A stretch of DNA of 64,000 nucleotides from Steroidobacteraceae bacterium (GTDB lineage: Bacteria > Pseudomonadota > Gammaproteobacteria > Steroidobacterales > Steroidobacteraceae). A program made the position numbers and the translations under genes. A model generated the notes under the pieces. It did not search any database, was not told where the DNA came from, and saw only the letters and a list, made by a program, of their open reading frames with translations. This document shows positions 1 to 64,000 of this stretch, in pieces. The stretch spans positions 21,299 through 85,298 of the forward strand of contig DATBKP010000173.1 in NCBI GenBank assembly GCA_036555785.1, written 5' to 3'. The first letter of the stretch is position 1. The number at the start of each line of letters is the position of its first letter.

Positions 1-1
1 A

Positions 2-958
2 GTGCAGCCCGCGAATGCGGAAGTCGTCGCCTACATCAGCGGGCGCTCCACCGGCCTGATGACGCCGCTGCTGCTCGGCGGACTCCTGCTGTACGACCAG
101 GAGAGGCGGTCCGGCGCGCTAGCGCTGTTCTGTCTTGCGTGCCTGGCGAAGGAACACGCGCTCGTGTTTCCCGCGCTGGTGCTCGCGTGGGAGCTGACGC
201 GAGCCGAGCGGCGATCCGGAGTCGTTCGCGATATCGCGGTCACATCGATCGTCGCAAGTATCGTGGCCGCTGTGCTGCTCGGCGCCGACGGCTATCGGAC
301 TCTGCTGGGCCACGCAACGACAGACAGATCGCTCGGCGACAACGTGCTGGCGAACGCACGCGCGATTCCGCAGATGCTGTCGTTGTGGGTACGCCCGTGG
401 GCGCTGTCCGTCGATCACGCGTTCGATCGACGCCTGCATGTGGGAGCCTCGATCGCCGGATTGCTGTTCCTGCTCGGCGCGGCGGCAGCGGCGGTTGCAC
501 TTCGCGGGCGACGCCCGATGCTGGCGCTCGCGATCGCATGGCCATTGATCGCGCTGTTGCCGACGAACTCGGTCCTCGCCAAGCCCGACCTCGTCACCGA
601 GAAGCCGCTCTACCTGGCGTGGGTAGGTCCTTCGCTAGCGCTCGGTGCAGCGCTGACGACGCGGCGACTGGTCCTCGGCGTAGCCGCTCTGGTGCTCTGC
701 GCTTTCGTCGGTGCGAGCCTGTGGCGGGCGTCGCTGTGGCGCGATCCGGTTGCGCTTTGGAGCGATGCAGTCGCAAAGGCGCCGCACAAATCACGCTGTT
801 GGAACAATCTCGGCATGGCGAACCTCGCCGCACAGCGCGAGCGCGAAGCGGTCGCTGCATTCGAGCGCGCAGTGTTCCTGGATCCCACGAACCAGTACGC
901 GGCGCTGAACCTCGCGACTGCGCGAGCGCTTTGCGGACCGGACTGCTCACGACCTTAG
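2..958 (+). CDS. Polytopic membrane protein with C-terminal TPR repeat (GT-C/PMT-like fold suspected), 5' end outside window
   Basis: Open from window edge. Multiple hydrophobic segments, then a TPR-like tail (CWNNLGMANLAAQREREAVAAFERAVFLDPTNQYAALNLA). High-GC third-position usage fits this frame. Confidence 0.6.
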   Translation: MQPANAEVVAYISGRSTGLMTPLLLGGLLLYDQERRSGALALFCLACLAKEHALVFPALVLAWELTRAERRSGVVRDIAVTSIVASIVAAVLLGADGYRTLLGHATTDRSLGDNVLANARAIPQMLSLWVRPWALSVDHAFDRRLHVGASIAGLLFLLGAAAAAVALRGRRPMLALAIAWPLIALLPTNSVLAKPDLVTEKPLYLAWVGPSLALGAALTTRRLVLGVAALVLCAFVGASLWRASLWRDPVALWSDAVAKAPHKSRCWNNLGMANLAAQREREAVAAFERAVFLDPTNQYAALNLATARALCGPDCSRP

Positions 959-1034
959 CACCGCCGCACGTTCCGCCGGGCGGGCGCGCCGGCGCAGCTT
1001 GGCACGGCCAATCCTCCACGCGCACAATCGCATC

Positions 1035-2153
1035 ATGCCGCGCCTACTCACTGATCACGAAATCACCGAGCGCGTACTCGCGCACATTGCCAACCGGACG
1101 ACGGACGTCGGCGAAGAGTTGTGGCGCGAGCCGGTCGAGAACTATCGCTCGCCGGAGCGCTTCGCGAGTGAGCTGGAGCGCGTGCTGCGGCGAGGCTACG
1201 TAGCGTTCTGCCCCTCGAACGCACTTGCCGAGTCAGGCTCGTATGTCGCTCGCGAAGCCGCGGGCAGGCCGGTCGTCGCGGTTCGCGGTCAGGACGGCGT
1301 CGTGCGCGCATTTCAGAACGTCTGCCGGCATCGAGGCATGCGCATCGTGTCGGAGCAGGGATGCGCGCAAGCATTCGTGTGCCCGTATCACGGCTGGACC
1401 TACGAGCTGAACGGACGATTGCGGCACGTGCCGCACGCCGAAGGATTCCCGGGACTCGACAAGGACGCTCATGGCCTGGCGCCGCTGGAGGCGATCGAGC
1501 GCCACGGTCTCGTGTTCGTCTCGCAGACGCCAGGCGCCGCTGCGGAAGATCTCGCCGGTCTGCCCGAGATCGTCGGCCAGGGACAACGGCTGTACGCGAC
1601 CAGCGCCCGCGACACGGAGGCCAACTGGAAGATCGTGCTCGAGGGATTCCTCGAGGGCTATCACATCCGCGCGACGCATCCCGAGACGTTCTATCCGTAT
1701 GGCTTCGACAACCTCAACGTCATCGAGAAGATCGGCCGGCACAGCCGCGTGACGTTCCCGTTCCGGCGTATCGAGAAGCTGGCGGCGGTACCGTCGGACG
1801 AGCGGCGCGTGATGGGCTTCGTGACCTTCGTCTATCACGTCTTCCCGAACGCGCTCGTCACGGTGCTCTCGAACCACACCAATCTGCTCGTGCTCGAGCC
1901 GCTCGGCATCGATCGCACCCGGATGGTTTCATACTCGCTCACCAATCGCGGCGGCGACGCTGCGGAAGCGCTCGAAGCCGCTACGCGCGACGCGCATTTC
2001 ACCGCAATCGGCGCCGACGAGGACCGCGCGATCGTCAGTGCGATCCAGCGCGGCGTAGCGAGCACTGCCAACGACAGCTTCGTCTTCGGCCGCTTCGAGA
2101 GCGCGATCGTCCACTTCCATCAGACGCTCAAGGCGGCGCTGGCTGGCGGTTGA
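1035..2153 (+). CDS. Rieske [2Fe-2S] aromatic ring-hydroxylating oxygenase, alpha subunit-like
   Basis: Rieske motif CRHRG...CPYHGW (CxH-x17-CxxH). The C-terminal half looks like a catalytic domain (EGYHIRATHPE). Track start 999 is TTG; the first ATG in frame is 1035 (MPRLLTDHEI). Confidence 0.9.
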   Translation: MPRLLTDHEITERVLAHIANRTTDVGEELWREPVENYRSPERFASELERVLRRGYVAFCPSNALAESGSYVAREAAGRPVVAVRGQDGVVRAFQNVCRHRGMRIVSEQGCAQAFVCPYHGWTYELNGRLRHVPHAEGFPGLDKDAHGLAPLEAIERHGLVFVSQTPGAAAEDLAGLPEIVGQGQRLYATSARDTEANWKIVLEGFLEGYHIRATHPETFYPYGFDNLNVIEKIGRHSRVTFPFRRIEKLAAVPSDERRVMGFVTFVYHVFPNALVTVLSNHTNLLVLEPLGIDRTRMVSYSLTNRGGDAAEALEAATRDAHFTAIGADEDRAIVSAIQRGVASTANDSFVFGRFESAIVHFHQTLKAALAGG

Positions 2154-3237
2154 GATACCACTCGACGTTGCTGAACGGCTGTCCCACCTCGACGACTTCC
2201 CCGACTCGCGGCGTTACGACCTGCACGTGCTCGGCAGCCGCGGCGCGCAGGGTGCGCAGTATCGGTTCGTCCCAGGCGTGATACGACAGGTTGAATGTCG
2301 CCCAGTGCACGGGCAACAGGATGCCGCTGCCCAGTTCGCGATTCGCCTGCACTGCCGACTCGGGATCCATGTGAATGTCGATCCAGCTCGGCGGTATCCC
2401 GTACGCGCCGATCTTGATCAGGTTGAGATCCGTATCCCCGTAGCGGTCGTGGATCGCGCGGAAGTGCCCGGCGTAGCCGGTGTCGCCGCTGAAGTAGAAG
2501 GAGTGCTGCCCGCCCTGGACGAGCCATGACGCCCACAGCGTCGAGTTGTTCTGTCGCTTGCGCCCTGAATAGTGCCGCGCCGGCGTGCAGTGAATCCGCA
2601 GGTTCCTGAGCTCGAGCGACTCCCACCAGTCCAGCTCGTGAATCTGCGCGGGCGCGACCTGCCAGCGTTCCAGGTGCGCCCCGACACCCAGACCGACATA
2701 GAACTGCGTGCCCTGCGCCGCGAGGTGCTGGATAGTCTTCATGTCCAGATGATCGTAGTGATCGTGCGAGATCAGCACGGCGTCGATGCCCGCAAGGTCG
2801 GCGAGTGCGATCGGCGGCGGATGCATGCGCTTCGGCCCGATCGGCAGCGGCGATACGACGTCGGACAGCACTGGATCGGTCATGACTCTCAGACCGTCGA
2901 TCTCGACGAGCACGCTCGAGTGACCGAACCAGATCGCGCGCAAGCCTGGCGCCGGCGGCGCGCGCAGCGTCTGCGGCGACACCGCAATCACTGGAATCTT
3001 GAACTGCGGCTCGCGGACCTGGCCCTGGCGGTACAGCCGTAGCGTTTCCCACAGAGAGCCGCCGCTCTGCTGCGGCGGCGTGTTCTGGAATCTCCCGTCG
3101 ATCCACTCCGGCGAGTTGCGCATGCGCTCGAGCCGTTCGCCGTCGAAGCGGCCGCCGAACGCGGGGAGCTGGAACACACCGTAGCCCGCGAGCGCGACGA
3201 AAACGACGATGCCGAGCAGGATCTTCGCGAGCTTCAC
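2128..3237 (-). CDS. MBL-fold metallo-hydrolase (NAPE-PLD-like), N-terminal membrane anchor
   Basis: HxHxDH motif ISHDHYDHLD. N-terminal hydrophobic anchor MKLAKILLGIVVFVALAGYGVF. GTG start at 3237. The 3' end overlaps the convergent Rieske gene by 26 bp. Confidence 0.85.
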   Translation of the reverse strand: MKLAKILLGIVVFVALAGYGVFQLPAFGGRFDGERLERMRNSPEWIDGRFQNTPPQQSGGSLWETLRLYRQGQVREPQFKIPVIAVSPQTLRAPPAPGLRAIWFGHSSVLVEIDGLRVMTDPVLSDVVSPLPIGPKRMHPPPIALADLAGIDAVLISHDHYDHLDMKTIQHLAAQGTQFYVGLGVGAHLERWQVAPAQIHELDWWESLELRNLRIHCTPARHYSGRKRQNNSTLWASWLVQGGQHSFYFSGDTGYAGHFRAIHDRYGDTDLNLIKIGAYGIPPSWIDIHMDPESAVQANRELGSGILLPVHWATFNLSYHAWDEPILRTLRAAAAEHVQVVTPRVGEVVEVGQPFSNVEWYLNRQPAPP

Positions 3238-3268
3238 CCCGGCAGATTAGCTCAGAAGCGGCCGACGA

Positions 3269-6200
3269 TCATTCGGCCTGCGAGTGCAGGTCCCACTCCG
3301 TCACCGTCGTGATGCCGAAGGAGTTGTAGGTCTTGGTGCCCTTGATCGACTGGCCGTCGGCGCTGATCTCGGCGCCCACGGCCGGCGGCTGCACGTCGAA
3401 CGAGAGCCACTGGCTCGGCGCCGGACCGACGTCCACGATCGTCTGGTCGTTGCACACCAGGGTGATCGTCGTGCCCGGAATGGTCGTGATGCCGAAACCT
3501 TCGATGGCTTTCGGGTCCCCGGCCGGCGACGGGACCAGGCGCAATGCCAGGCGGCCGTCCTGCGGCGCTATCGATGTACTGTTCTGGCTGTACGTGGTTC
3601 TGCATTGCTGCGGACCGGAGTCGCCCTGGATCGAGGCCGTGCCCGACTGCACTTTATAGAAACGGTTTTCGGTCGTGAGATCCGACAGATCCTTGTCGTT
3701 CTCGAACGTCACCTGCGCGGAGTAGCGGATGACTCCGCCGAACGAGTCGGTGACCGTGAGCTTCGACGTGCCGGTCCACTTGTGGCACCCGACATTCGAG
3801 AACGACAGCTTCGGTTTCTCAGCGAGCGTGATCGGCTCCGACGGCCGTTGCGGGTCGCCGTTGCTGTACACGAGCACCAGCTCTTCGATGTGCTCGTCGT
3901 GCTCGTCACGACACCACTTCTTGAATGCATCCTCCGCGCTGTTGACGGTCCAATCCTCTTCGGACCACTGCCCGTTCATCTTGAGCAGCGCCTGAATCTT
4001 CAGCTGCGTCGTGCCGCCGCTGCCGAAGGCGTTGTAGAAAGCCACGCTACGGACCTCGTCATCGGTGAACTTGAGGTAGTCATAGAAGAAGCTGAGGCGC
4101 GGAATCGTGCCGCTCGCCGATTGCAGCAGATCGATCTGGCGCGAGCTCGCGCCATCGAGCTTCACTTCGGTCGGCCGCGGGCTGCCCTGGAACGGCGTCT
4201 CCAGCGCCTTCTTCATGCCCCATTCCAGCTGGTCCCAGTCGTGGTACTCGCTCTTCTGGCCGTTCTGATAGTCGTTCCACGAGGTCAGTGCGAACTTGTG
4301 CCAGGTCTCGGTCAGATCGCCGACGCCGGCATGCAGCGCGCCGATGCTGTCTGCTCCCGTGGTCGCATCCCAGATCGCTTTGATCTTCGCCGCGCCCTGG
4401 CTGCGCGCCAGGTAGAACAGGAACACGTAGTCGGAATAGCCGTTGGTCTTGTCCGCATCGCCGCCCGTGCCCGGCTCGTCGATCGGCTTCGCGTGCTCGA
4501 CGTACATGTAGGCGGCGGCGTAGCCCTGCTCGGCGCGGTAGTTACTCGAGCCGTTCGGCGCCGAGTCGTTCGGGTAGACGTGATCGATGACCCAGTTGGC
4601 GGTCGCCTCGCCCAACCAGTCGTAGTCGGCACAGTTGCCCGTCGCGTGGCTGTAGCCGAATTCGATCGCGTGGAAGAACTCGTGCGCCAGCGTGTCGCGC
4701 ACTTGCTTCTTCGTGACTTCCTGGTTGTCGATGTTGGGATCGAAGTACGCCGAGAGCGAGCGCATCAGGATATGCGAGGGCCGCGGACCGCAAACCTCGC
4801 TGTAAGCCATCGTGATCGCGCGCGGCGCGTTGCCGCCGAAGTCGCTTATCCACCAGCTGCTAGGGACGATCGTGATGTCGAGCGCACCGTCGCCGCCGTT
4901 GCAACCGGAGTCGAGAGTGCCATCGCTCGGCGGGGCGCGGCCGAACAGTGCGGTCTCGGAATTCCAGATCTCTTCGATGAACTGCGCGACCAGCTGCGCG
5001 GTCTGCAGGCCCCGCTGGTGATCGAGCTGCGACGAAGGATCCTGACTCGTCGGCGCGGCGCGGTAGTGAATGTTCGCGTGCGCGGTGACGAGTGTGTCGA
5101 AGGACGACGTGCGTCCATAGACACAGTTGTCCTGAGTCGTTGGTGCAGCCTGCGTCGTCAAGGTCCTGCCCTGCGCGCGTAAGCCCGCTGTTACCGCCGC
5201 GGAAGCGCTGTCGCGGAGCGCAGCCCAGCTTGCATCGTAGATCGGCAGAATGAAGAACGGCTGCAGCAGCGACTGCGTCTGCGCCGAGAGCGTCGGCAAC
5301 AGCCGGGCCACTTCCGTGACGATGCGGCTGTCGACATTCGGCGAAGGCGCGCCACGAAATGCCGCCGGCAGACGCGGGTCGCCGAATTCCACGAACATCT
5401 TGTAGACCAGGGCCTGCTCGCTGCTGATGTTGCCGCTCGCCAGCGCTGCGTCGATGAGCTGCACGCTGGTTTGTCCCGAGCTCGGCAGCGGGGTGGAGGC
5501 CGCGGCGTTCGGATCCGAGCCGGCCTGGAGCTCGTCGATGTCCCGGAACCCGTCGCCATCGGAATCCGCCGCCTTCGGGTTCGTGCCGTACAGATTGACT
5601 TCATCGCCGTCGGGCAGCGTGTCGTCATCGGTATCCGGATCGTTCGGGTCCGTGCCGAGCGCGCGCTCCTCATCGTCTGTCAGGCCATCGCCGTCGGAGT
5701 CGACCGGCGGGCCGCCGCCGCCATTCACGGTCAGCGCGACATTCGCAGTTGCCGACTCCACGCCATCACTCACGGAGTACGTGAATGAGTCAGCGCCGAA
5801 GAATCCTGCGGCCGGCGTGTAACGTACGGCAGCGCCGTTGATCGAGGTCGTGCCGTGCGCTGGCTGAGTGACTGAGGCAATCGACAGCGCATCGCCATCC
5901 GGGTCGGTGTCGTTTGTAAGCACAGCAACGTCGACGGCGGCACCGGCGTTGGTGCTCGCGCTATCGTCGTTGGCGACGGGCCCGTTGTTGGTCGCCGTGA
6001 TCGTCGCGGATGCGGGCGCGCTGTTCGTCGTTCCGTCGTTCACGACCAGCTGCGTGACATACACGCCCGGCTTGTCGGCCGTGAACTTGGAGCTCACCGC
6101 GTTCGGTTCGTCGAGGGCTGCATCGCTGTCATCCGGTCGCGAGAGGATCGACCAGTTGAAGCCGAGCGGATCGCCGTCGCGATCCGCAGATGCGGAGCCG

Positions 6201-7549
6201 TCGAGCGTGACGGTCGAGCCCCACTTCACTGTCGACGGCGCGCTGATGTCGGCGACCGGCGCGCTGTTGAGCGTCGAGATCGCGACCGTATCCGGTGCGC
6301 TCGACGCCTGGCCGTCGTTCACGATGAGTTGCGCTACGTACGTGCCCGGCTTGTCGATATCGAGCGCGGGAGCGGCCGTGTCGGCGCTTTGCAATGTCGC
6401 CGCACTGTTCGCCGGGCGCGAGTTCAATGTCCACGCGTAGCTGAGCGCGTCACCGTCGCCGTCGGCCGAGCCCGTGCCGTCGAGGTGCACCGTCTCACCG
6501 ACGTGCGCGCTCTGGTCTGCGCCAGCGTCGGCGATCGGCGTGGTGTTCGCTCGCGTCGTCGAGATCACGACTGCATCGGGCGCGCTGGACACGGTACCGT
6601 CGTCGACGACGAGCTCGATCACGTACTCGCCCGCGAGATCCGGGGTGAACCTCGCGAGTGCCTGCGCCGGGTCGACGATCTGCGCGCTGCTGCCGGCGGG
6701 TGCGGTCACTACGCTCCACGCATAGGTCAGCATGTCGCCATCGACGTCGCTCGAAGCGCTGCCGTCGAGCGTGACCTCGACTCCGACCTGCGTCTGCCGA
6801 TCGGCGCCGGCGTGTGCGACCGGTGCGCTGTTCTGCGTGCTGATCAGCACCGTATCCGGTGCGCTATCGACGATGCCGTCGTTGACGACGAGCTGAACGA
6901 CGTAGTCGCCTTCGCGATCCGGAGTAAAGGATGGTCGCACCACGGACGGCGAGCTGAGCGATGCGCTGCTGCCGGCAGGACGGCTGACGAACGACCACGT
7001 GTAACGCAGCGACTGGCCGTCGGGATCGGTTGAACCGCTGCCGTCGAGTGTCACCACCTGGGCGACGTACACTGTCTGGTCCGCGCCGGCGTTGGCGAGC
7101 GGCGGCGAGTTCGTGTTCCCGCAGTTGGCGCAGGTGATCTGCCACGAGAGCGACTCGTTGATCTCGCGGATCAGGCGCAGCAGATCGCCCGGTCTGCGGC
7201 TGTTCGGCAGCAGGATGCGCAGCTTGAACGTGTCCTGGCTGACGATGAGGCGAAGACTGGAGGTGTGCGGCACATCGCCGAAGAACAGCTCGCCATCCAG
7301 CACGATGAAGCGCGGCGAGCTGCTGATCAGCGTCGCGCGGACCCCAAGCGCGCCGCTGCCGCGATTGATGATGGCGGTGCGTGCCGTGACGTCCAGCGCG
7401 CGCGGCGGACCTGCCACTTCCTCGAGCTGCGTGACCTGCAGACCGAGCGGCGTGATGGAGAGCTGTGGCGCGGCCTGGGCGACGGCCGTGGCCAGCAAGA
7501 ACAGACTCAGCGCGGCAAGAACGCCTCGCGTCGCCATAGAGGTCTTCAT
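3269..7549 (-). CDS. Secreted 1426-aa modular zinc metalloprotease candidate (4 PKD-like repeats, cadherin/VCBS-like domain, thrombospondin type-3-like Ca-binding repeats, HExxH domain)
   Basis: ATG at 7549 with signal peptide [26 protein letters not shown]. Four ~93-aa repeats (A[GD]ADQ..V.LDGS.S.D.DGD.L.Y.W....P..S.A...). Asp-rich [12 protein letters not shown]...[12 protein letters not shown]...[14 protein letters not shown] at aa 956-960 (nt 4670-4684). Confidence 0.9.
5990..7111 (-). repeat. Four tandem PKD-like coding repeats (~280 bp period) inside the 3269-7549 gene
   Basis: The repeats are clear in translation, aa 147-520: [12 protein letters not shown]..., [12 protein letters not shown]..., [12 protein letters not shown]..., [12 protein letters not shown]..., each ending ...NDG...SAPD.V.IST. 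They are diverged at the DNA level. Confidence 0.8.
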
Positions 7550-7671
7550 GGATCCCCGCCTTGTACCGGCCAGTTTGTGGCCGAAGGTACAGGCAATCGC
7601 GCCGGCGACATGTAACCCGCACGAGGGACAGGCGGACCGGATCGTCCGCAGTGCGGGCGAGGTGGGAGCGG

Positions 7672-8286
7672 CTATTCGATATAAGTCAGGGTCGCGCGAT
7701 AGTCATCGAGCTCGCGCTGATACACGACCAGGTCGCCCTCGAGCTGCGGCAGGCGCGCTTTGAGCTCGCCCTTGCGCTCAGCCAGGTGCTTGCTGTCGAC
7801 CAGCAGTTGCGCGCGCTGTTCGTTGGTCGTTGTCGGGTCGAGGATCTTCGCGCCGACGCTGATGAGGTCGCGGTCGATCTGTTCCAGCTCGGAGTGCATG
7901 GAATAGATCTCGCCCTGGGTCGAGCCGACGCGCGAGCGCAGGGTGTAGAGCTGGCGGCCGGATTGATAGGCATCGACGAACGTCGGGTCGAGATCGGCCG
8001 GGCAGACGCCGCTGTAGCCGTTGCCTCGCGCGCCGACGCGGAAACCGTTGGCCGGTTTACAGAACTCGCGCAGGCCCTGCTCGCGGCCCGACTGGTACTC
8101 GCTCAGGTTGGGCGTCACACCGTGCTCGCTGCACGCGTTGCGATAGCGTCCGATGCGATCGCCGCTGTAGCCGTTCACGCCGTCTTCATAGCCGACCGTC
8201 CGCCAGTCGGTGGACAGGCATTCCTGTTCGCTCATGGAACTGCAGCCGGCGAGCGCGGCCAGCGCGGCGAGAATGAGGATGCGCAT
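7672..8286 (-). CDS. DUF2799-like lipoprotein
   Basis: Lipobox [15 protein letters not shown]. Repeated W..G..DG..G and CP motifs typical of DUF2799, followed by a C-terminal coiled coil. Confidence 0.75.
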
Positions 8287-8330
8287 GGATGCAACTTAGC
8301 CAGCGACCGCTCGAGGGTGTGTGAACGGCA

Positions 8331-8972
8331 TCACAGGCCGGCGACATACTCCATGCCGACCCGCAATCCGTGAGTCAGGACACGCGGCAGGACATAGTAG
8401 AGGTTCGCCGAAAGCAGTCCGTGGGCCAGCCCGTTTGCCCACAGATTCGGTGAGCGCCGATAGACGAGACAACACACGAGTCCCCAGACGAAGGTCACCG
8501 TCGTCAGGAACACATTGGGCAGGTGCAGCAGTGCGAACAGCAGCGCTGTGATCAGCGGGGCGCCTTGAAGGCCGCCGATATGTTCGACGCGTTTGAAGAT
8601 GAAGCCGAGCATCACGTATTGCTGCGCGATGCCGAACGCAACGAATTGAGCGAGCAACGGGCTGCCGGTTCGGGCCGGCGGGGGCAAGCCGCTCTCGCGC
8701 AGGATGATCGCCGCGCTCCAGGTCAGCACGCAGCCCGCGAACATGACTGGCAGCAGTAGCCGGCACGTCGACCAGAACGTATCCCAGCGGAAGCCGATCG
8801 CGCGCCACCCTTCGCCGGCCTGCCGATGCGAGTACAGGAGTATCGCGAGCAGCCCCGCCGCAAACGCCAGGTTGACCCCGGGCGATGCCTGCCGGCCGAA
8901 CCACAGGTACGCGGCGATCATCCCGACGACGCTGACGATCTCCGCGATGCTGAGGCCGGCTGCTCGATTCAT
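8331..8972 (-). CDS. CPBP (CAAX protease/bacteriocin-processing) family intramembrane protein, motif 1 degenerate
   Basis: Polytopic. Motif 2 is FALLH and motif 3 is HGLLSAN, at family-typical spacing. The expected EExxxR position reads AQQYVML. Confidence 0.7.
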   Translation of the reverse strand: MNRAAGLSIAEIVSVVGMIAAYLWFGRQASPGVNLAFAAGLLAILLYSHRQAGEGWRAIGFRWDTFWSTCRLLLPVMFAGCVLTWSAAIILRESGLPPPARTGSPLLAQFVAFGIAQQYVMLGFIFKRVEHIGGLQGAPLITALLFALLHLPNVFLTTVTFVWGLVCCLVYRRSPNLWANGLAHGLLSANLYYVLPRVLTHGLRVGMEYVAGL

Positions 8973-9061
8973 AGCCGCAGTCTACAGTTCGTCACGATTG
9001 CTCACGGTGCCTTGCCGCTCCCGCGTCTAACGTGCGCCGACCAGAGGGCTAGGAGGTCACG

Positions 9062-9856
9062 ATGAGCGCAGTCGCCACTGGCGCTTTGCAGCGCGCCGCC
9101 TCGCTGTGGTTTCTCACCGCTGTCGCCGGGCAATGGCTGTTCGTCTATTACATTGCCGCGTTCTACGGTCCCACCGCGTTCTCCGGCGACTATGCGGCCT
9201 GGGATCGGAACACCGGCATGACCGACGGCTATCTCGCGGGTGACTCGGCCGGCAACCTGTTCTTTCTCGCCCACGTCGTGGCCGCCGCCGCGTTGACGTT
9301 CGCGGGAACGCTGCAGCTGGTGCCGCAGATTCGCGCACGCGCGATGGCTTTTCATCGCTGGAACGGACGCATTTTCATGAGCGCCGCGATCGCCGCGGCG
9401 CTCGCCGGGTTGTATCTGGAATGGGTGCGCGGCACCGGTCTGCGTGCACCGACCGGTCTGGCTGCTTCGTTCGGAGTAACGCTGAATGCCGTGCTGATTC
9501 TGGCGTTCACTGCCCTCGCATGGCGCGCAGTGCGGAGTCGCAGGATCGCTGCGCATCGCGAATGGGCGACGCGGCTGTTCCTCGTGGTCAACGGCACCTG
9601 GTTCATGCGCGTGGGGTTCCGCGCGTGGATGGCGCTGACCGGCGGAGCGTTCGGCGGCCAGCCGTTCTTCAGCTACTGGTCGTTCGCCGCCTATCTGCTG
9701 CCTCTGGCGATCCATGAGTTGTACCTGCGCGCGAGGAATGGCGCGCCGCGCACGCGGTATGCGATGGCCGCGTGTCTGGTCGCGCTGACCGTGACGATGG
9801 GAATCGGCGAGCTCTACACCTTCCTGCGTACCTGGCATCCACTGCTCGCTCTGTGA
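9062..9856 (+). CDS. DUF2306-like integral membrane protein
   Basis: ATG at 9062. Six hydrophobic segments. The N-terminal pattern LWFLTAVAGQWLFVYYI is typical of DUF2306. Confidence 0.65.
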   Translation: MSAVATGALQRAASLWFLTAVAGQWLFVYYIAAFYGPTAFSGDYAAWDRNTGMTDGYLAGDSAGNLFFLAHVVAAAALTFAGTLQLVPQIRARAMAFHRWNGRIFMSAAIAAALAGLYLEWVRGTGLRAPTGLAASFGVTLNAVLILAFTALAWRAVRSRRIAAHREWATRLFLVVNGTWFMRVGFRAWMALTGGAFGGQPFFSYWSFAAYLLPLAIHELYLRARNGAPRTRYAMAACLVALTVTMGIGELYTFLRTWHPLLAL

Positions 9857-9863
9857 GGTAACA

Positions 9864-10517
9864 ATGAAGCATCCGCGGTTGCTGGCGCGCATTGCTGGCG
9901 CGTTTTATCTGGTCATCACTGCGTGCGCTCTGTTTGCGTACCTGTACGTACGCGACCAGGTGATCGACGTCGATGACATGGCGCGGACCGCAGCCAACTT
10001 GGTCGCGCACGAGCAGCTCTACAGATTGGGCTTCGCGGCGGCCGTCATCGTCGTCATCTGCAATCTGCCGATGGGATTCATCCTCACCGAGCTGCTCGAG
10101 GTGGTGAACGAGCGCATCGCGCGGCTCGCGCTGGTCTTCATCGTCGCGTCAGCCACGCTCGAGGCGGTCAACCTCGCGAACTACATCGAGCCGTTGTTCG
10201 CCGTCTCGCCCGTGCCGATCCGGATGTGGAGCTATGCCTTCAGCGTGAGCCTGACGTTCTTTGGCGTGTACTGCGCCCTGATCGGCGTCCTCGTCTTGCG
10301 CTCCGGCTTCCTGCCCAGGGTGCTCGGCGTGTTGCTGATCGCTTGCGGCGCCACCTACTGGAGCAACGCGTTCCGGCTGTTCCTCGCGTTGCCGATCCCC
10401 TATATCCAGTGGGTCACGCTGGTCGGCGAGAACGCGCTGGCCCTGTGGCTGCTGATCGTGGGCCTCGACGAGGCGCGCTGGCGCGAGCGGGCCGCAGCGT
10501 ACAATCCGGCTCGATGA
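9864..10517 (+). CDS. DUF4386-like integral membrane protein
   Basis: ATG at 9864, 8 nt after the preceding stop. The RIAGAFYLV opening is typical of DUF4386. Its stop overlaps the next start (ATGA at 10514-10517). Confidence 0.65.
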   Translation: MKHPRLLARIAGAFYLVITACALFAYLYVRDQVIDVDDMARTAANLVAHEQLYRLGFAAAVIVVICNLPMGFILTELLEVVNERIARLALVFIVASATLEAVNLANYIEPLFAVSPVPIRMWSYAFSVSLTFFGVYCALIGVLVLRSGFLPRVLGVLLIACGATYWSNAFRLFLALPIPYIQWVTLVGENALALWLLIVGLDEARWRERAAAYNPAR

Positions 10518-11233
10518 GCCAGGCCGCCCACATCGTGGTAGTGGATGACGATCACGAGATCCGCACGCTGCTCGCGGAGTATCTCCAGAAGAACGGACTG
10601 CGCGTGAGCGTGGCGCGCGACGGCAAGGAAATGCGCCGTGTGCTGGGCCGATCGCATGTCGACCTGATCGTGCTGGACGTGATGCTGCCGGGCGACGACG
10701 GGCTGACGCTGTGTCGCGAGCTGCGGGCGAGCTCGCAGGTGCCGATCATCATGCTCACCGCACGCAGCGAAGATGTCGATCGGATTCTCGGCCTCGAGCT
10801 CGGCGCCGACGACTACGTGCCGAAGCCGTTCAAGCCGCGCGAGCTGCTGGCACGCATTTCCGCCGTCCTGCGCCGTACGATCCACGTCGTGCGCGAGCCG
10901 CTGCCGGCGGCCGTTGCCGGCTATCGCTTCGCGGACTGGCGGCTCGACACCACCGGCCGCTCGCTGACGAACGACGATGGCACTGCCGTCCCGTTGTCGG
11001 GCGCCGAGTTTCGATTGCTGGCAGTGCTGCTGGCGCACGCCGGGCAGGTGCTTTCGCGCCAGCAACTGACCGATCTGCTGCGCGGCCGCGATCTCGATCC
11101 ATTCGATCGCAGCATCGACCAGCGAGTGAGCCGCCTGCGGCAGATCCTGCGCGACGACGCGCGTTCGCCGCGCATCATCAAGACCGTCTACGGGGAAGGC
11201 TACGTGATCGGCGTGCCGGTCGAGCCCAAATGA
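10514..11233 (+). CDS. OmpR-family response regulator (REC + winged-helix)
   Basis: IVVVDDD...DLIVLDVMLPGDDG receiver motifs. C-terminal winged helix (...TVYGEGYV). The true ATG at 10514 lies inside the longer track ORF 10226-11233. Confidence 0.95.
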   Translation: MSQAAHIVVVDDDHEIRTLLAEYLQKNGLRVSVARDGKEMRRVLGRSHVDLIVLDVMLPGDDGLTLCRELRASSQVPIIMLTARSEDVDRILGLELGADDYVPKPFKPRELLARISAVLRRTIHVVREPLPAAVAGYRFADWRLDTTGRSLTNDDGTAVPLSGAEFRLLAVLLAHAGQVLSRQQLTDLLRGRDLDPFDRSIDQRVSRLRQILRDDARSPRIIKTVYGEGYVIGVPVEPK

Positions 11234-12621
11234 CGACGCTGTCGGATCCGCTCGGGCGTTTGCTGCCGTCCACGATGTTCGGTCGTCTGGCGGCGGCGCT
11301 CGTGCTCGTCGTCGGAATCATGTTGGCCGTGATGCTGGCATTGGTCGTTCGGGATCGCGCCGAACTCAGCATGCGCGTCGGCGGCGTCGGCGATAGCGCG
11401 CATCGCATCGCTTATCTCACGCGCCAGCTCGAAGCGCTGCAGGGCGACGCACGTGCCACGGAGGTCCGCCGCCTAGCCGACGATGCCAGCCTGCGCGTCG
11501 AGCCGGATCGCTATCCCGGCAGAACATTGAACCGTCACGAAGTGGCTGCAATCGGCCGCGCGTTCGTTGCCGAGCTCAGGGACCGGCTCGGCGATCGTTA
11601 TCCGGTCACCGTGGATCGCATCCGGCGCGGCGCCCTGCGCCGGGATCTCATTCAGCTGGTACCGGAGCGACGCACTGCGGCCGGCACGAACGCGCTCGAC
11701 GTCTGGGTGCAGCTGCCCGATGGCGCTACGCTCATGTTCCGGGTCGCCGCGCCGCTGCCCGATCCGCCGCTGCCATGGTCGCTCTTCATCCAGATCGGCG
11801 TCCTGACCTGCGCGCTCGCCCTGGTCCTGTTCTTCGTGACACGCAGTATTACGCAGCCGTTGTCCATGCTCGCGCTCGCGGCCGATGCAGTCGGCAAGAG
11901 CGTGCGGCATCCGCCGCTGGTCGAGGAGGGCGTACGCGAAATCCGCGACGCCACGCGCGCGTTCAACACGATGCAGGATCGCCTGCTGCGCTATCTCGAC
12001 AGCCGCACCAGCGTTCTAGCGGCGATGTCGCACGATCTGCGTACGCCGCTGACGCGCCTGCGGCTGCGCGTCGAATCGGTGGCCGACGAGCGGCTGCACG
12101 CGCGCTTTTCGGCGGACCTGGACGAAATGGAGGCGCTGGTGTGGAGCGCGCTGGCGCTGTTCAAGGGCCTCGACGATGGCGAGAAGTTCGAGAGTGTCGA
12201 CGTGAACGCGCTGCTCGCTACGCTCGCCGCCGAGTATGCGGAGCTCGGCTCGCCGCTTGACGTTCAAGGCCAGGCGCGCGATCCGGTGCACGGCAAACCT
12301 CGCGCACTCAAGCGCTGCCTCGGTAATCTCGTCGACAACGCGCTGAAATTCGGTCAGCGGGCGACGATCGAGATCGAAGACGGGGCAGCGCTGCTCGTGC
12401 GCGTCTGCGACGACGGCCCGGGGATTCCGGAGGAGCTGCTCGAACGCGTATTCGAGCCATTCTACCGGCTCGACTCTTCGCGCAGCCGCGACACCGGCGG
12501 CACCGGCCTCGGCCTCTCGATCGCCCGCGACGTGGCGCAGGCCCACGCCGGCAGCCTCACGTTGCGCAATCGTCCCCAGGGTGGGCTGGTAGCGGAGCTG
12601 CAATTGCCGCGACGGGGCTGA
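11230..12621 (+). CDS. EnvZ-type sensor histidine kinase (2 TM, HAMP, HisKA, HATPase_c)
   Basis: ATG at 11230 overlaps the regulator stop (ATGA). H-box MSHDLRTPLTRL. N, G1 and G2 boxes present (NLVDNALKF, DDGPGIP, GGTGLGLSI). Confidence 0.9.
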   Translation: MTTLSDPLGRLLPSTMFGRLAAALVLVVGIMLAVMLALVVRDRAELSMRVGGVGDSAHRIAYLTRQLEALQGDARATEVRRLADDASLRVEPDRYPGRTLNRHEVAAIGRAFVAELRDRLGDRYPVTVDRIRRGALRRDLIQLVPERRTAAGTNALDVWVQLPDGATLMFRVAAPLPDPPLPWSLFIQIGVLTCALALVLFFVTRSITQPLSMLALAADAVGKSVRHPPLVEEGVREIRDATRAFNTMQDRLLRYLDSRTSVLAAMSHDLRTPLTRLRLRVESVADERLHARFSADLDEMEALVWSALALFKGLDDGEKFESVDVNALLATLAAEYAELGSPLDVQGQARDPVHGKPRALKRCLGNLVDNALKFGQRATIEIEDGAALLVRVCDDGPGIPEELLERVFEPFYRLDSSRSRDTGGTGLGLSIARDVAQAHAGSLTLRNRPQGGLVAELQLPRRG

Positions 12622-12624
12622 TGG

Positions 12625-13800
12625 TCAGCTGACCGCAAAGCTCCGCGACCGTTCGAGCGCACCGAACGCGATCAGCATCAGCGCAGCCAATCCGGCCAGT
12701 CCCCAGGGGATGATTGTCACGCCATAGTGCTCGCCGAGCACGCCAATGAGCGTCGGTGCGAGCGTCAGGCCGACGGCCGCCGACGCGATCTGTACGCCGA
12801 TTGCATTGGCGCCATGCCGGGCTCCGAGCCTGCGCGGCGTTTCCGCTATCAACCACGGGAAGATCGGCCCGCACGCAAAGCCGATGACTGCGCTGGCAGC
12901 GATCCCAGCGAGCGAATGCGACACGAGGGTCAAGCCGAGTGCTGCAAGCAAGCAGACGCTCATGCACGCTGCCAGCCATCGCGCTACGGGTCCGGCAACC
13001 TGCACCAGCCCGAACACGATGCGGGCGGCCATCAGCGAAGCCCAGAAGACACTCACTGCTGTGCCCGCCGATGCGGTGCCGATCTCGTGCCCTTCGTGCA
13101 GCAGTGTGTAGAGCCACGCGCCACTCGATGCTTCGAGGCCGCAATACAGGATGAACACGGTGGCACTGAGTGCGGTTGCGCGCAGTCGCAGCGTTTCCAG
13201 CAGCGACGCACGAGTCGCTTGAGCGTCGCCATCGCCGCTTTCGGCGGGCCAGAGATGGCGGCTCGCCACGAAGCCGCAGGCCAGCAAGAGTTGCGCGATG
13301 CCGACGAAGAGGTAGCCGCGCTGCCAGCCTGCACCGAACAGCAGCACAGCAGTCATCAATGCTGGACCGATCGTCGTACCCAGGCCGTAGAACGCGTGCA
13401 GCAAGTTGACTGTGCGTGCCGAATAGCTGTGCGCCGCGAAACTGTTCAGTGCGCTGTCGATGGCGCCCGCACCCAGTCCTGCGAGCACGCCGAACGCAAC
13501 GACGATCGCCCAGTGCGGCGCGACCGAGTACGCGATCATCGCGACTGACGTTGCCGCGCATGAAAGCGCCAGCAGCGTGCCGAGGCGCATGTGACGCAGC
13601 ACAGCGCCGCTGAGAAAGCTGGACGTGACATAGCCGGCGGTTGTGGAGATGAACAGCGAGCCCAGCGCAGCTAGCGGCAACCCGAACGACCGTCGCATCG
13701 ACGGCCACGCGACACCGAGCAGACCGTCGGGCAGCCCGAGGCTGATGAAGGCGACGAAGGCGAGCGCGAGCAGCAGGCGTGGGCGTGCAGCCATCCTCAT
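12625..13800 (-). CDS. MFS transporter
   Basis: ATG at 13800 (MRMAARPRLLLALAFVAFISLG...). About 12 hydrophobic segments. The upstream ~700 codons of track ORF 12625-15915 are a shadow extension across LysR and SDR. Confidence 0.85.
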   Translation of the reverse strand: MRMAARPRLLLALAFVAFISLGLPDGLLGVAWPSMRRSFGLPLAALGSLFISTTAGYVTSSFLSGAVLRHMRLGTLLALSCAATSVAMIAYSVAPHWAIVVAFGVLAGLGAGAIDSALNSFAAHSYSARTVNLLHAFYGLGTTIGPALMTAVLLFGAGWQRGYLFVGIAQLLLACGFVASRHLWPAESGDGDAQATRASLLETLRLRATALSATVFILYCGLEASSGAWLYTLLHEGHEIGTASAGTAVSVFWASLMAARIVFGLVQVAGPVARWLAACMSVCLLAALGLTLVSHSLAGIAASAVIGFACGPIFPWLIAETPRRLGARHGANAIGVQIASAAVGLTLAPTLIGVLGEHYGVTIIPWGLAGLAALMLIAFGALERSRSFAVS

Positions 13801-14693
13801 GCTTCGCCGCGCGCGGCGAACTCCCGAGCGGCCCAGTCGATGAAGGCGCGCACGCGCGGTGAGAGCTGCCGATTGCGCGGATACAGCAATGAGACCGGAA
13901 CCGACGGCGGCGGAAATTCCGTCAGCACGGGCACCAGCGTGCCGCGCTCGAAGTCGCCGACGCCGTGGAAGCGCGGAATCTGCACGAGCCCGAGCCCGAG
14001 TCGCGCGGTCGCGAGATAGCTCTCGGTGCCAGTCACGGACATCGTTGCCGGCAGCGTCACGTGCCGCAGATTCCGTTCGACTACGAATTCCAGCGGTCGC
14101 AGGTTGCCCGTCGTCAGCGAGCGCAGGCCGATCATGCGATGACCGTCGAGCGAGTCGATGCTGGTCGGCGTGCCGAAGCGTTCGAGGTAAGAGGGCGCCG
14201 CGCAAGTCAGTCTCGTCAGCGTCACTACGCGGCGCGCGACCAGGTCGCTGTCGGGAAGATTGCCGAAGCGCAGCACGCAGTCGATGCCTTCGCGCACCAG
14301 ATCGATCCAGCGCTCGCCCTCGCTCATCGACAACTCGACCTCCGGATACGCAGCGAAGAACGACGGCAGGCTCGGCACGATGAAGTGCCGCGCGAGTGTG
14401 CCCTGCACGTCCACCCGCAGCAGTCCCTTCGGCTTCACGCCGGCGAACGCGCTTTCCGCGTCTTCGAGGTCCGCGAGCAGTGCGAGGCAGCGGCGGTAGT
14501 AGGCTTCGCCGTCGAGCGTCGGGCTCACATGGCGCGTCGTTCTTTGCAGGAGCCGCACCCCGAGTCGTGCTTCGAGCTGCTTGATCGCATCGGTCACGGT
14601 GGAGCGCGGCAGATTCAGGTCCTGCGCCGTCAGCGTGAAGCTGCGGCGCTCGACCACCCGCGTGAACACCCTCATTTCCCCGAAGCGGTCCAT
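13797..14693 (-). CDS. LysR-family transcriptional regulator
   Basis: N-terminal wHTH (MRVFTRVVERRSFTLTAQDLNLPRSTVTDAIKQLEARLGVRLLQRTTR) plus a LysR substrate-binding domain. The stop overlaps the MFS start by 4 nt. Confidence 0.95.
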   Translation of the reverse strand: MDRFGEMRVFTRVVERRSFTLTAQDLNLPRSTVTDAIKQLEARLGVRLLQRTTRHVSPTLDGEAYYRRCLALLADLEDAESAFAGVKPKGLLRVDVQGTLARHFIVPSLPSFFAAYPEVELSMSEGERWIDLVREGIDCVLRFGNLPDSDLVARRVVTLTRLTCAAPSYLERFGTPTSIDSLDGHRMIGLRSLTTGNLRPLEFVVERNLRHVTLPATMSVTGTESYLATARLGLGLVQIPRFHGVGDFERGTLVPVLTEFPPPSVPVSLLYPRNRQLSPRVRAFIDWAAREFAARGEA

Positions 14694-14712
14694 TGCTGTC
14701 TCTGACCCCTAT

Positions 14713-14731
14713 TGTTCGGTGATGTCGAACA
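14713..14731. promoter_or_regulatory. Dyad TGTTCG-N7-CGAACA in the LysR/SDR divergent intergenic region (candidate LysR operator)
   Basis: Read directly: TGTTCG at 14713-14718 and CGAACA at 14726-14731. It sits between divergent genes, where LysR boxes usually lie. Confidence 0.3.
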
Positions 14732-14829
14732 GTGTTCTCGAATGCTGCTGGATTATCCGGCCGAACAAAAGAGTCATAGTCGCGGCCACGTCGGGCCCTC
14801 GGGGCTCCATCAACGGGTAGGGCACACCA

Positions 14830-15570
14830 ATGACTAGTAAAATCAACAAGGTAGCGCTCGTGACGGGCGCTTCGCGCGGCATCGGCGCGGCGGTGGCGGA
14901 GCGGCTTGCCCGTGACGGGTTCACGGTCGTCGTGAACTACGCCGGCAGCCAGGCGGCGGCCGAAGCGCTGGTTCGCAGGATCGAAGCCGCGGGCGGCCGG
15001 GCGCTCGCCGCTCAGGGCGACGTCGCCAACCCGGACGCGGTGAAGCGGATATTCGATGCCGCTGAAGCGGCCTTCGGCGGCGTGGACGTTCTCGTGAACA
15101 ACGCCGGGATCATGTCGCTGGCGCCGCTCGCGCAGAGCGACGATGCGATGTTCGATCGCCACATCGCCGTGAATCTGAAGGGCAGCTTCAACACGATGCG
15201 TGAAGCCGCGCGCCGTCTGCGCAACGGCGGTCGGGTCATCAACTTCTCCTCCAGCGTCGTCGGTCTGCTGCAGCCGACGTACGGCGTCTACGCCGGCACC
15301 AAAGCGGCGATCGAAGCGATGACGGGCGTACTGGCGAAGGAGATGCGCGGGCGCGGCATCACCGTGAACGCGATTGCTCCCGGCCCGACCGCGACCGATC
15401 TCTTTCTCGACGGCAAGTCGCCCGAGCTGGTCGAACGGCTTGCGAAGCTGGCGCCGCTCGAGCGGCTCGGCAAGCCGGAGGACATCGCGGCCGCAGTCGC
15501 CTTCCTCGCCGGTCCCGACGGCGCGTGGATCAACGGCCAGACGCTGCGCGCCAACGGCGGAATCATCTGA
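14830..15570 (+). CDS. SDR-family oxidoreductase
   Basis: TGASRGIGAA cofactor motif, NNAG, and catalytic YAGTKAA (YxxxK). Confidence 0.95.
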   Translation: MTSKINKVALVTGASRGIGAAVAERLARDGFTVVVNYAGSQAAAEALVRRIEAAGGRALAAQGDVANPDAVKRIFDAAEAAFGGVDVLVNNAGIMSLAPLAQSDDAMFDRHIAVNLKGSFNTMREAARRLRNGGRVINFSSSVVGLLQPTYGVYAGTKAAIEAMTGVLAKEMRGRGITVNAIAPGPTATDLFLDGKSPELVERLAKLAPLERLGKPEDIAAAVAFLAGPDGAWINGQTLRANGGII

Positions 15571-15578
15571 ACGAATAC

Positions 15579-15980
15579 TCAGCCGCTGCGCGGCGTCAGG
15601 AACTCGCAGCGGGTCCCTTTGACCTTCGCAAGGCGCTCGTCGAACGTTGCCAACGGCAACTGGAGCGCCTCCGCGAGTGCGACGTACCAGGCGTCGTAGC
15701 TGGTAAGGTTGTGGCGCAACTCCCAGGCGCGCTTGGCGAAGGGCTCGAAGGAGAACAGCTCGACGTTGAGCTGCATCAGGTCTTCGTGCGCCGCGTTCAC
15801 TTCTGCAGTCGCGATCTGCCTGGCCAGCTCGAGCCGGCGCAGGACGTTCGTCGCTTCGGCGAGCGCGAGCTCCGGCGCGTGCAGAGCGCCGCGCGCAACG
15901 ATTGCCCTGGCCCACTCGCCATCCGGCCCTGCATCGATCAGCGCTCTGACGAGCACCGACGCGTCGACGACGGCGCTCAA
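15579..15980 (-). CDS. vapC: PIN-domain toxin, VapC-like
   Basis: N-terminal VVDASVLV with conserved acidic positions. TTG start overlaps the antitoxin stop (TTGA at 15977-15980). Confidence 0.8.
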   Translation of the reverse strand: MSAVVDASVLVRALIDAGPDGEWARAIVARGALHAPELALAEATNVLRRLELARQIATAEVNAAHEDLMQLNVELFSFEPFAKRAWELRHNLTSYDAWYVALAEALQLPLATFDERLAKVKGTRCEFLTPRSG

Positions 15981-16213
15981 CGGCGGTCAGCGTCGCGCGC
16001 TTTCAGGATTTGCGCGGTGGAGACGCGCGTCTGCGACGCGCGCAATCTCTTTCGCACCTGCTCCAGCCACGCCTCCATGGAAGGCCGCGCCGCCATTCGT
16101 TGGAGCTCCATGCGTAGATACTCCTGCATCGACTTTCCCTGTAACGCGGCCCGTGCGGCGAGCTCATCCCGCACCTTCTCGGGCACATCGCGAATCGTGA
16201 TCTGCACAGCCAT
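15977..16213 (-). CDS. vapB: Ribbon-helix-helix antitoxin, FitA/VapB-like
   Basis: MAVQITIRDVPEKVRDELAARAALQGKSMQEYLR is a typical RHH N-terminus. It lies immediately upstream of the PIN gene. Confidence 0.8.
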   Translation of the reverse strand: MAVQITIRDVPEKVRDELAARAALQGKSMQEYLRMELQRMAARPSMEAWLEQVRKRLRASQTRVSTAQILKARDADRR

Positions 16214-16272
16214 GCTGGCATAATGCCAGCACGGCCAGCAGTCTGCAAACTAGCGGTTTGCCTGGAGATGAA

Positions 16273-17820
16273 TCATTTTCCGTTGGCGTCGATGAACGCC
16301 TTGATCGTATCGCTGAACTTCTGTTGCGAGCCCGGATGCACGTACATCATGTGCCCGGCCTCGTAGTACTCGATGTCGACGTTCTTGCGCAGCTCCGGCG
16401 TGATCGTCAGATGGTCGATCGCATCCTTCACCGTGCCGTACGGACAGGCGAGATCGAAGTAGCCCGACTGCACCAGCACTTTCATCTTCGGATTCATCGT
16501 CATCGCGTACGAGAGGTCGGGCAGCACGTTGGCGTACGGCACCTTGCGGCCGTTCGAATCCGGCTGCACGTGGCCGAGATCCCAGTCCTTGTAGAGCTGC
16601 GCCGAGAGCTCGTACTTCAGATCCGAGACCACGTTCAGCTCGCGGCGGGCGTAGTCGTTGTACGTGGCGACGATCGCCGGGGCGACGGCGCTCGCGTACG
16701 GATCGAACGCGGTCGTCTCTGCGATGCGGCTCGGCATGCCGGCGGCAAAGCGCGAGTCGATGCGTCCGATAGTCTGGCCCTGGGCGCGCATGAGCTCCTG
16801 CAGGAAGTGGTTCTCATCCATGCGCAGATTGGCTGCGTCCCAGTACGTCGCGCTCACACCGGTGTAGCGCGCCAGGCCGTCGAGCGCGGCCTTGCGCTCC
16901 TCCGCGGTCGCCCGCGCGCCCTTGTACAGCACGGGTCGATAGACGCTATCGACCCATTGGTCGACTTCGCCGAGGAACGGCAGCAGTTCCGCCGGCTGCG
17001 GGCTGAGCGCCTTGTGATACCACGCGGTCGCCGCGTAAGTAGAGATGAAGTTGGCATCGCCCGCGTCGGTGTTGCCGCCCGCGGTGCCGGTGACGTAGTC
17101 CAGGTACGGCGAGACCAGAATGATCCCGTTCAACGCGACGTTGTGGCGCGTCAGCAGGTCGTAGGTGACGCCGCCGGTGCGAATGCCGCCGTAGCTTTCG
17201 CCGAGGATGAATTTCGGGCTGCCCCAGCGGCTGTACTCGCCGAGATAGCGCACGATGAAGTCGGAGACGGAGTGGATGTCGTTGTCGACGCCCCAGAACT
17301 GCTTGCCTTCGGCCTTGCCGACCGGGCGCGAGAAGCCGGTGCCGACCGGATCGATCAGCACCAGGTCGGCGCGATCGAGGAGGCTGTACTCGTTGTCGAC
17401 CAGCTTGAACGGACCGCGCGTATTGCTCGCGAGGTCCTCGAGCACGGCGCGGCGCGGGCCGAGAATGCCCATGTGCAGCCACGCCGACGCGGAGCCCGGC
17501 CCGCCGTTGTATGCAAACACGATGGGGCGCGTGCGCGCGTCCTGGCCCTGGCGCACGTAGGCGGTGAAGCCGAACAGGGCGATGGGCTCGTCCTTGTCGT
17601 TCTTCATCATCAGCGTGCCGGTCGTCGCCTCGTAGTCGACGGCTTTGCCGCCGAGCTTGATCTGGTGCTTCGACGTCCACACCTTCGGTTCCGGGATCGG
17701 CTTCTCTTCTTTCTTCTCCTGTTTGTCCTGCTCGGGCGGCGGTTCGTCAGCAGCGAGCGTGACCGCGGGCGCGGCGAAGCAGAGCAGGGCAGCGAGGGCG
17801 ACGGGTGCGGAAAGTCTCAT
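16273..17820 (-). CDS. Secreted S10-family serine carboxypeptidase-like peptidase
   Basis: ATG at 17820 with signal peptide MRLSAPVALAALLCFAAPAVTLA. Catalytic-serine motif GESYGG. Confidence 0.85.
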   Translation of the reverse strand: MRLSAPVALAALLCFAAPAVTLAADEPPPEQDKQEKKEEKPIPEPKVWTSKHQIKLGGKAVDYEATTGTLMMKNDKDEPIALFGFTAYVRQGQDARTRPIVFAYNGGPGSASAWLHMGILGPRRAVLEDLASNTRGPFKLVDNEYSLLDRADLVLIDPVGTGFSRPVGKAEGKQFWGVDNDIHSVSDFIVRYLGEYSRWGSPKFILGESYGGIRTGGVTYDLLTRHNVALNGIILVSPYLDYVTGTAGGNTDAGDANFISTYAATAWYHKALSPQPAELLPFLGEVDQWVDSVYRPVLYKGARATAEERKAALDGLARYTGVSATYWDAANLRMDENHFLQELMRAQGQTIGRIDSRFAAGMPSRIAETTAFDPYASAVAPAIVATYNDYARRELNVVSDLKYELSAQLYKDWDLGHVQPDSNGRKVPYANVLPDLSYAMTMNPKMKVLVQSGYFDLACPYGTVKDAIDHLTITPELRKNVDIEYYEAGHMMYVHPGSQQKFSDTIKAFIDANGK

Positions 17821-17867
17821 GGCGCGGTCCACTCCAGCGTGATTCACGGGGAGCGGCGAGTATACGG

Positions 17868-18563
17868 TCAGCCCGCGATCGTCTGCGACAGCGCACGCTC
17901 GTTCGTGATCTGGATGGCGCCGTAACGGATGCGGATGCAGCCGCGCGCGACGAAGCGGCGCAGGATGGGCCCGACCGAGTTGCGCGACAGGTTGGCGAGC
18001 TGCCCGAGCTTGTCCTGGCTCAGATAGATCGGCGACGGCTTGCTCGATGCAAAGACGCGATTGCGCACACCGGACAGTCGCAGCAGCACGGCCGCCGTGC
18101 GCTTCGCGGGATCGCGCAGGAGCACGTCCGCTGCAAAGCCGACGCTGAGCTCGGTCGTCATCACGCTCATCAGCGCAATCCAGCGCCATGCCGACGGATC
18201 GTCCTCGAGAATCGCATGGCACGCGGACAGCGGCAGCGTCGCCAGCGTCGATGGCCGTGACGCGATTACGGTCACGAGCCGCGTGGTGCCGATGATCAAC
18301 GGCCCCTCACCGAACCAGAACCCCGGAGTGCCGAAGTACAGCAGGTGCGGCGCTGTTTCCTGCGGCGGCCACTCGATCTCCACGGCGCCCTTGACGACTG
18401 CCCACAGGCCGCCGGGCGCGTCGCCGGCGCGATACACCGCCTCGCTCTTCTCGAACTCTCGCAGCCGCAGCCGCGACAACACCTGCGCGCGGAAACGCGG
18501 CGATGTGAACGAGAGCCAGCCATGATCGGCAAGGAGCGCGCTCGCGCCCGGTTTCTTGGCCAT
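17868..18563 (-). CDS. Crp/Fnr-family transcriptional regulator
   Basis: cNMP-binding-like beta-roll (GLWAVVKGAVEIE). C-terminal HTH (SQDKLGQLANLSRNSVGPILRRF). Confidence 0.85.
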   Translation of the reverse strand: MAKKPGASALLADHGWLSFTSPRFRAQVLSRLRLREFEKSEAVYRAGDAPGGLWAVVKGAVEIEWPPQETAPHLLYFGTPGFWFGEGPLIIGTTRLVTVIASRPSTLATLPLSACHAILEDDPSAWRWIALMSVMTTELSVGFAADVLLRDPAKRTAAVLLRLSGVRNRVFASSKPSPIYLSQDKLGQLANLSRNSVGPILRRFVARGCIRIRYGAIQITNERALSQTIAG

Positions 18564-18671
18564 GACAAGTCAACTGCACAAGCGTGTGCAGTCCTCAGTA
18601 ACCCATAGTGATACAAAAAGCTCAAGAGCGCGCCGCTGCGAGCCGCGCGTCCAGAAACAGGGGATTTCCAG

Positions 18672-19301
18672 ATGACTCGACCAGGCAGGCGCGCCCGCGC
18701 GTCCGCGCTTCTCTTTTGTCTGTGCTGGGTGGCGAGCACGCACGCTACCACAGTGCGGCCGATGAACATTCTCGACCTGATCGACCGCGCCGAGACCATC
18801 GTCGCCGGCCGCGTCGAGAGCGTGAGCGACGGCTTCACGGCCGCGGGCATGCCCTACACCGAAGTGACCGTGCGCGTGATCGATCGCTTTCGCGGCGCCC
18901 AGGCCGGAACTTTGACGTTCCGCCAATTTGGCCTGAGTGCGCCCCGCACTCTGCCGAACGGCAAGGTCTACCTGGGTGGCCGCCCCGATGGCTGGCCGAT
19001 CTGGAACGTCGGCGAAGTCAGCCTGCTGTTCCTCTACCCCAAGGCGCGCGTCACCGGATTTCAAACGACCGTCGGGCTCGGGTACGGCAAGCTCGGCATG
19101 GGCAACGGCGTCGCCGTCAATGCTTATGACAATGTCGGACTGTTCGCCAACGCGCAGCTCGAGCGCAGCCGCCTGAGCGCGGACGAGCAGAAGATGTTCG
19201 ACGCCAAGAACGGGCCGGTGAACAGCGACACGTTGCGCAACTTCATTCGTCGCGCAGCCGCCGAACGGCCGGCGCCGGGGAGCACCAGCAATGCGCGCTA
19301 A
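18672..19301 (+). CDS. Secreted hypothetical protein, translationally overlapped with the downstream metzincin
   Basis: ATG at 18672 with a signal-like N-terminus (RRARASALLFCLCWVASTHA). No motif recognised. The 3' end overlaps the next ATG by 11 nt. Confidence 0.55.
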   Translation: MTRPGRRARASALLFCLCWVASTHATTVRPMNILDLIDRAETIVAGRVESVSDGFTAAGMPYTEVTVRVIDRFRGAQAGTLTFRQFGLSAPRTLPNGKVYLGGRPDGWPIWNVGEVSLLFLYPKARVTGFQTTVGLGYGKLGMGNGVAVNAYDNVGLFANAQLERSRLSADEQKMFDAKNGPVNSDTLRNFIRRAAAERPAPGSTSNAR

Positions 19302-21693
19302 GCGAATTTCCGTTGCGGCGCTGGCGTGCCTGTCCTGCGTCGCGCTGCCGGCTCTCGCCGGCGGGCCGTTGTTCGTGGTCCCGACGGACCACGGTCTGCA
19401 GCCTGCGAAGTGGCAGGGAACGGTAAACGTGTACACGGATCTCGGTACGCTCGGCGTCGTCGACAACGCGCTGGCCAACCAGCTGGTGCAGAACTCGCTG
19501 CAGCAATGGTCATCGGTCTCGACCAGCAGCTTCCGTGCGAAGGTCGTGGGCACGATGGCGGATCTGGGTCTCGGCGACATCACCGGTGCGAACGCCGCGA
19601 GCGTCATCGGCGCCGACAATGGTGGCGGTATCCAGGTGATCTTCGATGCGGACGGCAGTGTGCTGCGCGATTTCATCGGCGTGGGCGACGGCGTGCTCGG
19701 CATCGCGACGCCGGAGTTTCTGGAGGCGGAAGGCTCCACCCGGATCGTCGAAGGCTGGGTGATCATCACGGCGGAAGGCGAGGGCGTCGAAGACCTCGTC
19801 ACCGGCGGTCCGCTCGCAGGCGTCATCACGCACGAGCTCGGCCATGCCATCGGCCTGGCGCATACGCAAACGAACGGTCTCTACTTCCGCAACGCGCCGA
19901 TCGAGGCGTGGGGTCTGCCCGCAGGCGCGGAGCGCGCCGGCCCGGATCAGTGTCCTGCGAAGGTCACCACGTATCCGACGACCGAGCAGGTCGAGACGAT
20001 GTATCCGTTCATCGATCCATATCCGTCGAGCCCGACCTACAACAGCCCCGGCATGTCGACGGTGAACATCGCCGACGACAAGTCCGCGCTGGCAGCGTTG
20101 TATCCGGCGCCGGGTTATCGCCAGCGCACCGGCACGATCTCGGGACGCGTGCTCGCGCAGGACGGAGCGACTCCGCTCAGCGGCATCAACGTGATCGCGC
20201 GCAATGTCGCCGATCCGTTCGACGCAGTGTCGCGCATCTCGGGCGATCGCACCCAGGGGCTCGCAGGCCCGGACGGCAGCTTCGAAATCAGCGGCCTGAC
20301 GCCGGGCGCGAAGTACGTCGTGTACACCGACCAGCTCGGCGCCGGCGGCTTCAGCACGCCGAAGGCGATTCTGCTCGGGCCCGAGGAATACTGGAACGCC
20401 AATGAGAGCGGCGATGCCACGCAGGACGATGCGTGCGCCGCGAGCAGGATCGTGCTCGCGAGCGGCGAGACGCGACGCATCCGCATCGTCATGAACGGCA
20501 TCGAGCATGCGCCGGCGTTCACTTATCTGCCGTATTCGTTGCCGCTGGATCTTTCCGACGACGGCCAGCGCGTGGCGGGACTTTACGGCCCATTCCAGTC
20601 GCCGTACTGGATCTGGAGCCAGCGCAACGGCATGCAGAACATCGATGGCAGCGGCTTCATGGGCGCGATCTCCGGCAACGGCCGGGCAGTCGGCGGCACG
20701 CTCACCAGGCAGGTCGAGACCGAGTTCGGTCCGGTCGATCAGGAGCGCGCCGCGTTGTGGACACGTGAGCGCGGCTGGCGCTCGATCGCGGAAGAAAAGT
20801 TTGCCGGCTGCGACATCTTCCACTCCAGCGTCTTCGACGTGAACGGCGACGGCTCGGCGGCCGTCGGCCTGTTGTTCGAGGACTGCAGCCACGCGCACGC
20901 CTTCAAATGGACCGCGCGCAACGGCATGCGCCGCCTGTCGAAGACCAGCGAAGGCGCCGCGCGCGCGAACGCGGTCTCCGGCGACGGCAACGTGGTCGGC
21001 GGCTGGGAAGAGATTCCGCAGGCGTTCGGCTTCCGCGTCGGCTCGCTGTGGCAGGGTCGCGAGCAGATGCTGCTCACCGATCCGGAGCCGCAGAACCCGT
21101 ATGGCTACGTGGGCGAGATCATGGCGATCAATGCCGCCGGCACGATGGCGGTCGGGTACGGCGCGGGCGTCGGCAACAAAGATGCCTATGAATGGACCAG
21201 CACGCAGGGCATGGTGAACATCGGCCGGTACCTGGGCTACGTCTGCTACACGACGTACGACTGGGAAACCGGCGAGCCGATCGAAACCTGCGAGGATCGC
21301 GAGACGATCGCCACCTCGATCTCGAACGACGGCAAAGTCATCACCGGCTCGTCGCGGCTGTTGTTCCTTGGCATCGACGATGCTGCGATCTACACGCGCG
21401 GTCTCGGCTGGATGCTGATGGGCGACTTCCTCGCGAGCCAGGGCGTGCTCGAGATGTCGCGCTGGCAGATTCTCGGCGCGAGAGTTTCGGGCAACGGCAA
21501 GGTGCTCACGGGGAGCGCCTTCCCGCTGGCCGCCGACTACTACCAGGGCTACCGCCTCGACCTGGATCAGGTGTTCGTCTGCCACGGCCACCATGACCGA
21601 CACACGCTGCGCGTCGGCTTCCCCGACGCGATGGATGCTCACCTGCGCCACGGCGACAAGATCGGGTTGTGTCCGGGCGACCGTCCGCTGTGA
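19291..21693 (+). CDS. Secreted metzincin-type zinc protease fused to a carboxypeptidase-regulatory-like domain and HAF-type extracellular repeats
   Basis: Signal peptide. HELGHAIGLAH (HExxHxxGxxH) at nt 19831-19863. Met-turn candidate ETMYPF. CarbReg-like GTISGRVLAQDG...GSFEISGLTPGAKY. Repeated (V/I)SG(D/N)G.V(V/L/I)(G/T)G motifs. Confidence 0.85.
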   Translation: MRAKRISVAALACLSCVALPALAGGPLFVVPTDHGLQPAKWQGTVNVYTDLGTLGVVDNALANQLVQNSLQQWSSVSTSSFRAKVVGTMADLGLGDITGANAASVIGADNGGGIQVIFDADGSVLRDFIGVGDGVLGIATPEFLEAEGSTRIVEGWVIITAEGEGVEDLVTGGPLAGVITHELGHAIGLAHTQTNGLYFRNAPIEAWGLPAGAERAGPDQCPAKVTTYPTTEQVETMYPFIDPYPSSPTYNSPGMSTVNIADDKSALAALYPAPGYRQRTGTISGRVLAQDGATPLSGINVIARNVADPFDAVSRISGDRTQGLAGPDGSFEISGLTPGAKYVVYTDQLGAGGFSTPKAILLGPEEYWNANESGDATQDDACAASRIVLASGETRRIRIVMNGIEHAPAFTYLPYSLPLDLSDDGQRVAGLYGPFQSPYWIWSQRNGMQNIDGSGFMGAISGNGRAVGGTLTRQVETEFGPVDQERAALWTRERGWRSIAEEKFAGCDIFHSSVFDVNGDGSAAVGLLFEDCSHAHAFKWTARNGMRRLSKTSEGAARANAVSGDGNVVGGWEEIPQAFGFRVGSLWQGREQMLLTDPEPQNPYGYVGEIMAINAAGTMAVGYGAGVGNKDAYEWTSTQGMVNIGRYLGYVCYTTYDWETGEPIETCEDRETIATSISNDGKVITGSSRLLFLGIDDAAIYTRGLGWMLMGDFLASQGVLEMSRWQILGARVSGNGKVLTGSAFPLAADYYQGYRLDLDQVFVCHGHHDRHTLRVGFPDAMDAHLRHGDKIGLCPGDRPL

Positions 21694-21724
21694 CCGGCTG
21701 AAACCTTACGGCGATTCTCCGCAT

Positions 21725-21746
21725 CGAAAAGCGGCCCGGCTTTTCG
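21725..21746. terminator. Hairpin CGAAAAGC-ggcccg-GCTTTTCG between the protease and BAAT genes (possible terminator)
   Basis: 8-bp perfect stem read directly (21725-21732 with 21739-21746). The A and T tracts lie inside the arms and there is no separate U-tail. Confidence 0.35.
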
Positions 21747-21761
21747 GTGACGGAGGTTCGC

Positions 21762-23102
21762 GTGAAATACCTTGCTCGGTGCGGGCTGTTGCTCGGCTGG
21801 ATGGTGTCGGCCGAGGCTCAGACCTTCCACGTCCAGCCGCCGAACCCGGTGCTCGTGGGCGAGCCGATGTCGATCACGATCGACGGCCTGCCGGCCGACC
21901 AGGACGTGACCTTGATTGCGGAGCGCGCGATGGAGGCGCCCAAGCCCGGTGAGCCGCCGGTGCTCTATCGCTCGCAAGCTGTATTCCCGGTGATGCAAGG
22001 GTCGCTCGATCTGGCGGCCGCTCAGCCGAAAGCCGGAAGCTACGCCGGCGCCGATATTCGCGGCTTGTTCTGGTCGATGACTCCGGTCGAGGGTGGCGAC
22101 GTCAGCGGGTTGCGGCTGCTGCAGGTCAAACTGACTGCAGTCGCTGCGAGCCGCGTGCTGGCGTCCACGACGATCGAATTCATCGACGCGCTGCCGGATC
22201 TCAAAGTCGAACAGGTCAAGGAATTCCCGGGCGCCGTATTCGCGACGCTGCCGGGCAAGGCGCCGCGTCCGGCGATCATCTTGCTCGGCGGCTCCGAAGG
22301 TGGCAGTCGCACCGCGCGCACCGGGGCGCCGCGCTTCGCGTCGCGAGGCTTCGCAGTGCTGGGGCTTCCGTACTACTCGCCGGGACGCGGCGAGCGCGAG
22401 ATTCCGGAGCTGCCCGCGGCGTTCGCCGACATTCCGGTCGATCGTCTCAATACTGCGTTCGCGTGGCTCAAGTCTCGACCGGAGGTCGACGCCTCGCGCG
22501 TGGCGCTGGTCGGCGGCTCGAAGGGTGCTGAGTTCGTGCTGATCGCGGCGAGTCATTTCAAATGGATCACCTCGGTCGTCGCCAGCGTGCCATCGGATGT
22601 CGTGTGGGAAGGCTGGGGTCCCGGGGTCGAGCCGGGCAAGCGCTCGTCGTTCTCGCTCGACGGCAAGCCGCTGCCGTTCGTGCCGTACGATGGGTTTGCG
22701 GAAGAGTTCGCGCACTTCGACGTCGGTCAGGACGTGAAGATGCGGCGCTTCCAGGATCGCGGACGCGCGGCGCATCCCGCAGCGGCAGTGCAGGCACGCA
22801 TCCCCGTCGAGAATTTCCGCGGTCCGTTACTGGTCGTCGGCGGACACGACGACCAGGTGTGGTCTTCGGGGATGATGGCGCAGAACATCGCGGAGCGCCG
22901 CGCGGCGGCGGGACTGGAAACGATCGCGCTGATCTTTCCCGATGCGGGTCACGCGCTGTCGGGCACCGGCTGGATGCCGACGACCCAGTACAACGCGGAC
23001 CCGGTCAAGGTTGGTGGCACGCCGGAAGCGAACGCTCGCGCCCAGGCACGCGCATTTCCGGAAACGTTCGCCTTCCTGAAGCGCACCTTGCACGCACCGT
23101 AA
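21762..23102 (+). CDS. BAAT/acyl-CoA thioester hydrolase family alpha/beta hydrolase, secreted
   Basis: Nucleophile elbow GGSKGAE. Layout matches a BAAT N-terminal domain followed by a C-terminal hydrolase domain. GGAGG at 21752-21756 precedes GTG 21762, giving the signal peptide MKYLARCGLLLGWMVSAEA. Track start 21747 is also GTG. Confidence 0.8.
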   Translation: MKYLARCGLLLGWMVSAEAQTFHVQPPNPVLVGEPMSITIDGLPADQDVTLIAERAMEAPKPGEPPVLYRSQAVFPVMQGSLDLAAAQPKAGSYAGADIRGLFWSMTPVEGGDVSGLRLLQVKLTAVAASRVLASTTIEFIDALPDLKVEQVKEFPGAVFATLPGKAPRPAIILLGGSEGGSRTARTGAPRFASRGFAVLGLPYYSPGRGEREIPELPAAFADIPVDRLNTAFAWLKSRPEVDASRVALVGGSKGAEFVLIAASHFKWITSVVASVPSDVVWEGWGPGVEPGKRSSFSLDGKPLPFVPYDGFAEEFAHFDVGQDVKMRRFQDRGRAAHPAAAVQARIPVENFRGPLLVVGGHDDQVWSSGMMAQNIAERRAAAGLETIALIFPDAGHALSGTGWMPTTQYNADPVKVGGTPEANARAQARAFPETFAFLKRTLHAP

Positions 23103-23107
23103 CTGCG

Positions 23108-23893
23108 CTAGACACGCACGATCTCGTCGTCGCCGTAGCGGTGATCGGCGCCGCGAATCATCGCGGCTTCCTTGCGTCGGCGCGTGCACAGACCGGGCAG
23201 ATCGGGCCATAGCTCCGTCATGAGCTCGAACTGCCCGGCGATCGCGTCGAGATCGCCGCGCGCGATCAGCGGCTTGAGCGCGGCCATGTGCCGGCGGCGC
23301 GATCCGCTCAGGCGCGTGCCGCGGTTATATATGAGAGACAGGATCATCGCTTGCGCGTCGGGCGGCAGCTCGTCGACGCCCGGATAAACGCCCAGAGTGC
23401 GGCGCGCGAACTGCGGCACCGTGCAACGATAGAAAACCGTCTGCGCGATATCGAACGGAACTCCGACATCCGACAGTCCGCCGGCGAGCTGCCTGGCACG
23501 CGCGCCCGTCACGCCTTGCACCGTGAGCAGACGATCGACGGCGGCGTCGGTGAGTTGCCCGCGCCAGTCCTGTTCGATCTGCCGGGCGCTCGTGACCCCG
23601 ACGTCGTAGCCGATGCCGATCGTCACGCCGCTCTCGCCGCCCGGCCAGCACGGCCGCCGCAGCTTCTTCTCGTAGTACGCCGGCGAGGTCACTTCGAACG
23701 AGACCAGCAAGTCGAGGCCGGCGCGCGAAACCTCCAGCGAGCACGGCACGTTCGCGATCTGTTGCGGCGAAAGGATGCGCGCCTCGAGCGCCGTCATCGT
23801 TGCCGGGCCGAGGATGCCGTCGGCGCTGAGGCCCATGGCCCGCTGCAGCCGGGCGAGCCGCCGATCGATCGGTTCCAGACTGGCGGTCGGCAT
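23108..23893 (-). CDS. Peptidoglycan-binding domain + lysozyme-like (GH24/pesticin-type) muramidase candidate
   Basis: The N-terminus LGLSADGILGPATMTALE is PG_binding_1-like. It is followed by FEVTSPAYYE...GVTIGIGYDVG...LSLIYNRG, which resembles T4-lysozyme-fold muramidases. No signal peptide is visible. Confidence 0.65.
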   Translation of the reverse strand: MPTASLEPIDRRLARLQRAMGLSADGILGPATMTALEARILSPQQIANVPCSLEVSRAGLDLLVSFEVTSPAYYEKKLRRPCWPGGESGVTIGIGYDVGVTSARQIEQDWRGQLTDAAVDRLLTVQGVTGARARQLAGGLSDVGVPFDIAQTVFYRCTVPQFARRTLGVYPGVDELPPDAQAMILSLIYNRGTRLSGSRRRHMAALKPLIARGDLDAIAGQFELMTELWPDLPGLCTRRRKEAAMIRGADHRYGDDEIVRV

Positions 23894-23985
23894 GCGACCC
23901 CCTTATCGGTTGCGATGAGTTGTAAAGATTAGCGGACCTTCCACGGAAGGTCGCGCATTACGCTGCGAACGGGCATCCTTGCGCC

Positions 23986-24453
23986 ATGCAACTACTACGC
24001 AAAATCCTTTTCCTCTTCCTCTCTGCGGGACTCGCGCTGGCGGCGGGCTGCAGCGGCAAGGCGCCGATGGTGTACGTCCTGGCGTCGGAGCAGGAGGTCA
24101 GTCTGCATCCGTCGGTTTCGGCGGCCAAGGTTCAGAAGGGCGAACAGATCGTCCTGCGCGTGCAGCGGCGCGCGGTGGGCCAATGGAAACAGATTCCGCG
24201 GGACCAGCTGACGCCGGGACAATGCTGGCTGTACGTGCCGCCGCCGGAGCTGGAGCCCGAGGTGGCCGACAAAGTGGAGTGGGAGATCATTCCCGATCGC
24301 GGCGTGCAGCTCGATCCCACGTTCCGGATGGATCACACGCGTATCGCCGTGCCGGTGTTCGCGGGCACTTACAAGCTGACGCCGTACAGCCCGGTCACCT
24401 GCGAAAAGGATCGCGTCGTGCAGGGGCCGACGATCGAGATCGAAGTGACCTGA
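23986..24453 (+). CDS. Lipoprotein, unknown function
   Basis: Lipobox LALAAGC. Predicted beta-rich 130-aa mature part with no recognised motif. Confidence 0.6.
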   Translation: MQLLRKILFLFLSAGLALAAGCSGKAPMVYVLASEQEVSLHPSVSAAKVQKGEQIVLRVQRRAVGQWKQIPRDQLTPGQCWLYVPPPELEPEVADKVEWEIIPDRGVQLDPTFRMDHTRIAVPVFAGTYKLTPYSPVTCEKDRVVQGPTIEIEVT

Positions 24454-24478
24454 CCGCCGGCCCCGCACTCCCGCAGGA

Positions 24479-25033
24479 TCACGCTCGCGCTGCGGCGGCG
24501 TCGCTCTCGACCAGGCTCTTCAGGCTCGCCAGGCCCTTGGCGAATTCGCCGCCGACCATCTTGTCCATGCTGAAGAACGTGCCGAACAGCTTGTGCAGGA
24601 AGCCGCTGCAGCCGGTCATCGCCCACGTGACGTTGGTCACCGCGCCTTCGCTCGCGACCGAGAACACCGCAGTGTTGGTCGCGACCATCGGTTTCAGGAA
24701 TTCGAGGCGCATGACGACGGTACGCGGCGTCTGCGATTCCACGACCGTCATGCGGCCCTTGCCGGCCTTGCCCGCGCTGTCCCATTCATAGGCGGCGCCG
24801 ATGCCGCGGCTCTCGCCGCTGTACACGATGTTCACGCCGGGGTCGGCGGCCGCGAACGGATTCCAGGTGTTGAACTGGCGCAGGTCGTTGATGCGGGCGA
24901 ACACTGCGTCGGCGCTGCCGCGAATCCGCTGCGAGCGTTCGATCCGGAAATCATCGGGCTTGGCCGCCACGTACGCGAGGAACGCGGCGACCAGGACGAA
25001 CAGTCCGAGCAACACGAGCGTCAAAGTGGACAT
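24479..25033 (-). CDS. SRPBCC (polyketide cyclase/dehydrase-like) protein with N-terminal TM anchor
   Basis: ATG at 25033 (MSTLTLVLLGLFVLVAAFLAYVAA). The body matches the SRPBCC pattern (F.I.RS..I.A....VF..I.D...W..WNP). Confidence 0.7.
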   Translation of the reverse strand: MSTLTLVLLGLFVLVAAFLAYVAAKPDDFRIERSQRIRGSADAVFARINDLRQFNTWNPFAAADPGVNIVYSGESRGIGAAYEWDSAGKAGKGRMTVVESQTPRTVVMRLEFLKPMVATNTAVFSVASEGAVTNVTWAMTGCSGFLHKLFGTFFSMDKMVGGEFAKGLASLKSLVESDAAAARA

Positions 25034-25164
25034 GTGAATCTCCCATGGGGCGTTTGTAAGGGGTCTACGCCCCAAGGACGCACGGCAGGTCCGCCAGCCG
25101 ACATCGACTCGGGTGTTCCGGGCAGGGGTGTAGAATCCGGCGCCTTGCCCGGAGGACGCCAGTC

Positions 25165-25692
25165 ATGCGCACCCCGCTTCTCGTCTGCGCCTCGATGCTG
25201 CTTCTTGCGATATCGGCGCTTGCAACGGCGGCCGACCAAGGGGTGACTGCGCGGCAGGGGCTCGCTGCCGCTACTGCCGCGGCGCAGAAGTGGCAGCCGG
25301 ATGCAGTACTCACGAGTGTTTCGACGATGCGCGCCGCACCGGACGGCCGCGCGGCGAACTGGGATTACATGTTCCACTCGCCGAAGTCCGGCAAGGCCTG
25401 CACGTTCACGGTTGCCGGCGACCAGCTGGTCGAGCAGCTGGAAGTGCGACCGCACATGACCGACCGCATCATCACGAACTTCGTCGACAGCACCGATGCG
25501 GCAACAGCAGCCAAGTCGAATGGCCTCGATACGAAAGGCCAGCCGCTGGTGATGTCGCTGCTGGTGATGGGCCAGGCAACGAAAGGTGCGGGCACGTTCT
25601 GGAGCGTGAGCGGCGGTTATGCGAAAGGCGCGCTGGCGGTCGTCGTGGATGCCAAGACCGGCAAGCTCGCTTACAAACAGGAAATGCCCTGA
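25165..25692 (+). CDS. Secreted hypothetical protein
   Basis: GGAGGA 7 nt upstream of ATG 25165. Signal peptide MRTPLLVCASMLLLAISALATA. Confidence 0.6.
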   Translation: MRTPLLVCASMLLLAISALATAADQGVTARQGLAAATAAAQKWQPDAVLTSVSTMRAAPDGRAANWDYMFHSPKSGKACTFTVAGDQLVEQLEVRPHMTDRIITNFVDSTDAATAAKSNGLDTKGQPLVMSLLVMGQATKGAGTFWSVSGGYAKGALAVVVDAKTGKLAYKQEMP

Positions 25693-25716
25693 AGACCGGA
25701 GTGGCTCGCCAAATTT

Positions 25717-26496
25717 TTATTCTTCTTGGCGATCTTCGTCTTCACCTTCGCGCCTTGGCGAGACTGTCTTCTCTTCCTCCTTCTTCTCCCCCGCCGCCGG
25801 CATCCCTTTCGGCAGCAGCGTTTCGACGACGACCGTCGGCGCGAAGTAAGAGCGCCGATGGGAATCGCAGGACACTTTCTTGTCGAGCACTTTGACGTCG
25901 AGCTGCTTGAAGACGGTCGGGATCATCTGCTCCAGCAGCTCGCAGTCCTCGGGACGGAGGCGGATGGTGGCGCGTGACAGCGTCACTCGCTTGCGTTGCG
26001 CCGGGAAGATGATCGGGTCGTTGAGCGCGGCGAGCGGATTGCCGGTCACGCGCGACACCAGCTCGCGGCGCGACTTGTCCTTCTCGATTTCCTTCATCAC
26101 GTCCGGCGTGGCCTCGACCGGGAACATGACTTCGATGCGCACGTTGGAGGTCTGCATCCGATCGTCGCGCAGCCGCTCGTAGCGATCGGTCGGCCAGCCG
26201 AAGGGATCCGAGCGTCGCCACGGGGACTCGTCCGGCATCAGGAACAGCTCGCAGTTGCTGACCCGCACCTTGATGTCGTCGCGCGCGCCCAGGTTGAGCA
26301 GGATGGCGCCGACGTGCTGGCGCAGCTGGCCGCAGTCGAGCATGTTCGCGAAGCTGCGGTAGACGAACCGCACTTCGTGCACCTTGTAGACCGCGGCGAC
26401 ATCCTCCTGCGCGGCGGCCGCGCAGCTCGACGCGAGCGCACCGGCGGCGAGCAGCGCCGCCAATGCCTCAATCGAACGGCAGGATCTTCTCCTCAT
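25717..26496 (-). CDS. Secreted Cys-repeat protein, paralog A (two internal C-x26-C / C-x24-C modules, charged tail)
   Basis: Signal-like N-terminus. Clear homology to the 33520-34428 product (EIEKDKSRRELVSRVTGNP...DCELLEQM vs EVERDKSRRALVSRVQGNP...DCELLEQM). The start overlaps the lectin gene 3' end by 29 nt. Confidence 0.7.
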   Translation of the reverse strand: MRRRSCRSIEALAALLAAGALASSCAAAAQEDVAAVYKVHEVRFVYRSFANMLDCGQLRQHVGAILLNLGARDDIKVRVSNCELFLMPDESPWRRSDPFGWPTDRYERLRDDRMQTSNVRIEVMFPVEATPDVMKEIEKDKSRRELVSRVTGNPLAALNDPIIFPAQRKRVTLSRATIRLRPEDCELLEQMIPTVFKQLDVKVLDKKVSCDSHRRSYFAPTVVVETLLPKGMPAAGEKKEEEKTVSPRREGEDEDRQEE

Positions 26497-27946
26497 AGAT
26501 GAACTCGATGTTCGAGCCGCGCATCAGGTGCTCGCCGTTGAAATTCTCGCCGGCGACGTCACGGTAGCGTACGTGCTCGACGGCCCTCAGGAACAGCCTG
26601 ATGTCCAGCGCCGCAAGCCTGTAGGCGCCGCGCTCGTGGGACTTGATCGCGAGATCGAGCAGCACGCGCAGCGCCAGGTGATCGAGCTTCGGCAAGCCGC
26701 CTTTCACTTTCGCCTCGTCGACGGACGCGCGCAGCAGATCGAGCTTGTAGCGCTGCAGATCGATGAAGCTCTGGTGATTGCCTGCCGGGTTGCCGTCGGC
26801 GATCTCGTTGCCCGGTCCCGGATGAATGCGCAGGCCGACGAAATGATACGAGCCGTTGAGCACCTTGCCGCGCGAGCTGCCGCAATCGTAGGTCACTTCG
26901 GTGACCGTGCCGAAGTAGCGACCCGTGCCGCGCGAAGTCTCCAGCATCTCCTGCGGATCCTGCGCCTGCCACGCGACCACGTCGCGGTGCGACGGATCCG
27001 GATCGAATTGCCCGGCCGGGTTCTGGCGCAGCGCGCGACAGCCGAAGAGATTGTTGGGCAGCGCTTGCTCGGTCAGATTCTCGACCTCGATTGCGCCGCT
27101 GAGCACCTGCACGCCGCTGGTGTGAGTCTCGATCACGGTGAAGTCGGGATGACCGCATAGATACGGCGGGATGACGACGGCGCCATTGAACAGCGTCAGC
27201 GGCTGGTTGCCGCAGCGGCTGGGATTGTCGTGAATCGTCGTGACGCGTGCCGTCAGCGTCGCGCCCGGATCGACGACCGCTTCTGGCGGCAGCTGCAACA
27301 CCTGCGCGCCTGTCGGGTTGCACCCCGGACCGTCCGCCGTGCACGTGTCGGCGTCAACGGTGACCGCGCCTTCGCCGTATTCGACGACATAGCCCCACAC
27401 GTTCGGGAACGCACCTTCGTCGTTCCAGCCGAACACGCCGTTGAGTCCGATGGCCAGGTGCTCCTCGGTCGCGCGGTGCAACGAATCCGGGGTCCGGTGC
27501 AGGTTGTTCGGCTCGCCGCTCTGCCAGTTGGTGTACGGCGACGGGCCGTTGGTGGGCGCGATCGACTCGCCGTTGAGCCACATCCAGCCGCAGCCGGGCT
27601 CGGGTGTCGTCGTCGCGCACGGTACCTGGAATCCGCCGACCCACAGCTCAGTGCCGCTGAGCGACGGATGTGGGGCGTTCAGCACCTGCTGACGCAGCTG
27701 ATGCACGAAGGTGTCTTCCGCGGCCGAGCCGATCGTTGCGAGATGACCTTGCACACCCTGGAACGAGCGCTGCTCGGCTGCGGCCTTGGCCGCGTCCCAG
27801 CTGATCTTGTTCGCGATGACGACCTGGTAGTAGTGGCCGTCGAATTGCACCGGCGCCGGCGGCGTGAAGTTCGTCGCGCCCGCCGGCAGCGCGGCGCAGC
27901 CGAGCACCGCGGCAATGACGGAGGGAATCGTTCGGATCGAAGACAT
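26468..27946 (-). CDS. Secreted C-type lectin domain protein (EPN + WND motifs) with ~300-aa uncharacterised C-terminal region
   Basis: ATG at 27946, preceded by GGGGAGAG 5 nt upstream. Signal peptide MSSIRTIPSVIAAVLGCAALPAGA. CTLD landmarks: WDAAKAAAE..GHLATI.S..E..F, WVGG, QSGEPNN (nt 27506-27514), GWNDE (nt 27419-27427). Confidence 0.8.
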   Translation of the reverse strand: MSSIRTIPSVIAAVLGCAALPAGATNFTPPAPVQFDGHYYQVVIANKISWDAAKAAAEQRSFQGVQGHLATIGSAAEDTFVHQLRQQVLNAPHPSLSGTELWVGGFQVPCATTTPEPGCGWMWLNGESIAPTNGPSPYTNWQSGEPNNLHRTPDSLHRATEEHLAIGLNGVFGWNDEGAFPNVWGYVVEYGEGAVTVDADTCTADGPGCNPTGAQVLQLPPEAVVDPGATLTARVTTIHDNPSRCGNQPLTLFNGAVVIPPYLCGHPDFTVIETHTSGVQVLSGAIEVENLTEQALPNNLFGCRALRQNPAGQFDPDPSHRDVVAWQAQDPQEMLETSRGTGRYFGTVTEVTYDCGSSRGKVLNGSYHFVGLRIHPGPGNEIADGNPAGNHQSFIDLQRYKLDLLRASVDEAKVKGGLPKLDHLALRVLLDLAIKSHERGAYRLAALDIRLFLRAVEHVRYRDVAGENFNGEHLMRGSNIEFIYEEKILPFD

Positions 27947-27987
27947 GTGCGCTCTCCCCAGCGAAGTTCTTTGTTCGAGTCGATGCG

Positions 27988-30900
27988 TCAGCTGCGCACA
28001 GCCTGTGCCAGGTATTTCGCGGCTTTGTCCGGCCGGCCCGTGCTCTGATACAACCGGCCGAGCCAGCGATCCGAGCTCTTCAGGTAGTAACTCACCGCGC
28101 CGCTGCCGCCGTGGAGCACCGCATGGCTGTCCACGAGCAGCGGCTCGGCCCGATCGAATTGCCTCAGGCCCGCGCGCGCCGCGCCTTCGGCGCTGGCGGC
28201 CGTCGCGGTCCTCCAGTGATCGGCGCCGAGCGATTTCAGAAACAGGGCATGCGCGTCGGTCGCGAGCTGCAGCGCTTCGTCGTAGCGCTGGGTCTCGATC
28301 AGCACGCCGGCGAGCAGCGTCATGGTCGCCGCGGTGTCGGCGTGCTCCGGACCGAGACGCTTGCGGCGCACTTCGAGCGCGTCGCGCAGCAACTTCTCCG
28401 CCGCCGCGAAATCGTTGCGCTCCATCATCCACATCGCGAGATTGCTCATGCCGCGCGCGACCGATGGATGGTCTGCGCCGAGTGCGCGCGTATAGGTGTC
28501 GAGAGCCGCGCGCGACAGCTCGATGGACGTCTTCAGGTCGCCCTTGTCGTGCACGACGAACGCCAGGTTGTTGAGCGTCATCGCAACGTCCGGATGATCC
28601 GCGCCGAGGAGCTTGCGCTGCATCTGCAGCGCACTTTCGTAATACTGCTCCGCCTCGTCGTACTTGCGCTGCTCGTACAGCGCGCCCGCCACGTTGTTGA
28701 GCCCGATCGCGATCTCCGGATGCGAGCTGCCGAGCAGCACGCGCTTCATATCCAGCGCCTCGCGGAACAGCTGCTCGGCTTCGCGGCTCTGGCCGGTCTC
28801 GTCGATCACGAAGCCCAGGTTGTTCAGCGCCTCGGCGAGCGCCGGGTGCGGCCCGTCGTGGATCTCGCGCCGTATCGCCACCGCTTGCCGCAGCAGCTTT
28901 GCGGCGTCCTGATACGAGCCCTGGTCGTAGAGATTCAGCGCCAGACCTTCCAGGCTCTGCGCGACTTCCGCGCTGCGCGCGGGGAACAGCTTCTTGCGCA
29001 GCGCCAGCGCTTCGCGGAACAGCGGTTCGGCCTGGGTGAATTCGCCCCTGCGACCGAGCAGGTCGCCGAGCTCATACACGCTGCGCGCAGTGTCGACGTT
29101 TTCGTTGCCGAGCATCTCGCGACGCATCGCCAGCGCTTCGCGATACATCTGCTCCGCGGGCTCGTACTCGGCCTTGAGCTTGAGCACTTCGCCCAGACGA
29201 TCCAGCGAGCGCGCGACTTCCGGATGCTTTTCACCGTACAGCGCGCGCCGCTTCTCGAGCGCACTGCGCAGCAGCCCCACCGCCTGGTCGTACAGCCCGA
29301 GGCTGGTATAGACGGTGCCCATCGTTTCCATGAGCGTCGCCTGCGTCGCCGGCTGCGTCTTCAGCTCCGTGTCGATGCGCAAGGCGCCCTTGTCCATGAT
29401 CTCGCGGGCAGTGATCGTGTTGCCGCGCGCTTCGCTCGGATCCGCGACGTTGAACAGGTCGATCATGAAGTTCGTCGTCTGCTTCGCGGTCTCGGCCTCG
29501 GTCTCGGCGCTGCGGCGCGCCTGGTTCGCCAGTCCGCGCTGGTGATCGGCGAAGTAAGCGAAGAAGCCCGCGAGAATGGCCAGCGCAGCGATGCCGATCA
29601 CGGCGCCCGTGCGCATCCGCTGGACGCGCCGCTCGCGCGCCATCGAAGCCTGGATGAATCCGGCTTCGTCGGCCGCCAGCTCGATTCCCTGCTCCAGCAG
29701 CGATTCCGCTTCCACCAGCGGCTTGCCCGGCGGCAGCAACAGGTCGTTGCTCTTGTTCTCCGCCGCCCAGCGCTCGGCTGCAGCGGCGATACGCGAGCGC
29801 ACGCGCAGGTTCTCGCGGTTCTGCGCCACCCAATCGGTGACGCGCGGCCAGTGCCAGAGCAACGCTTCGTGCGCGACGGTGACCACGGCGCTGCCGTCAT
29901 CGGCGAGCTCGGTGACGTACAGCCGGTTCTCGACGAATGCGTCGATCAGCACGCGACTCTTGCCGGTGAACCGATCGGACCACGGCGCGCGCTTGCGGCC
30001 GACAGTCTCGTGCCCATCCTGCTCGATGCTCACCAGCGCGTTGAGCACTTTCGGCAGCTCGGCCTCCACGTCGTCCGGCAATTCCTTGAACACCGCTTCG
30101 GCGCGCTGCGCCAGCGAGCCTTCGACGCCGCCGAGCTCGCGGTAGGCCGCGAGCGTCAGCAATCCGTCCTCGGTGCGCCGCTGATAGAGCTCTTCGAGCG
30201 TGAACTGCAGCAGCGGCAGGATCTCGGGTCGCGCGACTGCCGCGTCGCGCAGCATGTCGTCGAGCGACTCGTTGGTGTTCGGATCTTCTTCGAAGCGCAG
30301 ACCGGCCGCGCGCGTCGGCAGCCGGATCATCTGTCCGATCTCGCTCGCGTTCGGCGGCATCAGGTCGTATTGGCCCGCGCCTTCCTTCAGCGCGCTGAGT
30401 TTCGGCAGCGCCGCCAGTCGCGGGTAGAAATCGCTGCGCAGCGTGCAAATGACCCACACTCGGCCGCTGCGTGCGAACGCGTCGACGACCTCGATGAACG
30501 CCTCGCGATGCTCGGGTGTGATGCCCTCGTGCGTGAACATCTCTTCCATCTGGTCGATGACCAGCGCGAGCCGGCCATTCGACTTGTCGCCGCCCGCCTC
30601 GCGCGCGAGCGCATTGCGGACGAGCGCCGTCGCTGCCTGCGGCGACTGGCGCAGCACCTGTGCGAGCTCATCGGCACCCGTGCCGTCGGCGTCGAGCGAG
30701 GGCAGGGCATCCTCCTTCAGCAGCGCCCGCGCGAGACCGGCGAAGATGTCGCCCCGAACGTCGGTTGGCCTGAACACGGCGCGTCGCCAGAACGCGATGC
30801 CTTCGATCACGCCGGGCTTGGTCAGCATCGGCAGCACGCCGGCACGCACGACCGAGGATTTGCCGCCGCCGCTCATGCCGAGGATCAACACGAACGAGCG

Positions 30901-31629
30901 ACCGTCGGCCGCCTGTGCGCGCAGCGCCTGTAGAATGCCGGACACCGCGCGCGTGCGGCCGAAGAAGACCGGAGCGTGCTCGAACTCGAACGCCGCGAGG
31001 CCGCGGAACGGCGAGCCCCTCTTCCAGACATCGCGTGCTTCGGAGGTGCCGGCTGCGCTGCGCGGCAGCTGCCGCTCGATCAGCCGCCGGAGGTGATTCT
31101 CCAGCAGGATCTCGAAATCGCTCGGCGACTCGAACGGATGGAAGGCCGCGACCAGCGTGCCCTCGGTGCGATCGTGGAACCACTTGTCGATGAACTCGTC
31201 GAGCTTCTTCTTCTGCGCCAGCCGCTCCATCAGGTCGCGCTCGTCGTCGAGCCGCACCGACGGCGGCGCAGTGCGCCGATAGACGAGCAGGTCCGGCTTG
31301 CCGTTCTTGCGGAAGCCTTCCATCGCTTCCTCGAACTCGTACTCGGTGCCGGATTCGTAGCGCGAGCCGTCGGCACGCGTGAACTGCGCCGGCAGCGGCG
31401 TGCCCAGGCGCGACCAGACGATGCAGACGACGACGTCCGCCTCGGACGGTTTGACCAGTTGCACCTGGAACGTGGCGGTGGCGACGAGGGGCTCGTGCTC
31501 CCACAGCACGGTTTCGAGAGCGACGCGGCCCATGTACTCGCTTTGCAGCCGCTCGATGACGCGGCCGGCGAGGGCACGCTCCTCGCACACATCGCCGGGC
31601 GAAGAGATGAAGAACTGCAGCTTCCTCAC
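27988..31629 (-). CDS. DUF4062/TIR-like N-terminal domain + nSTAND1-type P-loop NTPase + single TM helix + TPR array
   Basis: N-domain: KLQFFISSPGDVCEER...ADVVVCIVWSRLGTPLP...SGTEYEFEEA. NTPase: PFRGLAAFEFEHAPVFFGR, Walker A GMSGGGKSS (nt ~30853-30879), Walker B LALVIDQMEE (nt ~30541-30570), VAHEALLWHWPRV. TM helix GAVIGIAALAILAGFFAYFA (nt ~29551-29610) follows RERRVQRMR. About 470 aa of TPR follow. The probable start is GTG 31629 (MRKLQFF); the track start TTG 31686 is the alternative. Confidence 0.9.
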   Translation of the reverse strand: MRKLQFFISSPGDVCEERALAGRVIERLQSEYMGRVALETVLWEHEPLVATATFQVQLVKPSEADVVVCIVWSRLGTPLPAQFTRADGSRYESGTEYEFEEAMEGFRKNGKPDLLVYRRTAPPSVRLDDERDLMERLAQKKKLDEFIDKWFHDRTEGTLVAAFHPFESPSDFEILLENHLRRLIERQLPRSAAGTSEARDVWKRGSPFRGLAAFEFEHAPVFFGRTRAVSGILQALRAQAADGRSFVLILGMSGGGKSSVVRAGVLPMLTKPGVIEGIAFWRRAVFRPTDVRGDIFAGLARALLKEDALPSLDADGTGADELAQVLRQSPQAATALVRNALAREAGGDKSNGRLALVIDQMEEMFTHEGITPEHREAFIEVVDAFARSGRVWVICTLRSDFYPRLAALPKLSALKEGAGQYDLMPPNASEIGQMIRLPTRAAGLRFEEDPNTNESLDDMLRDAAVARPEILPLLQFTLEELYQRRTEDGLLTLAAYRELGGVEGSLAQRAEAVFKELPDDVEAELPKVLNALVSIEQDGHETVGRKRAPWSDRFTGKSRVLIDAFVENRLYVTELADDGSAVVTVAHEALLWHWPRVTDWVAQNRENLRVRSRIAAAAERWAAENKSNDLLLPPGKPLVEAESLLEQGIELAADEAGFIQASMARERRVQRMRTGAVIGIAALAILAGFFAYFADHQRGLANQARRSAETEAETAKQTTNFMIDLFNVADPSEARGNTITAREIMDKGALRIDTELKTQPATQATLMETMGTVYTSLGLYDQAVGLLRSALEKRRALYGEKHPEVARSLDRLGEVLKLKAEYEPAEQMYREALAMRREMLGNENVDTARSVYELGDLLGRRGEFTQAEPLFREALALRKKLFPARSAEVAQSLEGLALNLYDQGSYQDAAKLLRQAVAIRREIHDGPHPALAEALNNLGFVIDETGQSREAEQLFREALDMKRVLLGSSHPEIAIGLNNVAGALYEQRKYDEAEQYYESALQMQRKLLGADHPDVAMTLNNLAFVVHDKGDLKTSIELSRAALDTYTRALGADHPSVARGMSNLAMWMMERNDFAAAEKLLRDALEVRRKRLGPEHADTAATMTLLAGVLIETQRYDEALQLATDAHALFLKSLGADHWRTATAASAEGAARAGLRQFDRAEPLLVDSHAVLHGGSGAVSYYLKSSDRWLGRLYQSTGRPDKAAKYLAQAVRS

Positions 31630-31773
31630 GTTTCGCCCTGTGATCGGTATCGCGACAGTGATTCTCGCGCCGGACTGTACTCTCAAAAGTCTTGCTGTGA
31701 AAGCCGTAAATACTTGTAGCGCCTTGCATTATGAACTCACAATGCGCGTCCTCCGTTGTCGGCTTTTTTGACT
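31630..31773. promoter_or_regulatory. Divergent control region between the STAND and SLOG-SLATT genes, locally AT-rich
   Basis: The stretch ctcaaaagtcttgctgtgaaagccgtaaatacttgtagcgccttgcattatgaactcacaatg is far less GC-rich than its surroundings. Possible sigma70-like TTGTAG-N17-TCACAAT on the + strand. Confidence 0.4.
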
Positions 31774-33510
31774 ATGAGCTCACCTTTCGTAATCGGCGTG
31801 TCCGGACATCGCGATCTGCACTCCGGCGCGCTCTCGCAACTCAGCCTCCGGATCGACGAGTTCCTGGCCGACCTGAAGCGGCGCCTGCCCGATACCGAGC
31901 TGCGCATCATGACGGGCATGGCGCAAGGCGCGGATCTGCTGGTGGCGCGAGCGGCGGCGAGGGCCGGATGCAAGGTGGATGCGGTGCTGCCGATGCCGCT
32001 CGAGGAGTACATCGCGGACTTCGACGCGGAGTCGTCGACGGCGCTGCGCGCGTTGCTCGCGGATCCGGCGGTCGCCTGCACGGTACTGCAGCCCCCGCCC
32101 GGATCCGATACGAGTGATGTATCCGGCGCCAGTCGCTCGGCGTTCTATGCGAATCTCACGCACACGCTGACCGCGAAGTGCAATCTGCTGCTCGCACTCT
32201 GGGATGGCCGCACTTCTGCGCTCGAGGGCGGCACGGCGGACACCGTGCTGCGTTATCTCGGCGCGCGCACTCATCACGGCCACAACGAGTCGCAGATCGA
32301 GTTCCAGGCCGCGACTGCCGAGGCGGCCTGGGGTCCGCATTTCGTGTACTGGATTCCAACGCTGCGCAGCGACGGCGCGGCGCTGACGTCAGCTGAGCCA
32401 GCCTACCTGACCGGCATAGGCGAGCATCTGCTGGCCGACCACGGTAGGCAGATGCCGCACGCACTGGCGCTGCAGTTCGTCGAGCTGAGTACCTACAACC
32501 ACGAGTTTGCGCGGCTGAGCGGCAAGCACGCCTTCGCGCGGCTGGACACCTTGTTGCCGACGCTGGGCTCGGTCGACGCCGCGGACGAGCGTGGGGCGCT
32601 GCAGCGGATCGACGCGGAGTACGGCAAAGCGGATGCACTCGCGATCTACTATCAGCGGCACTCCGACCGGCTGTTCCGTGGCTTCAGCTACACGGCGTCA
32701 TGCATGGCGCTGCTGTTCCTGATCTACGCCAAGCTCTGGGCAAACTCCGTGCTGCTATCCGTCTATCTCACGATCCTGCTGCTCAGTGTCGTGGTGTTCC
32801 ATCGCTTGCGCACGCGCCAGTGGTTCTCGAAGCACCTGGTCTATCGCGTGCTGGCCGAGACGATGCGCATCAAGTTCTTCCTGCGCGCCGTCGGCGCCGA
32901 CCGGCTCGTCAGCGCCGCCGAGCTGATCAATCTCACCGGGATCGATCAGTTCACCGGCTTCAGCTGGATCGGCAATCTGCTGAAGAACGTGGAGCCGATC
33001 GACGTGCGCGCACGCAACGGCGAGGCTGTGGAGCGCGCGCGTCTCGCGAACGTGCATCGGCACTGGATCGTCGGTCAGCAGGAATACTTCCGCAGGCGGG
33101 TGCGCGCGCTGGAGCGCGACCATCGACGACTGGAAGTACTAAAGAGTGCGCTGCTCTATGCGATCGCGACGTTCGCGCTGATCCTGCTGGTGTTCGCCAT
33201 CCCGTTGCACGAGCGGCTGCTCGGCGCGGTCACCTGGAAGGACGCGGTGCTGTTCCTGATGGGCCTGCTGCCGGTATGGCTCGGCATCTGGGAGCTCTAC
33301 CAGAACAAGATGGCGATGCGCGAGCTGCTGTGGCAGTACCGCAATCAGCTCGGCCACTTCACCATCGCCGAGCTGCAGCTGTCGCGCGATACGACGGCGG
33401 ACCGTTCACAGGAAATTCTCGCGCAAGTCGGCAAGGAAGCGCTGATGGAGAGCTATCTGTGGACGATCCACCGCTTCCATCGCGAGTACGAGCCGCCGGC
33501 GGCGACGTGA
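31774..33510 (+). CDS. SLOG-like Rossmannoid domain fused to two SLATT/DUF4231-like 2TM modules
   Basis: N-domain: FVIGVSGHRD...RIMTGMAQGADLLVARAAARAG...VLPMP...LLLALWDG..SALEGGTADTV. The first 2TM pair is aa 304-343 (nt ~32683-32802), followed by W..H.VYRVLAETMR. The second pair is aa 457-508 (nt ~33142-33297), preceded by QQEYFRRRVRALERDHRR. ATG at 31774; the track start 31756 is TTG. Confidence 0.8.
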   Translation: MSSPFVIGVSGHRDLHSGALSQLSLRIDEFLADLKRRLPDTELRIMTGMAQGADLLVARAAARAGCKVDAVLPMPLEEYIADFDAESSTALRALLADPAVACTVLQPPPGSDTSDVSGASRSAFYANLTHTLTAKCNLLLALWDGRTSALEGGTADTVLRYLGARTHHGHNESQIEFQAATAEAAWGPHFVYWIPTLRSDGAALTSAEPAYLTGIGEHLLADHGRQMPHALALQFVELSTYNHEFARLSGKHAFARLDTLLPTLGSVDAADERGALQRIDAEYGKADALAIYYQRHSDRLFRGFSYTASCMALLFLIYAKLWANSVLLSVYLTILLLSVVVFHRLRTRQWFSKHLVYRVLAETMRIKFFLRAVGADRLVSAAELINLTGIDQFTGFSWIGNLLKNVEPIDVRARNGEAVERARLANVHRHWIVGQQEYFRRRVRALERDHRRLEVLKSALLYAIATFALILLVFAIPLHERLLGAVTWKDAVLFLMGLLPVWLGIWELYQNKMAMRELLWQYRNQLGHFTIAELQLSRDTTADRSQEILAQVGKEALMESYLWTIHRFHREYEPPAAT

Positions 33511-33519
33511 GCGGATCGC

Positions 33520-34428
33520 TTATTTCGCTTGGGCCTTGCGCTGCGCGGCCTCGTCGGCGCGCTTCTTGGCACGCTGCTCGCCGGGCATGAGATAGCCGAC
33601 CGGCAGCAACGCCTCGACCTTCAGCTGCGGCTTGAACGAACGCGAATCGCACGACAGCGACGAGCTGTTCACCTTGAAGCCGAGCTCGCGGAACACGGTG
33701 CGGGACATCTGCTCGAGCAGCTCGCAATCGAGCGGCTCGAGCTCGATCGTCTCGTGCGACAGGTGGACCTCGCGGCGCTCGGCGGCGAAGAAGATCGGAT
33801 CGTCCATCGCCGTCGACGGATTGCCCTGCACGCGCGAGACCAGTGCACGGCGCGACTTGTCCCGCTCCACTTCGGCGAGGATCTCCGGCGTGATGACGAC
33901 CGGCAGCATGAGCTGGATGTAGACCGGCGTCGTTTGCGACTTGTAACGATCGAACTGGTCGCCGTGGGTCAACGTCTGGCGGCGCGCCATCCGCTGGTCG
34001 ATCGGGCTGCGCATGAGGTCGTTGTTGCTGCCGGTGAAGTCGCCGCCGCCGGGCTGAAACGTGCCCGAGGCGTTCGGGTCCGACCTGCGGGGCGAGCGGG
34101 CATCGGTCACGAACGCATCGCATTCGCGAGCGCTCACCTGGACGTCGTCGCGCGCGCCCAGCTCGCGCAGGATCGTCGCGACGCGATTACGGATCTCGTC
34201 GCACGCCAGGATGCTGTTGGTGCTGCGATAAGTGAAGTTGACTTCGCGCGCCTTCAGCACCGCGGCAAATTGCCCGGGCGGCAATTGCTGGGCCTGCTCC
34301 TGCGTATGCAGCTGCTCTTGCGTGCTCTGCGCAGCCGGATCCTGCTCCTGCGCGCAAAGCGCGCTGCAAATCGCGAGCGAGCCGGTGGCAACCGCGACCA
34401 GCGCGGAGCGGGTGAGTGTGCGAGGCAT
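33520..34428 (-). CDS. Secreted Cys-repeat protein, paralog B
   Basis: ATG at 34428 with signal peptide MPRTLTRSALVAVATGSLAICSALCA. Same two-module Cys pattern as paralog A, a Q-rich N-terminal linker and a basic tail. Confidence 0.75.
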   Translation of the reverse strand: MPRTLTRSALVAVATGSLAICSALCAQEQDPAAQSTQEQLHTQEQAQQLPPGQFAAVLKAREVNFTYRSTNSILACDEIRNRVATILRELGARDDVQVSARECDAFVTDARSPRRSDPNASGTFQPGGGDFTGSNNDLMRSPIDQRMARRQTLTHGDQFDRYKSQTTPVYIQLMLPVVITPEILAEVERDKSRRALVSRVQGNPSTAMDDPIFFAAERREVHLSHETIELEPLDCELLEQMSRTVFRELGFKVNSSSLSCDSRSFKPQLKVEALLPVGYLMPGEQRAKKRADEAAQRKAQAK

Positions 34429-34650
34429 GCGAGCGACTGTACTCCCAAAAATCCGGCGGCGGAACCCACGCCAGGCCTGCGTTTCATGCTCGCTGACAAC
34501 ATGAAAAGCGCCCTGATTTGTCCGACGCGGCCGGCCGTTGCACCCGTCGATCGCTCCTTTATTACATTACCGGGCGCGCACTTCCGCTGCGATCCCTATT
34601 CCGCAACCACCGCTCCGAGGACTATCCTTGCGGTACTTCAGGGGGGAGTC

Positions 34651-36171
34651 ATGGAACTGGCGTTGTCCAGCCGTTTCGACCCGCGTGTTTCGCGCAGAAT
34701 GTATGGCGTCGCTGCCTCCGCAGCGGTGCACGTCGCCCTGTTGCTCTTCATTATGTTCGGCGGCAATCAGTACGGCATCGACGCCGAAGACACGCCGACT
34801 TCCAAGCTGGTACTGATCGAAGCGCCCGACGCCGAGCAGCGCGATGGCGAGGATCTGCCGCCGATGCCTGCCGGCTCGACCGCGCCTAGCGAAGTCGAGC
34901 TCGAACAGGCGCTGGCGAAACTGTCGCCGCCGCAGAGCGAAACGATCGCGGACCAGGCGGTCGAGCCGGGTCCGATCGATGAAGTGCAGGCGCCGGTCGC
35001 CGCGCCGGTTGCGATCGCGGCCGTCGAAGGACCCGAGTCGACGATCACGATGCCTTCGAACGAGCGGGCCGCCTTGTCGCGACGTCTCGAGCAGCTGGCC
35101 GCGGAGGCGCTCAAATCGTCGCGCTCCGAAGTGACCTGGGAGCAGGATGGCCGGCAGTACAACGCGCTGCTGATCCGCGAGCGCGCGAACGAAGGCACGG
35201 CGCTGGAGCGGGTGACCGCGCAAGTCAGCGCGTCGGATCACGGCAGGAAGATGACGACGCTGGTGAATCTGAACCGACTGTCGTTCTCGCAGTTCACGCA
35301 GATGGTGGATCACTGGGATCCGATGGTGCAGATCCACGACGACGAGATCGTCGGCCGCTTCCACAGCAACTCGCGCTTCAGCCTGCTGTCGGACTCGCGC
35401 AGCGCGCCGAAATTTCTCGGCAAGGTGACCACCACCGCGCGCGGGTTCAACAGCGAGTCGATCGGCCGGCTGCGCGACGCCGAAATCTTTCGCGGCGGCA
35501 TCGAGACCGGCACCAGCGAGATCGAGTTGCCGGCATCGTCGCAGCCGTTCCAGTGGGCGCCGCGCGACGAGCAGGCGCGCGTGCACGAGCTTGCGGGCGA
35601 CACGCGCATTCGTTTCTTCCCCGACGGCAGCTATCGCTGGACCGACATCGACTCGGCGCAGTCGCATTACCTCAACGACCCGTCGGACCATCCGGTGTAT
35701 TTCATCGCGACCGGCAAGGCGGCGCTGCAGGTCGAGGGCGTCGTGTCCGGCAAGATCCTGGTGTACTCGCCGCGACGCGTAGTGATCGAAGGCAGCATCA
35801 CGTACGCCGACGATCCGCGCCACAACGCCAGCTCGGAAGACTATCTCGGCATCGTCAGCGACCGCGTGGTCGAAGTGGCGCCGCCCGCTGTCACCGGCGG
35901 TGGCGACCTGGAAATCGACGCCGCGATCTTCGCCGGCCATCGCTTCGTCGTGACGGGCATCGATCATCCGCGCACCGCGACGCTGCGCATCTACGGCAGT
36001 CTCGCGGCCGGCACGATCTCGGCGACCGAGCCGCGCTACGCCACCAAGATCGACTACGACCCGCGCTTCGAGCGCCGGCGCCCGCCGGGCTTCCCTGCCA
36101 CCAACCGCTACGAAGCGGCCGAGTGGGACGGCAAGTGGACTGAGCAACCGCAGCAATCCGCCGGCAACTAG
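34651..36171 (+). CDS. N-terminally membrane-anchored exported protein, unknown function (Pro/Glu-rich spacer + large beta-rich domain)
   Basis: GGGGGGAG precedes ATG 34651. TM anchor VAASAAVHVALLLFIMFGG, then an acidic Pro-rich spacer. The C-terminal region has repeated beta-strand patterns. The upstream part of track ORF 33529-36171 is a shadow. Confidence 0.7.
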   Translation: MELALSSRFDPRVSRRMYGVAASAAVHVALLLFIMFGGNQYGIDAEDTPTSKLVLIEAPDAEQRDGEDLPPMPAGSTAPSEVELEQALAKLSPPQSETIADQAVEPGPIDEVQAPVAAPVAIAAVEGPESTITMPSNERAALSRRLEQLAAEALKSSRSEVTWEQDGRQYNALLIRERANEGTALERVTAQVSASDHGRKMTTLVNLNRLSFSQFTQMVDHWDPMVQIHDDEIVGRFHSNSRFSLLSDSRSAPKFLGKVTTTARGFNSESIGRLRDAEIFRGGIETGTSEIELPASSQPFQWAPRDEQARVHELAGDTRIRFFPDGSYRWTDIDSAQSHYLNDPSDHPVYFIATGKAALQVEGVVSGKILVYSPRRVVIEGSITYADDPRHNASSEDYLGIVSDRVVEVAPPAVTGGGDLEIDAAIFAGHRFVVTGIDHPRTATLRIYGSLAAGTISATEPRYATKIDYDPRFERRRPPGFPATNRYEAAEWDGKWTEQPQQSAGN

Positions 36172-36257
36172 CCGCGCGCCGGGCCGCTGGCCCTATTCAC
36201 GCTTTTCTCACGACCGATCCGCCGGTCCGTTTACGGCCCGCCCGTAGTCTGGCGGCC

Positions 36258-36845
36258 ATGCACGTCCCCCGCACCACGATCCGGATCCATCCGCACCGCG
36301 AGGCGAACGCAATCGCAACGCTGACGCTCGCCTTCGCTACCGACCCTGCGAACCGCTGGTGCTGGCCGGAGACCGGCGCTTTTCTCGAGGCTTTTCCTGC
36401 GTTCGCGCGGGCGCTCGGCGGACGGGCCTTCGAGAGCGAGAGCGGTTTCGAGGTCGGTGACGGCGCCGGCGTGGCCCTGTGGTTGCCGCCCGGCGTCGAG
36501 CCCGACGAAGCGGAGCTGATCGACATCGTCCAGCGCACGGTGCATGGCTCGCGGCAGAACGAGCGGTTCGAGATGATCCAGCAGATGGGCCGGCATCATC
36601 CGCGGGGCCCGCATTGGTACCTGCCGTTCGTCGGCGTCGAGCCGTTGCAGCAGAGCCGCGGCCTCGGCGCGACCGTGCTGTGGCCGGTCCTGCAGCGCTG
36701 CGATCGCGAACGGCTGCCCGCGTACCTGGAATCGACCAGCCCGCGCAACATTCCGTTCTACGAGCGCCTCGGCTTCGCTCGCGTCGGCAGCATTCGCGCC
36801 GGCACGTCACCCGAGATCGTGCCCATGGTCCGGCAGCCCCACTGA
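36258..36845 (+). CDS. GNAT-family N-acetyltransferase
   Basis: Motif A QQSRGLGATVL; C-terminal NIPFYERLGF. Confidence 0.8.
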   Translation: MHVPRTTIRIHPHREANAIATLTLAFATDPANRWCWPETGAFLEAFPAFARALGGRAFESESGFEVGDGAGVALWLPPGVEPDEAELIDIVQRTVHGSRQNERFEMIQQMGRHHPRGPHWYLPFVGVEPLQQSRGLGATVLWPVLQRCDRERLPAYLESTSPRNIPFYERLGFARVGSIRAGTSPEIVPMVRQPH

Positions 36846-36966
36846 GCTTGGTTGGCCGCACCTCCCGCTACAGAACTTTTTTGACAGGCCGTCATCCCTC
36901 GCACTAGCCTGCTCGTGCGCGGATGCCTCGCGCCCGTGACTGATTACATAAGAACAGGCGGGTGAA

Positions 36967-39399
36967 ATGGAGTTGCTGACTCTCGCGCGCCGTGCTCGCG
37001 GCGCAATGGTCGTTGCCATCGCCCTGGCGCTCGCCGCCTGCGGCGGCGGCGGCGGTGGCGGCTCGCCGCCTCCAACTTCGAATCCGCCGCCTCCGCCTCC
37101 ACCGCCGCCGCCGCCGACGGTTTCGGTCACGGTGACGCCGGCCACGGTCGAAGAGGGCGACTCGGTGCAAGTCACGTGGTCCAGCAGCGGAGCCGTCCGC
37201 TGCGAGGCGGCCGGTGATGCGGCCTTCAGGGGAATCGGCTGGGCGAGCGGGCCGATCGCCCTGTCAGGCACGGTGACCGCAGGTCCGCTGCGAGCGACGA
37301 CCGACTTCTTCGTATCGTGCGCCACCGCCGCCGATGTGCCGGGCTCGGCGGGCCAGGGCGTCATCGTTGTGCCATCGCCGCCGGTGCTGACCCTGCAGGC
37401 GACTCCTCGAATCGTGCGCGACGGCCAGGCGACGCAACTCACCTGGACCGGCAGCCGGGTTACGGCCTGCGAGGCAGCGTCCAACTGGTCGGGCCCGCGC
37501 CCGACTTCCGGCGCGGAGACGGTCGGGCCGTTTCCGCTGGAGATCACGTACGACTTCAGGATGTCGTGCAAGGACTTGTTCGGCGATCCCGTCGACGCCG
37601 TGGTGTTCGTCGAGTCCCGCAAGGGCGCGAATGCACCGCCGGTTGCGGATGCCGGCCCCGATCGCAGCGAGGGGTCTGCGCATCGCGTCGATCTCAGCAC
37701 TTTCGGCAGCTCCGACGATCACGGCATCGTGTCCTCGATGTGGAGCCAGATCGCCGGGCCGAACGTCACGCTCCAGTTCGGCAACACGCAGCTCGACCGG
37801 AGTTTCACCGCGCCGATCGTCGACACCGACACCGTGCTGACCTTCGCGCTCACGGTGATCGACGACGAGGGACTGGCGAGCGCGCCCGACACGGTCGACA
37901 TCACGATCCTGCCGCTGCCGCCGATCGTGACGATCACCGGCAACGTGTCGTACCAGGAAGTGCCGCACGGTCCTGCCGGCACCGGCCTGGCCTACGGATC
38001 GCAGGATTTCGTGACGCTTCCGGACGTTCTGGTCGAAGTGCTGGATGCGAGCTCGCATACCGTGCTCGCCAGCGGCTCGTTCCCGACGAATTTCGTCTTC
38101 GACGTGCCGAGTGCGACCGATCTGCAGTTGCGTGCCACCGCCCTGACGTCGCGCCAGGCGCCGCAACCGCTGCCGCACTGGCAGATCTCGGTTCGTGACC
38201 TCGATTCGGCCGGCACGCCGATCGGTGACGTCTATTCGTATACGGGACCCGTTTTCAACAGCGGTCCCGGCGGTACGCAGGACTTGCAGATCCCATCGGG
38301 ATGGAGCTTTGGCGGGCAACTGATCGGGCCGCGCGCTGCGGCGCCGTTCGCGATTCTCGGGGCGCTCCGGCCTGCGCTCGATCATGCGCGCTCGACTTCC
38401 ATCGCGCCGCAGCCCGACCTGCCGGAGCTGCTCATCGACTGGTCGCCGAACAACAGCGGCGGCGAAACGTTCTTCCAGGCCGTGCCCGGCGGCACTTCGT
38501 ACATCGTGCTGGCCGGCGAAGCCGACGTCGACACCGATGAGTACGACCCGTCGGTGATCCGGCACGAGTTCGGGCACTTCATCATGTACAGCGTGTCGCG
38601 CGACGACTCGATCGGCGGTGCGCACGCGATCACCGACGCCGTCGATATGCGCGTGGCGGCCAGCGAAGGATTCGCCACGGCGTACGGCGCGCTCGTGTCG
38701 CACGACCCGGCGTACAACGACAGTTTCGGTCTCGGCCAGCGAAGCTCCGGATTCTTCAACCTCTCCTTCGATATCCAGCAGAACGAAGGCTGGTACAACG
38801 AATCGTCGGTGCAGGAGATCATGTGGCAGCTGCAGGACCTGGATCACTTCTGGACCGTGTTGAACGGGCCGCTGCGCAATGGTGATGCCATGGTCAGCCC
38901 GTTCGCGCTGTTTGCGGCGTACCGCGCAATCGAGCCGCTGCGCGCACCCACGGTCGATTTCCTGCTGCAGGAGGAGGGAATCGTCGGTCCGACGATCGAT
39001 GCCTACGGCAGCACCGAGACCAACAACGCGCATTCGATTGCCGTGCTGCCGGTTTACACGCCGATCTCGATCGGCGGCGGGTCGAAGGCAGTGCGCAGTA
39101 CCAACCAGTTCGGCACCGGCAACAAGCTGTCCGTGCACCGCTATCTGCGGCTGAACGTGCCGACAGCCGGTAACGTACGGTTCCGCGCCTCGGCGGCCAT
39201 CGGCCGCGATCCCGACATGCTGGTCTATCGTCGCGGCGTGTCGGTCGGACCGGCTCCGGGTCTCGCGAATGAAGATTTTTCGCTGGTGCTGCAGCCCGGC
39301 GACTACGTCATCGACGTTTACGATTGCGGCAACGCCGAGTGCAACTCGAGCGTGACGCCGGGGCCAGTCGACATCACCGTCACTGTCACGACGAGCTGA
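36967..39399 (+). CDS. Lipoprotein: PKD-like domain + HExxH metalloprotease candidate + pre-peptidase C-terminal (PPC)-like domain
   Basis: Lipobox LALAAC (Cys25, nt 37039-37041). Gly7 and Pro-rich linker. PKD-like NAPPVADAGPDR...LTVIDDEGLASAPDTVDITI. HEFGH at nt 38563-38577. The C-terminal domain looks PPC-like. Confidence 0.85.
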   Translation: MELLTLARRARGAMVVAIALALAACGGGGGGGSPPPTSNPPPPPPPPPPPTVSVTVTPATVEEGDSVQVTWSSSGAVRCEAAGDAAFRGIGWASGPIALSGTVTAGPLRATTDFFVSCATAADVPGSAGQGVIVVPSPPVLTLQATPRIVRDGQATQLTWTGSRVTACEAASNWSGPRPTSGAETVGPFPLEITYDFRMSCKDLFGDPVDAVVFVESRKGANAPPVADAGPDRSEGSAHRVDLSTFGSSDDHGIVSSMWSQIAGPNVTLQFGNTQLDRSFTAPIVDTDTVLTFALTVIDDEGLASAPDTVDITILPLPPIVTITGNVSYQEVPHGPAGTGLAYGSQDFVTLPDVLVEVLDASSHTVLASGSFPTNFVFDVPSATDLQLRATALTSRQAPQPLPHWQISVRDLDSAGTPIGDVYSYTGPVFNSGPGGTQDLQIPSGWSFGGQLIGPRAAAPFAILGALRPALDHARSTSIAPQPDLPELLIDWSPNNSGGETFFQAVPGGTSYIVLAGEADVDTDEYDPSVIRHEFGHFIMYSVSRDDSIGGAHAITDAVDMRVAASEGFATAYGALVSHDPAYNDSFGLGQRSSGFFNLSFDIQQNEGWYNESSVQEIMWQLQDLDHFWTVLNGPLRNGDAMVSPFALFAAYRAIEPLRAPTVDFLLQEEGIVGPTIDAYGSTETNNAHSIAVLPVYTPISIGGGSKAVRSTNQFGTGNKLSVHRYLRLNVPTAGNVRFRASAAIGRDPDMLVYRRGVSVGPAPGLANEDFSLVLQPGDYVIDVYDCGNAECNSSVTPGPVDITVTVTTS
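37042..37116 (+). repeat. In-frame GGC/GGT run (7 Gly codons, 37042-37062) and CCN run (11 Pro codons, 37084-37116)
   Basis: Read directly: ggcggcggcggcggtggcggc and ccgccgcctccgcctccaccgccgccgccgccg. Confidence 0.9.
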
Positions 39400-39404
39400 T
39401 CGCC

Positions 39405-39851
39405 ATGAAGCGAACTCTCATTGCCAACGCTTCGGTGTATGCGCTGCTCCTGATCGGATGCGGCGCCGTCCAGTCGCAGTCTGCGCCGCCGCCGCTGGAG
39501 CAGATGAAGCTCGCACAGCGATCGAGCAAAGTCTCGGTGCCCGTCGACGTGCGCTATCAGCTGCTCGCTGCGCCGACGCGCGATCAACCGGTCGCTCTGG
39601 AGCTCGCCTTCGTGGCGCGCGCTGTCGGGCAGAACCTCAAGGTGGAGTTTCCTCAGTCGCAGTCGGTGACGATCGAATCGGGCGGCGTGGCCTTTGCCGA
39701 GCAGAAGGCGCAGCCGGACGGTGTCGTGCGTCGCAGCCTCGTCGTGACACCGCGCGCAGCGCACGGCGAAGTGCGTGTCGTGGTTTCCATGGATATCGAG
39801 GGCGGCCGCTACTTCGGGGTATTCTCGATTCCGATTCCTCTCGACCGCTGA
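39405..39851 (+). CDS. Secreted/lipoprotein hypothetical protein
   Basis: ATG at 39405, 6 nt after the protease stop. Signal peptide MKRTLIANASVYALLLIGCGA. No recognised motif. Confidence 0.55.
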   Translation: MKRTLIANASVYALLLIGCGAVQSQSAPPPLEQMKLAQRSSKVSVPVDVRYQLLAAPTRDQPVALELAFVARAVGQNLKVEFPQSQSVTIESGGVAFAEQKAQPDGVVRRSLVVTPRAAHGEVRVVVSMDIEGGRYFGVFSIPIPLDR

Positions 39852-39859
39852 GGGCTGCG

Positions 39860-40360
39860 ATGACACTGCATTCGCCGACGCTGCGCACCTGCGCGGCGCT
39901 CATGGCTTTGACGCTCATGAGCGCGGGCAACGCCCAGACTCCGAACGCGCCACCCTGCGCGCCAGCCGCCATCGACGCGGAAGCCGAGAAGCAGGCGATC
40001 CGCGACGTCATCGCGCGCATGGAAGCCGCATGGAACCGCGGCGACTTCCGCGGCTACATGCAGGGTTTCGCCAATCCCGACGTCGTGTTCGTCTCGCGCG
40101 GCGAATTCCAGAAGGACTGGCAAGGCACGCTGGACCACTACATTCGCGACTACGGCAGCTCCGCCGAGACGCGCGGCACGCTGCATTTCTTCGACATCCG
40201 GATCGAGATGCTCGGACCCGACGCCGCGCAGCTCATCAGCCGCTACCGCCTGGATCGTCCGCAGCAGCCGCAGGACGGCATCAACACGCGGCTGATGCGC
40301 AAGCGCGACGGTCGGTGGGTCATCGCGCTCAACCACGTCTCTTCGCGCGAGCCGCAGTAG
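39860..40360 (+). CDS. SnoaL-like/DUF4440 (NTF2 fold) secreted protein
   Basis: ATG at 39860 with a signal peptide. Pattern IRDVIARMEAAWNRGD......RDGRWVIALNHVS. Confidence 0.7.
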   Translation: MTLHSPTLRTCAALMALTLMSAGNAQTPNAPPCAPAAIDAEAEKQAIRDVIARMEAAWNRGDFRGYMQGFANPDVVFVSRGEFQKDWQGTLDHYIRDYGSSAETRGTLHFFDIRIEMLGPDAAQLISRYRLDRPQQPQDGINTRLMRKRDGRWVIALNHVSSREPQ

Positions 40361-40361
40361 C

Positions 40362-40895
40362 TCACTTGCCGAACCCGGGGTTCGCGCTTGCGCCCGACAA
40401 CCAGAGCGCCATCAGCAGTACGTCCTGGTAGCGGCCTTCGAGCTTGCGTGCGCGCGCCTTCACCCCTTCGCGCGTGAAGCCGTGCGACTCATACAGATGA
40501 ATCGCGCCTTCGTTGTCCGTGAACACTTCGAGCTCGATTTTCTCGAGTCCCGCGGCGCGGGCCAGCGTGAGACAGTCCTCCAGCAGGCGGCGTCCTACAC
40601 CGTGACGGCGCCATTCGCGCCGCACGCCCATGCCGAGCGCGCCGACGTGCGAGAAGCCGCGCGGACCCTTCGGCACGACGTCGCACCAGCCGACGACCAG
40701 GCCGCCGGCGACGGCGACCACCTGCGACAGCGAATGGTCGGCGACGAATTTCAGGAAGGAGCGCGTCTGCTCGGGCGTGAAGCCGTCCGCCGTGGCGAGC
40801 CACCATTTCTCGCGCGCGACCGAATTGATGCTGTCGCACAGCGACTCGGCATCTTCCAGCCGCGAACGGCGGATCTGCACCTGGGCTTTCGTCAT
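40362..40895 (-). CDS. GNAT-family N-acetyltransferase
   Basis: ATG at 40895 (MTKAQVQIRRSRLEDAESL). Motif A RREWRRHGVGRRLL, then HLYESHGF. Confidence 0.8.
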   Translation of the reverse strand: MTKAQVQIRRSRLEDAESLCDSINSVAREKWWLATADGFTPEQTRSFLKFVADHSLSQVVAVAGGLVVGWCDVVPKGPRGFSHVGALGMGVRREWRRHGVGRRLLEDCLTLARAAGLEKIELEVFTDNEGAIHLYESHGFTREGVKARARKLEGRYQDVLLMALWLSGASANPGFGK

Positions 40896-40982
40896 GGCGT
40901 CTCCGGCCGGGAGAATAGCGCAGGCCGCCGTCCTCGCGACGATACTTGACGCAGTCAACTAAATCGCCGACAGTAGCCGCCG

Positions 40983-41915
40983 ATGCGCAACCAACGCCAC
41001 GCCGACCAGCACATCAGCGCAGTGCGCGAGTTCAACCGCTTCTACACGCAGAGGATCGGCGTGCTGAACGGCGGCCTGCTCGACAGCGACTACACGCTGA
41101 CCGAAGTACGAGTGCTGTACGAGATCGCGCATCGGCAACGCCCGCTCGCGAGCGACCTGGTCCGCGATCTCGCGCTCGATGCCGGCTACCTGAGCCGCAT
41201 CCTCGCGAAGTTCGCGCGCCGCGGCTGGCTGAAGCGCGAGCGCTCCGGCGACGATGCGCGCAAGGCGCACCTGCACTTGACGGCGAAGGGCAGGGCAATC
41301 TTCCAGTCGCTCGACGTGAAAGCGCGCGATGAGATCGGTGCGCTGCTGGCGCCGCTGCCGCTCGACCAGCAGCTGCAGTTGCAGGGACATCTGCAGAACG
41401 TACAGTCGCTGCTGGGCGCGCGTGCCACGACGGATCGCGAGCTGACGTTGCGCGAGCAGCGTCCTGGCGACATGGGTTGGATCGTGCAGAAGCATGGTGC
41501 CCTGTACGCGCAGGAATACGGCTGGAACGGCGAGTTCGAGGCGCTGGTCGCGGAGATCTGCGCGAAGTTCCTGCGGGAGCTCGATCCGGCCGCAGAGCGC
41601 TGCTGGATCGCTGAGCGCGCCGGCGTGCCGGTCGGCTGCATCATGCTCGTGCGGCATTCGCGCACCGTCGCGAAGCTGCGCCTGCTGCTGGTCGATCCGA
41701 GTCAGCGCGGAATGGGCGTCGGCAACGCGCTGGTCGCGGCGTGTCTCGCCTTTGCGCGCCAAGCGGGCTATCGCAAGGTCACGCTGTGGACGCAGAGTAT
41801 CCTCAGCTCAGCGCGCAAGCTCTACGAGGCGCACGGCTTCCGCAAAGTGGCCTCGGAACCGCACCAGAGCTTCGGCGCGAAGCTGGTCGCCGAGACCTGG
41901 GACCTCGATCTCTGA
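40983..41915 (+). CDS. MarR-type HTH fused to a GNAT acetyltransferase
   Basis: The N-terminal wHTH pattern (FNRFYTQRIGVL...LTEVRVLYEI) is typical of MarR-GNAT fusions. The C-terminal GNAT carries QRGMGVGNALV. Confidence 0.85.
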   Translation: MRNQRHADQHISAVREFNRFYTQRIGVLNGGLLDSDYTLTEVRVLYEIAHRQRPLASDLVRDLALDAGYLSRILAKFARRGWLKRERSGDDARKAHLHLTAKGRAIFQSLDVKARDEIGALLAPLPLDQQLQLQGHLQNVQSLLGARATTDRELTLREQRPGDMGWIVQKHGALYAQEYGWNGEFEALVAEICAKFLRELDPAAERCWIAERAGVPVGCIMLVRHSRTVAKLRLLLVDPSQRGMGVGNALVAACLAFARQAGYRKVTLWTQSILSSARKLYEAHGFRKVASEPHQSFGAKLVAETWDLDL

Positions 41916-41950
41916 GCGGAACGGATCGGCCGGACGCGCGTTGTCCGGAC

Positions 41951-42100
41951 ATGATCCGCAAACTCTCCTCCGGCGGCTTCCGCCTGTACTCGCGCAAGAA
42001 GGATCCGAAGACCGGCCGCCGCCGCAATCTCGGGACCTTCAAGACGCGTGCTGCAGCGGAGAAGCACGAACGCGCCGTGCAGTATTTCAAGCGTCATTGA
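41951..42100 (+). CDS. 49-aa highly basic small protein
   Basis: ATG at 41951 inside the longer track ORF. Sequence MIRKLSSGGFRLYSRKKDPKTGRRRNLGTFKTRAAAEKHERAVQYFKRH. I recall the pattern from unannotated small ORFs in other proteobacteria (memory only). Confidence 0.5.
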   Translation: MIRKLSSGGFRLYSRKKDPKTGRRRNLGTFKTRAAAEKHERAVQYFKRH

Positions 42101-42118
42101 CGCGAGTACACTGCCGCG

Positions 42119-43921
42119 ATGGCTTCCCGCTATCGCGCGCTCGCTGCCTACTCGGTGCTGCTCGCCGCCGGCGCCGGCGCTTGGCTCGTCGCCGAGCTGT
42201 TCGAGGCGCGGGGATTCCCGCCCGCCTGGGTCGTCGCGCTCGCCGTCGTTGCCTGCCTGTTCGTCTTCCAGTTCGGCCTGCGCATGCGGATCGGCCTCAT
42301 CTCGATGGAGCGCGTGCCGCAGATCGGCTTGCTGCTCGTGTTCAGCCCGGCGATCGCCGCCGCGATCTGCGCGACCGCGTCGTTCATCTGGCCGCTCTTC
42401 AATCGCGACTACAGCCAGGGCTCGACGACGTTCGCGGCGCTGCGCGCTCTGCACAACGCTGCGATGACGATCATCATGCTGCTGGCCGCAGGCGCGGCGT
42501 ACACGGCAGCCGGCGGTCAATATCCGTTGACCAGCGTGGGTGTCGCGGATCTCTGGCCACTTGCCGCGATGGCGATCGTCGCGCAGCTGGTGAACACCGG
42601 GGTCATGACACTGTTCTTCCTGTTCGACCGTCGTGACGTGCGCAGCGTGCTCAAGCCTGCGTACGTCCTATCGGACTTCGTGTTCGTCCCGGCGGGCGTG
42701 CTGGCCGCGGTGCTGTACAACGCCGGCCAACTCTCGGCGTTCGTGCTGTTCGCGCTGGTGATGCTGGTGTTCGTGTTGAGCTTCAACAGCATCGGTATCG
42801 CCGCGACCGCGGCCGAGCGTCGCGGGCCGATGGCGAAGCTGTTCGAATCGAGTCGCGCACTGCATGGCGCGCGCCGCATCGACGAGCTCGGCGAGCGCAT
42901 TCTCACGGAGACGCGCACGCTGTTCCGCTTCGACGAGTTCTACTTCGTGCTGGTCGAGCCCGGAGCGCAGATCCTCGACTTCCGGGTCCATGAGCGCGGC
43001 GGCGAGCGCCTGCCGGCGCGGACCAAGAGCGTCAACGCGGGCTTGTTCGGCTGGACGGTGGAGCGGCGCGAGCCGCTGCTCATCGAGGACTGGTCGCGCG
43101 CGCCCGCCGAGTTGCGTCAGCGTGCCGAGACGACCGGAAAGGAAACAGGCTCGGTGATCGTCGTGCCGTTGATCGAGAGCGGCACGGTGACGGGTCTGCT
43201 CAGCGTGCAACACACCGCTGCGGGCGTGTACTCGTTGGCAGACCTGCATCTCATGCAGCAGCTCGCCACGCAAGTTGCGCCTGCCGTCGCCGATGCACGC
43301 GTGTTCGAAGATCTCGAAGACTATCGGATGCGACTGGAGCTGCGCGTCGCCGAGCGCACGCACGAGCTGGAGAAGGCGAGCACCGAGAAGGAGCGGCTGA
43401 TCGCGGCGCTGCGCGAGCGCAGCCTCAGGCTCGAGCGCGAATCGCAGGAGGATCCGCTGACCGGTCTCGCCAATCGCCGTCACTTCGCGCAGCGTCTGGC
43501 CGCGGAGATGGAAGTGGCGCTGGCAGTCGGGCATCCGCTCAGCATTGCAGTGGGCGATCTCGATCACTTCAAGGTCATCAACGACCGTCTCGGGCATGCC
43601 GTCGGCGACAAGGTGCTCAACGAAGTCGCCGTGCTGATGCGCAGCGAGTGCCGCCCGTCGGACCTGGTCGCGCGCATCGGCGGCGAAGAGTTCGCGCTGA
43701 TCCTGCCGGGTCTGTCGCAGGAGCCCGGGCTGGAGTTCTGCGAGCGCCTGCGCGCCTGCGTCGAGCGCCACGACTGGCGGCACGTGCAACCGGATCTCAA
43801 CGTCACGCTCAGCATCGGGCTGGCGCAGTGGGATGGCAGCGCGGAAGTGCCGGAACTGCTGCAGGCCGCTGACATCCAGCTGTATCGAGCGAAGCGCGCG
43901 GGAAGGAACCAGGTGGCTTGA
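42119..43921 (+). CDS. Membrane-bound GAF-GGDEF diguanylate cyclase
   Basis: Polytopic N-terminus, a GAF-like region, a coiled coil, and a GGDEF domain with RIGGEEF and an RxxD-type context. Confidence 0.9.
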   Translation: MASRYRALAAYSVLLAAGAGAWLVAELFEARGFPPAWVVALAVVACLFVFQFGLRMRIGLISMERVPQIGLLLVFSPAIAAAICATASFIWPLFNRDYSQGSTTFAALRALHNAAMTIIMLLAAGAAYTAAGGQYPLTSVGVADLWPLAAMAIVAQLVNTGVMTLFFLFDRRDVRSVLKPAYVLSDFVFVPAGVLAAVLYNAGQLSAFVLFALVMLVFVLSFNSIGIAATAAERRGPMAKLFESSRALHGARRIDELGERILTETRTLFRFDEFYFVLVEPGAQILDFRVHERGGERLPARTKSVNAGLFGWTVERREPLLIEDWSRAPAELRQRAETTGKETGSVIVVPLIESGTVTGLLSVQHTAAGVYSLADLHLMQQLATQVAPAVADARVFEDLEDYRMRLELRVAERTHELEKASTEKERLIAALRERSLRLERESQEDPLTGLANRRHFAQRLAAEMEVALAVGHPLSIAVGDLDHFKVINDRLGHAVGDKVLNEVAVLMRSECRPSDLVARIGGEEFALILPGLSQEPGLEFCERLRACVERHDWRHVQPDLNVTLSIGLAQWDGSAEVPELLQAADIQLYRAKRAGRNQVA

Positions 43922-43937
43922 GCCCGCTGCGACGAGG

Positions 43938-45125
43938 CTAGTGCGGCTCCGCCGCGTAATGCTGCCGCAGCAGATCCTTCCCGTAGTCATTGCCGTTTGG
44001 CGTGCGCACCACGGCGTGGATGTGCTCGCGGTACGGCACGTCGGGATACAAGTGCCGCAGGTTGGCCGGCTTCTGGTGATCGAACTCGATCAGGATCACC
44101 GGGCTGTGAATGCGATAGTAGAACACCGAGTCCGGCTCGGTGCCGCCGATCCACGCGAAGTAGGTCTGATCCATGTGTGCGTCGACCTCGTCGATACGCA
44201 CGCGCGCCTGATCGTCGCGCATGTTGTGCACGTAGAGTCCGATCAGCCTCAACAGCTGGCGCTTCTGCGACGCGCTTAGCGTGCGTACCGCGACGCCAGC
44301 GTAGTCCAGCACCACGTTGTCCTTGAATGCTTCGGTCAGATTGTCGTTGCCTGTCTTCGATACGTGCAGCGTCGCGGCTTTGCGCTGCTCCGGCGTCAGC
44401 GCTTGCATGAACTCGAGCCCCGCATCCTGTTCCGGCTTCATCACGCGCGTGCCGCGATACTTGCCCGCGGCTGCATACGTAGGCTCGGAGCCGAAGAAGG
44501 CTGGCGTCATCACGACCTGGTCGCCGAGCACGAAGTAGTTGAGGATCAGGTGGTGGCCGTCGAGCTGAAAGCCCCACGGCTCGCGCGCCGCTGGCGTTCC
44601 CATGACCGTGACCCAGTACAGCCCCTCGTCGTATTCGACGAAGTTGTCGTGGTTGAGCTCGCCGAGCGTGTGGTTGAGCTTCATGATGTCCTGGCTCAGC
44701 TTCAGCCCCTTCGCGCTCAGTGCCGCGCCGAGCAGTCCGAACGCAGCCGCGCGCTGCGCCTCGCTCATCTCTTTGAAGCCCACGCCCTGGCGTACGTAGA
44801 AGCTCTGATTCATCCACTTGCGCCATTCGACGTCGTCGACCGGGAACATCGTCCTGGCTCGCTGCTCCGGCGTCAGAGCCGCGAGAAACTTCTCTGCGGC
44901 AGTCCGTACCGGCGCGGTGGAGACGCCGGTGGCATGCACCGGGAACAGGCCGCGAACCGGCTCGCCGTTCGTGGTGATGCCTTTGAACTCCTCGGCGAGG
45001 CCGGTCTTTTCCGCGGCGCGTGACATCTCGGGAAAGCGTGCGACGCGATCGGTCTGGGCGAGCGCCACCCAGGCGAGCGACAGGGTGGCCGCGAACAGGA
45101 CGAATCTGCTGCTGGATCGTGACAT
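43938..45125 (-). CDS. DUF3500-family secreted protein
   Basis: ATG at 45125 with signal peptide [23 protein letters not shown]. The [10 protein letters not shown] motif is typical of DUF3500. Confidence 0.75.
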
Positions 45126-45145
45126 GGCGTATAAGATCCCGGCCC

Positions 45146-47341
45146 ATGAGCATTCTCGCATGCGTGCTCGCAGCCGTCGCGGCTATCTGCGTCTACGCAT
45201 GCATCGCTCACGTCTTCGCTGCCCGGCATCCCTGGTTTCGCAGCGTTCACCTGATCTTCGCCGCACTGGCGCTGATGGCTGCGGTACACGCTGCCGCTCA
45301 CATCGGCGTGTATTCCGCGAAGGACGTCGGCGCGTACGTCGCTGCCGAGCGTTATTCCAATCTGGCAGGTGCGTTTGCGATGGCGCTGGTGCCGTGGCTG
45401 GTCCAGGGCTACTTCGCGGCCGGGAGCCGCTGGATCGCGATCGTCATGAGTGCGTTCTACGCGCTCAGCGGCGTGATCTATGAAGTCGCTGCAGTCGGCT
45501 CGCCGTCCCGGCCGACGCCGGTGCTCGAACGAATCGCACTGCCATGGGGAGAGATGGCAACGATCCATCGTTTGCCGGAGGTGCCGGTTGCGGCATGGAT
45601 CTTCTGGGGCGTGAGCCTGCTGCTGCTCGCGTACGTGGCTGCATTGTGCGCAGGTCAGCGACAACGACGCGGCTCGCTGCAAGCCCTCGCCATGGCCGGC
45701 AGCATCTCCGCGCTCATGCTGGCGCTCGCGGCGAACATGCTGATCCTCGCCGGTGACCTCGACTCGATCTTCCTCGGCGAGTTCGGCTTCCTGGCGATCG
45801 TGCTGACGATGATGCGGCTGCTCAGCGGCGAGGAGAGCTATCGCGCGATGATCGGGCAGGCGTCGGTGGGGATCTTCGTGGTGTCGGCGACCGGCCGGTT
45901 CCTGGACGCGAATCGCGTCGGCGAGCTCATGCTGGCCCGCACGCGAGCCGAGTTGCGCAAGCTCTCGCTGCACGACGTCGTGGTAAGTGCGCCGACGACG
46001 GCGCCGATTCCGCGCATCGTGCAGGCGCTGCGGCGTGGTGACGGCACGACCGTGCTCGCGGATATTTCGTCGCAACGGCTGTCGGACGGCCGGACGCTCT
46101 GTGTCGCGCTGAACGTGACGGAGACGGTGCGCATAGAGACGGCCTTGCAACTGCTGGCCGAGTCCGGTCCGGCGGAAGACAGCGAAGCATTCGTCGGCCG
46201 CTGCGCGGCGACGCTTGCGCAGGCATTTGGCGCGAGTCACGCCGTCGTGGGCATGGTCGATGAGCACGCCGGCAGGATTCGTATCCTCGGGCAGTCGCCG
46301 GCGCGACCGGCCGCCGACGACGGCTATCCTCTCGCGACCGCGCCCTGTGCGCAGCTGAGCGCGGAGCGGCGCTCGATGCACGTCACCGGACTCGCTGCGC
46401 AATTTCCCGAGCACGCGCCGTTCACGCGCTTTGCTTCGGGCGCTTATCTCGGCGCGGCGATTCTCAATTCGGCGGGCAGCGTCACCGGCGTCGTCGAGAT
46501 CTGGGATGAGACGCCGTTCGCCGTCGGCCCGGGCTCGCAACAGATTCTCGAAACCTTCGCGCATCGTATCGGCGCAGAGCTCGAGCGCGCTGCCGCGGAT
46601 CGCGGGCTGCGCGAGCTCACGGCAACACTCGAGGCGCGCGTCGCGGCGCGTACCTCGGAGCTGGCGCGGGCCAACGAGGAGCTCGAAGCATTTTCGTATT
46701 CCGTGTCGCACGACCTGCGCGGTCCGGTACGTGCCGTCGATGCGCACGCCGCAATGTTGCTGGAGGAGGCGGACGCCGTGCTCGACGCCGGGGCGCGACG
46801 ACACGTCGATCGTATCGTCCAGGCGGCGCGGCGCATGCGCGACCTGATCAACGGGCTGCTGCAGCTCGCGCAGCTGTCGCACCAGCCGCGCTCGCTGCAG
46901 ATCGTCGATCTGAGCCAGCTGGCGAGCCACGCGATGGAGCTGCTGCAGGAGCGGGATCGTGAGCGCCGCGTGGAATTCGTCTGCGCGCCGGGGGTGCGAG
47001 CGAGCACGGACCTGACGGCCATCAACGTCGTGTTGACGAACCTGATCGAGAACGCCTGGAAGTATTCGTCCCAGGTGCCGCACGCCCGCATCGAGTTCGG
47101 CGTACAGCGCGAGAACGACGCCACCGTGTACTTCGTACGCGACAACGGCACCGGCTTCGAGATGCAGTACGCCAAACGGCTGTTCAAACCCTTCCAACGG
47201 CTGCACGCGTCGGGCGACTATCCCGGCTCCGGCATCGGCTTGGCGACGGTCGATCGGCTGATCCGGCGCCTGGGAGGCCGTGTCTGGGCCGAAAGCGCGC
47301 CCGGCGAGGGCGCGACGTTCTACTTCACGCTCGGGTCGTAG
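45146..47341 (+). CDS. Multi-TM sensor histidine kinase (7TM-type N-terminus, PAS, GAF, HisKA, HATPase_c)
   Basis: ATG at 45146. H-box [12 protein letters not shown] box [10 protein letters not shown] boxes DNGTGF and GSGIGLATV. Confidence 0.9.
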
Positions 47342-47374
47342 CAGCGGGACTGCGGCTTGTAGCGTTCCCGAGCG

Positions 47375-47863
47375 CTATTCGCGCGCGAAGGCGATGCGCC
47401 AGGCCTCGACCCACTGACCGTCACGCTGCTGCTCGGTCACGGCGAGCATCTTCGCGTCGCCTGCGAATTTCCAGATGGTCCGCAGCACCATCGTCTTGCC
47501 GCCCTGCTCGTAGCGTTCTTCCGGAAAGCGCAGTTCGTTCTGTGCGGGCTGCACGCTGCCTTCGCTGTAGCCGCCCTGGCTATTGAAGTAGTGATAAGAA
47601 ATCTGCCGCGCTTTCGTGTCGTAGCGATAGAAGGTTTCGCCGCCGTACGGCGCGCGCTTGCCGGTGACGACGTGCTTGTCGTGCAGGAATTTGCCGTCAT
47701 ACGCCCATTCGAAGCAATGCCGATCCCAGCTGCCGCCTTCGGCGAACTCGCCTTTCCAGCAATGGCCGGCGAGGCGCGACAACGGTGCCAGCGGCGCATC
47801 GGCCGCGGGGGTTGCCGACGCAAATGCGAGCGAGCCGAACAGGACCGCGGGAATGACCTTCAT
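47375..47863 (-). CDS. Secreted hypothetical protein (lipocalin/DUF1579-like by pattern)
   Basis: ATG at 47863 with signal peptide MKVIPAVLFGSLAFASA. It starts 11 nt after the upstream gene stop. Confidence 0.55.
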   Translation of the reverse strand: MKVIPAVLFGSLAFASATPAADAPLAPLSRLAGHCWKGEFAEGGSWDRHCFEWAYDGKFLHDKHVVTGKRAPYGGETFYRYDTKARQISYHYFNSQGGYSEGSVQPAQNELRFPEERYEQGGKTMVLRTIWKFAGDAKMLAVTEQQRDGQWVEAWRIAFARE

Positions 47864-47874
47864 ATATATGTCTC

Positions 47875-48273
47875 TCAATGCCAGAGTCCGAGGACCAGAC
47901 CGATCAGCGTGTACTGCAGCGTGTGATAACCGCCGTTGATCAGGAACAGCCGCAGCCCCCGCTGCTCGAACAGATAATTGATGCCGAACGAGCCGGCGAC
48001 CCAGCACAAGCCCGCGGAGAATCCCGCGGCGGTCGCGAACATCAGCTCCGGCTTCGGTCCAAGGAAGGCCGCGAACACGGCTGCACCGATCACCGCGAGC
48101 ACGAATGCGCTGCCCATGATCTTCGCCATGTTCGCCGACTTCGCCTGTGCTTCGCTGACGCCGCTCGCGACGCTCCACGCCTTGCCGAACAGCACCGGCG
48201 AATACCACAGTCCACCCAGGATCATGCTCGACAGGCCGGCGGCAAGCACGGCCCAGAGGTTCAGTTGCGGCAT
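47875..48273 (-). CDS. DUF1761-family membrane protein
   Basis: ATG at 48273. The N-terminus NLWAVLAAGLSSMILGGLWYSP is typical of DUF1761. Four hydrophobic segments. Confidence 0.65.
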   Translation of the reverse strand: MPQLNLWAVLAAGLSSMILGGLWYSPVLFGKAWSVASGVSEAQAKSANMAKIMGSAFVLAVIGAAVFAAFLGPKPELMFATAAGFSAGLCWVAGSFGINYLFEQRGLRLFLINGGYHTLQYTLIGLVLGLWH

Positions 48274-48322
48274 GGGCGGATGGTAACGAGGCCACCGCCG
48301 GCCTCCTTGTAAAAAAGTTACC

Positions 48323-49207
48323 TCAGCTGACGACGACCGTGAGGCCGTCGACCGATCCGGCGGCCGCATATTCGCTCGGGCTCATGCCGGAGAATTCGCG
48401 GAACTCGTGATTGAAGTGCGCCTGGTCGTAGTAGCCGCAGCTCAGTGCGAGGCGCGTCCAGTCCAGGCCGTGTCCGCGTTGCACGAGGTCCACGACGCGG
48501 CGGAAGCGAAACATCCGCGCGTAGGTTTTCGGCGTCAGCCCGATGTGCGAATCGAACAGATCGCCCAGGTGCTTGCGGCTGATCGACACGGAGCGGCAGA
48601 TGCTCGCGATGCGCTCCGCGCCGCCGGTGCGCGTCAGCATGTCGACGGCGATCTGCGCGTCGGGTCGCAACTTCACGCGACTGCGCGCCAGGCGGCCGCG
48701 GGCGAAGTCGCAGAGCACGGCGAACTGCTCCGCCGCATCCTCGCAATCGCCGAGTCGCTGATGAACCGCTGCGATCGCGTCACCTAGCACGCTGTCGAGC
48801 TCGAACACGTTCTGCGCCACCGCGCCGAGCGGAATGCCGAGCAGGCGATACGCGCCGAGCGGCGGCATGCGCACGCTCAACAGATAAGAAGGCTCGCTCG
48901 GATCGTATTGCGGCGTAACGGTCAGCCACTCGCGCTGCATGCCGGAGATCCACGCGCGTTTGAACAGCCGATCGGCCGGCGGCCGGTTCGGCACGCCGAA
49001 CGGCTTGCGCAGATTGAACATCAGCTCGATGTTGTTCTGCGGCAGGATCTTCTCGTACAGGAACGTGACGCGGCCGCGCGAGATCCAGAAGCATTCGACG
49101 ATGCCGGCGAGGTCCGGCGGCGGCGGCGCGATCAGGAATTCCCATTCGCCCAGCGCACTCTCGAAGTGCTGGCAGTGAAACGGCAGTGCAGGCAGGGCGG
49201 CGGCCAT
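48323..49207 (-). CDS. AraC-family transcriptional regulator
   Basis: C-terminal double HTH (...FRFRRVVDLV...LALSCGYYDQAHFNHEFREFSGMSPSEY). Confidence 0.85.
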   Translation of the reverse strand: MAAALPALPFHCQHFESALGEWEFLIAPPPPDLAGIVECFWISRGRVTFLYEKILPQNNIELMFNLRKPFGVPNRPPADRLFKRAWISGMQREWLTVTPQYDPSEPSYLLSVRMPPLGAYRLLGIPLGAVAQNVFELDSVLGDAIAAVHQRLGDCEDAAEQFAVLCDFARGRLARSRVKLRPDAQIAVDMLTRTGGAERIASICRSVSISRKHLGDLFDSHIGLTPKTYARMFRFRRVVDLVQRGHGLDWTRLALSCGYYDQAHFNHEFREFSGMSPSEYAAAGSVDGLTVVVS

Positions 49208-49234
49208 ATGGTTGTTCTCCCCGGCCGATCGATA

Positions 49235-50935
49235 CTACTGCGCCGCCGGCGCTGCCGGCCAGCCGCCGCTGACGACTTTGCCGCCGACGACCGTCGCGAG
49301 CACCTTGGCCTCGCGGATCTGCTCCGGCGGAATCTTGAACAGGTCGCGATCGATCAGCACCAGATCGGCGAGCTTACCGGCGGTCAGCGAGCCTTTGCGC
49401 GCTTCGTCGAACGAGGCATACGCGCCGCCCGTCGTATAAGCACGCAATGCTTCTTCGACGGTGATCTTCTGCGCCGGCACCCAGCCGTCGGGATTCTTGT
49501 CGTCGAGCGTGCGGCGCGTGACGGCGGCGTAAATTCCTTCGAGCGGCGTCGCCGGCGCGACGGACCAGTCGCTGCCGAAAGCGAGCCGCGCTTTCGCGTC
49601 GAGCAACGAGCGGAACGCGTACGTCGTGGCAATGCGCTTGCCGATGAACTGCTCGGCCCAGCGGCCGTCGTCGATCGCATGGTAGGGCTGCATGCTCGCG
49701 ATGACATCGAGTTGTGCGAAACGCGGGATGTCGCTCTCGCGCAGGTGCTGGGCGTGCTCGACGCGGAAGCGACGGTCGCGCGCGCCGTCTTCCTTCTCGA
49801 CGCGCTCGTAGATGTCGAGCAGCATGGCGATCGCGCGATCGCCGATGGCATGCACCATGACATGCAGGCCGGCTTTATCGGCACCGGAGATCCACTTGTA
49901 CATGTCCTCCGGCGGATTCACCAGCAGGCCGCGATCCTTCGGCGAGTCCGCGAACGGCTCTTCGAACGCCGCGGTGTGCGAGCCGAGCGAGCCGTCCATG
50001 AAGCCTTTCAATCCACCGACGCGCAGCCACTCGTCGCCGCGGCCGTCAGCGCCGCCGTACGTCTTGGCCGCCACTGTGTCGCGCAGCTTTTCCCATTCCG
50101 CAAGCGGTGTCACCGCATAGATTCGCGTCGTCAGCGTCTTCGCCTTGGCCGCGCGCGCGAAAATTTCCAGGTCGCCGAACGTACCCATGTTGTGAACGGT
50201 CGTGACGCCTTGTGCGTTGACGTACTGCATCGCCGCTGCAAGCGCACGATCGTTCATTTCCGCGGAGGCCGCAGGCACGACGGCGTCGACCAGCGACATC
50301 GCGTTGTCCTTGAAGATGCCCGTCGGCTCACCCTTGCGGTCGCGAACGATCGCGCCACCGGCAACGTCCTGGGTTGCGCGCGTGATGCCGGCGAGCTTCA
50401 GCGCGGCGCTGTTCGCCAGCGACATGTGGCCATCGAGCCGGTTGACCCACACGGGATGGTCCGGCGTGACGGAGTCGATCCACTCGCGCGTCGGCAGCTC
50501 ACCGCCCCACAGCGTGTGATCCCAGTCGCCACCCGTGATCCATGTGCCGGCGGGTAGCGTCGCCGCGAATGCCTTGATACGCGCAGCGAATTCCTGGCGC
50601 GTCCGAGCGTCCCGCAGCTGCACCGAGGCCAGGCCGAAGCCACCGCTGATGAAGTGCACGTGCGCGTCGGTGAATCCCGGCACGATCAAGCGGCCGCCGG
50701 CATCGACGACCTGCGCTGCGTTCGCCTTCCTGGCGTCTGCATCGCTGCCGACCAGCGCCAGCGTCTCACCATCTATCACCAACGCTTGCGCCCACGGTTG
50801 CGCGTCGTCACCGGTCCAGATGCGAGCATTGACGATGGCAAGCGTGCCGGGCTTGGCGGCAACGGGCGCCGGCTGCTTCGAGCACGCAGCGGCGATGAGC
50901 ATACATACACAGGCGATGAGCAATTTAGGACGCAT
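49235..50935 (-). CDS. Amidohydrolase-3 family metal-dependent hydrolase, lipoprotein
   Basis: ATG at 50935 with lipobox LIAAAC. Metal motif GFTDAHVHF. Later conserved His and Asp residues present. Confidence 0.85.
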   Translation of the reverse strand: MRPKLLIACVCMLIAAACSKQPAPVAAKPGTLAIVNARIWTGDDAQPWAQALVIDGETLALVGSDADARKANAAQVVDAGGRLIVPGFTDAHVHFISGGFGLASVQLRDARTRQEFAARIKAFAATLPAGTWITGGDWDHTLWGGELPTREWIDSVTPDHPVWVNRLDGHMSLANSAALKLAGITRATQDVAGGAIVRDRKGEPTGIFKDNAMSLVDAVVPAASAEMNDRALAAAMQYVNAQGVTTVHNMGTFGDLEIFARAAKAKTLTTRIYAVTPLAEWEKLRDTVAAKTYGGADGRGDEWLRVGGLKGFMDGSLGSHTAAFEEPFADSPKDRGLLVNPPEDMYKWISGADKAGLHVMVHAIGDRAIAMLLDIYERVEKEDGARDRRFRVEHAQHLRESDIPRFAQLDVIASMQPYHAIDDGRWAEQFIGKRIATTYAFRSLLDAKARLAFGSDWSVAPATPLEGIYAAVTRRTLDDKNPDGWVPAQKITVEEALRAYTTGGAYASFDEARKGSLTAGKLADLVLIDRDLFKIPPEQIREAKVLATVVGGKVVSGGWPAAPAAQ

Positions 50936-51686
50936 CGTTGTTCTCGTTGTTGAGTTTACGGATGAACTGACTGAAGCCACTGTACTGCCACGGCCGCAAG
51001 GCGACCAGGAATGCTGCGCCCGCGCGCTCGGCGATCGGCACGGCGCGATCGCGATCCATGATTTCGGTGCACTCGCGCACGGCGTTCTGCAGCGCCCGCT
51101 TGATCTGCGTGAACGCCGCGGGGGACACCACACCGCCGTAGAAAATGAGCTCCTCGCGCTTGCCGTGGAAGTGAGTCGCGAGGAATTCCTTGATGAGCTT
51201 CTGGTGGATGTAGTTGTACACGGGCCCGCCCGGACGCCAGGCGAAGTGGCGGCTGACCAGCACGCGGGTGCGGTTGCCGGGTTGCAGCTCGATGATCCGC
51301 AGCCGGTCGAGCTTGATCAGGTAGCGCAGCGCCTCGCGCTGCGTGAAGTCGTAGCTGCGGACGATGTCGTCGAGCTGCCAGCGGTTCAGCACCAGCCAGG
51401 TCATCAGGAACAGCTTCGAGTCCGCGACGACTTCCTGTTCCTGCTCGAGCGTCAGCTGGTTGATCTGCGTCGCCTGCGTCTGCATCTGCTCGACCAGCTC
51501 CGACAGCTGCAGCCCGGCGAGCTCGCAAATCAGGTCGAGCCGCTCGAGCGAGAAATCGCCGGCCGCGAACAGGCGCTTGACGCTCGCCTCGCTCAGTCCA
51601 AGGTGCTTCGCGACGTGCGCATAGGTGATGCCGCGGCCTCGCAGCGCGCGCTTCAACTCGGCGACGATCTGGGTTCGCTGCGCCAT
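50925..51686 (-). CDS. XRE-family HTH transcriptional regulator
   Basis: N-terminal HTH ITYAHVAKHLGLSEASVKRLF. The 3' end overlaps the amidohydrolase start by 11 nt. Confidence 0.8.
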   Translation of the reverse strand: MAQRTQIVAELKRALRGRGITYAHVAKHLGLSEASVKRLFAAGDFSLERLDLICELAGLQLSELVEQMQTQATQINQLTLEQEQEVVADSKLFLMTWLVLNRWQLDDIVRSYDFTQREALRYLIKLDRLRIIELQPGNRTRVLVSRHFAWRPGGPVYNYIHQKLIKEFLATHFHGKREELIFYGGVVSPAAFTQIKRALQNAVRECTEIMDRDRAVPIAERAGAAFLVALRPWQYSGFSQFIRKLNNENNDAS

Positions 51687-51843
51687 GGCCCGTTCCCCCG
51701 AATTACGGACAAAGTATCACATGACGATACTTCGCGGCGTCGGTCCCGCTACTTGAGTAGCTTCCATTGCGCCTGTCGGCGCCCGGCCAGACAGTGCGCC
51801 GCGCATCGATTCGATGCGCTCTCGATCCAGGCAGGAGACCGCC

Positions 51844-52723
51844 ATGAAGCCCCGAATCCTTCGCGCCGGCCGCACCCTCGCGCTGACGAGCGTCGCCGCG
51901 CTCATGCTGTCCGGATGCACGGCGCTGGATGCGCTGATGGGTGGCTCAAACGGCACCCGGCAGACGCACAACTCGTCGAGCCTCGTCGAATTCCTCTACC
52001 CGAACGGCGCCACGCCGCCCGCTGAGAACCAGATTCCGGAGCTGAAGGTGCCGCTGCGCGTCGGCCTGGCGTTCCTGCCTTCGCCCGAAGGCGCCGGTCC
52101 GACGGCCGCCGATCGCGAAGCATTGCTGGAGCAGATCCGCCAGCGCTTCTCGAGCCGCAAGTTCGTGACCGAAATCGTCACGATCCCCGAGTACTACCTG
52201 CGCAACAGCAAAGGCTTCGAAGGATTGCAGGGCGTGCAGCGCCTGTACTCGGTCGACATCATGGCGCTGGTTTCGTACGACCAGGTCGAGCACCTGGACG
52301 AGAACGAGTGGTCGCTCGGCTACCTCACCATCGTCGGCGCGTACGTGCTCAAGGGCAACCGTCACGACGTTGCGACGCTCGTCGATCTCGCGGTCGTGGA
52401 TCCCGTGACGCAGTCGCTGATCCTGCGTGCCGGGCACTGACAGCCGCGCTCGCAACTCGACGCTCGTGGATCAGCCGCGCGAAGCGCGCGAGTCGAACAC
52501 CGCCAGCTTCGCGGCCGCGACGACGCAGATGGTCGACAACTTCGATGTTGCGCTGACGAAGTTCGAAGCCGACGTGCGCGCGGGCAAGGCCAACGTCCGC
52601 GTCGCCAAGCGCGCGAGCGGCGGCGGCAGCAGTGGTGGTGGCGGCAGCTTCGCGCCGCTATCGCTCGGCGTACTGATGATCCTGGTTGTTGCGCGTCGCC
52701 GTGCCGTGCAGCGCGTCGCTTAG
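51844..52723 (+). pseudogene. Rhombotarget-type lipoprotein (lipobox + GlyGly-CTERM) interrupted by a +1 frameshift near 52431-52440
   Basis: Frame 1 runs MKPRIL...LMLSGC... and ends at TGA 52438-52440. The next frame continues ...TDSRARNSTLVDQ... and ends in GGGSSGGGGSFAPLSLGVLMILVVARRR, a GlyGly-CTERM-type tail. The second piece has no signal peptide of its own. Confidence 0.65.
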
Positions 52724-55477
52724 ATCCGCGCGCGCCTGCATGAGCACGGGATGATCCGGATCGACCGTGTTGGAGAGATGCGTCACTGCGGCTTCCAGCG
52801 CCTTACGCCCTCCAGCACGGTCGCCCGCGCGCAGCAGCGCGCGGCCGAGCCACAGCGACGTGACCCCGGTCTGATTGGAATAGCGCAAATCACCCTGAAA
52901 TCCGGCAGCGATCTTCACAGCGCGCCGCGCAGCCTCTACTGCACTATCTGGATCGTTCTCGGCCAAGGCTGTCATCGACAGCCCTAGGTACGCTTGCAGC
53001 GTGGTCGCCTCCGGGTCCTGCTTGTTGAGCACGTGCTCGAAACCAGCGCGCGCTTCCGCCAGCTTGCCGCGAGCCAGGTCGAGCCGACCGTGCAGGAACG
53101 TGTAAACGCGCGCAGGTGGACTGTCCGGCGGCGCAGAGGCGTGATCGATCAGGTGCGCCAGCCGGTTCAAATCCTGTTCGGCGCTGTCGAGCTCGCCGGT
53201 CTGGATCGCCAGCGAGCCTTTGCCGACCAGGCAGTGCATCTCGCTGAACTCGTCGTTGTGACGAATGGCGAGCTGGCACTCCTGGTCGAAAGCGGCGCGT
53301 GCCTGATCCCAGCGGCCGAGCGCTTGCAGCGCTTGCCCACGATTGCCGAGGGTCGTGGCCGTGAGCTCGACGTCCGGCCCGCGCTCACGCTCGATACGCA
53401 CGCTCTGGTCCAGCAACTCCAGTGCGCGGCGCGGTACGCCGGCGGCGAGCATCGTGATGCCCCAGTCGTTGAGGACTACGAGCGCTCCGTCGCTGTGCTC
53501 GCGGCCGAGCTCGCGATATTTGCGCAGCGCTCGCGCGAAGTACTGCTCCGCTTCACTGCCACGGCGGCTCAGCGAATGCGCGTAGCCTGCCGCACCGAGC
53601 AGAGCCGCCTCCACGCTGCCGCCGTTGCTCGCCTGGCGAGTCTTCTCGAGCCCGAGCTCGGCGTCGCGCAATGCCTCGGCCGGATGTTGCTCGGCGAGAT
53701 GGATCGTCGCGGTGTTGAACAGGCACTGGCTCGCGGTCTGCGGATCCGTGTCGCTGCGTGCGACTTCGGCGTAAATGGCCCGCAGCCACGGCGCGGAATT
53801 GCCGAGGTCGGCGGATGCCGCCGCGTGCTTGCACGTCAGCCTCGAGCGCAGCGCGTGGTCGCTCGACTGGGTCGTCAGCTGCAACGCGCGTGCGAACAAC
53901 GGCTCGGCGCGTTCCGCATTGTCCGTGGAGACGTAGCGATCGGCGATCATCTCGAGCACGGCCGCGCGGTTTTCCGGGCTGCCGCTCGTGTCGTTCAGCG
54001 CGAGTTTCTCGCTGCGCGTGAGCAGCTCGTTGACGGTGATCGGCGTCTGCGACGCGGCGGCGTCCGTGATCATCCGGCCGAGGAACTCGGTCACCGCTTC
54101 GTTGCGGGACGCGAATGCCATGGCACGATCGCGCTCCGCGGCTGCCGAGCGTGCTTGCCAGATCGCCACCGCGGAGCCGCTCAGCAGCGCGAGGCTGGCA
54201 ACCGCCGCCGCGACCACCGGCACTCTGTAGCGAGCAGTGAAGCGGCCCACGCGATACCAGAGGCTGTCCGGTCGCGCGCTCACCGGCAGGTTGTTCAGAT
54301 AGTTGAGGATGTCCTGCGTGAACGCGCTCACCGACGAATAGCGCTCCAGCGGATTGCGTTTGAGCGCCTTGAGCACGATGGTGTCGAGGTCGCCGGCGAG
54401 CGTGCGGGCGAGGGCGCGCTCCGACATGCCGCGTGCCGCTGCCACCTGCGACGAGAACTTGTTCTGGCTCGGCCGCCGCAGATCCTCCTTGAGGATCGCT
54501 TCCTCGAGCGCGGCGCGCGAGTCGTACTTCAGGCGATAGGGACGCACGCCGGTCAGCAGCTCGTACAGCACGACGCCGAGCGAGTAGATGTCCGAGGCGG
54601 TGGTCAGCGGCTGCCCGGCGATCTGCTCGGGCGATGCGTAGCCCGGCGTGAACAGCCGGCCGGACATCTGCGTGAGCTCGGTTTCCTCGGCGGTGTCCTG
54701 GGTGAGGAGCTTGCCGATGCCGAAGTCGAGCAGCACGACGCGCCCGTCGGCCGTCACCAGGATGTTCGATGGCTTGAGGTCGCGATGGATCACCAGCTCG
54801 GCGTGGGCGAACTGCACCGCGTCCATGGCCTGGATGAACAGGCGCAGCCGGCCGCGAACGTCGAGCAGGCGCTCGTCGCAGTTGTGGATCAGCTGCGTGC
54901 CGGCGATGTACTCCATCGCCAGATAGGGTTGGCCCGAATCGCTGATGCCGGCGTCGTACAGCCGCCCGATGTTGGGATGCGTGAGCGCCGCGAGGATGTC
55001 GCGCTCGCGCAGGAAGCGCTCGACCTGCATGCGCGGCCCTGTCAGCGGCAGCTTGAGCGCGACGTCGCGCTTCAGCTGGCCGTCGCTGCGCTCGGCGAGC
55101 CAGACGCAGGCCATGCCGCCGACACCGATCTCGCGGATCAGTCGATACGGGCCGACGAGGGCGCCGGTCGCCCAGCCGTGGCGCGCCTTGGGATCCGCGC
55201 CCGGTCCGGTCAGCCGGGCGGCATGGCGGGCGACGATGTCGCGCAGCGCCGGCGCGAGGCTCTCGACGCCCGCGAACGCGGAGCCCTCGAGGAATCCCGC
55301 CGCATTCAGCGCTTCGCGCTGCGCGAGCAGGGCGCGGACGGCTTTGGCAACGTCCGGTCGCCGCTCATCCAGTTCCTCCAGCCAGGTCGCGCAGGACTGC
55401 CCGTCCAGCTGCAAGGCCCGATCGAAGTAAGGCTCGACATCCGTCCACGCCAGCTCCTCGCGGTCCGGCACCTGCAT
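52658..55477 (-). CDS. Ser/Thr protein kinase with TM helix and extracytoplasmic TPR array
   Basis: ATG at 55477. Kinase motifs DVALKL, HRDLKPSNILV, DFGIGK, GYASPEQ. TM helix VPVVAAAVASLALLSGSAVAIW. About 450 aa of TPR follow. Confidence 0.9.
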   Translation of the reverse strand: MQVPDREELAWTDVEPYFDRALQLDGQSCATWLEELDERRPDVAKAVRALLAQREALNAAGFLEGSAFAGVESLAPALRDIVARHAARLTGPGADPKARHGWATGALVGPYRLIREIGVGGMACVWLAERSDGQLKRDVALKLPLTGPRMQVERFLRERDILAALTHPNIGRLYDAGISDSGQPYLAMEYIAGTQLIHNCDERLLDVRGRLRLFIQAMDAVQFAHAELVIHRDLKPSNILVTADGRVVLLDFGIGKLLTQDTAEETELTQMSGRLFTPGYASPEQIAGQPLTTASDIYSLGVVLYELLTGVRPYRLKYDSRAALEEAILKEDLRRPSQNKFSSQVAAARGMSERALARTLAGDLDTIVLKALKRNPLERYSSVSAFTQDILNYLNNLPVSARPDSLWYRVGRFTARYRVPVVAAAVASLALLSGSAVAIWQARSAAAERDRAMAFASRNEAVTEFLGRMITDAAASQTPITVNELLTRSEKLALNDTSGSPENRAAVLEMIADRYVSTDNAERAEPLFARALQLTTQSSDHALRSRLTCKHAAASADLGNSAPWLRAIYAEVARSDTDPQTASQCLFNTATIHLAEQHPAEALRDAELGLEKTRQASNGGSVEAALLGAAGYAHSLSRRGSEAEQYFARALRKYRELGREHSDGALVVLNDWGITMLAAGVPRRALELLDQSVRIERERGPDVELTATTLGNRGQALQALGRWDQARAAFDQECQLAIRHNDEFSEMHCLVGKGSLAIQTGELDSAEQDLNRLAHLIDHASAPPDSPPARVYTFLHGRLDLARGKLAEARAGFEHVLNKQDPEATTLQAYLGLSMTALAENDPDSAVEAARRAVKIAAGFQGDLRYSNQTGVTSLWLGRALLRAGDRAGGRKALEAAVTHLSNTVDPDHPVLMQARADLSDALHGTATRNNQDHQYAER

Positions 55478-55563
55478 CTTGAGTCTCCCCACGCCCGGCG
55501 CTCCCCGGCGGTCCGGGCGCAATACCGGCGTAAGTACCCGCCGCCGGTGTTCAGATTCTAGGC

Positions 55564-55587
55564 GACCCGGCCGCCGGCGGCCGGGTC
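55564..55587. repeat. Perfect 24-bp palindrome GACCCGGCCGCCGGCGGCCGGGTC
   Basis: All 12 base pairs checked position by position. It lies in the divergent region between the kinase and the small secreted paralogs. Confidence 0.95.
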
Positions 55588-55622
55588 CTGCGGACCCTGA
55601 CACTTCTACACATAACGGGGAG

Positions 55623-55642
55623 CCCCGCCCGACCCCGCCCGA
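55623..55642. repeat. Tandem direct decamer CCCCGCCCGA x2
   Basis: Read directly: 55623-55632 and 55633-55642. Confidence 0.95.
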
Positions 55643-55731
55643 TCGTGCGACAGGAGCTTGCAAAGCCGGTAGCGAATGTGTGCAATCGCCCGCTCGGGGG
55701 CCTTCCTGTCATTTGAACCTGGGGAGAATTC

Positions 55732-56178
55732 ATGCGAATTGCGGTGACGACGGCATTGACCACGGTACTGACGATGGTTGCGGCGATTGCCTGGGCCCAG
55801 GAGCCCAGCCCTGCGCAGACGAAGACGGAAGCAACGCAGGAAGCTGCGCCGGCGAATTCCGTCGACCCGGCTGCCCCCGAACAGACGACCGAGCAAGCGA
55901 CTGAAGAGGCCACCGCCGAACAGGCGACCGAGGAAAAGGCTGCGGACGAGAGCAAGGCCGAGGAAAAGGCTTTCAAGGTGCCGGCCGGTTATCGGGCCAA
56001 GCGCGTCAACGGCAAGCTGGTGTACTGCGCCGAAAACGTCGTGTCCGGCTCGCGCTTCGGCAAGGAGAAGTGCCGCACCGAGGCGCAGCTGCGTGCGCTC
56101 GAACGGCAGAAGGAAGCCGCCACGATGCGGCAGAATCAGGGCACTTGCCCGGGCGCAACCGCCTGCGTTAAGAACTGA
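55732..56178 (+). CDS. Small secreted protein, tandem paralog 1 (acidic low-complexity linker + C-x14-C ... C-x5-C domain)
   Basis: GGGGAGA upstream of ATG 55732. Signal peptide MRIAVTTALTTVLTMVAAIAWA. C-terminal domain PAGYRAKRVNGKLVYCAENVVSGSRFGKEKC...CPGATAC. Confidence 0.75.
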   Translation: MRIAVTTALTTVLTMVAAIAWAQEPSPAQTKTEATQEAAPANSVDPAAPEQTTEQATEEATAEQATEEKAADESKAEEKAFKVPAGYRAKRVNGKLVYCAENVVSGSRFGKEKCRTEAQLRALERQKEAATMRQNQGTCPGATACVKN

Positions 56179-56211
56179 TCACTGGCTACAGGCCACAGGA
56201 TGGGGACTGTC

Positions 56212-56634
56212 ATGCGTACTGCGTTGCTTGCGTCGACGTTGATGGTGGTCGCGGCGATGGCGTGGGCCGGCGACGAGCCCAGCGCTCCCGAGCAGAAGGC
56301 GCCGCAGCAGAAGACCGAGGCAGCTGCGGATACCGCAGCCAAGCAGGCCGAGCAGGCTAGGGCCGCCGATGACACGAAGACTGCATCGGCCGTCGCTCCG
56401 CAGGAGGATGACCAGGTGCCGTTCAAGCCGCCGGCCGGCTACCGGCCGAAGCGCATCAACGGCGAGCAGGTCTGGTGTGCGAAGCAGGTCGTGCTCGGCT
56501 CGCGCTTCGCCAAGGACGATTGCCGCAACGAGGCCGAGTTGCGCGAGATGATCCGCAACAAGGAATCGATGCGCACCGACATGGACCAGCGCCTCAAGAC
56601 CTGCACCAGCAAGGCCGGCTGTTCCTGGAACTGA
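56212..56634 (+). CDS. Small secreted protein, tandem paralog 2
   Basis: ATG 56212 (MRTALLASTLMVVAAMAWA) aligns with the paralog 1 start; ATG 56200 is the alternative. C-terminal domain PAGYRPKRINGEQVWCAKQVVLGSRFAKDDC...CTSKAGC. Confidence 0.75.
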   Translation: MRTALLASTLMVVAAMAWAGDEPSAPEQKAPQQKTEAAADTAAKQAEQARAADDTKTASAVAPQEDDQVPFKPPAGYRPKRINGEQVWCAKQVVLGSRFAKDDCRNEAELREMIRNKESMRTDMDQRLKTCTSKAGCSWN

Positions 56635-56656
56635 CACGGCTGATCTGCAAAGCGAC

Positions 56657-56693
56657 GGCGCGGGACCCGCTGGGCACCGCGCCGTTTTCTTTT
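56657..56693 (+). terminator. Rho-independent terminator after the tandem paralogs
   Basis: Stem GGCGCGG (56657-56663) pairs with CCGCGCC (56677-56683). An inner CCC/GGG helix closes on a gct loop. It is followed by GTTTTCTTTTG. Confidence 0.6.
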
Positions 56694-56709
56694 GCGCGCG
56701 ATTCGTGGC

Positions 56710-57621
56710 TCAGGGCGCGGGCCGCGCGTTGCCGCCGTCCATCAGGAAGCGCCACCCCGCATCGGTCCGCACCCACACGGTCAGATACTTCGAATAGGAA
56801 GACGAGCCGTTGAAGGTGTAGGTGCCGTGGCCGATGCTCCAGCCGAGATCGCCGCTGCCGGCAGCCTCGGTGCGCAGCGGATACCAGCTGAGCATTTCGG
56901 CCGGCGTCCAGCCGCTCCACGCGAACTCCACGCCGGCGTGGTTGTAGAAGAAGCTGCCGCCGGTGACGATCACCGACTCCGGCATGTCGTAGCTGGTGAA
57001 CGCGACGGTGTAACCCTGAGCGATGCTCAGGTCCGCAAAGCGCGAGTCGGCGGTCGCGATCTCCAGGCGCTGCGCCGCCGGGAGACCCGGTTTCACGACC
57101 GCCGCCGCGCCGTCAACGATCAGCGCATCGGCCGGAACGTGAGCGAGCGCCGCGCTGCTCGCAAGACGCAGGAAGCCCTGCACGCGCCAGCCGTCGTCGC
57201 GCTTCTTCCACATCGCGATGAAGCGCCCGTACTGGGTCACCGCCGGCGCATTCTTCGGCGCAGTGATCTCTTCCAGCCAGCCCACGGTGTAACCAAGCGA
57301 ACCGTCCGCGCTCGCCTGCCCGGCGATCCGGTGCAGCAGCGTGCGCACCGAGCGCGGCTGCAGATAGATCGTCTTGAGGAACGTACGCGTGGCCTCGCGC
57401 CCGGTGATGATCTCCTGGTCCGGATGCAGGTAGGCGACGTCGTTGCTCAGGTTCGGCACGAAGCCGTCGATGGCGCCGTTGAGCTCGAAGTCGCGCGCGA
57501 AGCGGTCGTGGGCGCGCAGCAGGGATTCGGTGTTCTGAGCAGGATCGTGCGTGGCGCCGGCCGTGTACGGCGCGAGTGCGCAGCAGATCATCAAGGTCAA
57601 CGCGGCAAATAAACTTCTCAT
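56710..57621 (-). CDS. Secreted protein with two SnoaL-like/DUF4440 (NTF2-fold) domains
   Basis: Signal peptide MRSLFAALTLMICCALAPYTAGA. Two halves each end in a W(R/K)..(GF/MD) pattern typical of NTF2-like domains. Confidence 0.65.
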   Translation of the reverse strand: MRSLFAALTLMICCALAPYTAGATHDPAQNTESLLRAHDRFARDFELNGAIDGFVPNLSNDVAYLHPDQEIITGREATRTFLKTIYLQPRSVRTLLHRIAGQASADGSLGYTVGWLEEITAPKNAPAVTQYGRFIAMWKKRDDGWRVQGFLRLASSAALAHVPADALIVDGAAAVVKPGLPAAQRLEIATADSRFADLSIAQGYTVAFTSYDMPESVIVTGGSFFYNHAGVEFAWSGWTPAEMLSWYPLRTEAAGSGDLGWSIGHGTYTFNGSSSYSKYLTVWVRTDAGWRFLMDGGNARPAP

Positions 57622-57743
57622 GACGGCAATCCTGTTGCGTTCGGGGGACGGCAGGATGCAGCGCCAGGAAATACGCGTTCAATGCGCACGCCGTGAACGG
57701 CGAGCGTCGTGCAGCGAACGGTGCTTTGCGTGCAGCGAAGCGC

Positions 57744-58502
57744 TCAGCGGATGCCGAGCGTTTGCGCAACCTGCTGGCGTCGCGAACGGCTGACGCGCAG
57801 TTTCGTGCCGTCGTCGAGCACGACCAGCACTTCGGCGTCCGCGGCGCGTTCCAGTCGCTGCACGCGCTGCAGGTTGACGAGCGCGCCGCGGTGGATGCGC
57901 ATGAACTGCTGCGGCCCGAGCCGGTCGGCCAGATCCTGCAGCGATTCGCGCACGAGGTGACAGGCGCCGCGAACGTGCACTTGCGCGTAGTAGTCGGCCG
58001 CCTCGATCCACTCGATATCGCGAATGTCGACCATCACCACGCGCCGCCCCTCGTTGAGCGCGATGCGTTCGGCGCGTTGCGGCTCGCGTGGCGCCGCCTC
58101 GGTTGCGATGTCGTGAGCGAGCCGCACGAGGCTGCGCGTGCGGATCGCGGCTTTCGCCCGCGTCAGCGCACGCTCGAAGCGCTCGTCGTCGAACGGCTTC
58201 AGCAGATAGTCCGCGGCGTCCGAGTCGAAGGCGCGCACTGCGTGCTCGGCATGCGCGGTGATGAAGATCACGATGGGACGCTGCGCCAGCTCACGCAGGG
58301 CGGCGAAACCATCGGCATGCGGCATCTGCACGTCGAGCAGCAGCAGGTCCGGCGCGAGCCGACGCACCAGCTCCTGCGCCTCCCGCCCGTCGCACGCTTC
58401 GCCGACTACCGTGACTTGCGCGTCTTTCGCCAGCAGGCCGCGCAACATGCGCCGTGCGAGCGGCTCGTCGTCAGCGATGACGGTGCGGATCGGCGCGTTC
58501 AT
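57744..58502 (-). CDS. LytR/AlgR-family response regulator (REC + LytTR)
   Basis: Receiver motifs VIADDEP...DLLLLDVQMP. LytTR region DIEWIEAADYYAQVH...FMRIHRGALVN. ATG 58502 shares one nt with the kinase TGA stop. Confidence 0.9.
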   Translation of the reverse strand: MNAPIRTVIADDEPLARRMLRGLLAKDAQVTVVGEACDGREAQELVRRLAPDLLLLDVQMPHADGFAALRELAQRPIVIFITAHAEHAVRAFDSDAADYLLKPFDDERFERALTRAKAAIRTRSLVRLAHDIATEAAPREPQRAERIALNEGRRVVMVDIRDIEWIEAADYYAQVHVRGACHLVRESLQDLADRLGPQQFMRIHRGALVNLQRVQRLERAADAEVLVVLDDGTKLRVSRSRRQQVAQTLGIR

Positions 58503-59575
58503 CACGCTGCCGCCGCCAGCGGGATGCGGATTCTTGCGGTCGTCGCTGCGTCCGACGTGGCAATTTCCAGCGCGAAATGCTCGGCGCCGTACAAGTGCTC
58601 GAGCCGCTCGCGCGTGGATTCCAGCCCGAGTCCGAAACCCGCCTGCTGCTGCGCCGGCTCGTGGCCAGGCGTCCCGCCGCTATTGCTGACCGTCAGGGCC
58701 AGGTAGTCGCCTTCGCGCTTCGCCGCGATCGACACCAGAGTTGCGCCGCTGTGCCGCTCGACACCGTGGCGCACGGCGTTTTCGACGAACGGCTGCAGCA
58801 CCAGCGCCGGGACCAGCGCCTGCGCGAGCAGCGGATCCAGGTGCACTTCGGTGGTCAGGCGGTTCTCGAACCGCAACCGCTCGATCCGCAGGTAATGCTC
58901 CGCCCATGCGACTTCCTGCTGCAGCGGAATGCGCACGTCGCCGTCGGTCGAGAGCACGACGCGCAGCAGGTCGCCGAGCGCGACCAGCGCCGCCAGTGCC
59001 TTGTCCGGATCGCCGAGCCGGATCAGCGCCGCGATGGTGTTCAGCGAGTTGAACAGGAAGTGCGGCTGCAGCCGGCGCGTCAGCGCTTCGAGCCGCGCTT
59101 CCGCCAACCGCTGCTCGAGCTCGGCGGAGCGAACGCGGTTGCTTGCGAGCTCGCGCGCATAGATGACTGCGTAGCCGGCGCCGGCGACGGCGGCGTAACT
59201 GAAGACGTTGATGAAGGCCTGATCGTAGAACTCGCCGAGCAGCGACTTGTGCGGGATGCGGACCGCGACGTAGAAGACCAGGTCCAGCAGCACATCCCCG
59301 ACGCAGAACGCGAAGCCCAGCACTGTGTGCATCGCCAGACTGCGCCAGCGCCGCGCACGGTCCAGCGGCAGCAAGTCGCAGAGCGCGATGATGCAAGGCG
59401 AGATCGCGCCCCACAGCACCATGGTCCACACGAATGCATAAAACTCGTCGCGCTGCAGGCCGGGCGCCTGCGGCCCGACCATGACCAGGTCGCGCGTCAG
59501 CACGAACAGCGCGAGCGCCAGCCAGGCGGTGAGCGACGCAATCCAGACGGATCTCGATTTGAGGAGGGGAGGCAT
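58502..59575 (-). CDS. LytS-type sensor histidine kinase (His_kinase/HATPase)
   Basis: Five to six TM segments. LQPHFLFNSLNTIAALI is the H-box of the LytS family. The HATPase part carries FVENAVRHG. ATG at 59575 is preferred over the track TTG at 59632. Confidence 0.85.
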   Translation of the reverse strand: MPPLLKSRSVWIASLTAWLALALFVLTRDLVMVGPQAPGLQRDEFYAFVWTMVLWGAISPCIIALCDLLPLDRARRWRSLAMHTVLGFAFCVGDVLLDLVFYVAVRIPHKSLLGEFYDQAFINVFSYAAVAGAGYAVIYARELASNRVRSAELEQRLAEARLEALTRRLQPHFLFNSLNTIAALIRLGDPDKALAALVALGDLLRVVLSTDGDVRIPLQQEVAWAEHYLRIERLRFENRLTTEVHLDPLLAQALVPALVLQPFVENAVRHGVERHSGATLVSIAAKREGDYLALTVSNSGGTPGHEPAQQQAGFGLGLESTRERLEHLYGAEHFALEIATSDAATTARIRIPLAAAA

Positions 59576-59673
59576 GGGGTTGAAGCTTGCGCGTAAACAA
59601 TACACCCATGTCGGGTGTTCATCACTCGACAACGTCGTCCTGGCAGGCGTATTGGTTGGCTGGGGGTATCAAC

Positions 59674-62379
59674 ATGAGCTCATCGACATCTGTCGCGTTG
59701 CCGATAGCAGCGGCTCTCTCAGGTTACGCGTTGACGCTCTCGGCCCCGGCCTGGGCTGCGCAAAGCGACACGGGACCCGTCATCGAGGAAGTGATCGTCA
59801 CGGTCGAGCGCATCCAGCAGAGCCTGCAAAGCTACGAAGGCACTGCGGCGGTGATGCAGCAGTCGCAGCTCGACGCCGTCGGCGCGAGTCAACTGGTCGA
59901 CTTGCCGGCGCTGATGCCCGGCGTGGAGATCACGAACTACGAGGACAACACCGAGCTGTTCGTGCGCGGCATCGGCAGCAACGCCAACACCGAGCTCGGC
60001 GATCCGGCGATCGCGCCGCACCTGGACGACGTGTACGTGCCGCGCCCGCGCGGCCTCGGCGTCGCCTTCTTCGACATCGAGCGCGTCGAAGTGAACGTCG
60101 GCCCGCAAGGCACGGTGCGCGGCCGCAACGCGCTCGGCGGCTCGATCAACATCGTCTCGCGCAAGCCGAAGCTCGGTGAGTTCGACGGCTATGCGGAGTA
60201 CGCGATCGGTAACTATGACCAGCAGGAGCTGCGCGGCGCACTGAACGTCCCGCTCGGCAAGATCGTTGCCGCGCGCTTTGCCGTGTACTCCTCGCAGCAC
60301 GACGAGTACGTGCGCAACACCGGCCCGCTGAACAACCTGCTCGGCTGGGAATCGGGCGACGACGTCGGCGCACGCGCCCACTTCCTGATCCAGCCCAGCG
60401 ACAAGCTCTCGGTGCTGCTGTCCGGCGACTATCTGAACTCGAAGGGCACGGGCTCGCGCGGCGTCGACTTCTTCAACGCCGCCGCCGAGGGCCGCACCTA
60501 CGACGACTTCGACAATCCGCGCAAGGTCAACCAGGTCGGCTTCAGCCCGAACCAGGACACGACTCACTGGGGGCTGGCGCTCAACGCCACCTATCGCAGC
60601 GACTGGTTCAACGTGCAGTACATCGGCGGCTATCGCGACCTGCACTACACCAACAGCCTGTCGACCAGCGGTCGCAACTTCGACTTCGCCGGCGACGAGC
60701 AGGAGCAGGTGATCCGCGGCAACCTCGCCGATCCCAACGATCCGGCGGAATCCGACGCGTTCATTCGCGAGCGCTACTACGGCAACTACAGCGCGCTGAT
60801 CTGGGACGCGAAGTCCGAGAGCCGCACGCACGAGCTGCGCTTCACCTCGCCCGACAGCGCGGAGAAGATCACCTGGGCCGTCGGCCTGTACAAGTTCAAG
60901 GAAGAGCAGGGCGTGTTCCTCGGGATTCCGCTCGACTACTCGACCGACCTCGCGTACCTGGAATTCAACCAGGGCTCGACCATCGGCGAATCCAAGTCGG
61001 CGTACGCGGACGTGACCTGGGCAGCGACCGATCGGCTGCGCTTCACGGCCGGCGCGCGTTACTCGGACGAGAGCAAGGAGCGCGAGGGTTTCAATTTCAT
61101 CGCCGGCTTCAACACCAACGGCACCGCCATGCGCGTCGGCACCCCCGGCTTCCGCATGACCGGCCTCGGCCGCACGATCAAGAATCCGGATGCCGACGGC
61201 GACGGCGTGCGCAACACGCTCAACGACCTGATCATCCTGTATCGCGCCGGCGTGAAATCCTTCGGCGTCAACGACACGCTGGACGAGTTCCTCGACGGCG
61301 GTTGCGTGGCCGTGAGCGAGTTCCAGGGCGACTGCAGCAACTATCCGGGCCTCGGCTTCGGCTTCGGCGGCGCGACGGTGCAGTTCGGCGAGAACTCCGA
61401 CAACTATGTCGACTGGCGCTTCCGCGTCGGCTTCGATCTCACCGACGACAACCTCTTGTATGCGCTGATCGCCACCGGCAACAAGGCGCCGAGCTTCAAC
61501 GACACTATCGACCTGGACACCGGTCCGGGCGAAGAGCTGTTCACGCCGCCGGTCGGTCCGGAAAAGAACACCATGTTCGAGGTCGGCTCGAAGAACACGC
61601 TCGAGGTCGGCGGCCGGCCGCTGACGCTGAACGCGTCGGCGTACTACTTCAAGTACAAGGATCAGGTGTTCAGCACCGTCGTCGGCACCGAGCTGCTCGA
61701 CAACGATCCGAACAACGACGGCGGTTGCCTCGACAGCGATCCGAACACGGCCTGCAGCAACGTCACGCTCAACCAGAACGTCGGCGAATCGCACAACCTG
61801 GGCATTCAGCTCGACGCCGCCTATCAGTTCGCCAACGGCTTCAACATCGGCGGCACGCTGCTGTGGCAGGACACCGAGTACGAGGATGGCTCGATCGTCA
61901 GCGACAACCGTCGCGCCAGCCCCGCCGGCGGCAGCCTGCAGGTGGATCTCGGCGGCAACGAGCTGCCGCGCACGCCACCGTTCACGCTGAACCTGCGGGT
62001 CGGACAGGAGTACGACGTGCCGACGGGAACGGTCGACTGGATCGCGTCAGCGACCTACAAGACCTCTTACTTCCTGACGGCCTTCAACGGCGGTTCGGGG
62101 AACGATGGCGGCCGTGAGGTGACCGCCGTCGATGAGAGCAACGTCGCTACTGCGTATGGCGACGAGCTACTGCGCTTGCGCGACGAGGTCGACAGCTACT
62201 TCCATGTCGATCTCGGCGTGGGCTACACGCACGGCAACGGCATGCTGCGCATCGAGGCGTTCGCCAACAACGTCACCGACGAGGCGCATGCGACGCAGGC
62301 GATCATCGACACTGGCACCCAGGAGTTCGTGTTCAATCCGCCGCGCACCTATGGGCTGCGGGTGCGGGTGAGCTTCTGA
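59674..62379 (+). CDS. TonB-dependent outer-membrane receptor
   Basis: ATG at 59674 with signal peptide ...LTLSAPAWA. Plug motifs (IEEVIVT, VEVNVGPQGTVRGRNALGG). Long beta-barrel ending ...YGLRVRVSF (terminal Phe). Confidence 0.9.
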   Translation: MSSSTSVALPIAAALSGYALTLSAPAWAAQSDTGPVIEEVIVTVERIQQSLQSYEGTAAVMQQSQLDAVGASQLVDLPALMPGVEITNYEDNTELFVRGIGSNANTELGDPAIAPHLDDVYVPRPRGLGVAFFDIERVEVNVGPQGTVRGRNALGGSINIVSRKPKLGEFDGYAEYAIGNYDQQELRGALNVPLGKIVAARFAVYSSQHDEYVRNTGPLNNLLGWESGDDVGARAHFLIQPSDKLSVLLSGDYLNSKGTGSRGVDFFNAAAEGRTYDDFDNPRKVNQVGFSPNQDTTHWGLALNATYRSDWFNVQYIGGYRDLHYTNSLSTSGRNFDFAGDEQEQVIRGNLADPNDPAESDAFIRERYYGNYSALIWDAKSESRTHELRFTSPDSAEKITWAVGLYKFKEEQGVFLGIPLDYSTDLAYLEFNQGSTIGESKSAYADVTWAATDRLRFTAGARYSDESKEREGFNFIAGFNTNGTAMRVGTPGFRMTGLGRTIKNPDADGDGVRNTLNDLIILYRAGVKSFGVNDTLDEFLDGGCVAVSEFQGDCSNYPGLGFGFGGATVQFGENSDNYVDWRFRVGFDLTDDNLLYALIATGNKAPSFNDTIDLDTGPGEELFTPPVGPEKNTMFEVGSKNTLEVGGRPLTLNASAYYFKYKDQVFSTVVGTELLDNDPNNDGGCLDSDPNTACSNVTLNQNVGESHNLGIQLDAAYQFANGFNIGGTLLWQDTEYEDGSIVSDNRRASPAGGSLQVDLGGNELPRTPPFTLNLRVGQEYDVPTGTVDWIASATYKTSYFLTAFNGGSGNDGGREVTAVDESNVATAYGDELLRLRDEVDSYFHVDLGVGYTHGNGMLRIEAFANNVTDEAHATQAIIDTGTQEFVFNPPRTYGLRVRVSF

Positions 62380-62387
62380 CGCGCCCG

Positions 62388-64000
62388 TCAGGGAATCTTC
62401 AGGATCTGCACATCGTCGCTGTTGCCCGCCGCCAGGCCCAGCACCACGAGGAAGCGATCGTCGGCCGAGAAGCGCACGGCTTCCATCCGCCACAGCTGCT
62501 CGAAGGTGTGGACTACTGCGTTGCTCGTATCCAGCACCTCGATGCCGTCCTGGTTGATGGCGCTGAGGTCGGCGAAGGAGAGAGCCTTGAGGCCGTTCGA
62601 GCCCGCGGCGACGTACTGGTAGTGGCGCTGCGCAGCGATCTCCGTCACCGGGCCGGCACGCGGCCCCTCGAAAAACGCGACGGTACCGACGGCATTCTGG
62701 CCAACTACCTCGAGATTCGCGCTGTCGGCGCTGCTCACCAGCTCCGAGATGCTCGGACAGGCAGTCGATTGCCCGATCAGCGGTGCGCTCGTGCGGAACG
62801 GCGCGAGATAGCCCGTCCCGTCCTCCTGCCGCGTTACCACGCGATAGCTCGCCGCACTCGCGCAGGCGCCGCCGGTGGCGCTGAATTTGTCGACGAACCA
62901 GATCTCCGAGCCGTCGTTCAGCGCGGCGAGGTAGTCGAACTTCGTCAATCCGTCCACAGGTACGTTGAGCGGTGTCTGCGACGCGCCGGTTACTGCGTTG
63001 TAGACCTCGAAGTGTCCGGTCACGAGCAGCGGCACGCCGCGCGAGCGCACCCATGCGAGCTCCTGCGCGCAGCAGTTCGTCATCTTCGGCAGTGAGGCCA
63101 GCGGCACGCCGACGTCGAGATCGTAGCGGAGCACGTCACCGGTCGAGCCGATGCTGCTCGCATAGAGGTAGCGGCCGTCGCCGCTCACCACGACGCGGCC
63201 GATCTTGGCCTCGGGCGCCGCTGTCAAAAGCGTAGTGACCGCGCCGGTCAGCAAGTCCACGCGCCGCACCGTGTTCGTCGACAGGCCGACGTATGCGTAC
63301 GGCCGGATCGGATCGATGGCGAGCCCTGCCGGCTGCGTCGACGTGGAGAGATCGAGTTGCGCCCCGACAGCCGTAGGCTCGGCCGCCGACGAGCGGAAGT
63401 AGCCCACGCGCAGCGATTCGCTCTGCAAATTGCTGCCGTGGATCGTGACGGTGGCGACGTAGATCGTGTCGTCGTCGAGATCGGCAGCGAGCGCCGCCGG
63501 CGTGATCGTAAGCGTGTCGCCGCTCACGCCCGATGCGGTAACGGTCAGCCAGTCGACGTCGGTCTCTGCGGCCCACGTTGCAGTCGTGCCGCCGTCGTTG
63601 GTCACGACGACTTGCGCCGGGCGTGCGGCGCTGTCTGTGAATTCGAGCAGTTGCACGCCGGTGCGAGCGACGCTCCAGCGATTGTCCGTAACGTGGAACG
63701 TGACCGGCACGTTGCGCACGGTCCCGCTCAACGTGTCGAGGAAGCTCAGCCCGCCTCTCTGCACGCCGCCGGACAACGCAGTGGCATCCGCCCTGACTTC
63801 GACCGATCCAGCGTCGGTGCCGGATGCGGGCGACACGGTGAGCCACGGCCGATTGCTCGAGACCGTCCAGCTCGTGCCGGAACCGAGCACCCCGACGATG
63901 CGCGGCTCGGCGGCCGTGCCGGCGGTCGCGTCGAAGTCGAGACTCGTGACGTCGACCTGGAGCGGATCGGTGATCGTGTACGTGACAGCCACGTCCTTGG
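62388..64000 (-). CDS. Exported hypothetical protein with Ig-like WLTV repeats and a beta-propeller-like C-terminus; 5' end outside window
   Basis: The frame stays open to the window edge; the track M at 63992 is an internal GTG. Motifs PWLTVSPASGTDAGSVEV and DWLTVTASGVSGDTLTI. The C-terminal half has repeated strand patterns. Confidence 0.6.
   Translation of the reverse strand, partial: KDVAVTYTITDPLQVDVTSLDFDATAGTAAEPRIVGVLGSGTSWTVSSNRPWLTVSPASGTDAGSVEVRADATALSGGVQRGGLSFLDTLSGTVRNVPVTFHVTDNRWSVARTGVQLLEFTDSAARPAQVVVTNDGGTTATWAAETDVDWLTVTASGVSGDTLTITPAALAADLDDDTIYVATVTIHGSNLQSESLRVGYFRSSAAEPTAVGAQLDLSTSTQPAGLAIDPIRPYAYVGLSTNTVRRVDLLTGAVTTLLTAAPEAKIGRVVVSGDGRYLYASSIGSTGDVLRYDLDVGVPLASLPKMTNCCAQELAWVRSRGVPLLVTGHFEVYNAVTGASQTPLNVPVDGLTKFDYLAALNDGSEIWFVDKFSATGGACASAASYRVVTRQEDGTGYLAPFRTSAPLIGQSTACPSISELVSSADSANLEVVGQNAVGTVAFFEGPRAGPVTEIAAQRHYQYVAAGSNGLKALSFADLSAINQDGIEVLDTSNAVVHTFEQLWRMEAVRFSADDRFLVVLGLAAGNSDDVQILKIP

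Follow-up and report, generated by a model that had tools for sequence, protein, structure and literature searches.

A Divergent DUF4062-like STAND and SLOG–2TM Gene Pair from a Steroidobacteraceae Bacterium as a Candidate NAD+-Derived Signalling Module

Introduction

Do two divergent genes of a Steroidobacteraceae bacterium form a module in which a TIR-like enzyme signals to a membrane effector, and does such a module serve in conflict? The locus lies within a 64,000-nucleotide stretch of DNA, here called the window. In type I Thoeris, a TIR protein makes 3′cADPR, which acts through a SLOG domain. In type VII Thoeris, the TIR-made signal is canonical cADPR and the effector is ThsH, annotated as a SLATT protein alone, with ligand pockets predicted between SLATT protomers (10.64898/2025.12.03.692087). 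A sequence-only reading of the window had proposed a candidate Thoeris-like conflict system with no known experimental precedent. The lack of precedent holds for the present layout but not for its parts, since TIR + SLATT type VII Thoeris was validated in a 2025 preprint and 2026 preprints showed DUF4062 to be an NADase effector domain with the products ADPR and nicotinamide (10.64898/2026.05.01.722283, 10.64898/2026.09.04.749371).

Gene Starts and Intergenic Region

27988..31629, minus strand: gene A, NIR/DUF4062-like–nSTAND1–TM–TPR protein, 1213 aa from GTG 31629
31630..31773, no strand: divergent intergenic region, exactly 144 bp with the inferred starts of A and B
31774..33510, plus strand: gene B, SLOG–2TM–linker–2TM protein, 578 aa from ATG 31774

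Both large genes and their ~144-bp spacer were found as first described. The longest open reading frames, 27988..31686 (minus strand, 1232 aa) and 31756..33510 (plus strand, 584 aa), both start with TTG. The orthologues of gene A begin at 'V/MRKLQFFISSPGD', which makes GTG 31629, and not TTG 31686, the likely true start. The orthologues of gene B begin at 'MSSPxVIGVSGHR', which points to ATG 31774 as its likely start, and the database entry for the gene B of the window (P0001) is 578 aa. Coding-type codon bias was seen in gene A (GC3 0.87) and gene B (GC3 0.84). Sequence searches returned hundreds to thousands of homologues of each, indicating that both genes are real. The gene A orthologues in L001–L005 showed 80–94% identity.

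The GC content of the intergenic region was 0.50, compared with 0.663 for the window. The alignment of six orthologous loci, including L001–L005, showed three (near-)invariant blocks with few interspersed variable columns, at 31673–31682 (GACTGTACTC), 31701–31717 (AAGCCGTAAATACTTGT) and 31723–31747, presumed to be promoters or an operator. The search for sigma-70-like promoters in this region gave one minus-strand match (31701..31674), not above chance.

Gene A

31060..31629, minus strand: DUF4062-like N-domain (NIR, predicted TIR-like NADase), ~aa 1–190
29746..31011, minus strand: nSTAND1 P-loop NTPase module, Pfam PF20703, 322.5 bits vs cut-off 27.1
29548..29604, minus strand: single TM helix, aa 676–694 (AVIGIAALAILAGFFAYFA), Kyte–Doolittle 2.33
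27991..29361, minus strand: C-terminal TPR_10/TPR_12 array, ~9 repeats, Pfam ~1e-78

Profile matches identify the N-domain as a divergent DUF4062. It matched Pfam DUF4062 over model positions 2–82 of 82 (E 3.2e-4 at 21.3 bits; scores 17.8–21.3 bits), under the curated cut-off of 24.7 bits, and PADLOC PDC-S60 (3.6e-9). The DUF4062 family was matched by 28/45 relatives. The AF2 model showed a five-stranded alpha/beta structure (pLDDT 86.7). Glu98, within the GTEYEFE motif, was invariant across 45 sequences; the catalytic Glu of characterised DUF4062 proteins is E97, E98, E103 or E108 (10.64898/2026.05.01.722283, 10.64898/2026.09.04.749371). The sequence-only reading had called this domain TIR/NDT-like. 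The motifs it quoted for both proteins (FFISSPGDVCEER, VVVCIVWSRLGTPLP, SGTEYEFEEA, VSGHR, GMAQGAD, GGTADTV) were all present in the translations. Direct TIR homology was not detectable: profile–profile comparison with the partner TIRs (hhalign) detected no similarity (probability 2.5%), and Foldseek gave a non-specific result with no specific TIR/NDT top match.

The STAND NTPase and TPR array, also proposed earlier, were assigned unambiguously by profile (nSTAND1 E 7.3e-96). The Walker A motif of nSTAND1 is GMSGGGKS (aa 251–258). The NIR-nSTAND1 relatives keep the TM helix at the same position, and in TIR-TM-TPR partners the equivalent helix lies directly C-terminal of the TIR domain. K+R around this helix was 5.2–5.6 on the N-side and 2.7 on the C-side; 75/78 proteins showed N>C, in keeping with the positive-inside rule. 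From this asymmetry, the TPR array of gene A and its TM-TPR relatives is predicted to be periplasmic and not cytoplasmic. Animal Toll-like receptors have the topology predicted for the TIR-TM-TPR partners and, with NIR-STAND, for gene A: a repeat sensor outside the cytoplasm, one TM helix, and a TIR-class domain inside. The similarity is analogy, not homology: the present order is inverted with the enzyme N-terminal, the repeats are TPR and not LRR, and signalling is expected to proceed by enzyme activity instead of adaptor scaffolding.

The NIR/DUF4062 defence proteins PsAvs2, Vulcan, Vesta, Swarozyc and Evangelion (2026 preprints) also carry an N-terminal DUF4062-like domain with a conserved Glu at ~98, and PsAvs2 has the same DUF4062–STAND–TPR order as gene A. 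They are mostly single genes, and their characterised DUF4062 domains are NAD+-depleting effectors, not signal makers, which runs against the model proposed below. In contrast to gene A, no TM helix, no sensor in the periplasm and no partner with SLOG or SLATT domains is reported for any of them, and the full texts of 10.64898/2026.09.04.749371 and 10.64898/2026.06.25.731849 do not mention SLOG, SLATT or 'transmembrane'. The STAND module of gene A also differs in being nSTAND1. NAD+ depletion by PsAvs2 is sufficient for defence (10.64898/2026.09.04.749371), and gene A alone might be such an Avs-like abortive-infection effector, with gene B not a receiver but a second independent effector or a neighbour by inherited synteny. 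We regard this as improbable: Avs sensors bind phage proteins intracellularly, whereas the TM helix would place the TPRs outside the cytoplasm.

Gene B

31783..32439, plus strand: SLOG (YpsA/DprA-like Rossmannoid) domain, conserved GHR, GxAxGAD, LWDG and GGT loops
32686..32802, plus strand: first 2TM hairpin, DUF4231/SLATT_3-like, aa ~305–343, by hydropathy
33151..33300, plus strand: second 2TM hairpin, SLATT_1-like, aa 460–509, by hydropathy

The word-index search gave 597 homologues of gene B, every one unnamed, and 8017 related cluster representatives were found at E<=1e-3 (1104 at E<=1e-30). Among the curated Pfam and NCBIfam models, none spans the family over its full length. The AF2 model (pLDDT 83.7, pTM 0.83) and hydropathy put all soluble mass in the cytoplasm.

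The SLOG assignment was confirmed at the level of the modelled fold, which lies nearest to the YpsA/DprA-like non-LOG clade. Foldseek matched YpsA (2nx2; E 1.2e-3, with a TM-score of 0.62 on the target), along with DprA, ShosA (8zva), LOG, TM1055 and BcThsA-SLOG (7uxs; E 0.087). The Pfam YAcAr match was under cut-off (3.6e-4); among 34 relatives, 8 matched YAcAr and 4 matched DprA. The GHR, GAD and GGT loops were invariant in the family alignments, which is compatible with catalysis, and true enzymes such as LOG exist among SLOG clades (PMC9503650). The polarity could be the reverse of that proposed here: the SLOG domain would be a LOG-like N-glycosidase of nucleotide/ADPR derivatives or a primary membrane-stress sensor, and TIR/NIR-STAND a downstream NAD+-depleting effector, as known DUF4062 domains are; alternatively, breakdown of the signal by the SLOG protein would set a threshold. 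We consider this very improbable, because the YpsA/DprA-like clade is implicated in ligand sensing, gene B joins its SLOG domain to a membrane module of effector type, and the TPR sensor and STAND/REC switch sit on the TIR/NIR protein and not on gene B.

The earlier assignment of two SLATT/DUF4231 modules was borne out in relatives only, and mostly under cut-off; the gene B of the window matched no SLATT model in Pfam. In relatives, DUF4231 and SLATT_3 matches fell on the first hairpin (P0316, 28.1 bits vs cut-off 24.7) and SLATT_1 matches on the second (best 25.7 bits vs cut-off 26.3). The two hairpins showed no detectable kinship to each other. The best-conserved motif of the family, YR[AV]LAE[GT][LM]R, directly follows the first hairpin and was used as the search pattern for finding relatives. 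Conserved C-terminal helices follow the second hairpin (QNKMAxRELLWQYRNQL...SYLWTIHRYHRE).

Gene B falls in the general SLOG–SLATT architectural class. Such fusions were reportedly predicted computationally by Burroughs et al. in NAR in 2015, and their association is reflected in the Pfam name 'SMODS and SLOG-associating 2TM effector domain'. By functional analogy only, gene B would resemble TRPM2, a cation channel of eukaryotes that is gated by ADPR and has a SLOG-like MHR1/2 domain at its N-terminus: in both, a cytoplasmic SLOG-fold domain that responds to a product of NAD+ breakdown would control the membrane conductance module to which it is fused. The membrane domains are unrelated (6TM TRP vs 2x2TM). 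The TRPM entries in the structure search were poor global alignments (rmsd ~30) and give no evidence of homology.

Gene C

26468..27946, minus strand: gene C, predicted secreted or lipoprotein C-type-lectin-like protein, 492 aa

The locus had been read as a pair, overlooking gene C, whose start lies 41 nt beyond the stop codon of gene A and which probably shares a transcript with it. Its sequence has a signal peptide (MSSIRTIPSVIAAVLGCAALPAGA) and EPN and WND motifs. Lectin_C matches in three orthologues (E 0.011, 0.00098 and 0.0086) were all under cut-off, and snaclec matches had E 0.06. Gene C is kept as the immediate downstream neighbour of the TPR gene in L001–5, L049, L045 and L043 (the TIR version), and likewise in metagenome loci L081, 84, 86, 92, 94 and 100. 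The C-type-lectin-like gene is a recurrent third member, taken here as an accessory one.

Linkage of Gene B Relatives with TIR/NIR Genes

Comparative linkage is the strongest result of the analysis. Among gene B-relative loci from 80 species-representative genomes, a TIR or DUF4062-like (NIR) gene lay within ~6 kb in 42/80 loci, in all four gene orientations. The linkage anticipated by the sequence-only reading was thus strongly present in other taxa, spanning Steroidobacterales, Lysobacterales, Woeseiaceae, Thioalkalivibrio, Pseudomonadales, Rhodobacterales and Burkholderiales. The partners were TIR_2/ThsB_TIR-TM-TPR (28 loci), NIR-nSTAND1-TM-TPR (6), REC-NIR (6), NIR-NB-ARC-TPR (1) and SIR2-TIR (1). 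Many are bona fide TIR_2/ThsB_TIR proteins on the chassis of gene A: TIR and NIR-STAND take the same place on TM-TPR segments that are homologous (TM-linker 50–63%, TPR 38–49% identity), a swap which argues that both do the same job. Carrying the sensor and the switch, the TIR/NIR protein would be the logical upstream component.

The flanks of the other 38/80 gene B loci had no TIR or NIR gene. In the reciprocal search, a gene B relative was found in 19/80 N-domain loci, leaving 61/80 without one. Both counts favour a self-sufficient, NAD+-depleting gene A. Against it, most N-domain loci without a gene B relative sit on short contigs, and 8/13 loci with >=2.5 kb on both flanks had one. Inherited synteny is also hard to invoke for a linkage that recurs in several orders, in every orientation and with partners of four unrelated architectures. 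As an internal control, a TIR-TM-TPR gene was found in 0/80 N-domain-seeded metagenome loci.

Genomic Setting and the Defence Question

The idea of a conflict system in a defence island was not supported. The locus lies in syntenic chromosomal DNA among sensory and metabolic genes, and no mobile-element or defence marks were found in the window context. Searches of 72,556 plasmids and 50,697 phages found no homologues, and the 134 neighbour proteins gave only ~10 generic PADLOC matches and no consistent defence island. Synteny is conserved at 75–83% protein identity. At 81–94% identity in orthologues, the TPR sensor is better conserved than gene B, in contrast to phage sensors, which evolve fast. 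Next to the six REC-NIR partners lie a hybrid histidine kinase with PAS/GAF domains and a single REC. These findings, together, cast doubt on a defence role, which is unproven. A TPR-GGDEF gene is among the neighbours in locus L036.

The same findings, the TPR-GGDEF neighbour, the predicted periplasmic TPRs and the secreted lectin-like partner favour a housekeeping second-messenger pathway with the same wiring. Here an envelope, glycan or environmental cue would enter through exchangeable inputs (TM-TPR with STAND, or two-component REC), and the SLOG-4TM protein would be a regulated, non-lethal ion channel. We judge this possible but somewhat unlikely: TIR_2/ThsB_TIR, DUF4062, STAND, SLOG and SLATT are overwhelmingly defence-linked in the literature, the SLATT effectors characterised to date kill cells, and SIR2-TIR and NB-ARC partners and the paralogous systems within Steroidobacteraceae (L015, L024, L025, L027) are typical of conflict systems.

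Proposed Mechanism

Our preferred reading, to which we give slightly less than even odds (about 0.45), is a membrane-embedded, outside-in NAD+-derived signalling module with genes A and B as its core, gene C as an accessory and, provisionally, a conflict or stress role. Gene A would act as a receptor that spans the inner membrane once. Its TPR array would face the periplasm, possibly working with secreted gene C, and its nSTAND1 NTPase and DUF4062/NIR domain, a TIR-like NAD+ glycohydrolase, would lie in the cytoplasm. A periplasmic cue would cause STAND oligomerisation and switch on the NADase, which may release ADP-ribose or a related or cyclic derivative. We infer that the SLOG domain of gene B binds this product and thereby controls the gating or assembly of its two SLATT-like hairpins; membrane permeability would change, leading to depolarisation and growth arrest. 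The analysis shows the domain architecture, the conserved catalytic Glu and Walker A of gene A, the predicted topology and the conserved linkage of gene B relatives with TIR or NIR proteins of several interchangeable architectures, whereas the direction of signalling, the ligand, pore activity and the trigger belong to the model.

Like type I Thoeris (ThsB TIR + ThsA SIR2-SLOG), the locus sets the gene of a putative NAD+-cleaving TIR-class enzyme beside that of a SLOG receiver; orthologous loci carry true TIR_2/ThsB_TIR domains, and BcThsA-SLOG was among the structural matches of gene B. It differs in that the effector is a 4TM SLATT-like module and not SIR2, the enzyme is DUF4062-like on a STAND-TM-TPR receptor whereas ThsB is a small cytosolic TIR, the SLOG domain is nearer YpsA/DprA than ThsA, and defence-island context is absent. 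With type VII Thoeris it would share a TIR-made, NAD-derived signal that turns on a SLATT-type membrane effector. Unlike that system, it has a dedicated SLOG domain before two different 2TM modules, a transmembrane TPR receptor as partner and, in the window, a gene B with no direct SLATT Pfam match.

The proposal of a Thoeris-like conflict system is partly supported. Provisionally, and by analogy, the module may act in an envelope-triggered conflict or stress response with Thoeris-like logic. Its wiring would resemble that of Thoeris anti-phage immunity, in genomic surroundings that are unlike a typical defence island.

Gene models and intergenic region

The sequence-only reading had placed a divergent gene pair at 27988-33510. 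The two open reading frames (ORFs) were found there, at 27988..31686 (-) and 31756..33510 (+), and all of the quoted peptide motifs are present in their translations. The N-termini of orthologues indicated that the true start of the first ORF (gene A) is GTG 31629, giving a protein of 1213 aa. Orthologue N-termini and an identical 578-aa database entry indicated ATG 31774 as the true start of the second (gene B, 578 aa). With the revised starts, the gap described as AT-rich and about 144 bp long is exactly 144 bp, and its GC content is 50%, against 66.3% for the window. Both genes have a coding-like codon-position GC, and the nearest homologues of both proteins are annotated as Steroidobacteraceae.

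Genes of the module and conserved intergenic blocks (blocks from the alignment of six orthologous loci)
26468..27946 (-), gene C, secreted or lipoprotein C-type-lectin-like protein
27988..31629 (-), gene A, DUF4062-like (NIR), nSTAND1, transmembrane (TM) helix and TPR protein
31774..33510 (+), gene B, SLOG, 2TM, linker and 2TM protein
31673-31682, intergenic block 1, GACTGTACTC
31701-31717, intergenic block 2, AAGCCGTAAATACTTGT
31723-31747, intergenic block 3, CTTGCnTTnTGAAnTCAnAATGCG

The three blocks are invariant or nearly so across the six loci, which suggests conserved regulation. Most likely, these parts of 31673-31747 represent promoters or an operator on which some regulator acts. As for LexA or another known operator, the blocks, judged by eye, did not fit the motifs of E. 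coli (CTGT-N8-ACAG) or Xanthomonas (TTAG-N6-TACTA). Rfam gave no match in the blocks, a search for short repeats in the intergenic region gave nothing convincing, and the counts of a promoter and terminator scan were not above the shuffled expectation.

Domain organization of gene A

The gene A product had been described as a STAND P-loop NTPase with a TPR array, and the Pfam matches agree (nSTAND1, 7.3e-96; TPR_10/TPR_12, ~1e-78). The nSTAND1 match (PF20703) scored 322.5 bits against a cut-off of 27.1 and spans all but the last of the 379 model positions (1-378). The Walker A motif is intact (GMSGGGKS, aa 251-258), and the TPR array comprises some nine repeats in Pfam. NCBIfam gave only TPR-type matches below threshold.

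The N-domain (the first ~190 residues) matched DUF4062 (PF13271) over the whole model (positions 2-82 of 82) but below the cut-off of 24.7 bits: the entire protein scored 17.8 bits, and the domain by itself 21.3 bits. DUF4062 matched 28 of 45 close relatives (40-91% identical) at E<0.01, the best at 8.7e-6, and some database relatives already carry this annotation. The PADLOC candidate family PDC-S60 matched the same region at 3.6e-9. DUF4062 was recognised as a TIR-like NADase ("NIR") only in 2026 (10.64898/2026.05.01.722283; 10.64898/2026.09.04.749371; 10.64898/2026.06.25.731849). Its catalytic Glu is E97 in KpSwz, E98 in Vulcan, E103 in VstA and E108 in PsAvs2 (10.64898/2026.05.01.722283; 10.64898/2026.09.04.749371). 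In gene A, Glu98 of the GTEYEFE motif is invariant across the 45-sequence alignment, and by its position and motif we infer that it is the counterpart of this residue.

The N-domain had also been proposed to be TIR- or nucleoside deoxyribosyltransferase (NDT)-like. In its AF2 model (pLDDT 86.7), helices alternate with parallel strands, of which there are at least five. A Foldseek search of the model against the PDB placed generic flavodoxin-like folds on top and the first TIR domain (RPV1, 5ku7) at rank 50 (E 0.011), a result that is not usable for or against the TIR/NDT fold. The TIR families TIR_2 (PF13676) and ThsB_TIR (PF08937) are absent from the Pfam matches of gene A. The hhalign comparison of the N-domain profile with a profile built from the TIR domains of 26 proteins found beside gene-B relatives showed no similarity (probability 2.5%), and a PDB sequence search with the N-domain profile gave nothing significant. 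Because Foldseek was non-specific and the hhalign probability was 2.5%, we name the domain DUF4062-like, at the family level, and not TIR.

A single strongly hydrophobic helix (aa 676-694) lies between the NTPase and the TPRs. Its position is kept in the NIR-nSTAND1 relatives, and the TIR-TM-TPR proteins beside gene-B relatives have an equivalent helix right after the TIR domain. The K+R count flanking the helix is 5.2-5.6 on the N-side versus 2.7 on the C-side, and the N-side is higher in 75 of 78 proteins. Because of this positive-inside asymmetry, the NADase-type domain and the NTPase are predicted to be cytoplasmic and the TPR array periplasmic. The window also encodes a Ser/Thr protein kinase with a TM helix (aa ~483-501) and TPRs in the same layout, at 52658..55663 (-). 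BLAST showed no similarity between its TPRs and those of gene A.

The domain order of gene A (N-terminal enzyme, STAND, C-terminal repeats) is that of Avs and NIR-Avs2. Gene A differs from Avs in the conserved TM helix between STAND and TPRs and in the predicted periplasmic location of the repeats, whereas the Avs sensor recognises a phage protein inside the cytoplasm. On these grounds, we do not assign gene A to Avs.

Gene C and other associated genes

Gene C starts 41 nt past the gene A stop and is preceded by a GGGGAG motif, and the two genes are probably co-transcribed. Its product has a signal peptide or is a lipoprotein, and its EPN and WND motifs are C-type-lectin hallmarks. Lectin_C matches were consistent but below cut-off in three orthologues. 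The comparison with snake C-type lectins reached E 0.06, and a PDB sequence search gave nothing significant. In the Steroidobacteraceae loci and two others (L049, L045), gene C comes after the TPR gene; in L043 it comes after the TIR-version gene, and several metagenome loci also contain it. Because this secreted protein adjoins a gene with predicted periplasmic TPRs, the two may form an extracytoplasmic sensing complex.

In Lysobacterales, other small genes occupy the gene C position. The commonest encode a ~135-aa family ending in 'CDPxIxN', which has a weak DP-EP Pfam match (E 0.011) and is sometimes duplicated.

Members of the 'CDPxIxN' family directly downstream of a TIR-TM-TPR gene (locus and coordinates)
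L029, 9902-10300 and 10410-10814
L038, 6875-7279
L055, 9787-10263
L063, 5548-5970
L080, 5120-5458 and 5545-5955

The three-gene module is bracketed by a paralogous pair, 25717..26496 (-) and 33520..34428 (-), encoding 259 and 302 aa. Both proteins have signal-peptide-like N-termini and no Pfam match, and the same bracketing occurs in three close orthologous loci (L002, L004, L005).

Gene B and its family

The SLOG-like domain proposed for gene B was recovered in both fold and glycine-rich loops. The sequence matches to YAcAr (a YpsA-related SLOG family, 3.6e-4) and DprA (0.033) were both below cut-off. The AF2 model (pLDDT 83.7, pTM 0.83) has an N-terminal alpha/beta domain, for which Foldseek returned YpsA (2nx2) with probability 1.00, E 1.2e-3 and a TM-score on target of 0.62. 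DprA (3uqz/5mll), ShosA (8zva) and the LOG-like TM1055 (1rcu) were matched with the same probability. The BcThsA SLOG domain bound to 3'cADPR (7uxs) was a weaker match (E 0.087). Across the alignment, the GHR, GxAxGAD, LWDG and GGT loops vary little or not at all. Based on the predicted structure, the SLOG assignment is solid. PADLOC gave only ShosA for gene B (E 0.026), NCBIfam has no family for it, and a PDB sequence search with the gene-B profile gave nothing significant.

By hydropathy, the first hairpin (TM1-TM2) lies at about aa 305-343 and the second (TM3-TM4) at 460-509. Because the outer loops are very short, essentially all of the soluble mass would be cytoplasmic. The two 2TM modules had been assigned to SLATT/DUF4231. 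The SLATT models of Pfam did not match the window gene B, and the assignment holds in its relatives at the family level only. Among 34 diverse relatives, DUF4231 matched 12, SLATT_1 8, SLATT_3 8, YAcAr 8 and DprA 4. The DUF4231 and SLATT_3 matches map to the first hairpin and the SLATT_1 matches to the second; among the SLATT-clan matches, only one relative (P0316) passed a curated cut-off (DUF4231, 28.1 bits versus 24.7). Gene B is thus described fairly as a SLOG domain with two SLATT-like 2TM modules. An internal duplication of the two modules was unsupported (hhalign probability 2.3%).

The word-indexed search returned 597 homologous proteins, and those listed are nameless or 'hypothetical protein'. 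A full HMMER scan at 50% clustering gave 8017 representatives at E<=1e-3 and 1104 at E<=1e-30, mostly full-length proteins of 560-600 aa. There is no informative name among the matches listed and no curated full-length model for the family.

Linkage of gene-B relatives with TIR and NIR genes

The gene-B-seeded scan, with one genome per GTDB species, yielded 80 loci. A TIR or NIR gene lies within ~6 kb in 42 of them, in all four relative orientations, and the linkage recurs in other taxa. A NIR-nSTAND1-TM-TPR partner adjoins gene B in five close orthologues and one Thioalkalivibrio MAG. In 28 other loci, the adjacent gene encodes a protein of 590-830 aa whose sequence begins 'YRAFISYSHRD..WA.WLH..LE.YRVP'. 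These loci belong to Lysobacterales, Rhodanobacteraceae, Wenzhouxiangellaceae, Woeseiaceae, Pseudomonadales and paralogous copies in Steroidobacteraceae. The N-terminus of these partners is a bona fide TIR_2/ThsB_TIR domain above cut-off (in L011, TIR_2 scores 48.2 bits against 28, and ThsB_TIR 35.9 against 21.2), followed by a TM helix and TPRs homologous to gene A (TM-linker 50-63% identical, TPR 38-49%). That TIR and NIR replace each other on a shared chassis speaks for a functional equivalence of both enzymes in these loci. Among cultured strains, those with a TIR-version locus, and hence tractable as hosts, are Lysobacter niastensis, Rehaibacterium terrae, Cognatilysobacter tabacisoli, Cognatiluteimonas profundi and Lysobacter daejeonensis.

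Six further loci, from Rhodobacteraceae and Burkholderiaceae, carry a HisKA-REC-DUF4062-like gene 3-4 nt downstream of the gene-B relative.

HisKA-REC-DUF4062-like genes in MAGs
L016, L018, L019, L021, L022 and L023, about 7700-9200 (+)

Genes for a PAS/GAF hybrid histidine kinase of 1330 aa and a single-domain REC flank this gene. The DUF4062-like domain is the C-terminal output of the encoded protein, which looks like an NADase-type response regulator. NIR-NB-ARC-TPR and SIR2-TIR partners were found in one locus each, the latter as a SIR2_2-TIR_2 fusion (L013:2-1666, -). Single gene-B relatives also lie beside an OmpR-type wHTH-STAND-TPR regulator (L006:493-3027, +) and a TPR-GGDEF diguanylate cyclase (L036:7785-9608, +).

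The reciprocal N-domain search found a gene-B relative in 19 of 80 metagenome loci, most of the negatives lying on short contigs. Of the 13 loci with 2.5 kb or more on each side, 8 were positive. The positive loci include tightly operonic ones (L116, L117, L125) and divergent ones like the window. As an internal control, a TIR-TM-TPR gene occurred in 0 of the 80 N-domain-seeded loci. Since the linkage outlasts changes of partner architecture, orientation and taxon, it provides strong evidence for functional coupling of gene-B relatives with their TIR or NIR partners.

Four Steroidobacteraceae MAGs (L015, L024, L025, L027) carry a second, paralogous gene-B copy with 35-38% identity, which in L024 and L027 adjoins a TIR-TM-TPR gene. 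These paralogous copies indicate that the family Steroidobacteraceae can hold both a NIR-type and a TIR-type system. A second copy was sought in the window, and none was found.

Genomic context and biological role

The window neighbours include a thioesterase, a PG-binding lysozyme-like protein, an SRPBCC protein, a GNAT, PKD/cadherin surface proteins, a GAF-GGDEF protein, a histidine kinase, the kinase-TM-TPR protein and a TonB receptor. Integrases, transposases and recognised defence genes were not detected among them, and tRNA and Rfam scans of the window found none. The GC content is flat across the locus (window, 66%). The left flank and the trio of genes A, B and C are syntenic in orthologues (75-83% identity), and the orthologue TPR arrays (81-94% identical) are more conserved than gene B (75-83%). 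A tblastn search with gene B across 72,556 plasmids and 50,697 genomes of phages found no match. PADLOC (E<=1e-8) gave about 10 matches among 134 neighbour proteins of 25 loci, mostly generic (WYL, kinase, helicase), and three SduA-like. A defence-island or mobile-element setting is not borne out by these metabolic, sensory and surface neighbours, the conserved synteny, the lack of plasmid or phage homologues and the few PADLOC matches.

The role of the module could be an abortive-infection-type defence or a physiological response to the envelope or environment. The domain repertoire speaks for defence, and the genomic context, the conservation of the sensor and the variants fused to REC speak for physiology.

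Two other genes of the window were recorded. The gene at 36967..39399 (+) encodes a protein of 810 aa that looks secreted. It has a G8/P-rich low-complexity tract (GGGGGGGSPPPTSNPPPPPPPPPPP) and, after this tract, a K319L-like PKD domain; a long shadow ORF runs on the opposite strand. The gene at 34732..36171 (+) is conserved, with no Pfam match, and its counterparts in L002 and L004 share 78-82% identity and the same relative position.

Comparison with Thoeris and proposed mechanism

The locus had been read as Thoeris-like. Like Thoeris, it pairs a candidate NADase gene with a SLOG protein, and in the TIR-partner loci a TIR generator lies beside an effector with a ligand-binding domain, so that these loci fit the Thoeris layout. 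The window locus differs from Thoeris in that its generator is DUF4062-like and not a detectable TIR, and in that it stands outside any defence island. In type I Thoeris, TIR produces 3'cADPR, which acts on SLOG; in type VII, TIR produces cADPR, which acts on a SLATT effector (10.64898/2025.12.03.692087). Among the papers found in our literature search, none reports DUF4062 paired with SLOG/SLATT, or TIR-TM-TPR receptors with this SLOG-4TM family. SLOG-SLATT fusions are reported to have been predicted computationally by Burroughs et al. in 2015 (NAR).

In the best-supported model, a cue from the periplasm would be detected by the TPRs, alone or together with the lectin-like gene C product, and would activate gene A. 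Its STAND module would oligomerise and switch on the NIR NADase, which would release ADPR or a derivative. The cytoplasmic SLOG domain of gene B could then bind the product, and the 4TM module would be gated or assembled. The direction of signalling from A to B rests on the sensor and switch being carried by gene A. Type I and type VII Thoeris supply precedents for the two halves of this model. TRPM2 is gated by ADPR, an analogy to gene B only. DUF4062 yields ADPR and nicotinamide in Swarozyc, PsAvs2, Vulcan, Vesta and Evangelion, and the action of DUF4062/NIR demonstrated so far is NAD+ depletion only (10.64898/2026.05.01.722283; 10.64898/2026.09.04.749371; 10.64898/2026.06.25.731849). Signal-making by some NIR domains is an explicit speculation of the authors of the September 2026 preprint (10.64898/2026.09.04.749371).

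A bolder reading, to which we give a probability of about 0.3, is a bacterial family of receptors with Toll-like-receptor topology (periplasmic TPR, TM, cytoplasmic TIR or NIR-STAND) that would turn extracytoplasmic cues into an NAD+-derived second messenger, which would gate a dedicated SLOG-4TM channel. The pathway would be vertically inherited and largely non-immune, and its enzyme-receiver core could alternatively be driven by a two-component phosphorelay through REC-NIR.

If true, this would be the first DUF4062/NIR domain to make a signal instead of depleting NAD+ as an effector. The NIR domain sits beside SLOG, where a ThsB-type TIR sits in the sister loci, which makes the idea of NIR signalling directly testable. 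The gene-B family is a large uncharacterised one, in which clustering at 50% identity leaves ~8000 representatives. Together, the TPR sensor predicted to be periplasmic, the lectin-like gene C and the REC variants suggest that bacterial TIR-class NAD signalling may be triggered outside the cytoplasm and may reach beyond phage defence.

Follow-up and report, generated by a model that had tools for sequence, protein, structure and literature searches.

A TIR-like nSTAND1 protein predicted to span the inner membrane, with periplasmic TPRs and a secreted C-type lectin as genomic partner

The closest described systems are the NIR(DUF4062)-STAND-TPR proteins and DUF4062 NADases, e.g. PsAvs2 (bioRxiv 10.64898/2026.09.04.749371), Swarozyc, and Evangelion. 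DUF4062 has been shown to act as a NADase of the TIR-like type, and its catalytic Glu lies at about position 97-108 (bioRxiv 10.64898/2026.05.01.722283, 10.64898/2026.09.04.749371). In the text of the DUF4062/NIR defence papers the word "transmembrane" is absent, and "membrane" occurs once, in an unrelated context. Human NPHP3, TEP1, NWD1, and NWD2 (DUF4062-NACHT-TPR/WD40) have the domain order of the protein described here, but they are soluble, possess a NACHT NTPase, and lack a membrane span. For TM-containing bacterial NACHT proteins, sensing of intramembrane or periplasmic signals has been proposed (Kibby et al., bioRxiv 10.1101/2022.07.19.500537, Supplementary Discussion). The targets of the Thiohalocapsa diversity-generating retroelements combine STAND (NACHT or nSTAND1) proteins with C-type-lectin-fold sensors, and one NACHT-CLec target was predicted to be periplasmic (Dore et al., PNAS 2024, PMC10907252).

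We analyzed a related gene in a 64,000-nucleotide stretch of a Steroidobacteraceae genome (contig DATBKP010000173.1 of assembly GCA_036555785.1), hereafter the window. Its product consists, in this order, of a DUF4062/NIR TIR-like domain, an nSTAND1 NTPase, a hydrophobic helix, and about 457 aa of TPRs (Table 1). The observation of such a TM-split STAND protein, made in a sequence-only reading of the window, is confirmed, and the interpretation given there is partly supported. The protein shares with the NIR-STAND-TPR proteins the N-terminal TIR-like domain, a Glu near position 98-108, the central STAND module, the C-terminal TPRs, and, by analogy, the expected hydrolysis of NAD+ after oligomerisation. 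Unlike PsAvs2-type proteins, it falls in the nSTAND1 clade, has no Avs match in PADLOC, carries a membrane span between NTPase and repeats, and has a secreted lectin and a SLOG/SLATT-like protein encoded by its partner genes; the linkage of these two genes to a STAND receptor is new here. The NACHT class of Kibby et al. has multiple TM regions, sometimes within the NACHT module, whereas the window protein combines a single span with a large repeat ectodomain, an nSTAND1-clade NTPase, and an NIR effector. The Thiohalocapsa proteins carry a hypermutated lectin fold within the STAND protein itself, whereas here the lectin is separate, secreted, and canonical (EPN/WND); a scan of the neighbouring genes noted none belonging to a diversity-generating retroelement.

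Table 1 Features of the locus, in window positions; aa, residues of the 1232-aa frame where they refer to the STAND protein.
Feature	Position	Strand	Residues or length	Remarks
STAND gene, maximal ORF	27988..31686	-	1232 aa	from TTG 31686; ORF call
NIR(DUF4062)-nSTAND1-TM-TPR gene	27988..31629	-	1213 aa	from GTG 31629; ortholog length, upstream sequence
DUF4062/NIR-type TIR-like domain	31057..31629	-	aa 20-210
Candidate catalytic Glu	31336..31338	-	aa 117 (E98 in 1213-aa numbering)	codon; motif SGTEYEFEEA
nSTAND1 NTPase module	29617..31011	-	aa 226-690	including C-terminal helical extension
PFRGLAAFEFEHAPVFFGR		-	aa 226-244	motif quoted in the sequence-only reading
Walker A	30853..30879	-	aa 270-278	GMSGGGKSS
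Walker B	30541..30570	-	aa 373-382	LALVIDQMEE
VAHEALLWHWPRV		-	aa 604-616	motif quoted in the sequence-only reading
Arg-rich stretch	29611..29637	-	aa 684-692	RERRVQRMR; predicted cytoplasmic side of helix
Predicted single transmembrane helix	29548..29607	-	aa 694-713	GAVIGIAALAILAGFFAYFA
Juxtamembrane linker	29362..29547	-	aa 714-775	predicted periplasmic; conserved motif NFMxDLFxxADPxxxxGxxxTxxE
TPR region	27991..29361	-	aa 776-1232	TPR_10/TPR_12, NPHP3/KLC type; predicted periplasmic
Lectin gene	26468..27946	-	492 aa	41-nt gap after STAND gene, same strand; ribosome-binding site GGGGAG
Lectin signal peptide	27875..27946	-
C-type lectin domain	27371..27865	-		EPN 27506..27514, WND 27419..27427
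Lectin protein beta-sandwich	26807..27370	-
Lectin protein four-helix bundle	26483..26788	-
SLOG/SLATT-like gene	31756..33510	+	584 aa	divergent neighbour; SLOG-like domain, then two hydrophobic helix pairs
Possible fourth gene	25717..26496	-	259 aa	signal-peptide-like N-terminus; overlaps lectin 3' end by 29 nt
Paralog of possible fourth gene	33520..34428	-
Kinase-TM-TPR gene	52658..55663			bitopic Ser/Thr kinase with extracytoplasmic repeats

The open reading frame of the sequence-only reading exists, and all motifs quoted from it lie at their expected positions. Because the orthologs are about 1213 aa long (1211-1216 aa) and translation from GTG 31629 gives an equal length, this GTG is probably the true start; residue numbers nevertheless follow the 1232-aa frame unless the 1213-aa numbering is stated. 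The codon GC3 of 0.87 is typical for the genes of the window. The protein retains 65-93% identity across two bacterial families, with one match per fetched locus, a level unlike that of a fast-evolving antiviral sensor.

The N-terminal domain matches Pfam DUF4062 below the cutoff in the window protein (E=0.0039; 17.8 bits, cutoff 24.7) and with E ~2e-4 in two homologs, and the N-terminus of PADLOC PDC-S60 matches it with E=3.6e-9. An NIR/DUF4062-type domain was found in 141 of 150 representatives, and G94 and E98 are unchanged in an alignment of 34 diverse sequences. The AlphaFold2 model (pLDDT 88.4) has a flavodoxin-like alpha/beta fold. Foldseek placed a deoxyribosyltransferase on top among viral structures (E=1.6e-6), with more NDTs and the CAP12 TIR lower, and retrieved nothing but weak generic flavodoxin-like matches from the PDB. 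By extrapolation from other DUF4062 proteins, the domain is expected to be an NAD+ hydrolase. The central module matches Pfam nSTAND1 (PF20703) over aa 226-647 with E=7.3e-96 (322 bits, cutoff 27, model positions 1-378 of 379). Walker A is retained in 142 and Walker B in 134 of the 150 representatives, and both in all 120 orthologs. These assignments agree with the earlier description of the protein as a STAND NTPase of the nSTAND1 type that carries an effector-type domain at its N-terminus.

Between NTPase and TPRs lies one canonical membrane-span-like helix, the sole such segment in the protein, as had been claimed. In Kyte-Doolittle profiles averaged over 19 residues, the helix alone exceeds a mean of 1.6, with a peak of 2.33 and a runner-up of 1.12 across the protein; its Hessa apparent free energies sum to -1.24 kcal/mol, whereas no other segment does better than +8.3. 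The helix region forms a 21-residue uncharged run. Among composition-preserving shuffles, 4.3% matched the hydropathy peak and 0.9% reached an uncharged run of this length; the single-sequence evidence that the helix exceeds chance is modest, and the decisive evidence, from sequence comparison, is the conservation of its position. A hydrophobic segment, whose loss in orthologs would have told against the earlier reading, is kept in 118 of 120 of them with a drifting sequence: in 17 of the 20 columns every residue is hydrophobic or small, at a mean identity of just 0.50. The helix has a conserved small-residue face (L702, A706, A710, A713), and four of its positions are 98-100% conserved. An equivalent segment follows the NTPase in 134 of the 147 (91%) nearest nSTAND1 cluster representatives; the frequency was 0-3% at most of the control offsets and 19% at one, a buried strand of the NTPase core. 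Family-wide, the uncharged cores measure 19-26 aa with a median of 21 aa, and the helix is predicted to behave as a genuine membrane span. As judged from these representatives, the NTPase-helix architecture is the norm for this nSTAND1 subfamily and no oddity of the window gene. The sequence-only reading had considered both the membrane-split STAND architecture and transmembrane sensing unusual; the former is shared by 91% of the nearest representatives, and intramembrane or periplasmic sensing had been proposed earlier for TM-containing NACHT proteins (Kibby et al.).

Topology was assessed from hydropathy, charge bias, and conservation. The positive-inside argument is weak in the window protein alone, where 5 K/R precede the helix within 15 residues and 3 follow it, but very strong family-wide: the mean K+R count falls from 5.9 N-terminal of the helix to 2.9 C-terminal of it, with an excess on the N-side in 126 of 134 homologs (Wilcoxon p=1e-21). 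Because exactly one span follows the NTPase in 128 of the 134 homologs, N-in/C-out with periplasmic TPRs is the expected topology, in line with the original prediction. An N-terminal signal peptide was sought in the STAND protein and not found. Given the conserved span, the K+R bias, and the single span, the protein appears to cross the inner membrane with its NTPase inside and its TPRs in the periplasm.

The ectodomain (aa 714-1232) contains no Cys. About 470 aa of TPRs had been reported after the helix; the repeats are present, but the TPR proper covers about 457 aa and the full post-helix region 519 aa. The repeats match Pfam TPR_10 (E=1.1e-78, 9 stretches) and TPR_12 (E=2.8e-73), as well as TPR_NPHP3 (E=3.1e-45, under the model cutoff). 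Among 111 orthologs, many linker columns are 90-100% identical, and the mean identity of the linker is 0.73, compared with 0.65 for the TPR region, where it drops from 0.80 to 0.55 toward the C-terminus. Among homologs the post-helix module varies (TPR, WD40, HEAT, PDZ/RHS, or no known domain), and the NIR-nSTAND1-helix module stays constant.

In each of the 14 first-round loci that were long enough, and in L019-L022, the gene directly after the STAND gene, downstream of it, encodes the lectin. The pair is kept while the flanks vary between genomes, also at loci whose flanks are otherwise unrelated and where lectin identity is down to 34%. Twelve orthologs share EPN, E161, and WND without exception; across a 42-sequence alignment this still holds for P146, N147, and WND, and conservation of E145 and E161 is 90% or higher. 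The N-terminus resembles a signal peptide in all 42 homologs, and six to eight Cys are conserved. A lectin profile retrieved almost exclusively C-type lectins from the PDB (best E=7.8e-5), Pfam Lectin_C matches 9 of 12 members, and the AlphaFold2 model (pLDDT 86) resembles the CEL-IV lectin in Foldseek (E=1.1e-5, TM-score 0.64-0.68). With 197 homologs the lectin family is narrow, and it is co-distributed with the receptor. This partner, predicted to be secreted and with conserved Cys, gives separate grounds for expecting a binding surface outside the cytoplasm.

The SLOG/SLATT-like protein has hydrophobic segments at about aa 316-349, 466-484, and 497-515, and a sub-threshold YAcAr (SLOG) match (E=3.6e-4). 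Among 36 members, sub-threshold Pfam matches comprise YAcAr in 25 (best 1.9e-5), DprA-like in 28, SLATT_1 in 6 (best 1.6e-5), SLATT_3 in 5, and DUF4231 in 6. Linkage to the STAND gene occurs in most loci, in two gene orders: as a divergent neighbour in 9 close loci and L022, or, in L019, L020, and L021, as a homolog with 31% identity (E=1.5e-49) located behind the lectin gene on its strand. The gene was not found in the fetched flanks of L001, L002, L008, L010, L013, and L015. At L023 a homolog adjoins a canonical TIR gene (TIR_2-TPR). The protein is a candidate downstream effector or receiver. PADLOC gave no system match and no match to Avs, ThsA, or ThsB, and with the neighbour genes revealed no recognisable defence island. 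No mobile-element or defence genes were found near the STAND locus; GC content is uniform and the chromosomal neighbours are ordinary (peptidases, hydrolases, an SRPBCC protein).

We consider it probable that the protein is a bitopic inner-membrane NLR-like receptor, with cytoplasmic TIR-like and nSTAND1 domains, one helix, and periplasmic TPRs, encoded in a conserved cluster whose other members are a secreted lectin, adjacent throughout, and a SLOG/SLATT-like membrane protein found in the majority of genomes. The N-in/C-out topology indicated by sequence statistics would place the conserved juxtamembrane motif and about eleven TPRs in the periplasm, and the NADase-type domain and an NTPase with intact Walker A and B in the cytoplasm. 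The TPRs, probably with the secreted lectin as co-receptor, may detect a glycan- or envelope-related extracytoplasmic cue, and ligand-driven clustering would pass the signal, possibly with participation of the small-residue face and the juxtamembrane motif. Clustering is the more likely mode because the fold-back of repeats onto the NTPase that is known from soluble STANDs would be impossible for periplasmic repeats. By analogy with known STAND/DUF4062 action, NTP-dependent oligomerisation would then join the TIR-like domains and lead to NAD+ cleavage. Toll-like receptors combine an extracytoplasmic repeat solenoid, one TM helix, and an intracellular TIR domain, and are activated by clustering. 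They share overall layout and logic with the window protein by analogy, not whole-protein homology; the latter has TPRs instead of LRRs, a STAND NTPase between helix and TIR-like domain, and an N-terminal effector (reversed order). More speculatively, NAD+ depletion or an ADP-ribose-derived product could act on the SLOG/SLATT-like protein, as in Thoeris, where a TIR-type enzyme (ThsB) is likewise linked genetically to a SLOG-like protein (ThsA, with a SLOG sensor). Here, in contrast, SLATT-like helices take the place of SIR2 as fusion partner of the SLOG-like domain, six loci lack the linkage within their fetched flanks, and small-molecule signalling is speculative. The layout and the adjacent lectin suggest that bacteria can use NLR-like receptors for sensing events beyond the cytoplasm.

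It is very improbable that the TPRs are cytoplasmic, with the helix acting as a re-entrant or monotopic anchor or a buried oligomerisation helix in a conventional one-compartment STAND. Soluble STANDs do require sensor-NTPase contact, and some shuffles of this Ala/Leu-rich sequence equal the hydropathy peak of the segment; however, its uncharged core is too short for a re-entrant hairpin, it is hydrophobic all round and non-amphipathic, and it keeps its hydrophobicity despite sequence drift. The strong, consistent positive-inside bias, the enrichment at the helix position over the controls, and the secreted Cys-rich operon partner likewise oppose this reading, as does the kinase-TM-TPR protein of the same window, which shares a cytoplasmic signalling domain, one span, C-terminal TPRs, and predicted N-in/C-out topology with the STAND protein; its output is a kinase instead of STAND plus NADase, and the juxtamembrane regions of the two show no significant sequence similarity. 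We also regard as unlikely that the helix is a mere tether, with the periplasmic TPRs serving as scaffold or for localisation (docking, e.g., on envelope machinery or the lectin), the switch being triggered from the cytoplasm or not ligand-gated, and no information crossing the membrane. TPRs are common periplasmic scaffolds, and the TPR region has weak NCBIfam matches to PilW, Tgl, PorW, and FlcA-type periplasmic TPR proteins; it is also fairly conserved, unlike a diversifying sensor, and no known mechanism autoinhibits a STAND across a membrane. Yet a variable post-helix module on a constant effector, NTPase, and helix is the sensor-position pattern of STAND proteins, and the juxtamembrane motif and one helix face are conserved beyond the needs of a passive anchor.

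The same receptor mechanism could instead serve as a lineage-specific glycan or envelope sensor of Steroidobacteraceae and Woeseiaceae, directed against neither phages nor predators, with adjusted NAD+ metabolism, dormancy, or aggregation as outputs. We hold this to be a possibility of some weight, short of probable. The apparently vertical conservation with one match per fetched locus, the uniform GC and unremarkable surroundings, the missing PADLOC system match, and the narrow, co-distributed lectin family fit it; but every DUF4062/NIR protein tested so far works in defence or in NAD+ depletion of the cell-death type, partners of the SLOG/SLATT and TIR kinds are typically seen in conflict systems, and a gene pair kept amid differing flanks is expected of a self-contained cassette. 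For the NLR-like receptor that we favour, the role would be abortive-infection-type defence or a response to envelope threats, and the evidence favours neither.

The 259-aa protein encoded next to the lectin, a possible further member of the STAND-lectin system, has no Pfam or NCBIfam match; six close loci (L003, L004, L005, L007, L009, and L012) have its gene after that of the lectin.

The STAND gene occupies a minus-strand ORF running from 31686 to 27988, where no other ORF has a gene-like codon composition (GC3 of the STAND ORF, 0.87). A TTG start gives 1232 aa, the frame used here for amino acid numbers. Since a GTG at 31629 (context ..GGGCGAAAC GTG AGG AAG CTG CAG TTC TTC ATC..) yields a protein of the length seen in close orthologs (1211-1216 aa), it is probably the true start. 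The ORF, each of the motifs quoted in the sequence-only reading of this DNA, and the matches to nSTAND1 and TPR domains were all recovered, confirming its basic observation. Pfam nSTAND1 (PF20703) covers aa 226-647 (E=7.3e-96; 322.5 bits, cutoff 27.1; alignment to positions 1-378 of the 379 in the model), and matches to TPR_10, TPR_12 and TPR_NPHP3 span aa 776-1232. Walker A and Walker B are intact in the protein and in all 120 orthologs of our set, i.e. the closest database proteins, which share 73-100% identity across the first 782 aa and come from metagenome-assembled genomes of Steroidobacteraceae and Woeseiaceae. PADLOC identified no known defence system for the protein and no match to the Avs family models; its matches in all were a generic TPR model, the N-terminus of candidate PDC-S60 (matched by the domain at aa 20-210, E=3.6e-9) and a weak CARF_TM. 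An NCBIfam search gave sub-threshold similarities at the TPR level and nothing more. The protein may nevertheless work like Avs, though it is not classed as one.

Genes of the window and landmarks of the STAND protein (amino acid numbers in the 1232-aa frame)
Feature	Window position	Strand	Protein position	Description
Gene	3269..7549	-		1426 aa; multiple PKD, Big_9, cadherin-like and bacterial TSP3 repeats
Gene	25717..26496	-		259 aa, signal-peptide-like N-terminus; overlaps lectin 3' end by 29 nt
Lectin gene	26468..27946	-		492 aa
STAND gene	27988..31686	-		NIR(DUF4062)-nSTAND1-TM-TPR
PFRGLAAFEFEHAPVFFGR			starts aa 226	STAND protein; located in translated ORF
Walker A GMSGGGKSS			starts aa 270	STAND protein; contains GMSGGGKS, matching GxxxxGK[ST]
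Walker B LALVIDQMEE			aa 373-382	STAND protein; core LVIDQMEE
VAHEALLWHWPRV			starts aa 604	STAND protein
RERRVQRMR			starts aa 684	STAND protein
GAVIGIAALAILAGFFAYFA	29548..29607	-	aa 694-713	STAND protein; hydrophobic segment
SLOG/SLATT-like gene	31756..33510	+		divergent
Gene	33520..34428	-		302 aa, paralog of 25717..26496 product, signal-peptide-like N-terminus
Gene	34600..36171	+		~520 aa; hydrophobic segment ..AASAAVHVALLLFIMFGG..; no Pfam match
Gene	42119..43921	+		GAF-GGDEF diguanylate cyclase
Gene	45020..47341	+		PAS histidine kinase
Gene	52658..55663	-		1001-aa Ser/Thr kinase (Pkinase E=1.5e-38); one hydrophobic helix, aa 483-501; TPR_12-type repeats

The hydrophobic segment is the sole 19-residue window of the STAND protein with a Kyte-Doolittle mean above 1.6 (2.33; the runner-up reaches 1.12), and Hessa free energies sum to -1.24 kcal/mol over it, versus +8.3 at the best other segment. 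Given the high Ala and Leu content of the protein, such single-sequence hydropathy is weak evidence: 4.3% of shuffled STAND sequences match the hydropathy peak and 0.9% attain the 21-residue uncharged run. As these shuffles make its significance marginal, we set it aside as the main argument and rest the case for a membrane span on family-wide positional conservation. The sequence-only reading had proposed that a transmembrane helix splits the NTPase from a TPR sensor lying outside the cytoplasm, and the helix is indeed kept, with a hydrophobic segment at the same position in 118 of the 120 orthologs. Across an alignment of 111 full-length orthologs, identity is lower in the helix than in any other region (0.50, versus 0.81 in the NTPase), and 17 of the 20 helix columns are 100% hydrophobic or small. 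Residues L702, A706, A710 and A713, which are 98-100% conserved in this alignment, fall on one face with AxxxA-type small residues, a pattern suggestive of a helix-helix packing surface.

To place the helix in its wider family, an NTPase-only search of 1.84 billion cluster representatives was used, which retrieved 37,478 relatives at E<0.001. The best 150 of these (40-80% identical, mostly about 50%; 147 scorable) were scored for a Kyte-Doolittle window of at least 1.6 located from -15 to +60 residues around the NTPase end. Such a window was present in 134 of the 147 scorable representatives (91%; 72% when the threshold is raised to at least 2.0). Control offsets gave mostly 0-3%; one, which falls on a strand buried in the NTPase core, gave 19% (1% at a threshold of at least 2.0). 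The uncharged core of the helix has a median length of 21 residues (range, 19-26) in these 134 representatives. They contain on average 5.9 Lys+Arg in the 15 residues preceding the core versus 2.9 in the 15 after it, the N-side being richer in 126 of them (Wilcoxon p=1e-21), and the positive-inside argument initially made for one protein thereby holds family-wide. Exactly one post-NTPase hydrophobic segment is found in 128 of the 134, and a hydrophobic N-terminus in only 1. Being ATP-dependent and without a signal peptide, the N-terminal 690 residues must be cytoplasmic, from which an N-in/C-out arrangement with a periplasmic TPR is expected. This predicted topology is well supported in silico, and we consider it likely, judging from the sequences, that the helix crosses the membrane with the TPR outside. 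The architecture had also been called unusual; this does not apply within the family, where it is found in 91% of the scored representatives, and applies only partly to STANDs in general.

The domain at aa 20-210 was found in 141 of the 150 cluster representatives. Its similarity to DUF4062 (PF13271) is consistently N-terminal and lies below the cutoff of 24.7 bits, both for the window protein (17.8 bits, E=0.0039) and for the homologs P0129 and P0211 (21.7 bits, E about 2e-4). Three 2026 preprints (among them bioRxiv 10.64898/2026.05.01.722283 and 10.64898/2026.09.04.749371) show DUF4062, now called NIR, to be a TIR-like NADase family with distant similarity to TIR/NDT, whose bacterial members have E97, E98, E103 or E108 as the catalytic Glu. 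For alignment and modelling, N-domains were excised from 34 diverse sequences, 45-65% identical to the query. The Glu of SGTEYEFEEA (aa 117; E98 in 1213-aa numbering) is invariant among them, and 118 of the 120 orthologs carry the SGTE.EF motif. From its position and motif, rather than from structural superposition, E98 would be the counterpart of the published catalytic Glu. On the basis of the DUF4062 preprints and of this invariant Glu, we interpret aa 20-210 as a putative NIR-type NADase effector that does not reach the curated cutoff. The AlphaFold2 model built from the 34 sequences (pLDDT 88.4) has a flavodoxin-like alpha/beta fold. Among viral predicted structures, a deoxyribosyltransferase ranks first (E=1.6e-6); several NDTs and one CAP12 TIR appear further down. 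The PDB fold search returned weak, generic flavodoxin-like matches, which gave no assignment from solved structures; PDB sequence searches with the single sequence and with a profile gave no significant match.

On the other side of the helix, the region opens with a juxtamembrane motif, NFMxDLFxxADPxxxxGxxxTxxE, which is more conserved than the about eleven TPRs that follow it, and conservation declines toward the C-terminus. Among the representatives, the NIR-nSTAND1-helix module is constant and the post-helix module consists of various kinds of TPR, WD40 propellers, HEAT, PDZ plus RHS, or no known domain; this variability is the signature of a STAND sensor position. A few representatives possess an extra or alternative N-terminal domain, a kinase or other effector type, e.g. 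P0154 with a Pfam-confirmed Pkinase. By eye, the N-terminal sequence appears kinase-like in P0130 and P0136 and caspase-like in P0157. Two or three post-NTPase hydrophobic segments, instead of one, occur in P0130, P0136 and P0160.

The lectin gene lies 41 nt downstream of the STAND gene on the same strand and is preceded by a GGGGAG ribosome-binding site. An N-terminus resembling a signal peptide is present in its product and in 42 of 42 homologs. The window protein has an 'LGC', but its Cys is not kept in orthologs; a lipoprotein assignment was therefore dropped in favour of a plain Sec signal peptide as the more likely option. In an alignment of 12 orthologs, the Ca2+/sugar-site residues (EPN, E161 and WND) are invariant; across 42 aligned sequences they are either invariant or conserved to at least 90%. 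Six to eight Cys are conserved in these alignments. Searched against the PDB, the lectin profile (E=7.8e-5) matches almost exclusively C-type lectins; Pfam Lectin_C is matched by 9 of 12 members, with the window protein below the cutoff. The structural model (pLDDT 86) resembles CEL-IV (Foldseek E=1.1e-5, TM-score 0.64-0.68) and continues beyond the C-type lectin domain with a beta-sandwich and then a four-helix bundle. In all 14 first-round loci extending far enough, the lectin gene directly follows the STAND gene, even where the rest of the flanks is unrelated and the lectins share as little as 34% identity; the same adjacency is found in four further loci reached from distant lectin or SLOG-like homologs. 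The lectin family numbers 197 database proteins, all annotated as 'hypothetical', and is co-distributed with the receptor.

The product of the SLOG/SLATT-like gene combines an N-terminal SLOG-like domain with two pairs of hydrophobic helices. Matches among 36 members were all below the curated cutoffs, both for SLOG models (YAcAr in 25, best 1.9e-5; DprA-like in 28) and for SLATT models (SLATT_1 in 6, best 1.6e-5; SLATT_3 in 5; DUF4231 in 6). The family profile had no match in the PDB, and this neighbour, too, matched no known defence system in PADLOC. Nine close loci, as well as L022, have the gene next to the STAND gene in divergent orientation. In three distant, Woeseia-like loci (L019:3179-10359, L020 and L021), a homolog with 31% identity (E=1.5e-49) comes after the lectin gene instead, so that STAND-TM-TPR, lectin and SLOG/SLATT-like genes all lie collinear on a single strand. 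That the linkage persists although the gene order has changed points to a functional connection with the STAND-lectin pair. In six loci (L001, L002, L008, L010, L013 and L015), no homolog was found in the flanks retrieved. Elsewhere on the contig of L015, at L023:9001-12609, a homolog with 56% identity lies away from the STAND gene, 82 nt upstream of a same-strand gene for a soluble 591-aa TIR_2-TPR protein, suggesting that TIR-type enzymes are general partners of the family.

In animals, plants and fungi as in bacteria, STAND/NLR receptors are regarded as sensors that act inside the cell; in the accepted model of their activation, the sensing repeats fold back onto an NTPase located in the same compartment. 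A membrane between sensor and NTPase is predicted here for the window protein and for 91% of the 147 nearest representatives of a family of thousands. If this topology is right, a different mode of activation, receptor-kinase-like or TLR-like, would be needed, and outside events (phage adsorption, predators, neighbours, envelope damage) could be coupled by bacteria to intracellular NAD+ cleavage. As predicted, the protein shares with a Toll-like receptor a solenoid outside, one helix and a TIR-type domain inside, but with an NLR switch inserted; the likeness is an analogy, not family membership. The NIR-STAND-TPR order also occurs in PsAvs2 and in human NPHP3 and TEP1, which however are soluble and belong to other STAND clades, whereas the window protein is an nSTAND1 with a predicted span. 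The searched text of Kaur et al. (eLife 2021, PMC8195603), who defined nSTAND1, contains no mention of a membrane span in this group. A STAND sensing the periplasm is an existing idea, not a new one: 'TM regions' form one class of bacterial NACHT C-termini, and some were proposed to sense intramembrane or periplasmic signals (Kibby et al., bioRxiv 10.1101/2022.07.19.500537), and a periplasmic lectin-fold domain was predicted for one NACHT-bearing target of a diversity-generating retroelement (Dore et al., PMC10907252). The NACHT class of Kibby et al. has multiple TM regions, in contrast to the single span and repeat ectodomain of the window protein. In the literature searched, we found no description of the single-pass NIR-nSTAND1-TM-repeat architecture and its dominance of the subfamily, nor of an nSTAND1 paired with a secreted canonical C-type lectin and a SLOG/SLATT-like protein.

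The activity of DUF4062/TIR-type NADases is switched on by oligomerisation, and STAND NTPases oligomerise when activated (bioRxiv 10.64898/2026.05.01.722283, 10.64898/2026.09.04.749371). In the mechanism that we propose, the periplasmic TPR would detect a glycan- or envelope-related extracytoplasmic cue, probably together with the lectin, whose pairing as a secreted EPN/WND protein makes it a candidate both for the co-receptor and for indicating the ligand class. Because the repeats could not contact the NTPase, the signal would more likely be transmitted by clustering via the conserved helix face and the juxtamembrane motif, upon which the NTPase would assemble and the NIR domains cleave NAD+. 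More speculatively, the NADase product or NAD+ depletion might engage the SLOG/SLATT-like protein, by its linkage a candidate downstream effector, as in Thoeris. This resemblance to Thoeris is one of logic only, and PADLOC matched neither the STAND nor the SLOG/SLATT-like protein to ThsA/ThsB. Taken whole, with lectin co-receptor and SLOG/SLATT output, the signalling model is tentative and somewhat doubtful.

Two biological roles are suggested by different parts of the evidence. The components themselves suggest defence, and the strong, apparently vertical conservation, together with the absence of a defence island, suggests a lineage-specific housekeeping sensor. Mobile-element genes and known defence genes are absent from the surroundings of the cluster, whose neighbours are ordinary chromosomal genes, and GC content is uniform (0.65-0.67); a recent horizontal acquisition or defence island was dropped on these grounds. 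The most far-reaching reading is a hybrid of Toll-like and NOD-like receptor logic, in which a periplasmic TPR ectodomain and a dedicated, secreted Ca2+-type C-type lectin would recognize a foreign or damage-associated glycan outside the cytoplasm. Helix clustering would carry the signal through the inner membrane to an nSTAND1 oligomer and a TIR-like NADase, whose product, or the resulting NAD+ depletion, would gate a SLOG/SLATT membrane effector. We regard this reading as unlikely; if true, the large NIR-nSTAND1-TM family, with its TPR, WD40, HEAT and PDZ ectodomains, would represent widespread, unrecognised bacterial extracytoplasmic pattern-recognition receptors.

In the wider window, the Ser/Thr kinase resembles the STAND protein in having a cytoplasmic domain, a single span and TPR. 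A mobile 'TM-juxtamembrane-TPR cassette' common to both was rejected, as BLAST found no significant juxtamembrane similarity. The PKD- and cadherin-like repeat protein is probably a large surface adhesin and appears unrelated to the STAND cluster; the diguanylate cyclase and histidine kinase genes are some 10-15 kb away and showed no link to that cluster. The two paralogous genes encoding 259 and 302 aa, whose products have no Pfam or NCBIfam match, bracket the three-gene cluster, and homologs of the former hold the post-lectin position in six related loci. Sequence homologous to 34600..36171 is found at the edges of L003 and L012, which places this gene in a conserved wider neighbourhood.

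Follow-up and report, generated by a model that had tools for sequence, protein, structure and literature searches.

A SLOG-like protein with two unlike SLATT-like membrane hairpins and a conserved TIR or DUF4062 partner gene: a candidate effector of a Thoeris-like module

Bacterial immunity based on nucleotide signalling is known to use both SLOG sensors and SLATT membrane effectors. In type I Thoeris the messenger 3'cADPR is bound by a SLOG domain, and in type VII Thoeris a SLATT protein is the cADPR-activated effector (bioRxiv 10.64898/2025.12.03.692087). SLATT domains were also predicted by Aravind's group to act as permeability effectors regulated by nucleotide or ADPr derivatives (PMC7159879, PMC9503650). 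ThsA, the SIR2-SLOG protein of type I Thoeris, reads a TIR-made messenger and activates an effector in the same chain, a soluble SIR2 NADase. The SLATT effectors of CBASS, of type VII Thoeris (ThsH) and of DRT10/UG17 (SLATT-5) share a helix-2TM-helix architecture thought to breach the membrane on a nucleotide signal; as described, they carry one SLATT domain per protein, and ThsH is predicted to form a multi-protomer assembly. Effectors termed "SLOG and 4TM", in which a protein with SLOG and four TM helices is encoded beside a TIR gene, are one of 29 putative and as yet unverified Thoeris configurations in a 2025 preprint (bioRxiv 10.64898/2025.12.03.692087, Tables S1/S2). The 4TM part is not called SLATT there, and two tested systems (Nitrospira nitrosa and Streptomyces sp. 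GKU 895) gave no phage defence in E. coli (Table S2 of the same preprint).

The locus described here lies in a window of 64,000 nucleotides from a Steroidobacteraceae bacterium (GCA_036555785.1, contig DATBKP010000173.1). One gene encodes a single chain with a SLOG-like head and a pair of dissimilar SLATT-type hairpins in the membrane (the SLOG-2xSLATT protein), a four-helix membrane module in place of the SIR2 domain of ThsA and, unlike the single SLATT domains of CBASS, ThsH and DRT10, two divergent units (SLATT_3-like and SLATT_1-like) behind a SLOG. Its divergent neighbour carries DUF4062-nSTAND1 instead of the TIR of the "SLOG and 4TM" configuration, and the pair is predicted to be a variant of a known, Thoeris-like kind of system. 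The features of the locus are:

26468–27946, minus strand: third gene, a secreted protein with a signal-peptide-like N-terminus (492 aa, from the internal start MSSIRT... at 27946)
27988–31686, minus strand: partner gene, DUF4062-nSTAND1-TM-TPR (1232 aa)
partner aa about 776–1232, minus strand: TPR array (Pfam TPR_10/12)
29548–29604, minus strand: single partner TM helix (aa 695–713, one hydrophobic segment)
29746–31011, minus strand: partner nSTAND1 NTPase (aa 226–647, Pfam 7.3e-96)
31069–31626, minus strand: partner DUF4062 (aa about 21–206, Pfam 3.2e-4 with the N-terminal 225 aa scanned alone)
31687–31773, no strand: divergent intergenic region between the two genes (87 bp, from ORF coordinates)
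31756, plus strand: alternative TTG start of the SLOG-2xSLATT gene (ORF 31756–33510)
31774–33510, plus strand: SLOG-2xSLATT gene (578 aa from ATG, from the ORF list)
31774–32448, plus strand: SLOG-like Rossmannoid domain (aa 1–225; Foldseek, sub-threshold YAcAr/DprA Pfam matches and conserved columns)
32581–32889, plus strand: SLATT-like unit 1 (aa 270–372; pre-helix, TM1 at about 303–321, TM2 at 325–346, post-helix YRxLAExxR)
33022–33489, plus strand: SLATT-like unit 2 (aa 417–572; pre-helix W..GQ..YF, TM3 at about 455–473, TM4 at 488–510, two C-terminal helices)

The SLOG-2xSLATT open reading frame (GC3 of 0.84) has 995 homologues at E ≤ 1e-3 and is therefore real and conserved in hundreds of proteins. 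A preliminary description of a Rossmann-like N-domain followed by four TM helices in two hairpins, each with flanking cytoplasmic helices, was confirmed, and the sequence strings quoted in it were found in place (YGKADALAIYYQRHSDRLFR, aa 283–302; VYRVLAETMRIKFF, aa 356–369; QQEYFRRRVRALERDHRRLEV, aa 435–455; ELYQNKMAMRELLWQYR, aa 507–523); with domain calls made through relatives, its view of a SLOG-like head on two SLATT-type hairpins is largely right. Kyte-Doolittle hydropathy gave four hydrophobic segments in two pairs (~309–332 and 319–346, then 453–487 and 490–509), and an AlphaFold2 model (pLDDT 84, pTM 0.84) agreed with the two pairs. The model placed an alpha/beta domain at aa 5–222, followed in unit 1 by a long helix (270–321) continuing into TM1, TM2 (325–346) and a further helix (350–372), and in unit 2 by a long helix (417–473) continuing into TM3, TM4 (488–513) and helices at 515–538 and 542–572. 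By hydropathy and model alike, the SLATT arrangement of two TM helices with flanking cytoplasmic helices is thus present twice, at aa 270–372 and 417–572.

The SLOG assignment of the N-domain holds at the level of fold, with profile matches below the curated cut-offs. A Foldseek search of the PDB with the model returned YpsA first (2nx2; E 5.8e-4, probability 1.00, TM 0.59 on target), followed by DprA, ShosA, TM1055/LOG and the ThsA SLOG domain (solved structures including 3uqz, 5mll and 8zva), consistent with the Rossmannoid alpha/beta fold of the SLOG superfamily. The ThsA SLOG structure 7uxs was a weak match (E 0.26), YpsA and DprA being nearer, and the PADLOC ThsA models did not match the window protein. 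No SLOG profile exceeded its curated threshold for the window protein (YAcAr, 20.8 bits vs 28.2; DprA, 13.8 vs 29.6); of 36 close homologues, 25 likewise had a sub-threshold match to Pfam YAcAr and 30 to DprA (DNA_processg_A). Conserved motifs in the alignments of the close and distant subfamilies (A1 and A3) were GVSGHRD, GMAxGAD, LPMP and LALWDG..GGT. The GVSGHRD, GMAxGAD and GGT loops may correspond to the glycine-rich nucleotide-binding motifs of SLOG/LOG proteins; a GxxxGxDxxxA-type loop is presumably common to the window protein and YpsA, DprA and ShosA. Though the best structural matches to aa 1–220, these last three proteins are soluble, act on DNA or cell division, lack a membrane module and share 14–18% sequence identity with the window protein.

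The SLATT nature of the two hairpins, also proposed in the preliminary description, was borne out at the family level by distant members; searches of Pfam, NCBIfam and PADLOC with the window protein itself gave no SLATT match at E ≤ 1. In a set of 38 aligned family members (~25% identity), tied to the window protein by the C-terminal profile at E 1e-24 to 1e-51, NCBIfam SLATT_3 matched 33 (best 1.5e-6) and SLATT_1 matched 31 (best 4.8e-10), and in Pfam the corresponding counts were 28 for DUF4231 (best 2.3e-7), 25 for SLATT_1 and 21 for SLATT_3, all of these matches lying below curated cut-offs (20–40 bits vs 41–45 for NCBIfam, 13–25 vs 24.7–26.3 for Pfam). As the next most frequent NCBIfam family reached only three of the 38 members, the SLATT signal is not generic transmembrane noise. 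The equivalent of unit 1 always mapped to SLATT_3/DUF4231 (positions 3–88 of 170 in NCBIfam SLATT_3), and that of unit 2 to SLATT_1 over the full length of the model (~7–129 of 132 positions, E down to 4.8e-10). Searches of the PDB with the family profile returned noise only (histamine receptors, for example, with E close to 1) and no solved SLATT relative, and Foldseek of the TM half against the PDB gave no credible match. A profile of the C-terminal half found 2,133 cluster representatives (50% clustering) at E ≤ 1e-3, of which 896 also passed E ≤ 1e-10. Nearly every full-length protein (about 513–614 aa) among the matches listed spans both hairpins in one stretch, so the two-hairpin architecture is not due to chance.

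A tandem duplication, as the preliminary description had it, was not borne out by direct comparison. Direct homology of units 1 and 2 was sought with three hhalign runs, on shallow, merged and distant-only alignments (probabilities of 0.25%, 2.2–2.7% and 4.3%, the last at E 0.0095), and with HMM cross-searches, all of which gave in-register, TM-dominated and non-significant alignments. The SLATT_1 model yielded two stretches in three of ten members, and in two members unit 1 was the best stretch. Since both units match SLATT models, a shared ancestry has indirect support alone, and the lack of detectable mutual similarity therefore points to divergent SLATT units that were joined long ago rather than to a recent duplication. 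The ligand-gated pore with a pseudo-dimeric unit in a single chain, also put forward in the preliminary description, is a hypothetical function.

The close subfamily is very strongly conserved: column identity in A1 averages 60%, the C-terminus hardly varies, and the C-terminal helices of unit 2 carry near-invariant motifs (ELYQNKMATRELLWQYRNQL and SLMESYLWTIHRYHRE). The best-conserved regions in both A1 and A3 were the juxtamembrane and C-terminal SLATT helices, not the N-domain alone, which argues against the TM helices serving as a passive anchor. This bears on a reading in which the N-domain is an enzyme (a LOG-like nucleotide hydrolase) or a nucleic-acid binder (binding DNA as DprA or ShosA does) rather than a messenger sensor, with the helices merely holding it at the membrane. 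That the nearest solved folds include DNA-binding DprA and ShosA as well as LOG enzymes, that the DprA profile recurs in most close homologues, and that the close subfamily (A1) keeps its GHRD and GGTxD-like motifs without exception would all suit it; the acidic residue after GGT is lost, however, in the distant subfamily (GGTAQVV or GGTGQVV in A3), both hairpins match SLATT effector models with their soluble helices included, and pairing with a TIR gene fits a sensor. An enzyme or nucleic-acid binder on a membrane anchor is therefore considered very unlikely, and a sensor head is preferred.

SLATT domains are recognised in part by fusion or linkage to components of nucleotide signalling such as SLOG, SMODS or TIR, and here the SLOG domain is fused and a TIR or DUF4062 protein is encoded within four genes of the target in 45 of 75 related loci (those with a called target gene). 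The partners of these 45 loci comprise 38 TIR and seven DUF4062 proteins, and in five further loci a TPR homologue is cut short at the end of the contig; no partner was found in about a third of the related loci, including ~ten with 8–10 kb of flank on both sides. The common form of the partner in relatives is TIR-TM-TPR, usually on the same strand as the SLOG-SLATT gene and separated from it by -3 to about 80 bp, compared with the DUF4062-nSTAND1-TM-TPR form of the window. In five checked partners Pfam TIR_2 scored 44–68 bits (gathering score 28) and ThsB_TIR matched too; 35 of 41 TIR partners keep the motif SxW[VC]xxE, the motif that carries the catalytic glutamate of TIR NADases. Orthologues of the window's partner adjoin SLOG-SLATT genes at L001, L024, L061, L063, L075 and L085. 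Independent gene calls with precomputed Pfam annotation for the window's subfamily showed nSTAND1-TPR at L001 and L085 and TIR-TPR adjoining P0088, and the nSTAND1-TPR linkage persists, in a different gene order, with SLOG-SLATT proteins only 28–30% identical to that of the window. The mention of a partner gene was the most informative lead of the preliminary description, and the conserved pairing is the main new result.

In place of the TIR protein that adjoins the effector in Thoeris, the partner in the window is DUF4062-nSTAND1. A fold search with the AlphaFold2 model of its DUF4062 domain (pLDDT 84), made to see whether the domain might be a TIR, returned many generic folds of flavodoxin type; a 2-deoxyribosyltransferase ranked 17th, and TIR structures were not among the matches. 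Because only such generic folds were matched, the enzymatic role of the DUF4062 partner is putative. The preprint's "4TM SLOG" systems were compared through their TIR sequences, which are not closely similar to those of the TIR partners.

As the SLOG head and SLATT hairpins sit beside a TIR-like/STAND sensor gene, the SLOG-2xSLATT protein is most likely a membrane-damaging effector of a Thoeris-like immune pair, and we hold with moderate confidence that it works in a nucleotide-signalling module of two or three genes. The partner would be a membrane-anchored sensor, of the TIR-TM-TPR form in most relatives and of the DUF4062-nSTAND1-TM-TPR form, with a secreted lectin-like protein, in the window. 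Once triggered, its N-terminal enzyme domain would produce a small messenger derived from a nucleotide (in the TIR version most likely an NAD+ or ADP-ribose derivative), which the cytoplasmic SLOG domain may bind, as ThsA binds 3'cADPR. Binding could be relayed through conserved charged juxtamembrane helices (D287, R358, E362, R365, W431 and Y522), whereupon the four-helix module of two divergent SLATT units would open or oligomerise, and the resulting permeabilisation or depolarisation of the membrane would halt growth.

The partner itself might instead be the toxic component, for example by NAD+ depletion, and the SLOG-4TM protein would then regulate it, sense for it or confer immunity to it. 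STAND NTPases that bear an N-terminal effector domain, among them those of Avs-like systems, usually bring their own effector, and the PADLOC candidate-system model PDC-S60 matches the N-terminus of the window's partner (E 3.6e-9). For unverified configurations the preprint cautions that the TIR itself could be the effector and act by depleting NAD+ (bioRxiv 10.64898/2025.12.03.692087). SLATT domains, however, are effectors in every studied context, and a SLOG "reader" beside a TIR "writer" follows the classic logic of signal and sensor, so that a toxic partner seems improbable against a membrane effector in the SLOG-2xSLATT protein.

Clustered at 50%, the family that unites a SLOG with two unlike SLATT units counts more than 2,000 representatives, and it has relatives in at least 550 GTDB species representatives, mostly Gammaproteobacteria. 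It is without annotation in Pfam and NCBIfam and appears as "hypothetical protein" in source records. A mobile-element origin was considered and rejected: no matches were found in PLSDB plasmids or INPHARED phages, a single partial match occurred among 2.9 million viral contigs, and a tblastn search of plasmids with a SLATT_1-like unit found nothing. Defence genes are few nearby: of 148 neighbours sampled, PADLOC models matched just a few (a raw count), and the surroundings do not clearly resemble defence islands. Flanking genes vary even between related loci.

A chromosomal, widespread and strongly conserved family with few defence genes around it would also suit a role in housekeeping envelope sensing, as an ion channel gated by a ligand or as a signal transducer that does not kill the cell; the TPR array, if periplasmic, and the lectin-like protein would sense cell-envelope or extracellular cues, and ion flux or membrane potential would be adjusted. 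In nearly all partners exactly one TM helix is predicted, which separates the TPR array from the cytoplasmic enzyme module, and a signal-peptide protein is co-encoded. In TRPM2 a SLOG-like N-terminal domain (MHR1/2) binds ADP-ribose and gates the pore of the same chain, a likeness in working; TRPM channels are six-TM tetramers unrelated to SLATT, and their appearance among the Foldseek matches (probability 0.08–0.33, RMSD around 30 Å) points to no membership in that family. The TPR topology is read from hydropathy alone, the variable flanks are patchy and cassette-like, as is typical of conflict systems, and the characterised pairs of TIR with SLOG and of TIR with SLATT are abortive-infection systems. 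A housekeeping channel is thus regarded as unlikely, and an immune effector is preferred.

An outside-in relative of Thoeris can be pictured only tentatively, with a periplasmic TPR receptor and the secreted lectin-like protein sensing envelope damage or ligands, and with a cytoplasmic TIR, or here a STAND-controlled DUF4062 as a new signal-making enzyme, producing the messenger that gates a single-chain channel of two unlike SLATT units. Were the Thoeris-like assignment true, it would raise two testable ideas, a sensor whose periplasmic TPR array looks out of the cell and a DUF4062 domain that makes the signal in place of TIR. The family would then offer a natural single-chain SLATT pair for studying how SLATT units assemble, and native-like Gammaproteobacteria (Lysobacter, Luteimonas) would be better test hosts than E. 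coli. If, in addition, the "4TM SLOG" effectors belong to the family, the "4TM" of that unverified Thoeris configuration would have an explanation at the domain level.

The 87 bp between the divergent genes (31687–31773) presumably hold a shared control region. The sole consensus promoter-like match there is on the minus strand (31701–31674), which is weak evidence, and scanning the locus for promoters and terminators gave nothing usable. The third gene begins 41 nt downstream of the partner gene, and its product has a weak C-type-lectin-like match (Lectin_C, E 0.019). Homologues of it (cluster 12) occupy the same position at L001, L024 and L061, and at L085 a 494-aa gene without a Pfam match stands in that place, equivalent by position alone.

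The SLOG-SLATT gene lies divergent to a much longer partner gene, and a third gene follows the partner:
26468–27946, minus strand: signal-peptide protein of 492 aa with a weak lectin match, after the partner
27988–31686, minus strand: partner of 1232 aa (DUF4062, nSTAND1, TM, TPR), divergent to the SLOG-SLATT gene
31756–33510, plus strand: SLOG-SLATT ORF with a TTG start, from the ORF list

An ATG at 31774 in the SLOG-SLATT ORF gives a protein of 578 aa, and the third-position GC of the gene (0.84) is as in real genes of this 66% GC window. The preliminary description placed an N-terminal domain and two TM hairpins in one polypeptide, an arrangement confirmed by the ORF, by a string search locating its quoted peptides (aa 283–302, 356–369, 435–455 and 507–523), by hydropathy (two pairs of hydrophobic segments, four in total, at ~309–346 and 453–509) and by a confident AlphaFold2 model computed with 36 homologues (pLDDT 84.0, pTM 0.84), in which the following were resolved:
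aa 5–222: alpha/beta domain
Unit 1: long helix 270–321 into TM1; TM2 325–346; helix 350–372
Unit 2: long helix 417–473 into TM3; TM4 488–513; helices 515–538 and 542–572

The N-domain had also been described as SLOG-like, and a SLOG-clade fold is accepted here. The nearest solved structure to the model was YpsA (2nx2; E 5.8e-4, TM 0.59 on target), with further matches to DprA, ShosA, TM1055, LOG proteins and the ThsA SLOG domain. Profile matches were sub-threshold (Pfam YAcAr, E 3.5e-4; Pfam DprA, E 0.033; PADLOC ShosA, E 0.025) and did not place the domain in any single named SLOG family; among 36 close homologues, the YAcAr match recurred below threshold in 25 and the DprA match in 30. The loops GVSGHRD, GMAxGAD and LALWDG..GGT are kept throughout the family.

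The protein had 995 scored homologues (E ≤ 1e-3), the best 120 of which were 48–100% identical, came mainly from Steroidobacteraceae metagenome-assembled genomes under the name ‘hypothetical protein’, and carried no Pfam domain. Searching representatives of 50%-identity clusters with a profile restricted to the C-terminal half (aa 262–578) recovered 2,133 of them at E ≤ 1e-3, of which 896 also passed E ≤ 1e-10; among the full-length matches listed, nearly all were ~513–614 aa, with one stretch spanning both hairpins. At least 550 relatives turned up when one genome was scanned for each species; the 80 loci retained fall in a distant subfamily (Lysobacterales, Woeseiaceae, Pseudomonadales and others). 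Homology of the distant members is clear (E 1e-24 to 1e-51 against the C-terminal profile; tblastn E ~1e-34 to 1e-43 across ~580 aa). In an alignment with 37 of them (~25% identity), D287, A290, R358, E362, R365, W431, Y522 and W563 were invariant, all within hairpin-flanking helices or the C-terminal helices of unit 2. One homologue (P0242, 836 aa) is a variant with a tandem pair of SLOG domains. Tandem SLOG domains ahead of two SLATT units also occur at related loci L018 (10001–12436) and L062 (7162–9582); these relatives come from Woeseiaceae metagenome-assembled genomes.

SLATT models (Pfam, NCBIfam, PADLOC) did not match the window protein itself, and matches among its close homologues were scattered and weak. 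Consistent matches were found in distant members, all scoring below the curated cut-offs.

SLATT-model matches among 38 family members
Pfam DUF4231: 28/38 members, best E 2.3e-7
Pfam SLATT_1: 25/38 members, best E 1.6e-6
Pfam SLATT_3: 21/38 members, best E 1.2e-4
NCBIfam SLATT_3: 33/38 members, best E 1.5e-6
NCBIfam SLATT_1: 31/38 members, best E 4.8e-10

The signal is specific rather than generic TM composition, because the next commonest NCBIfam family matched just 3 of the 38. In distant members, unit 1 constantly maps to SLATT_3 (positions 3–88) and DUF4231, and unit 2 covers almost all of SLATT_1 (~7–129 of 132 positions); in homologues P0215 and P0243 the best SLATT_1 stretch comes from unit 1, and P0222, P0255 and P0243 have two SLATT_1 stretches each. 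The reading as two SLATT-like modules is therefore supported by sequence profiles at the family level, though the window protein lacks a match of its own. The proposed duplication was not supported, with direct similarity between the units not significant (hhalign, probabilities 0.25–4.3%); on these comparisons the units are best described as an old pair that has diverged, the first SLATT_3-like and the second SLATT_1-like, and not as a recent tandem duplication.

The window partner has a strong nSTAND1 match (E 7.3e-96), a DUF4062 match when that domain was scanned on its own (E 3.2e-4; PF13271 is carried by several of its close homologues), a single hydrophobic helix (aa 695–713) and a long TPR array. 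The initial ~20 residues of its ORF (31626–31686, minus strand; TTG start) have pLDDT < 50 and are unaligned in homologues; the true start may be further downstream, and the divergent intergenic region thus wider. Two paralogous signal-peptide proteins without a Pfam match (25717–26496 and 33520–34428, both minus strand; 42% identity, E 2e-52) flank the block of lectin-like, nSTAND1-TPR and SLOG-SLATT genes, which seems to lie between duplicated genes.

Genes at related loci were called with a GC3 filter and then clustered, placing homologues of the partner (TPR proteins) in 42 of 84 loci, mostly on the same strand as the SLOG-SLATT gene and directly up- or downstream (gaps −3 to ~80 bp). A partner was present in 45 of 75 loci (TIR, 38; DUF4062, 7), a truncated TPR homologue stood at a contig end in 5 further loci, and some loci had no partner. 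The ~700-aa partners carry an N-terminal TIR (TIR_2 at 44–68 bits, with additional ThsB_TIR matches) followed by a single TM helix and the TPRs; 35 of 41 TIR partners keep an SxW[VC]xxE motif, which we take to hold the catalytic glutamate of TIR NADases. Full-length nSTAND1-TPR orthologues at L024, L061, L063 and L075 are 54–76% identical to the window partner, their SLOG-SLATT proteins just 28–30% identical to the window's, and the gene order is partner, secreted protein, SLOG-SLATT. For the subfamily to which the window protein belongs, the pairing was confirmed by a separate, independent set of gene calls with precomputed Pfam matches (nSTAND1-TPR at L001 and L085; TIR-TPR at the P0088 locus). 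At L063 (6147–8258) and L075 (7576–9786), a 700–740-aa signal-peptide protein, unrelated to the lectin-like one and without a Pfam match, stands in its place between partner and effector. At L086 (2260–4137), upstream of the SLOG-SLATT gene, three short ORFs with TPR matches (301, 190 and 137 aa) may be a broken, decayed partner. Near the TIR-TPR/SLOG-SLATT pair in seven Lysobacterales loci (L005, L023, L031, L041, L042, L058, L067) is a small protein of ~134 aa, designated cluster 6 (e.g. L005, 13902–14297 and 14410–14811).

Read most simply, the genes would form a Thoeris-like writer-reader-effector chain, with a nucleotide messenger produced by the TIR (in the window, by DUF4062 under STAND control) and sensed by the SLOG domain, and with the double SLATT module acting on the membrane; we infer the steps between messenger production and membrane breach. 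By hydropathy, nearly all partners have exactly one TM helix, which suggests a periplasm-facing TPR array. The main rival is that the system performs non-lethal envelope signalling. Several observations speak against a role in immunity: the family is chromosomal, with no members found among PLSDB plasmids or INPHARED phages and one partial match among viral contigs; known defence genes are few among neighbours; and the partner DUF4062 model resembles flavodoxin-like folds generally (2-deoxyribosyltransferase at rank 17), with no TIR-specific resemblance in the fold search. The Thoeris-like chain is supported by precedent for each step: the ThsA SLOG binds 3'cADPR and the SLATT protein ThsH of type VII Thoeris is an effector activated by cADPR (bioRxiv 10.64898/2025.12.03.692087), and SLATT has been predicted as a nucleotide-regulated permeability effector (PMC7159879, PMC9503650).

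Among 29 putative Thoeris effector types, the same preprint lists ‘4TM SLOG’ or ‘SLOG and 4TM’, two examples of which gave no defence in E. coli (bioRxiv 10.64898/2025.12.03.692087); their TIRs are not close to those here, and their effectors are possible members of this family. Fusions of this type would be expected by specialists. The literature search found no account of two SLATT units within one chain, or of a TIR-TM-TPR or DUF4062-nSTAND1 partner; what is useful and can be tested is the size of the family, its lack of annotation, its reading as a double SLATT and the anchoring of its partners in the membrane.

Elsewhere in the window, a pair of small ORFs that overlap each other (133 and 78 aa; 15579–16213, minus strand) resembles, by eye, a PIN-toxin/antitoxin pair, and an 810-aa secreted-looking protein (36967–39399, plus strand) has near its N-terminus a glycine run and then a long proline run (GGGGGGGSPPPTSNPPPPPPPPPPPP).
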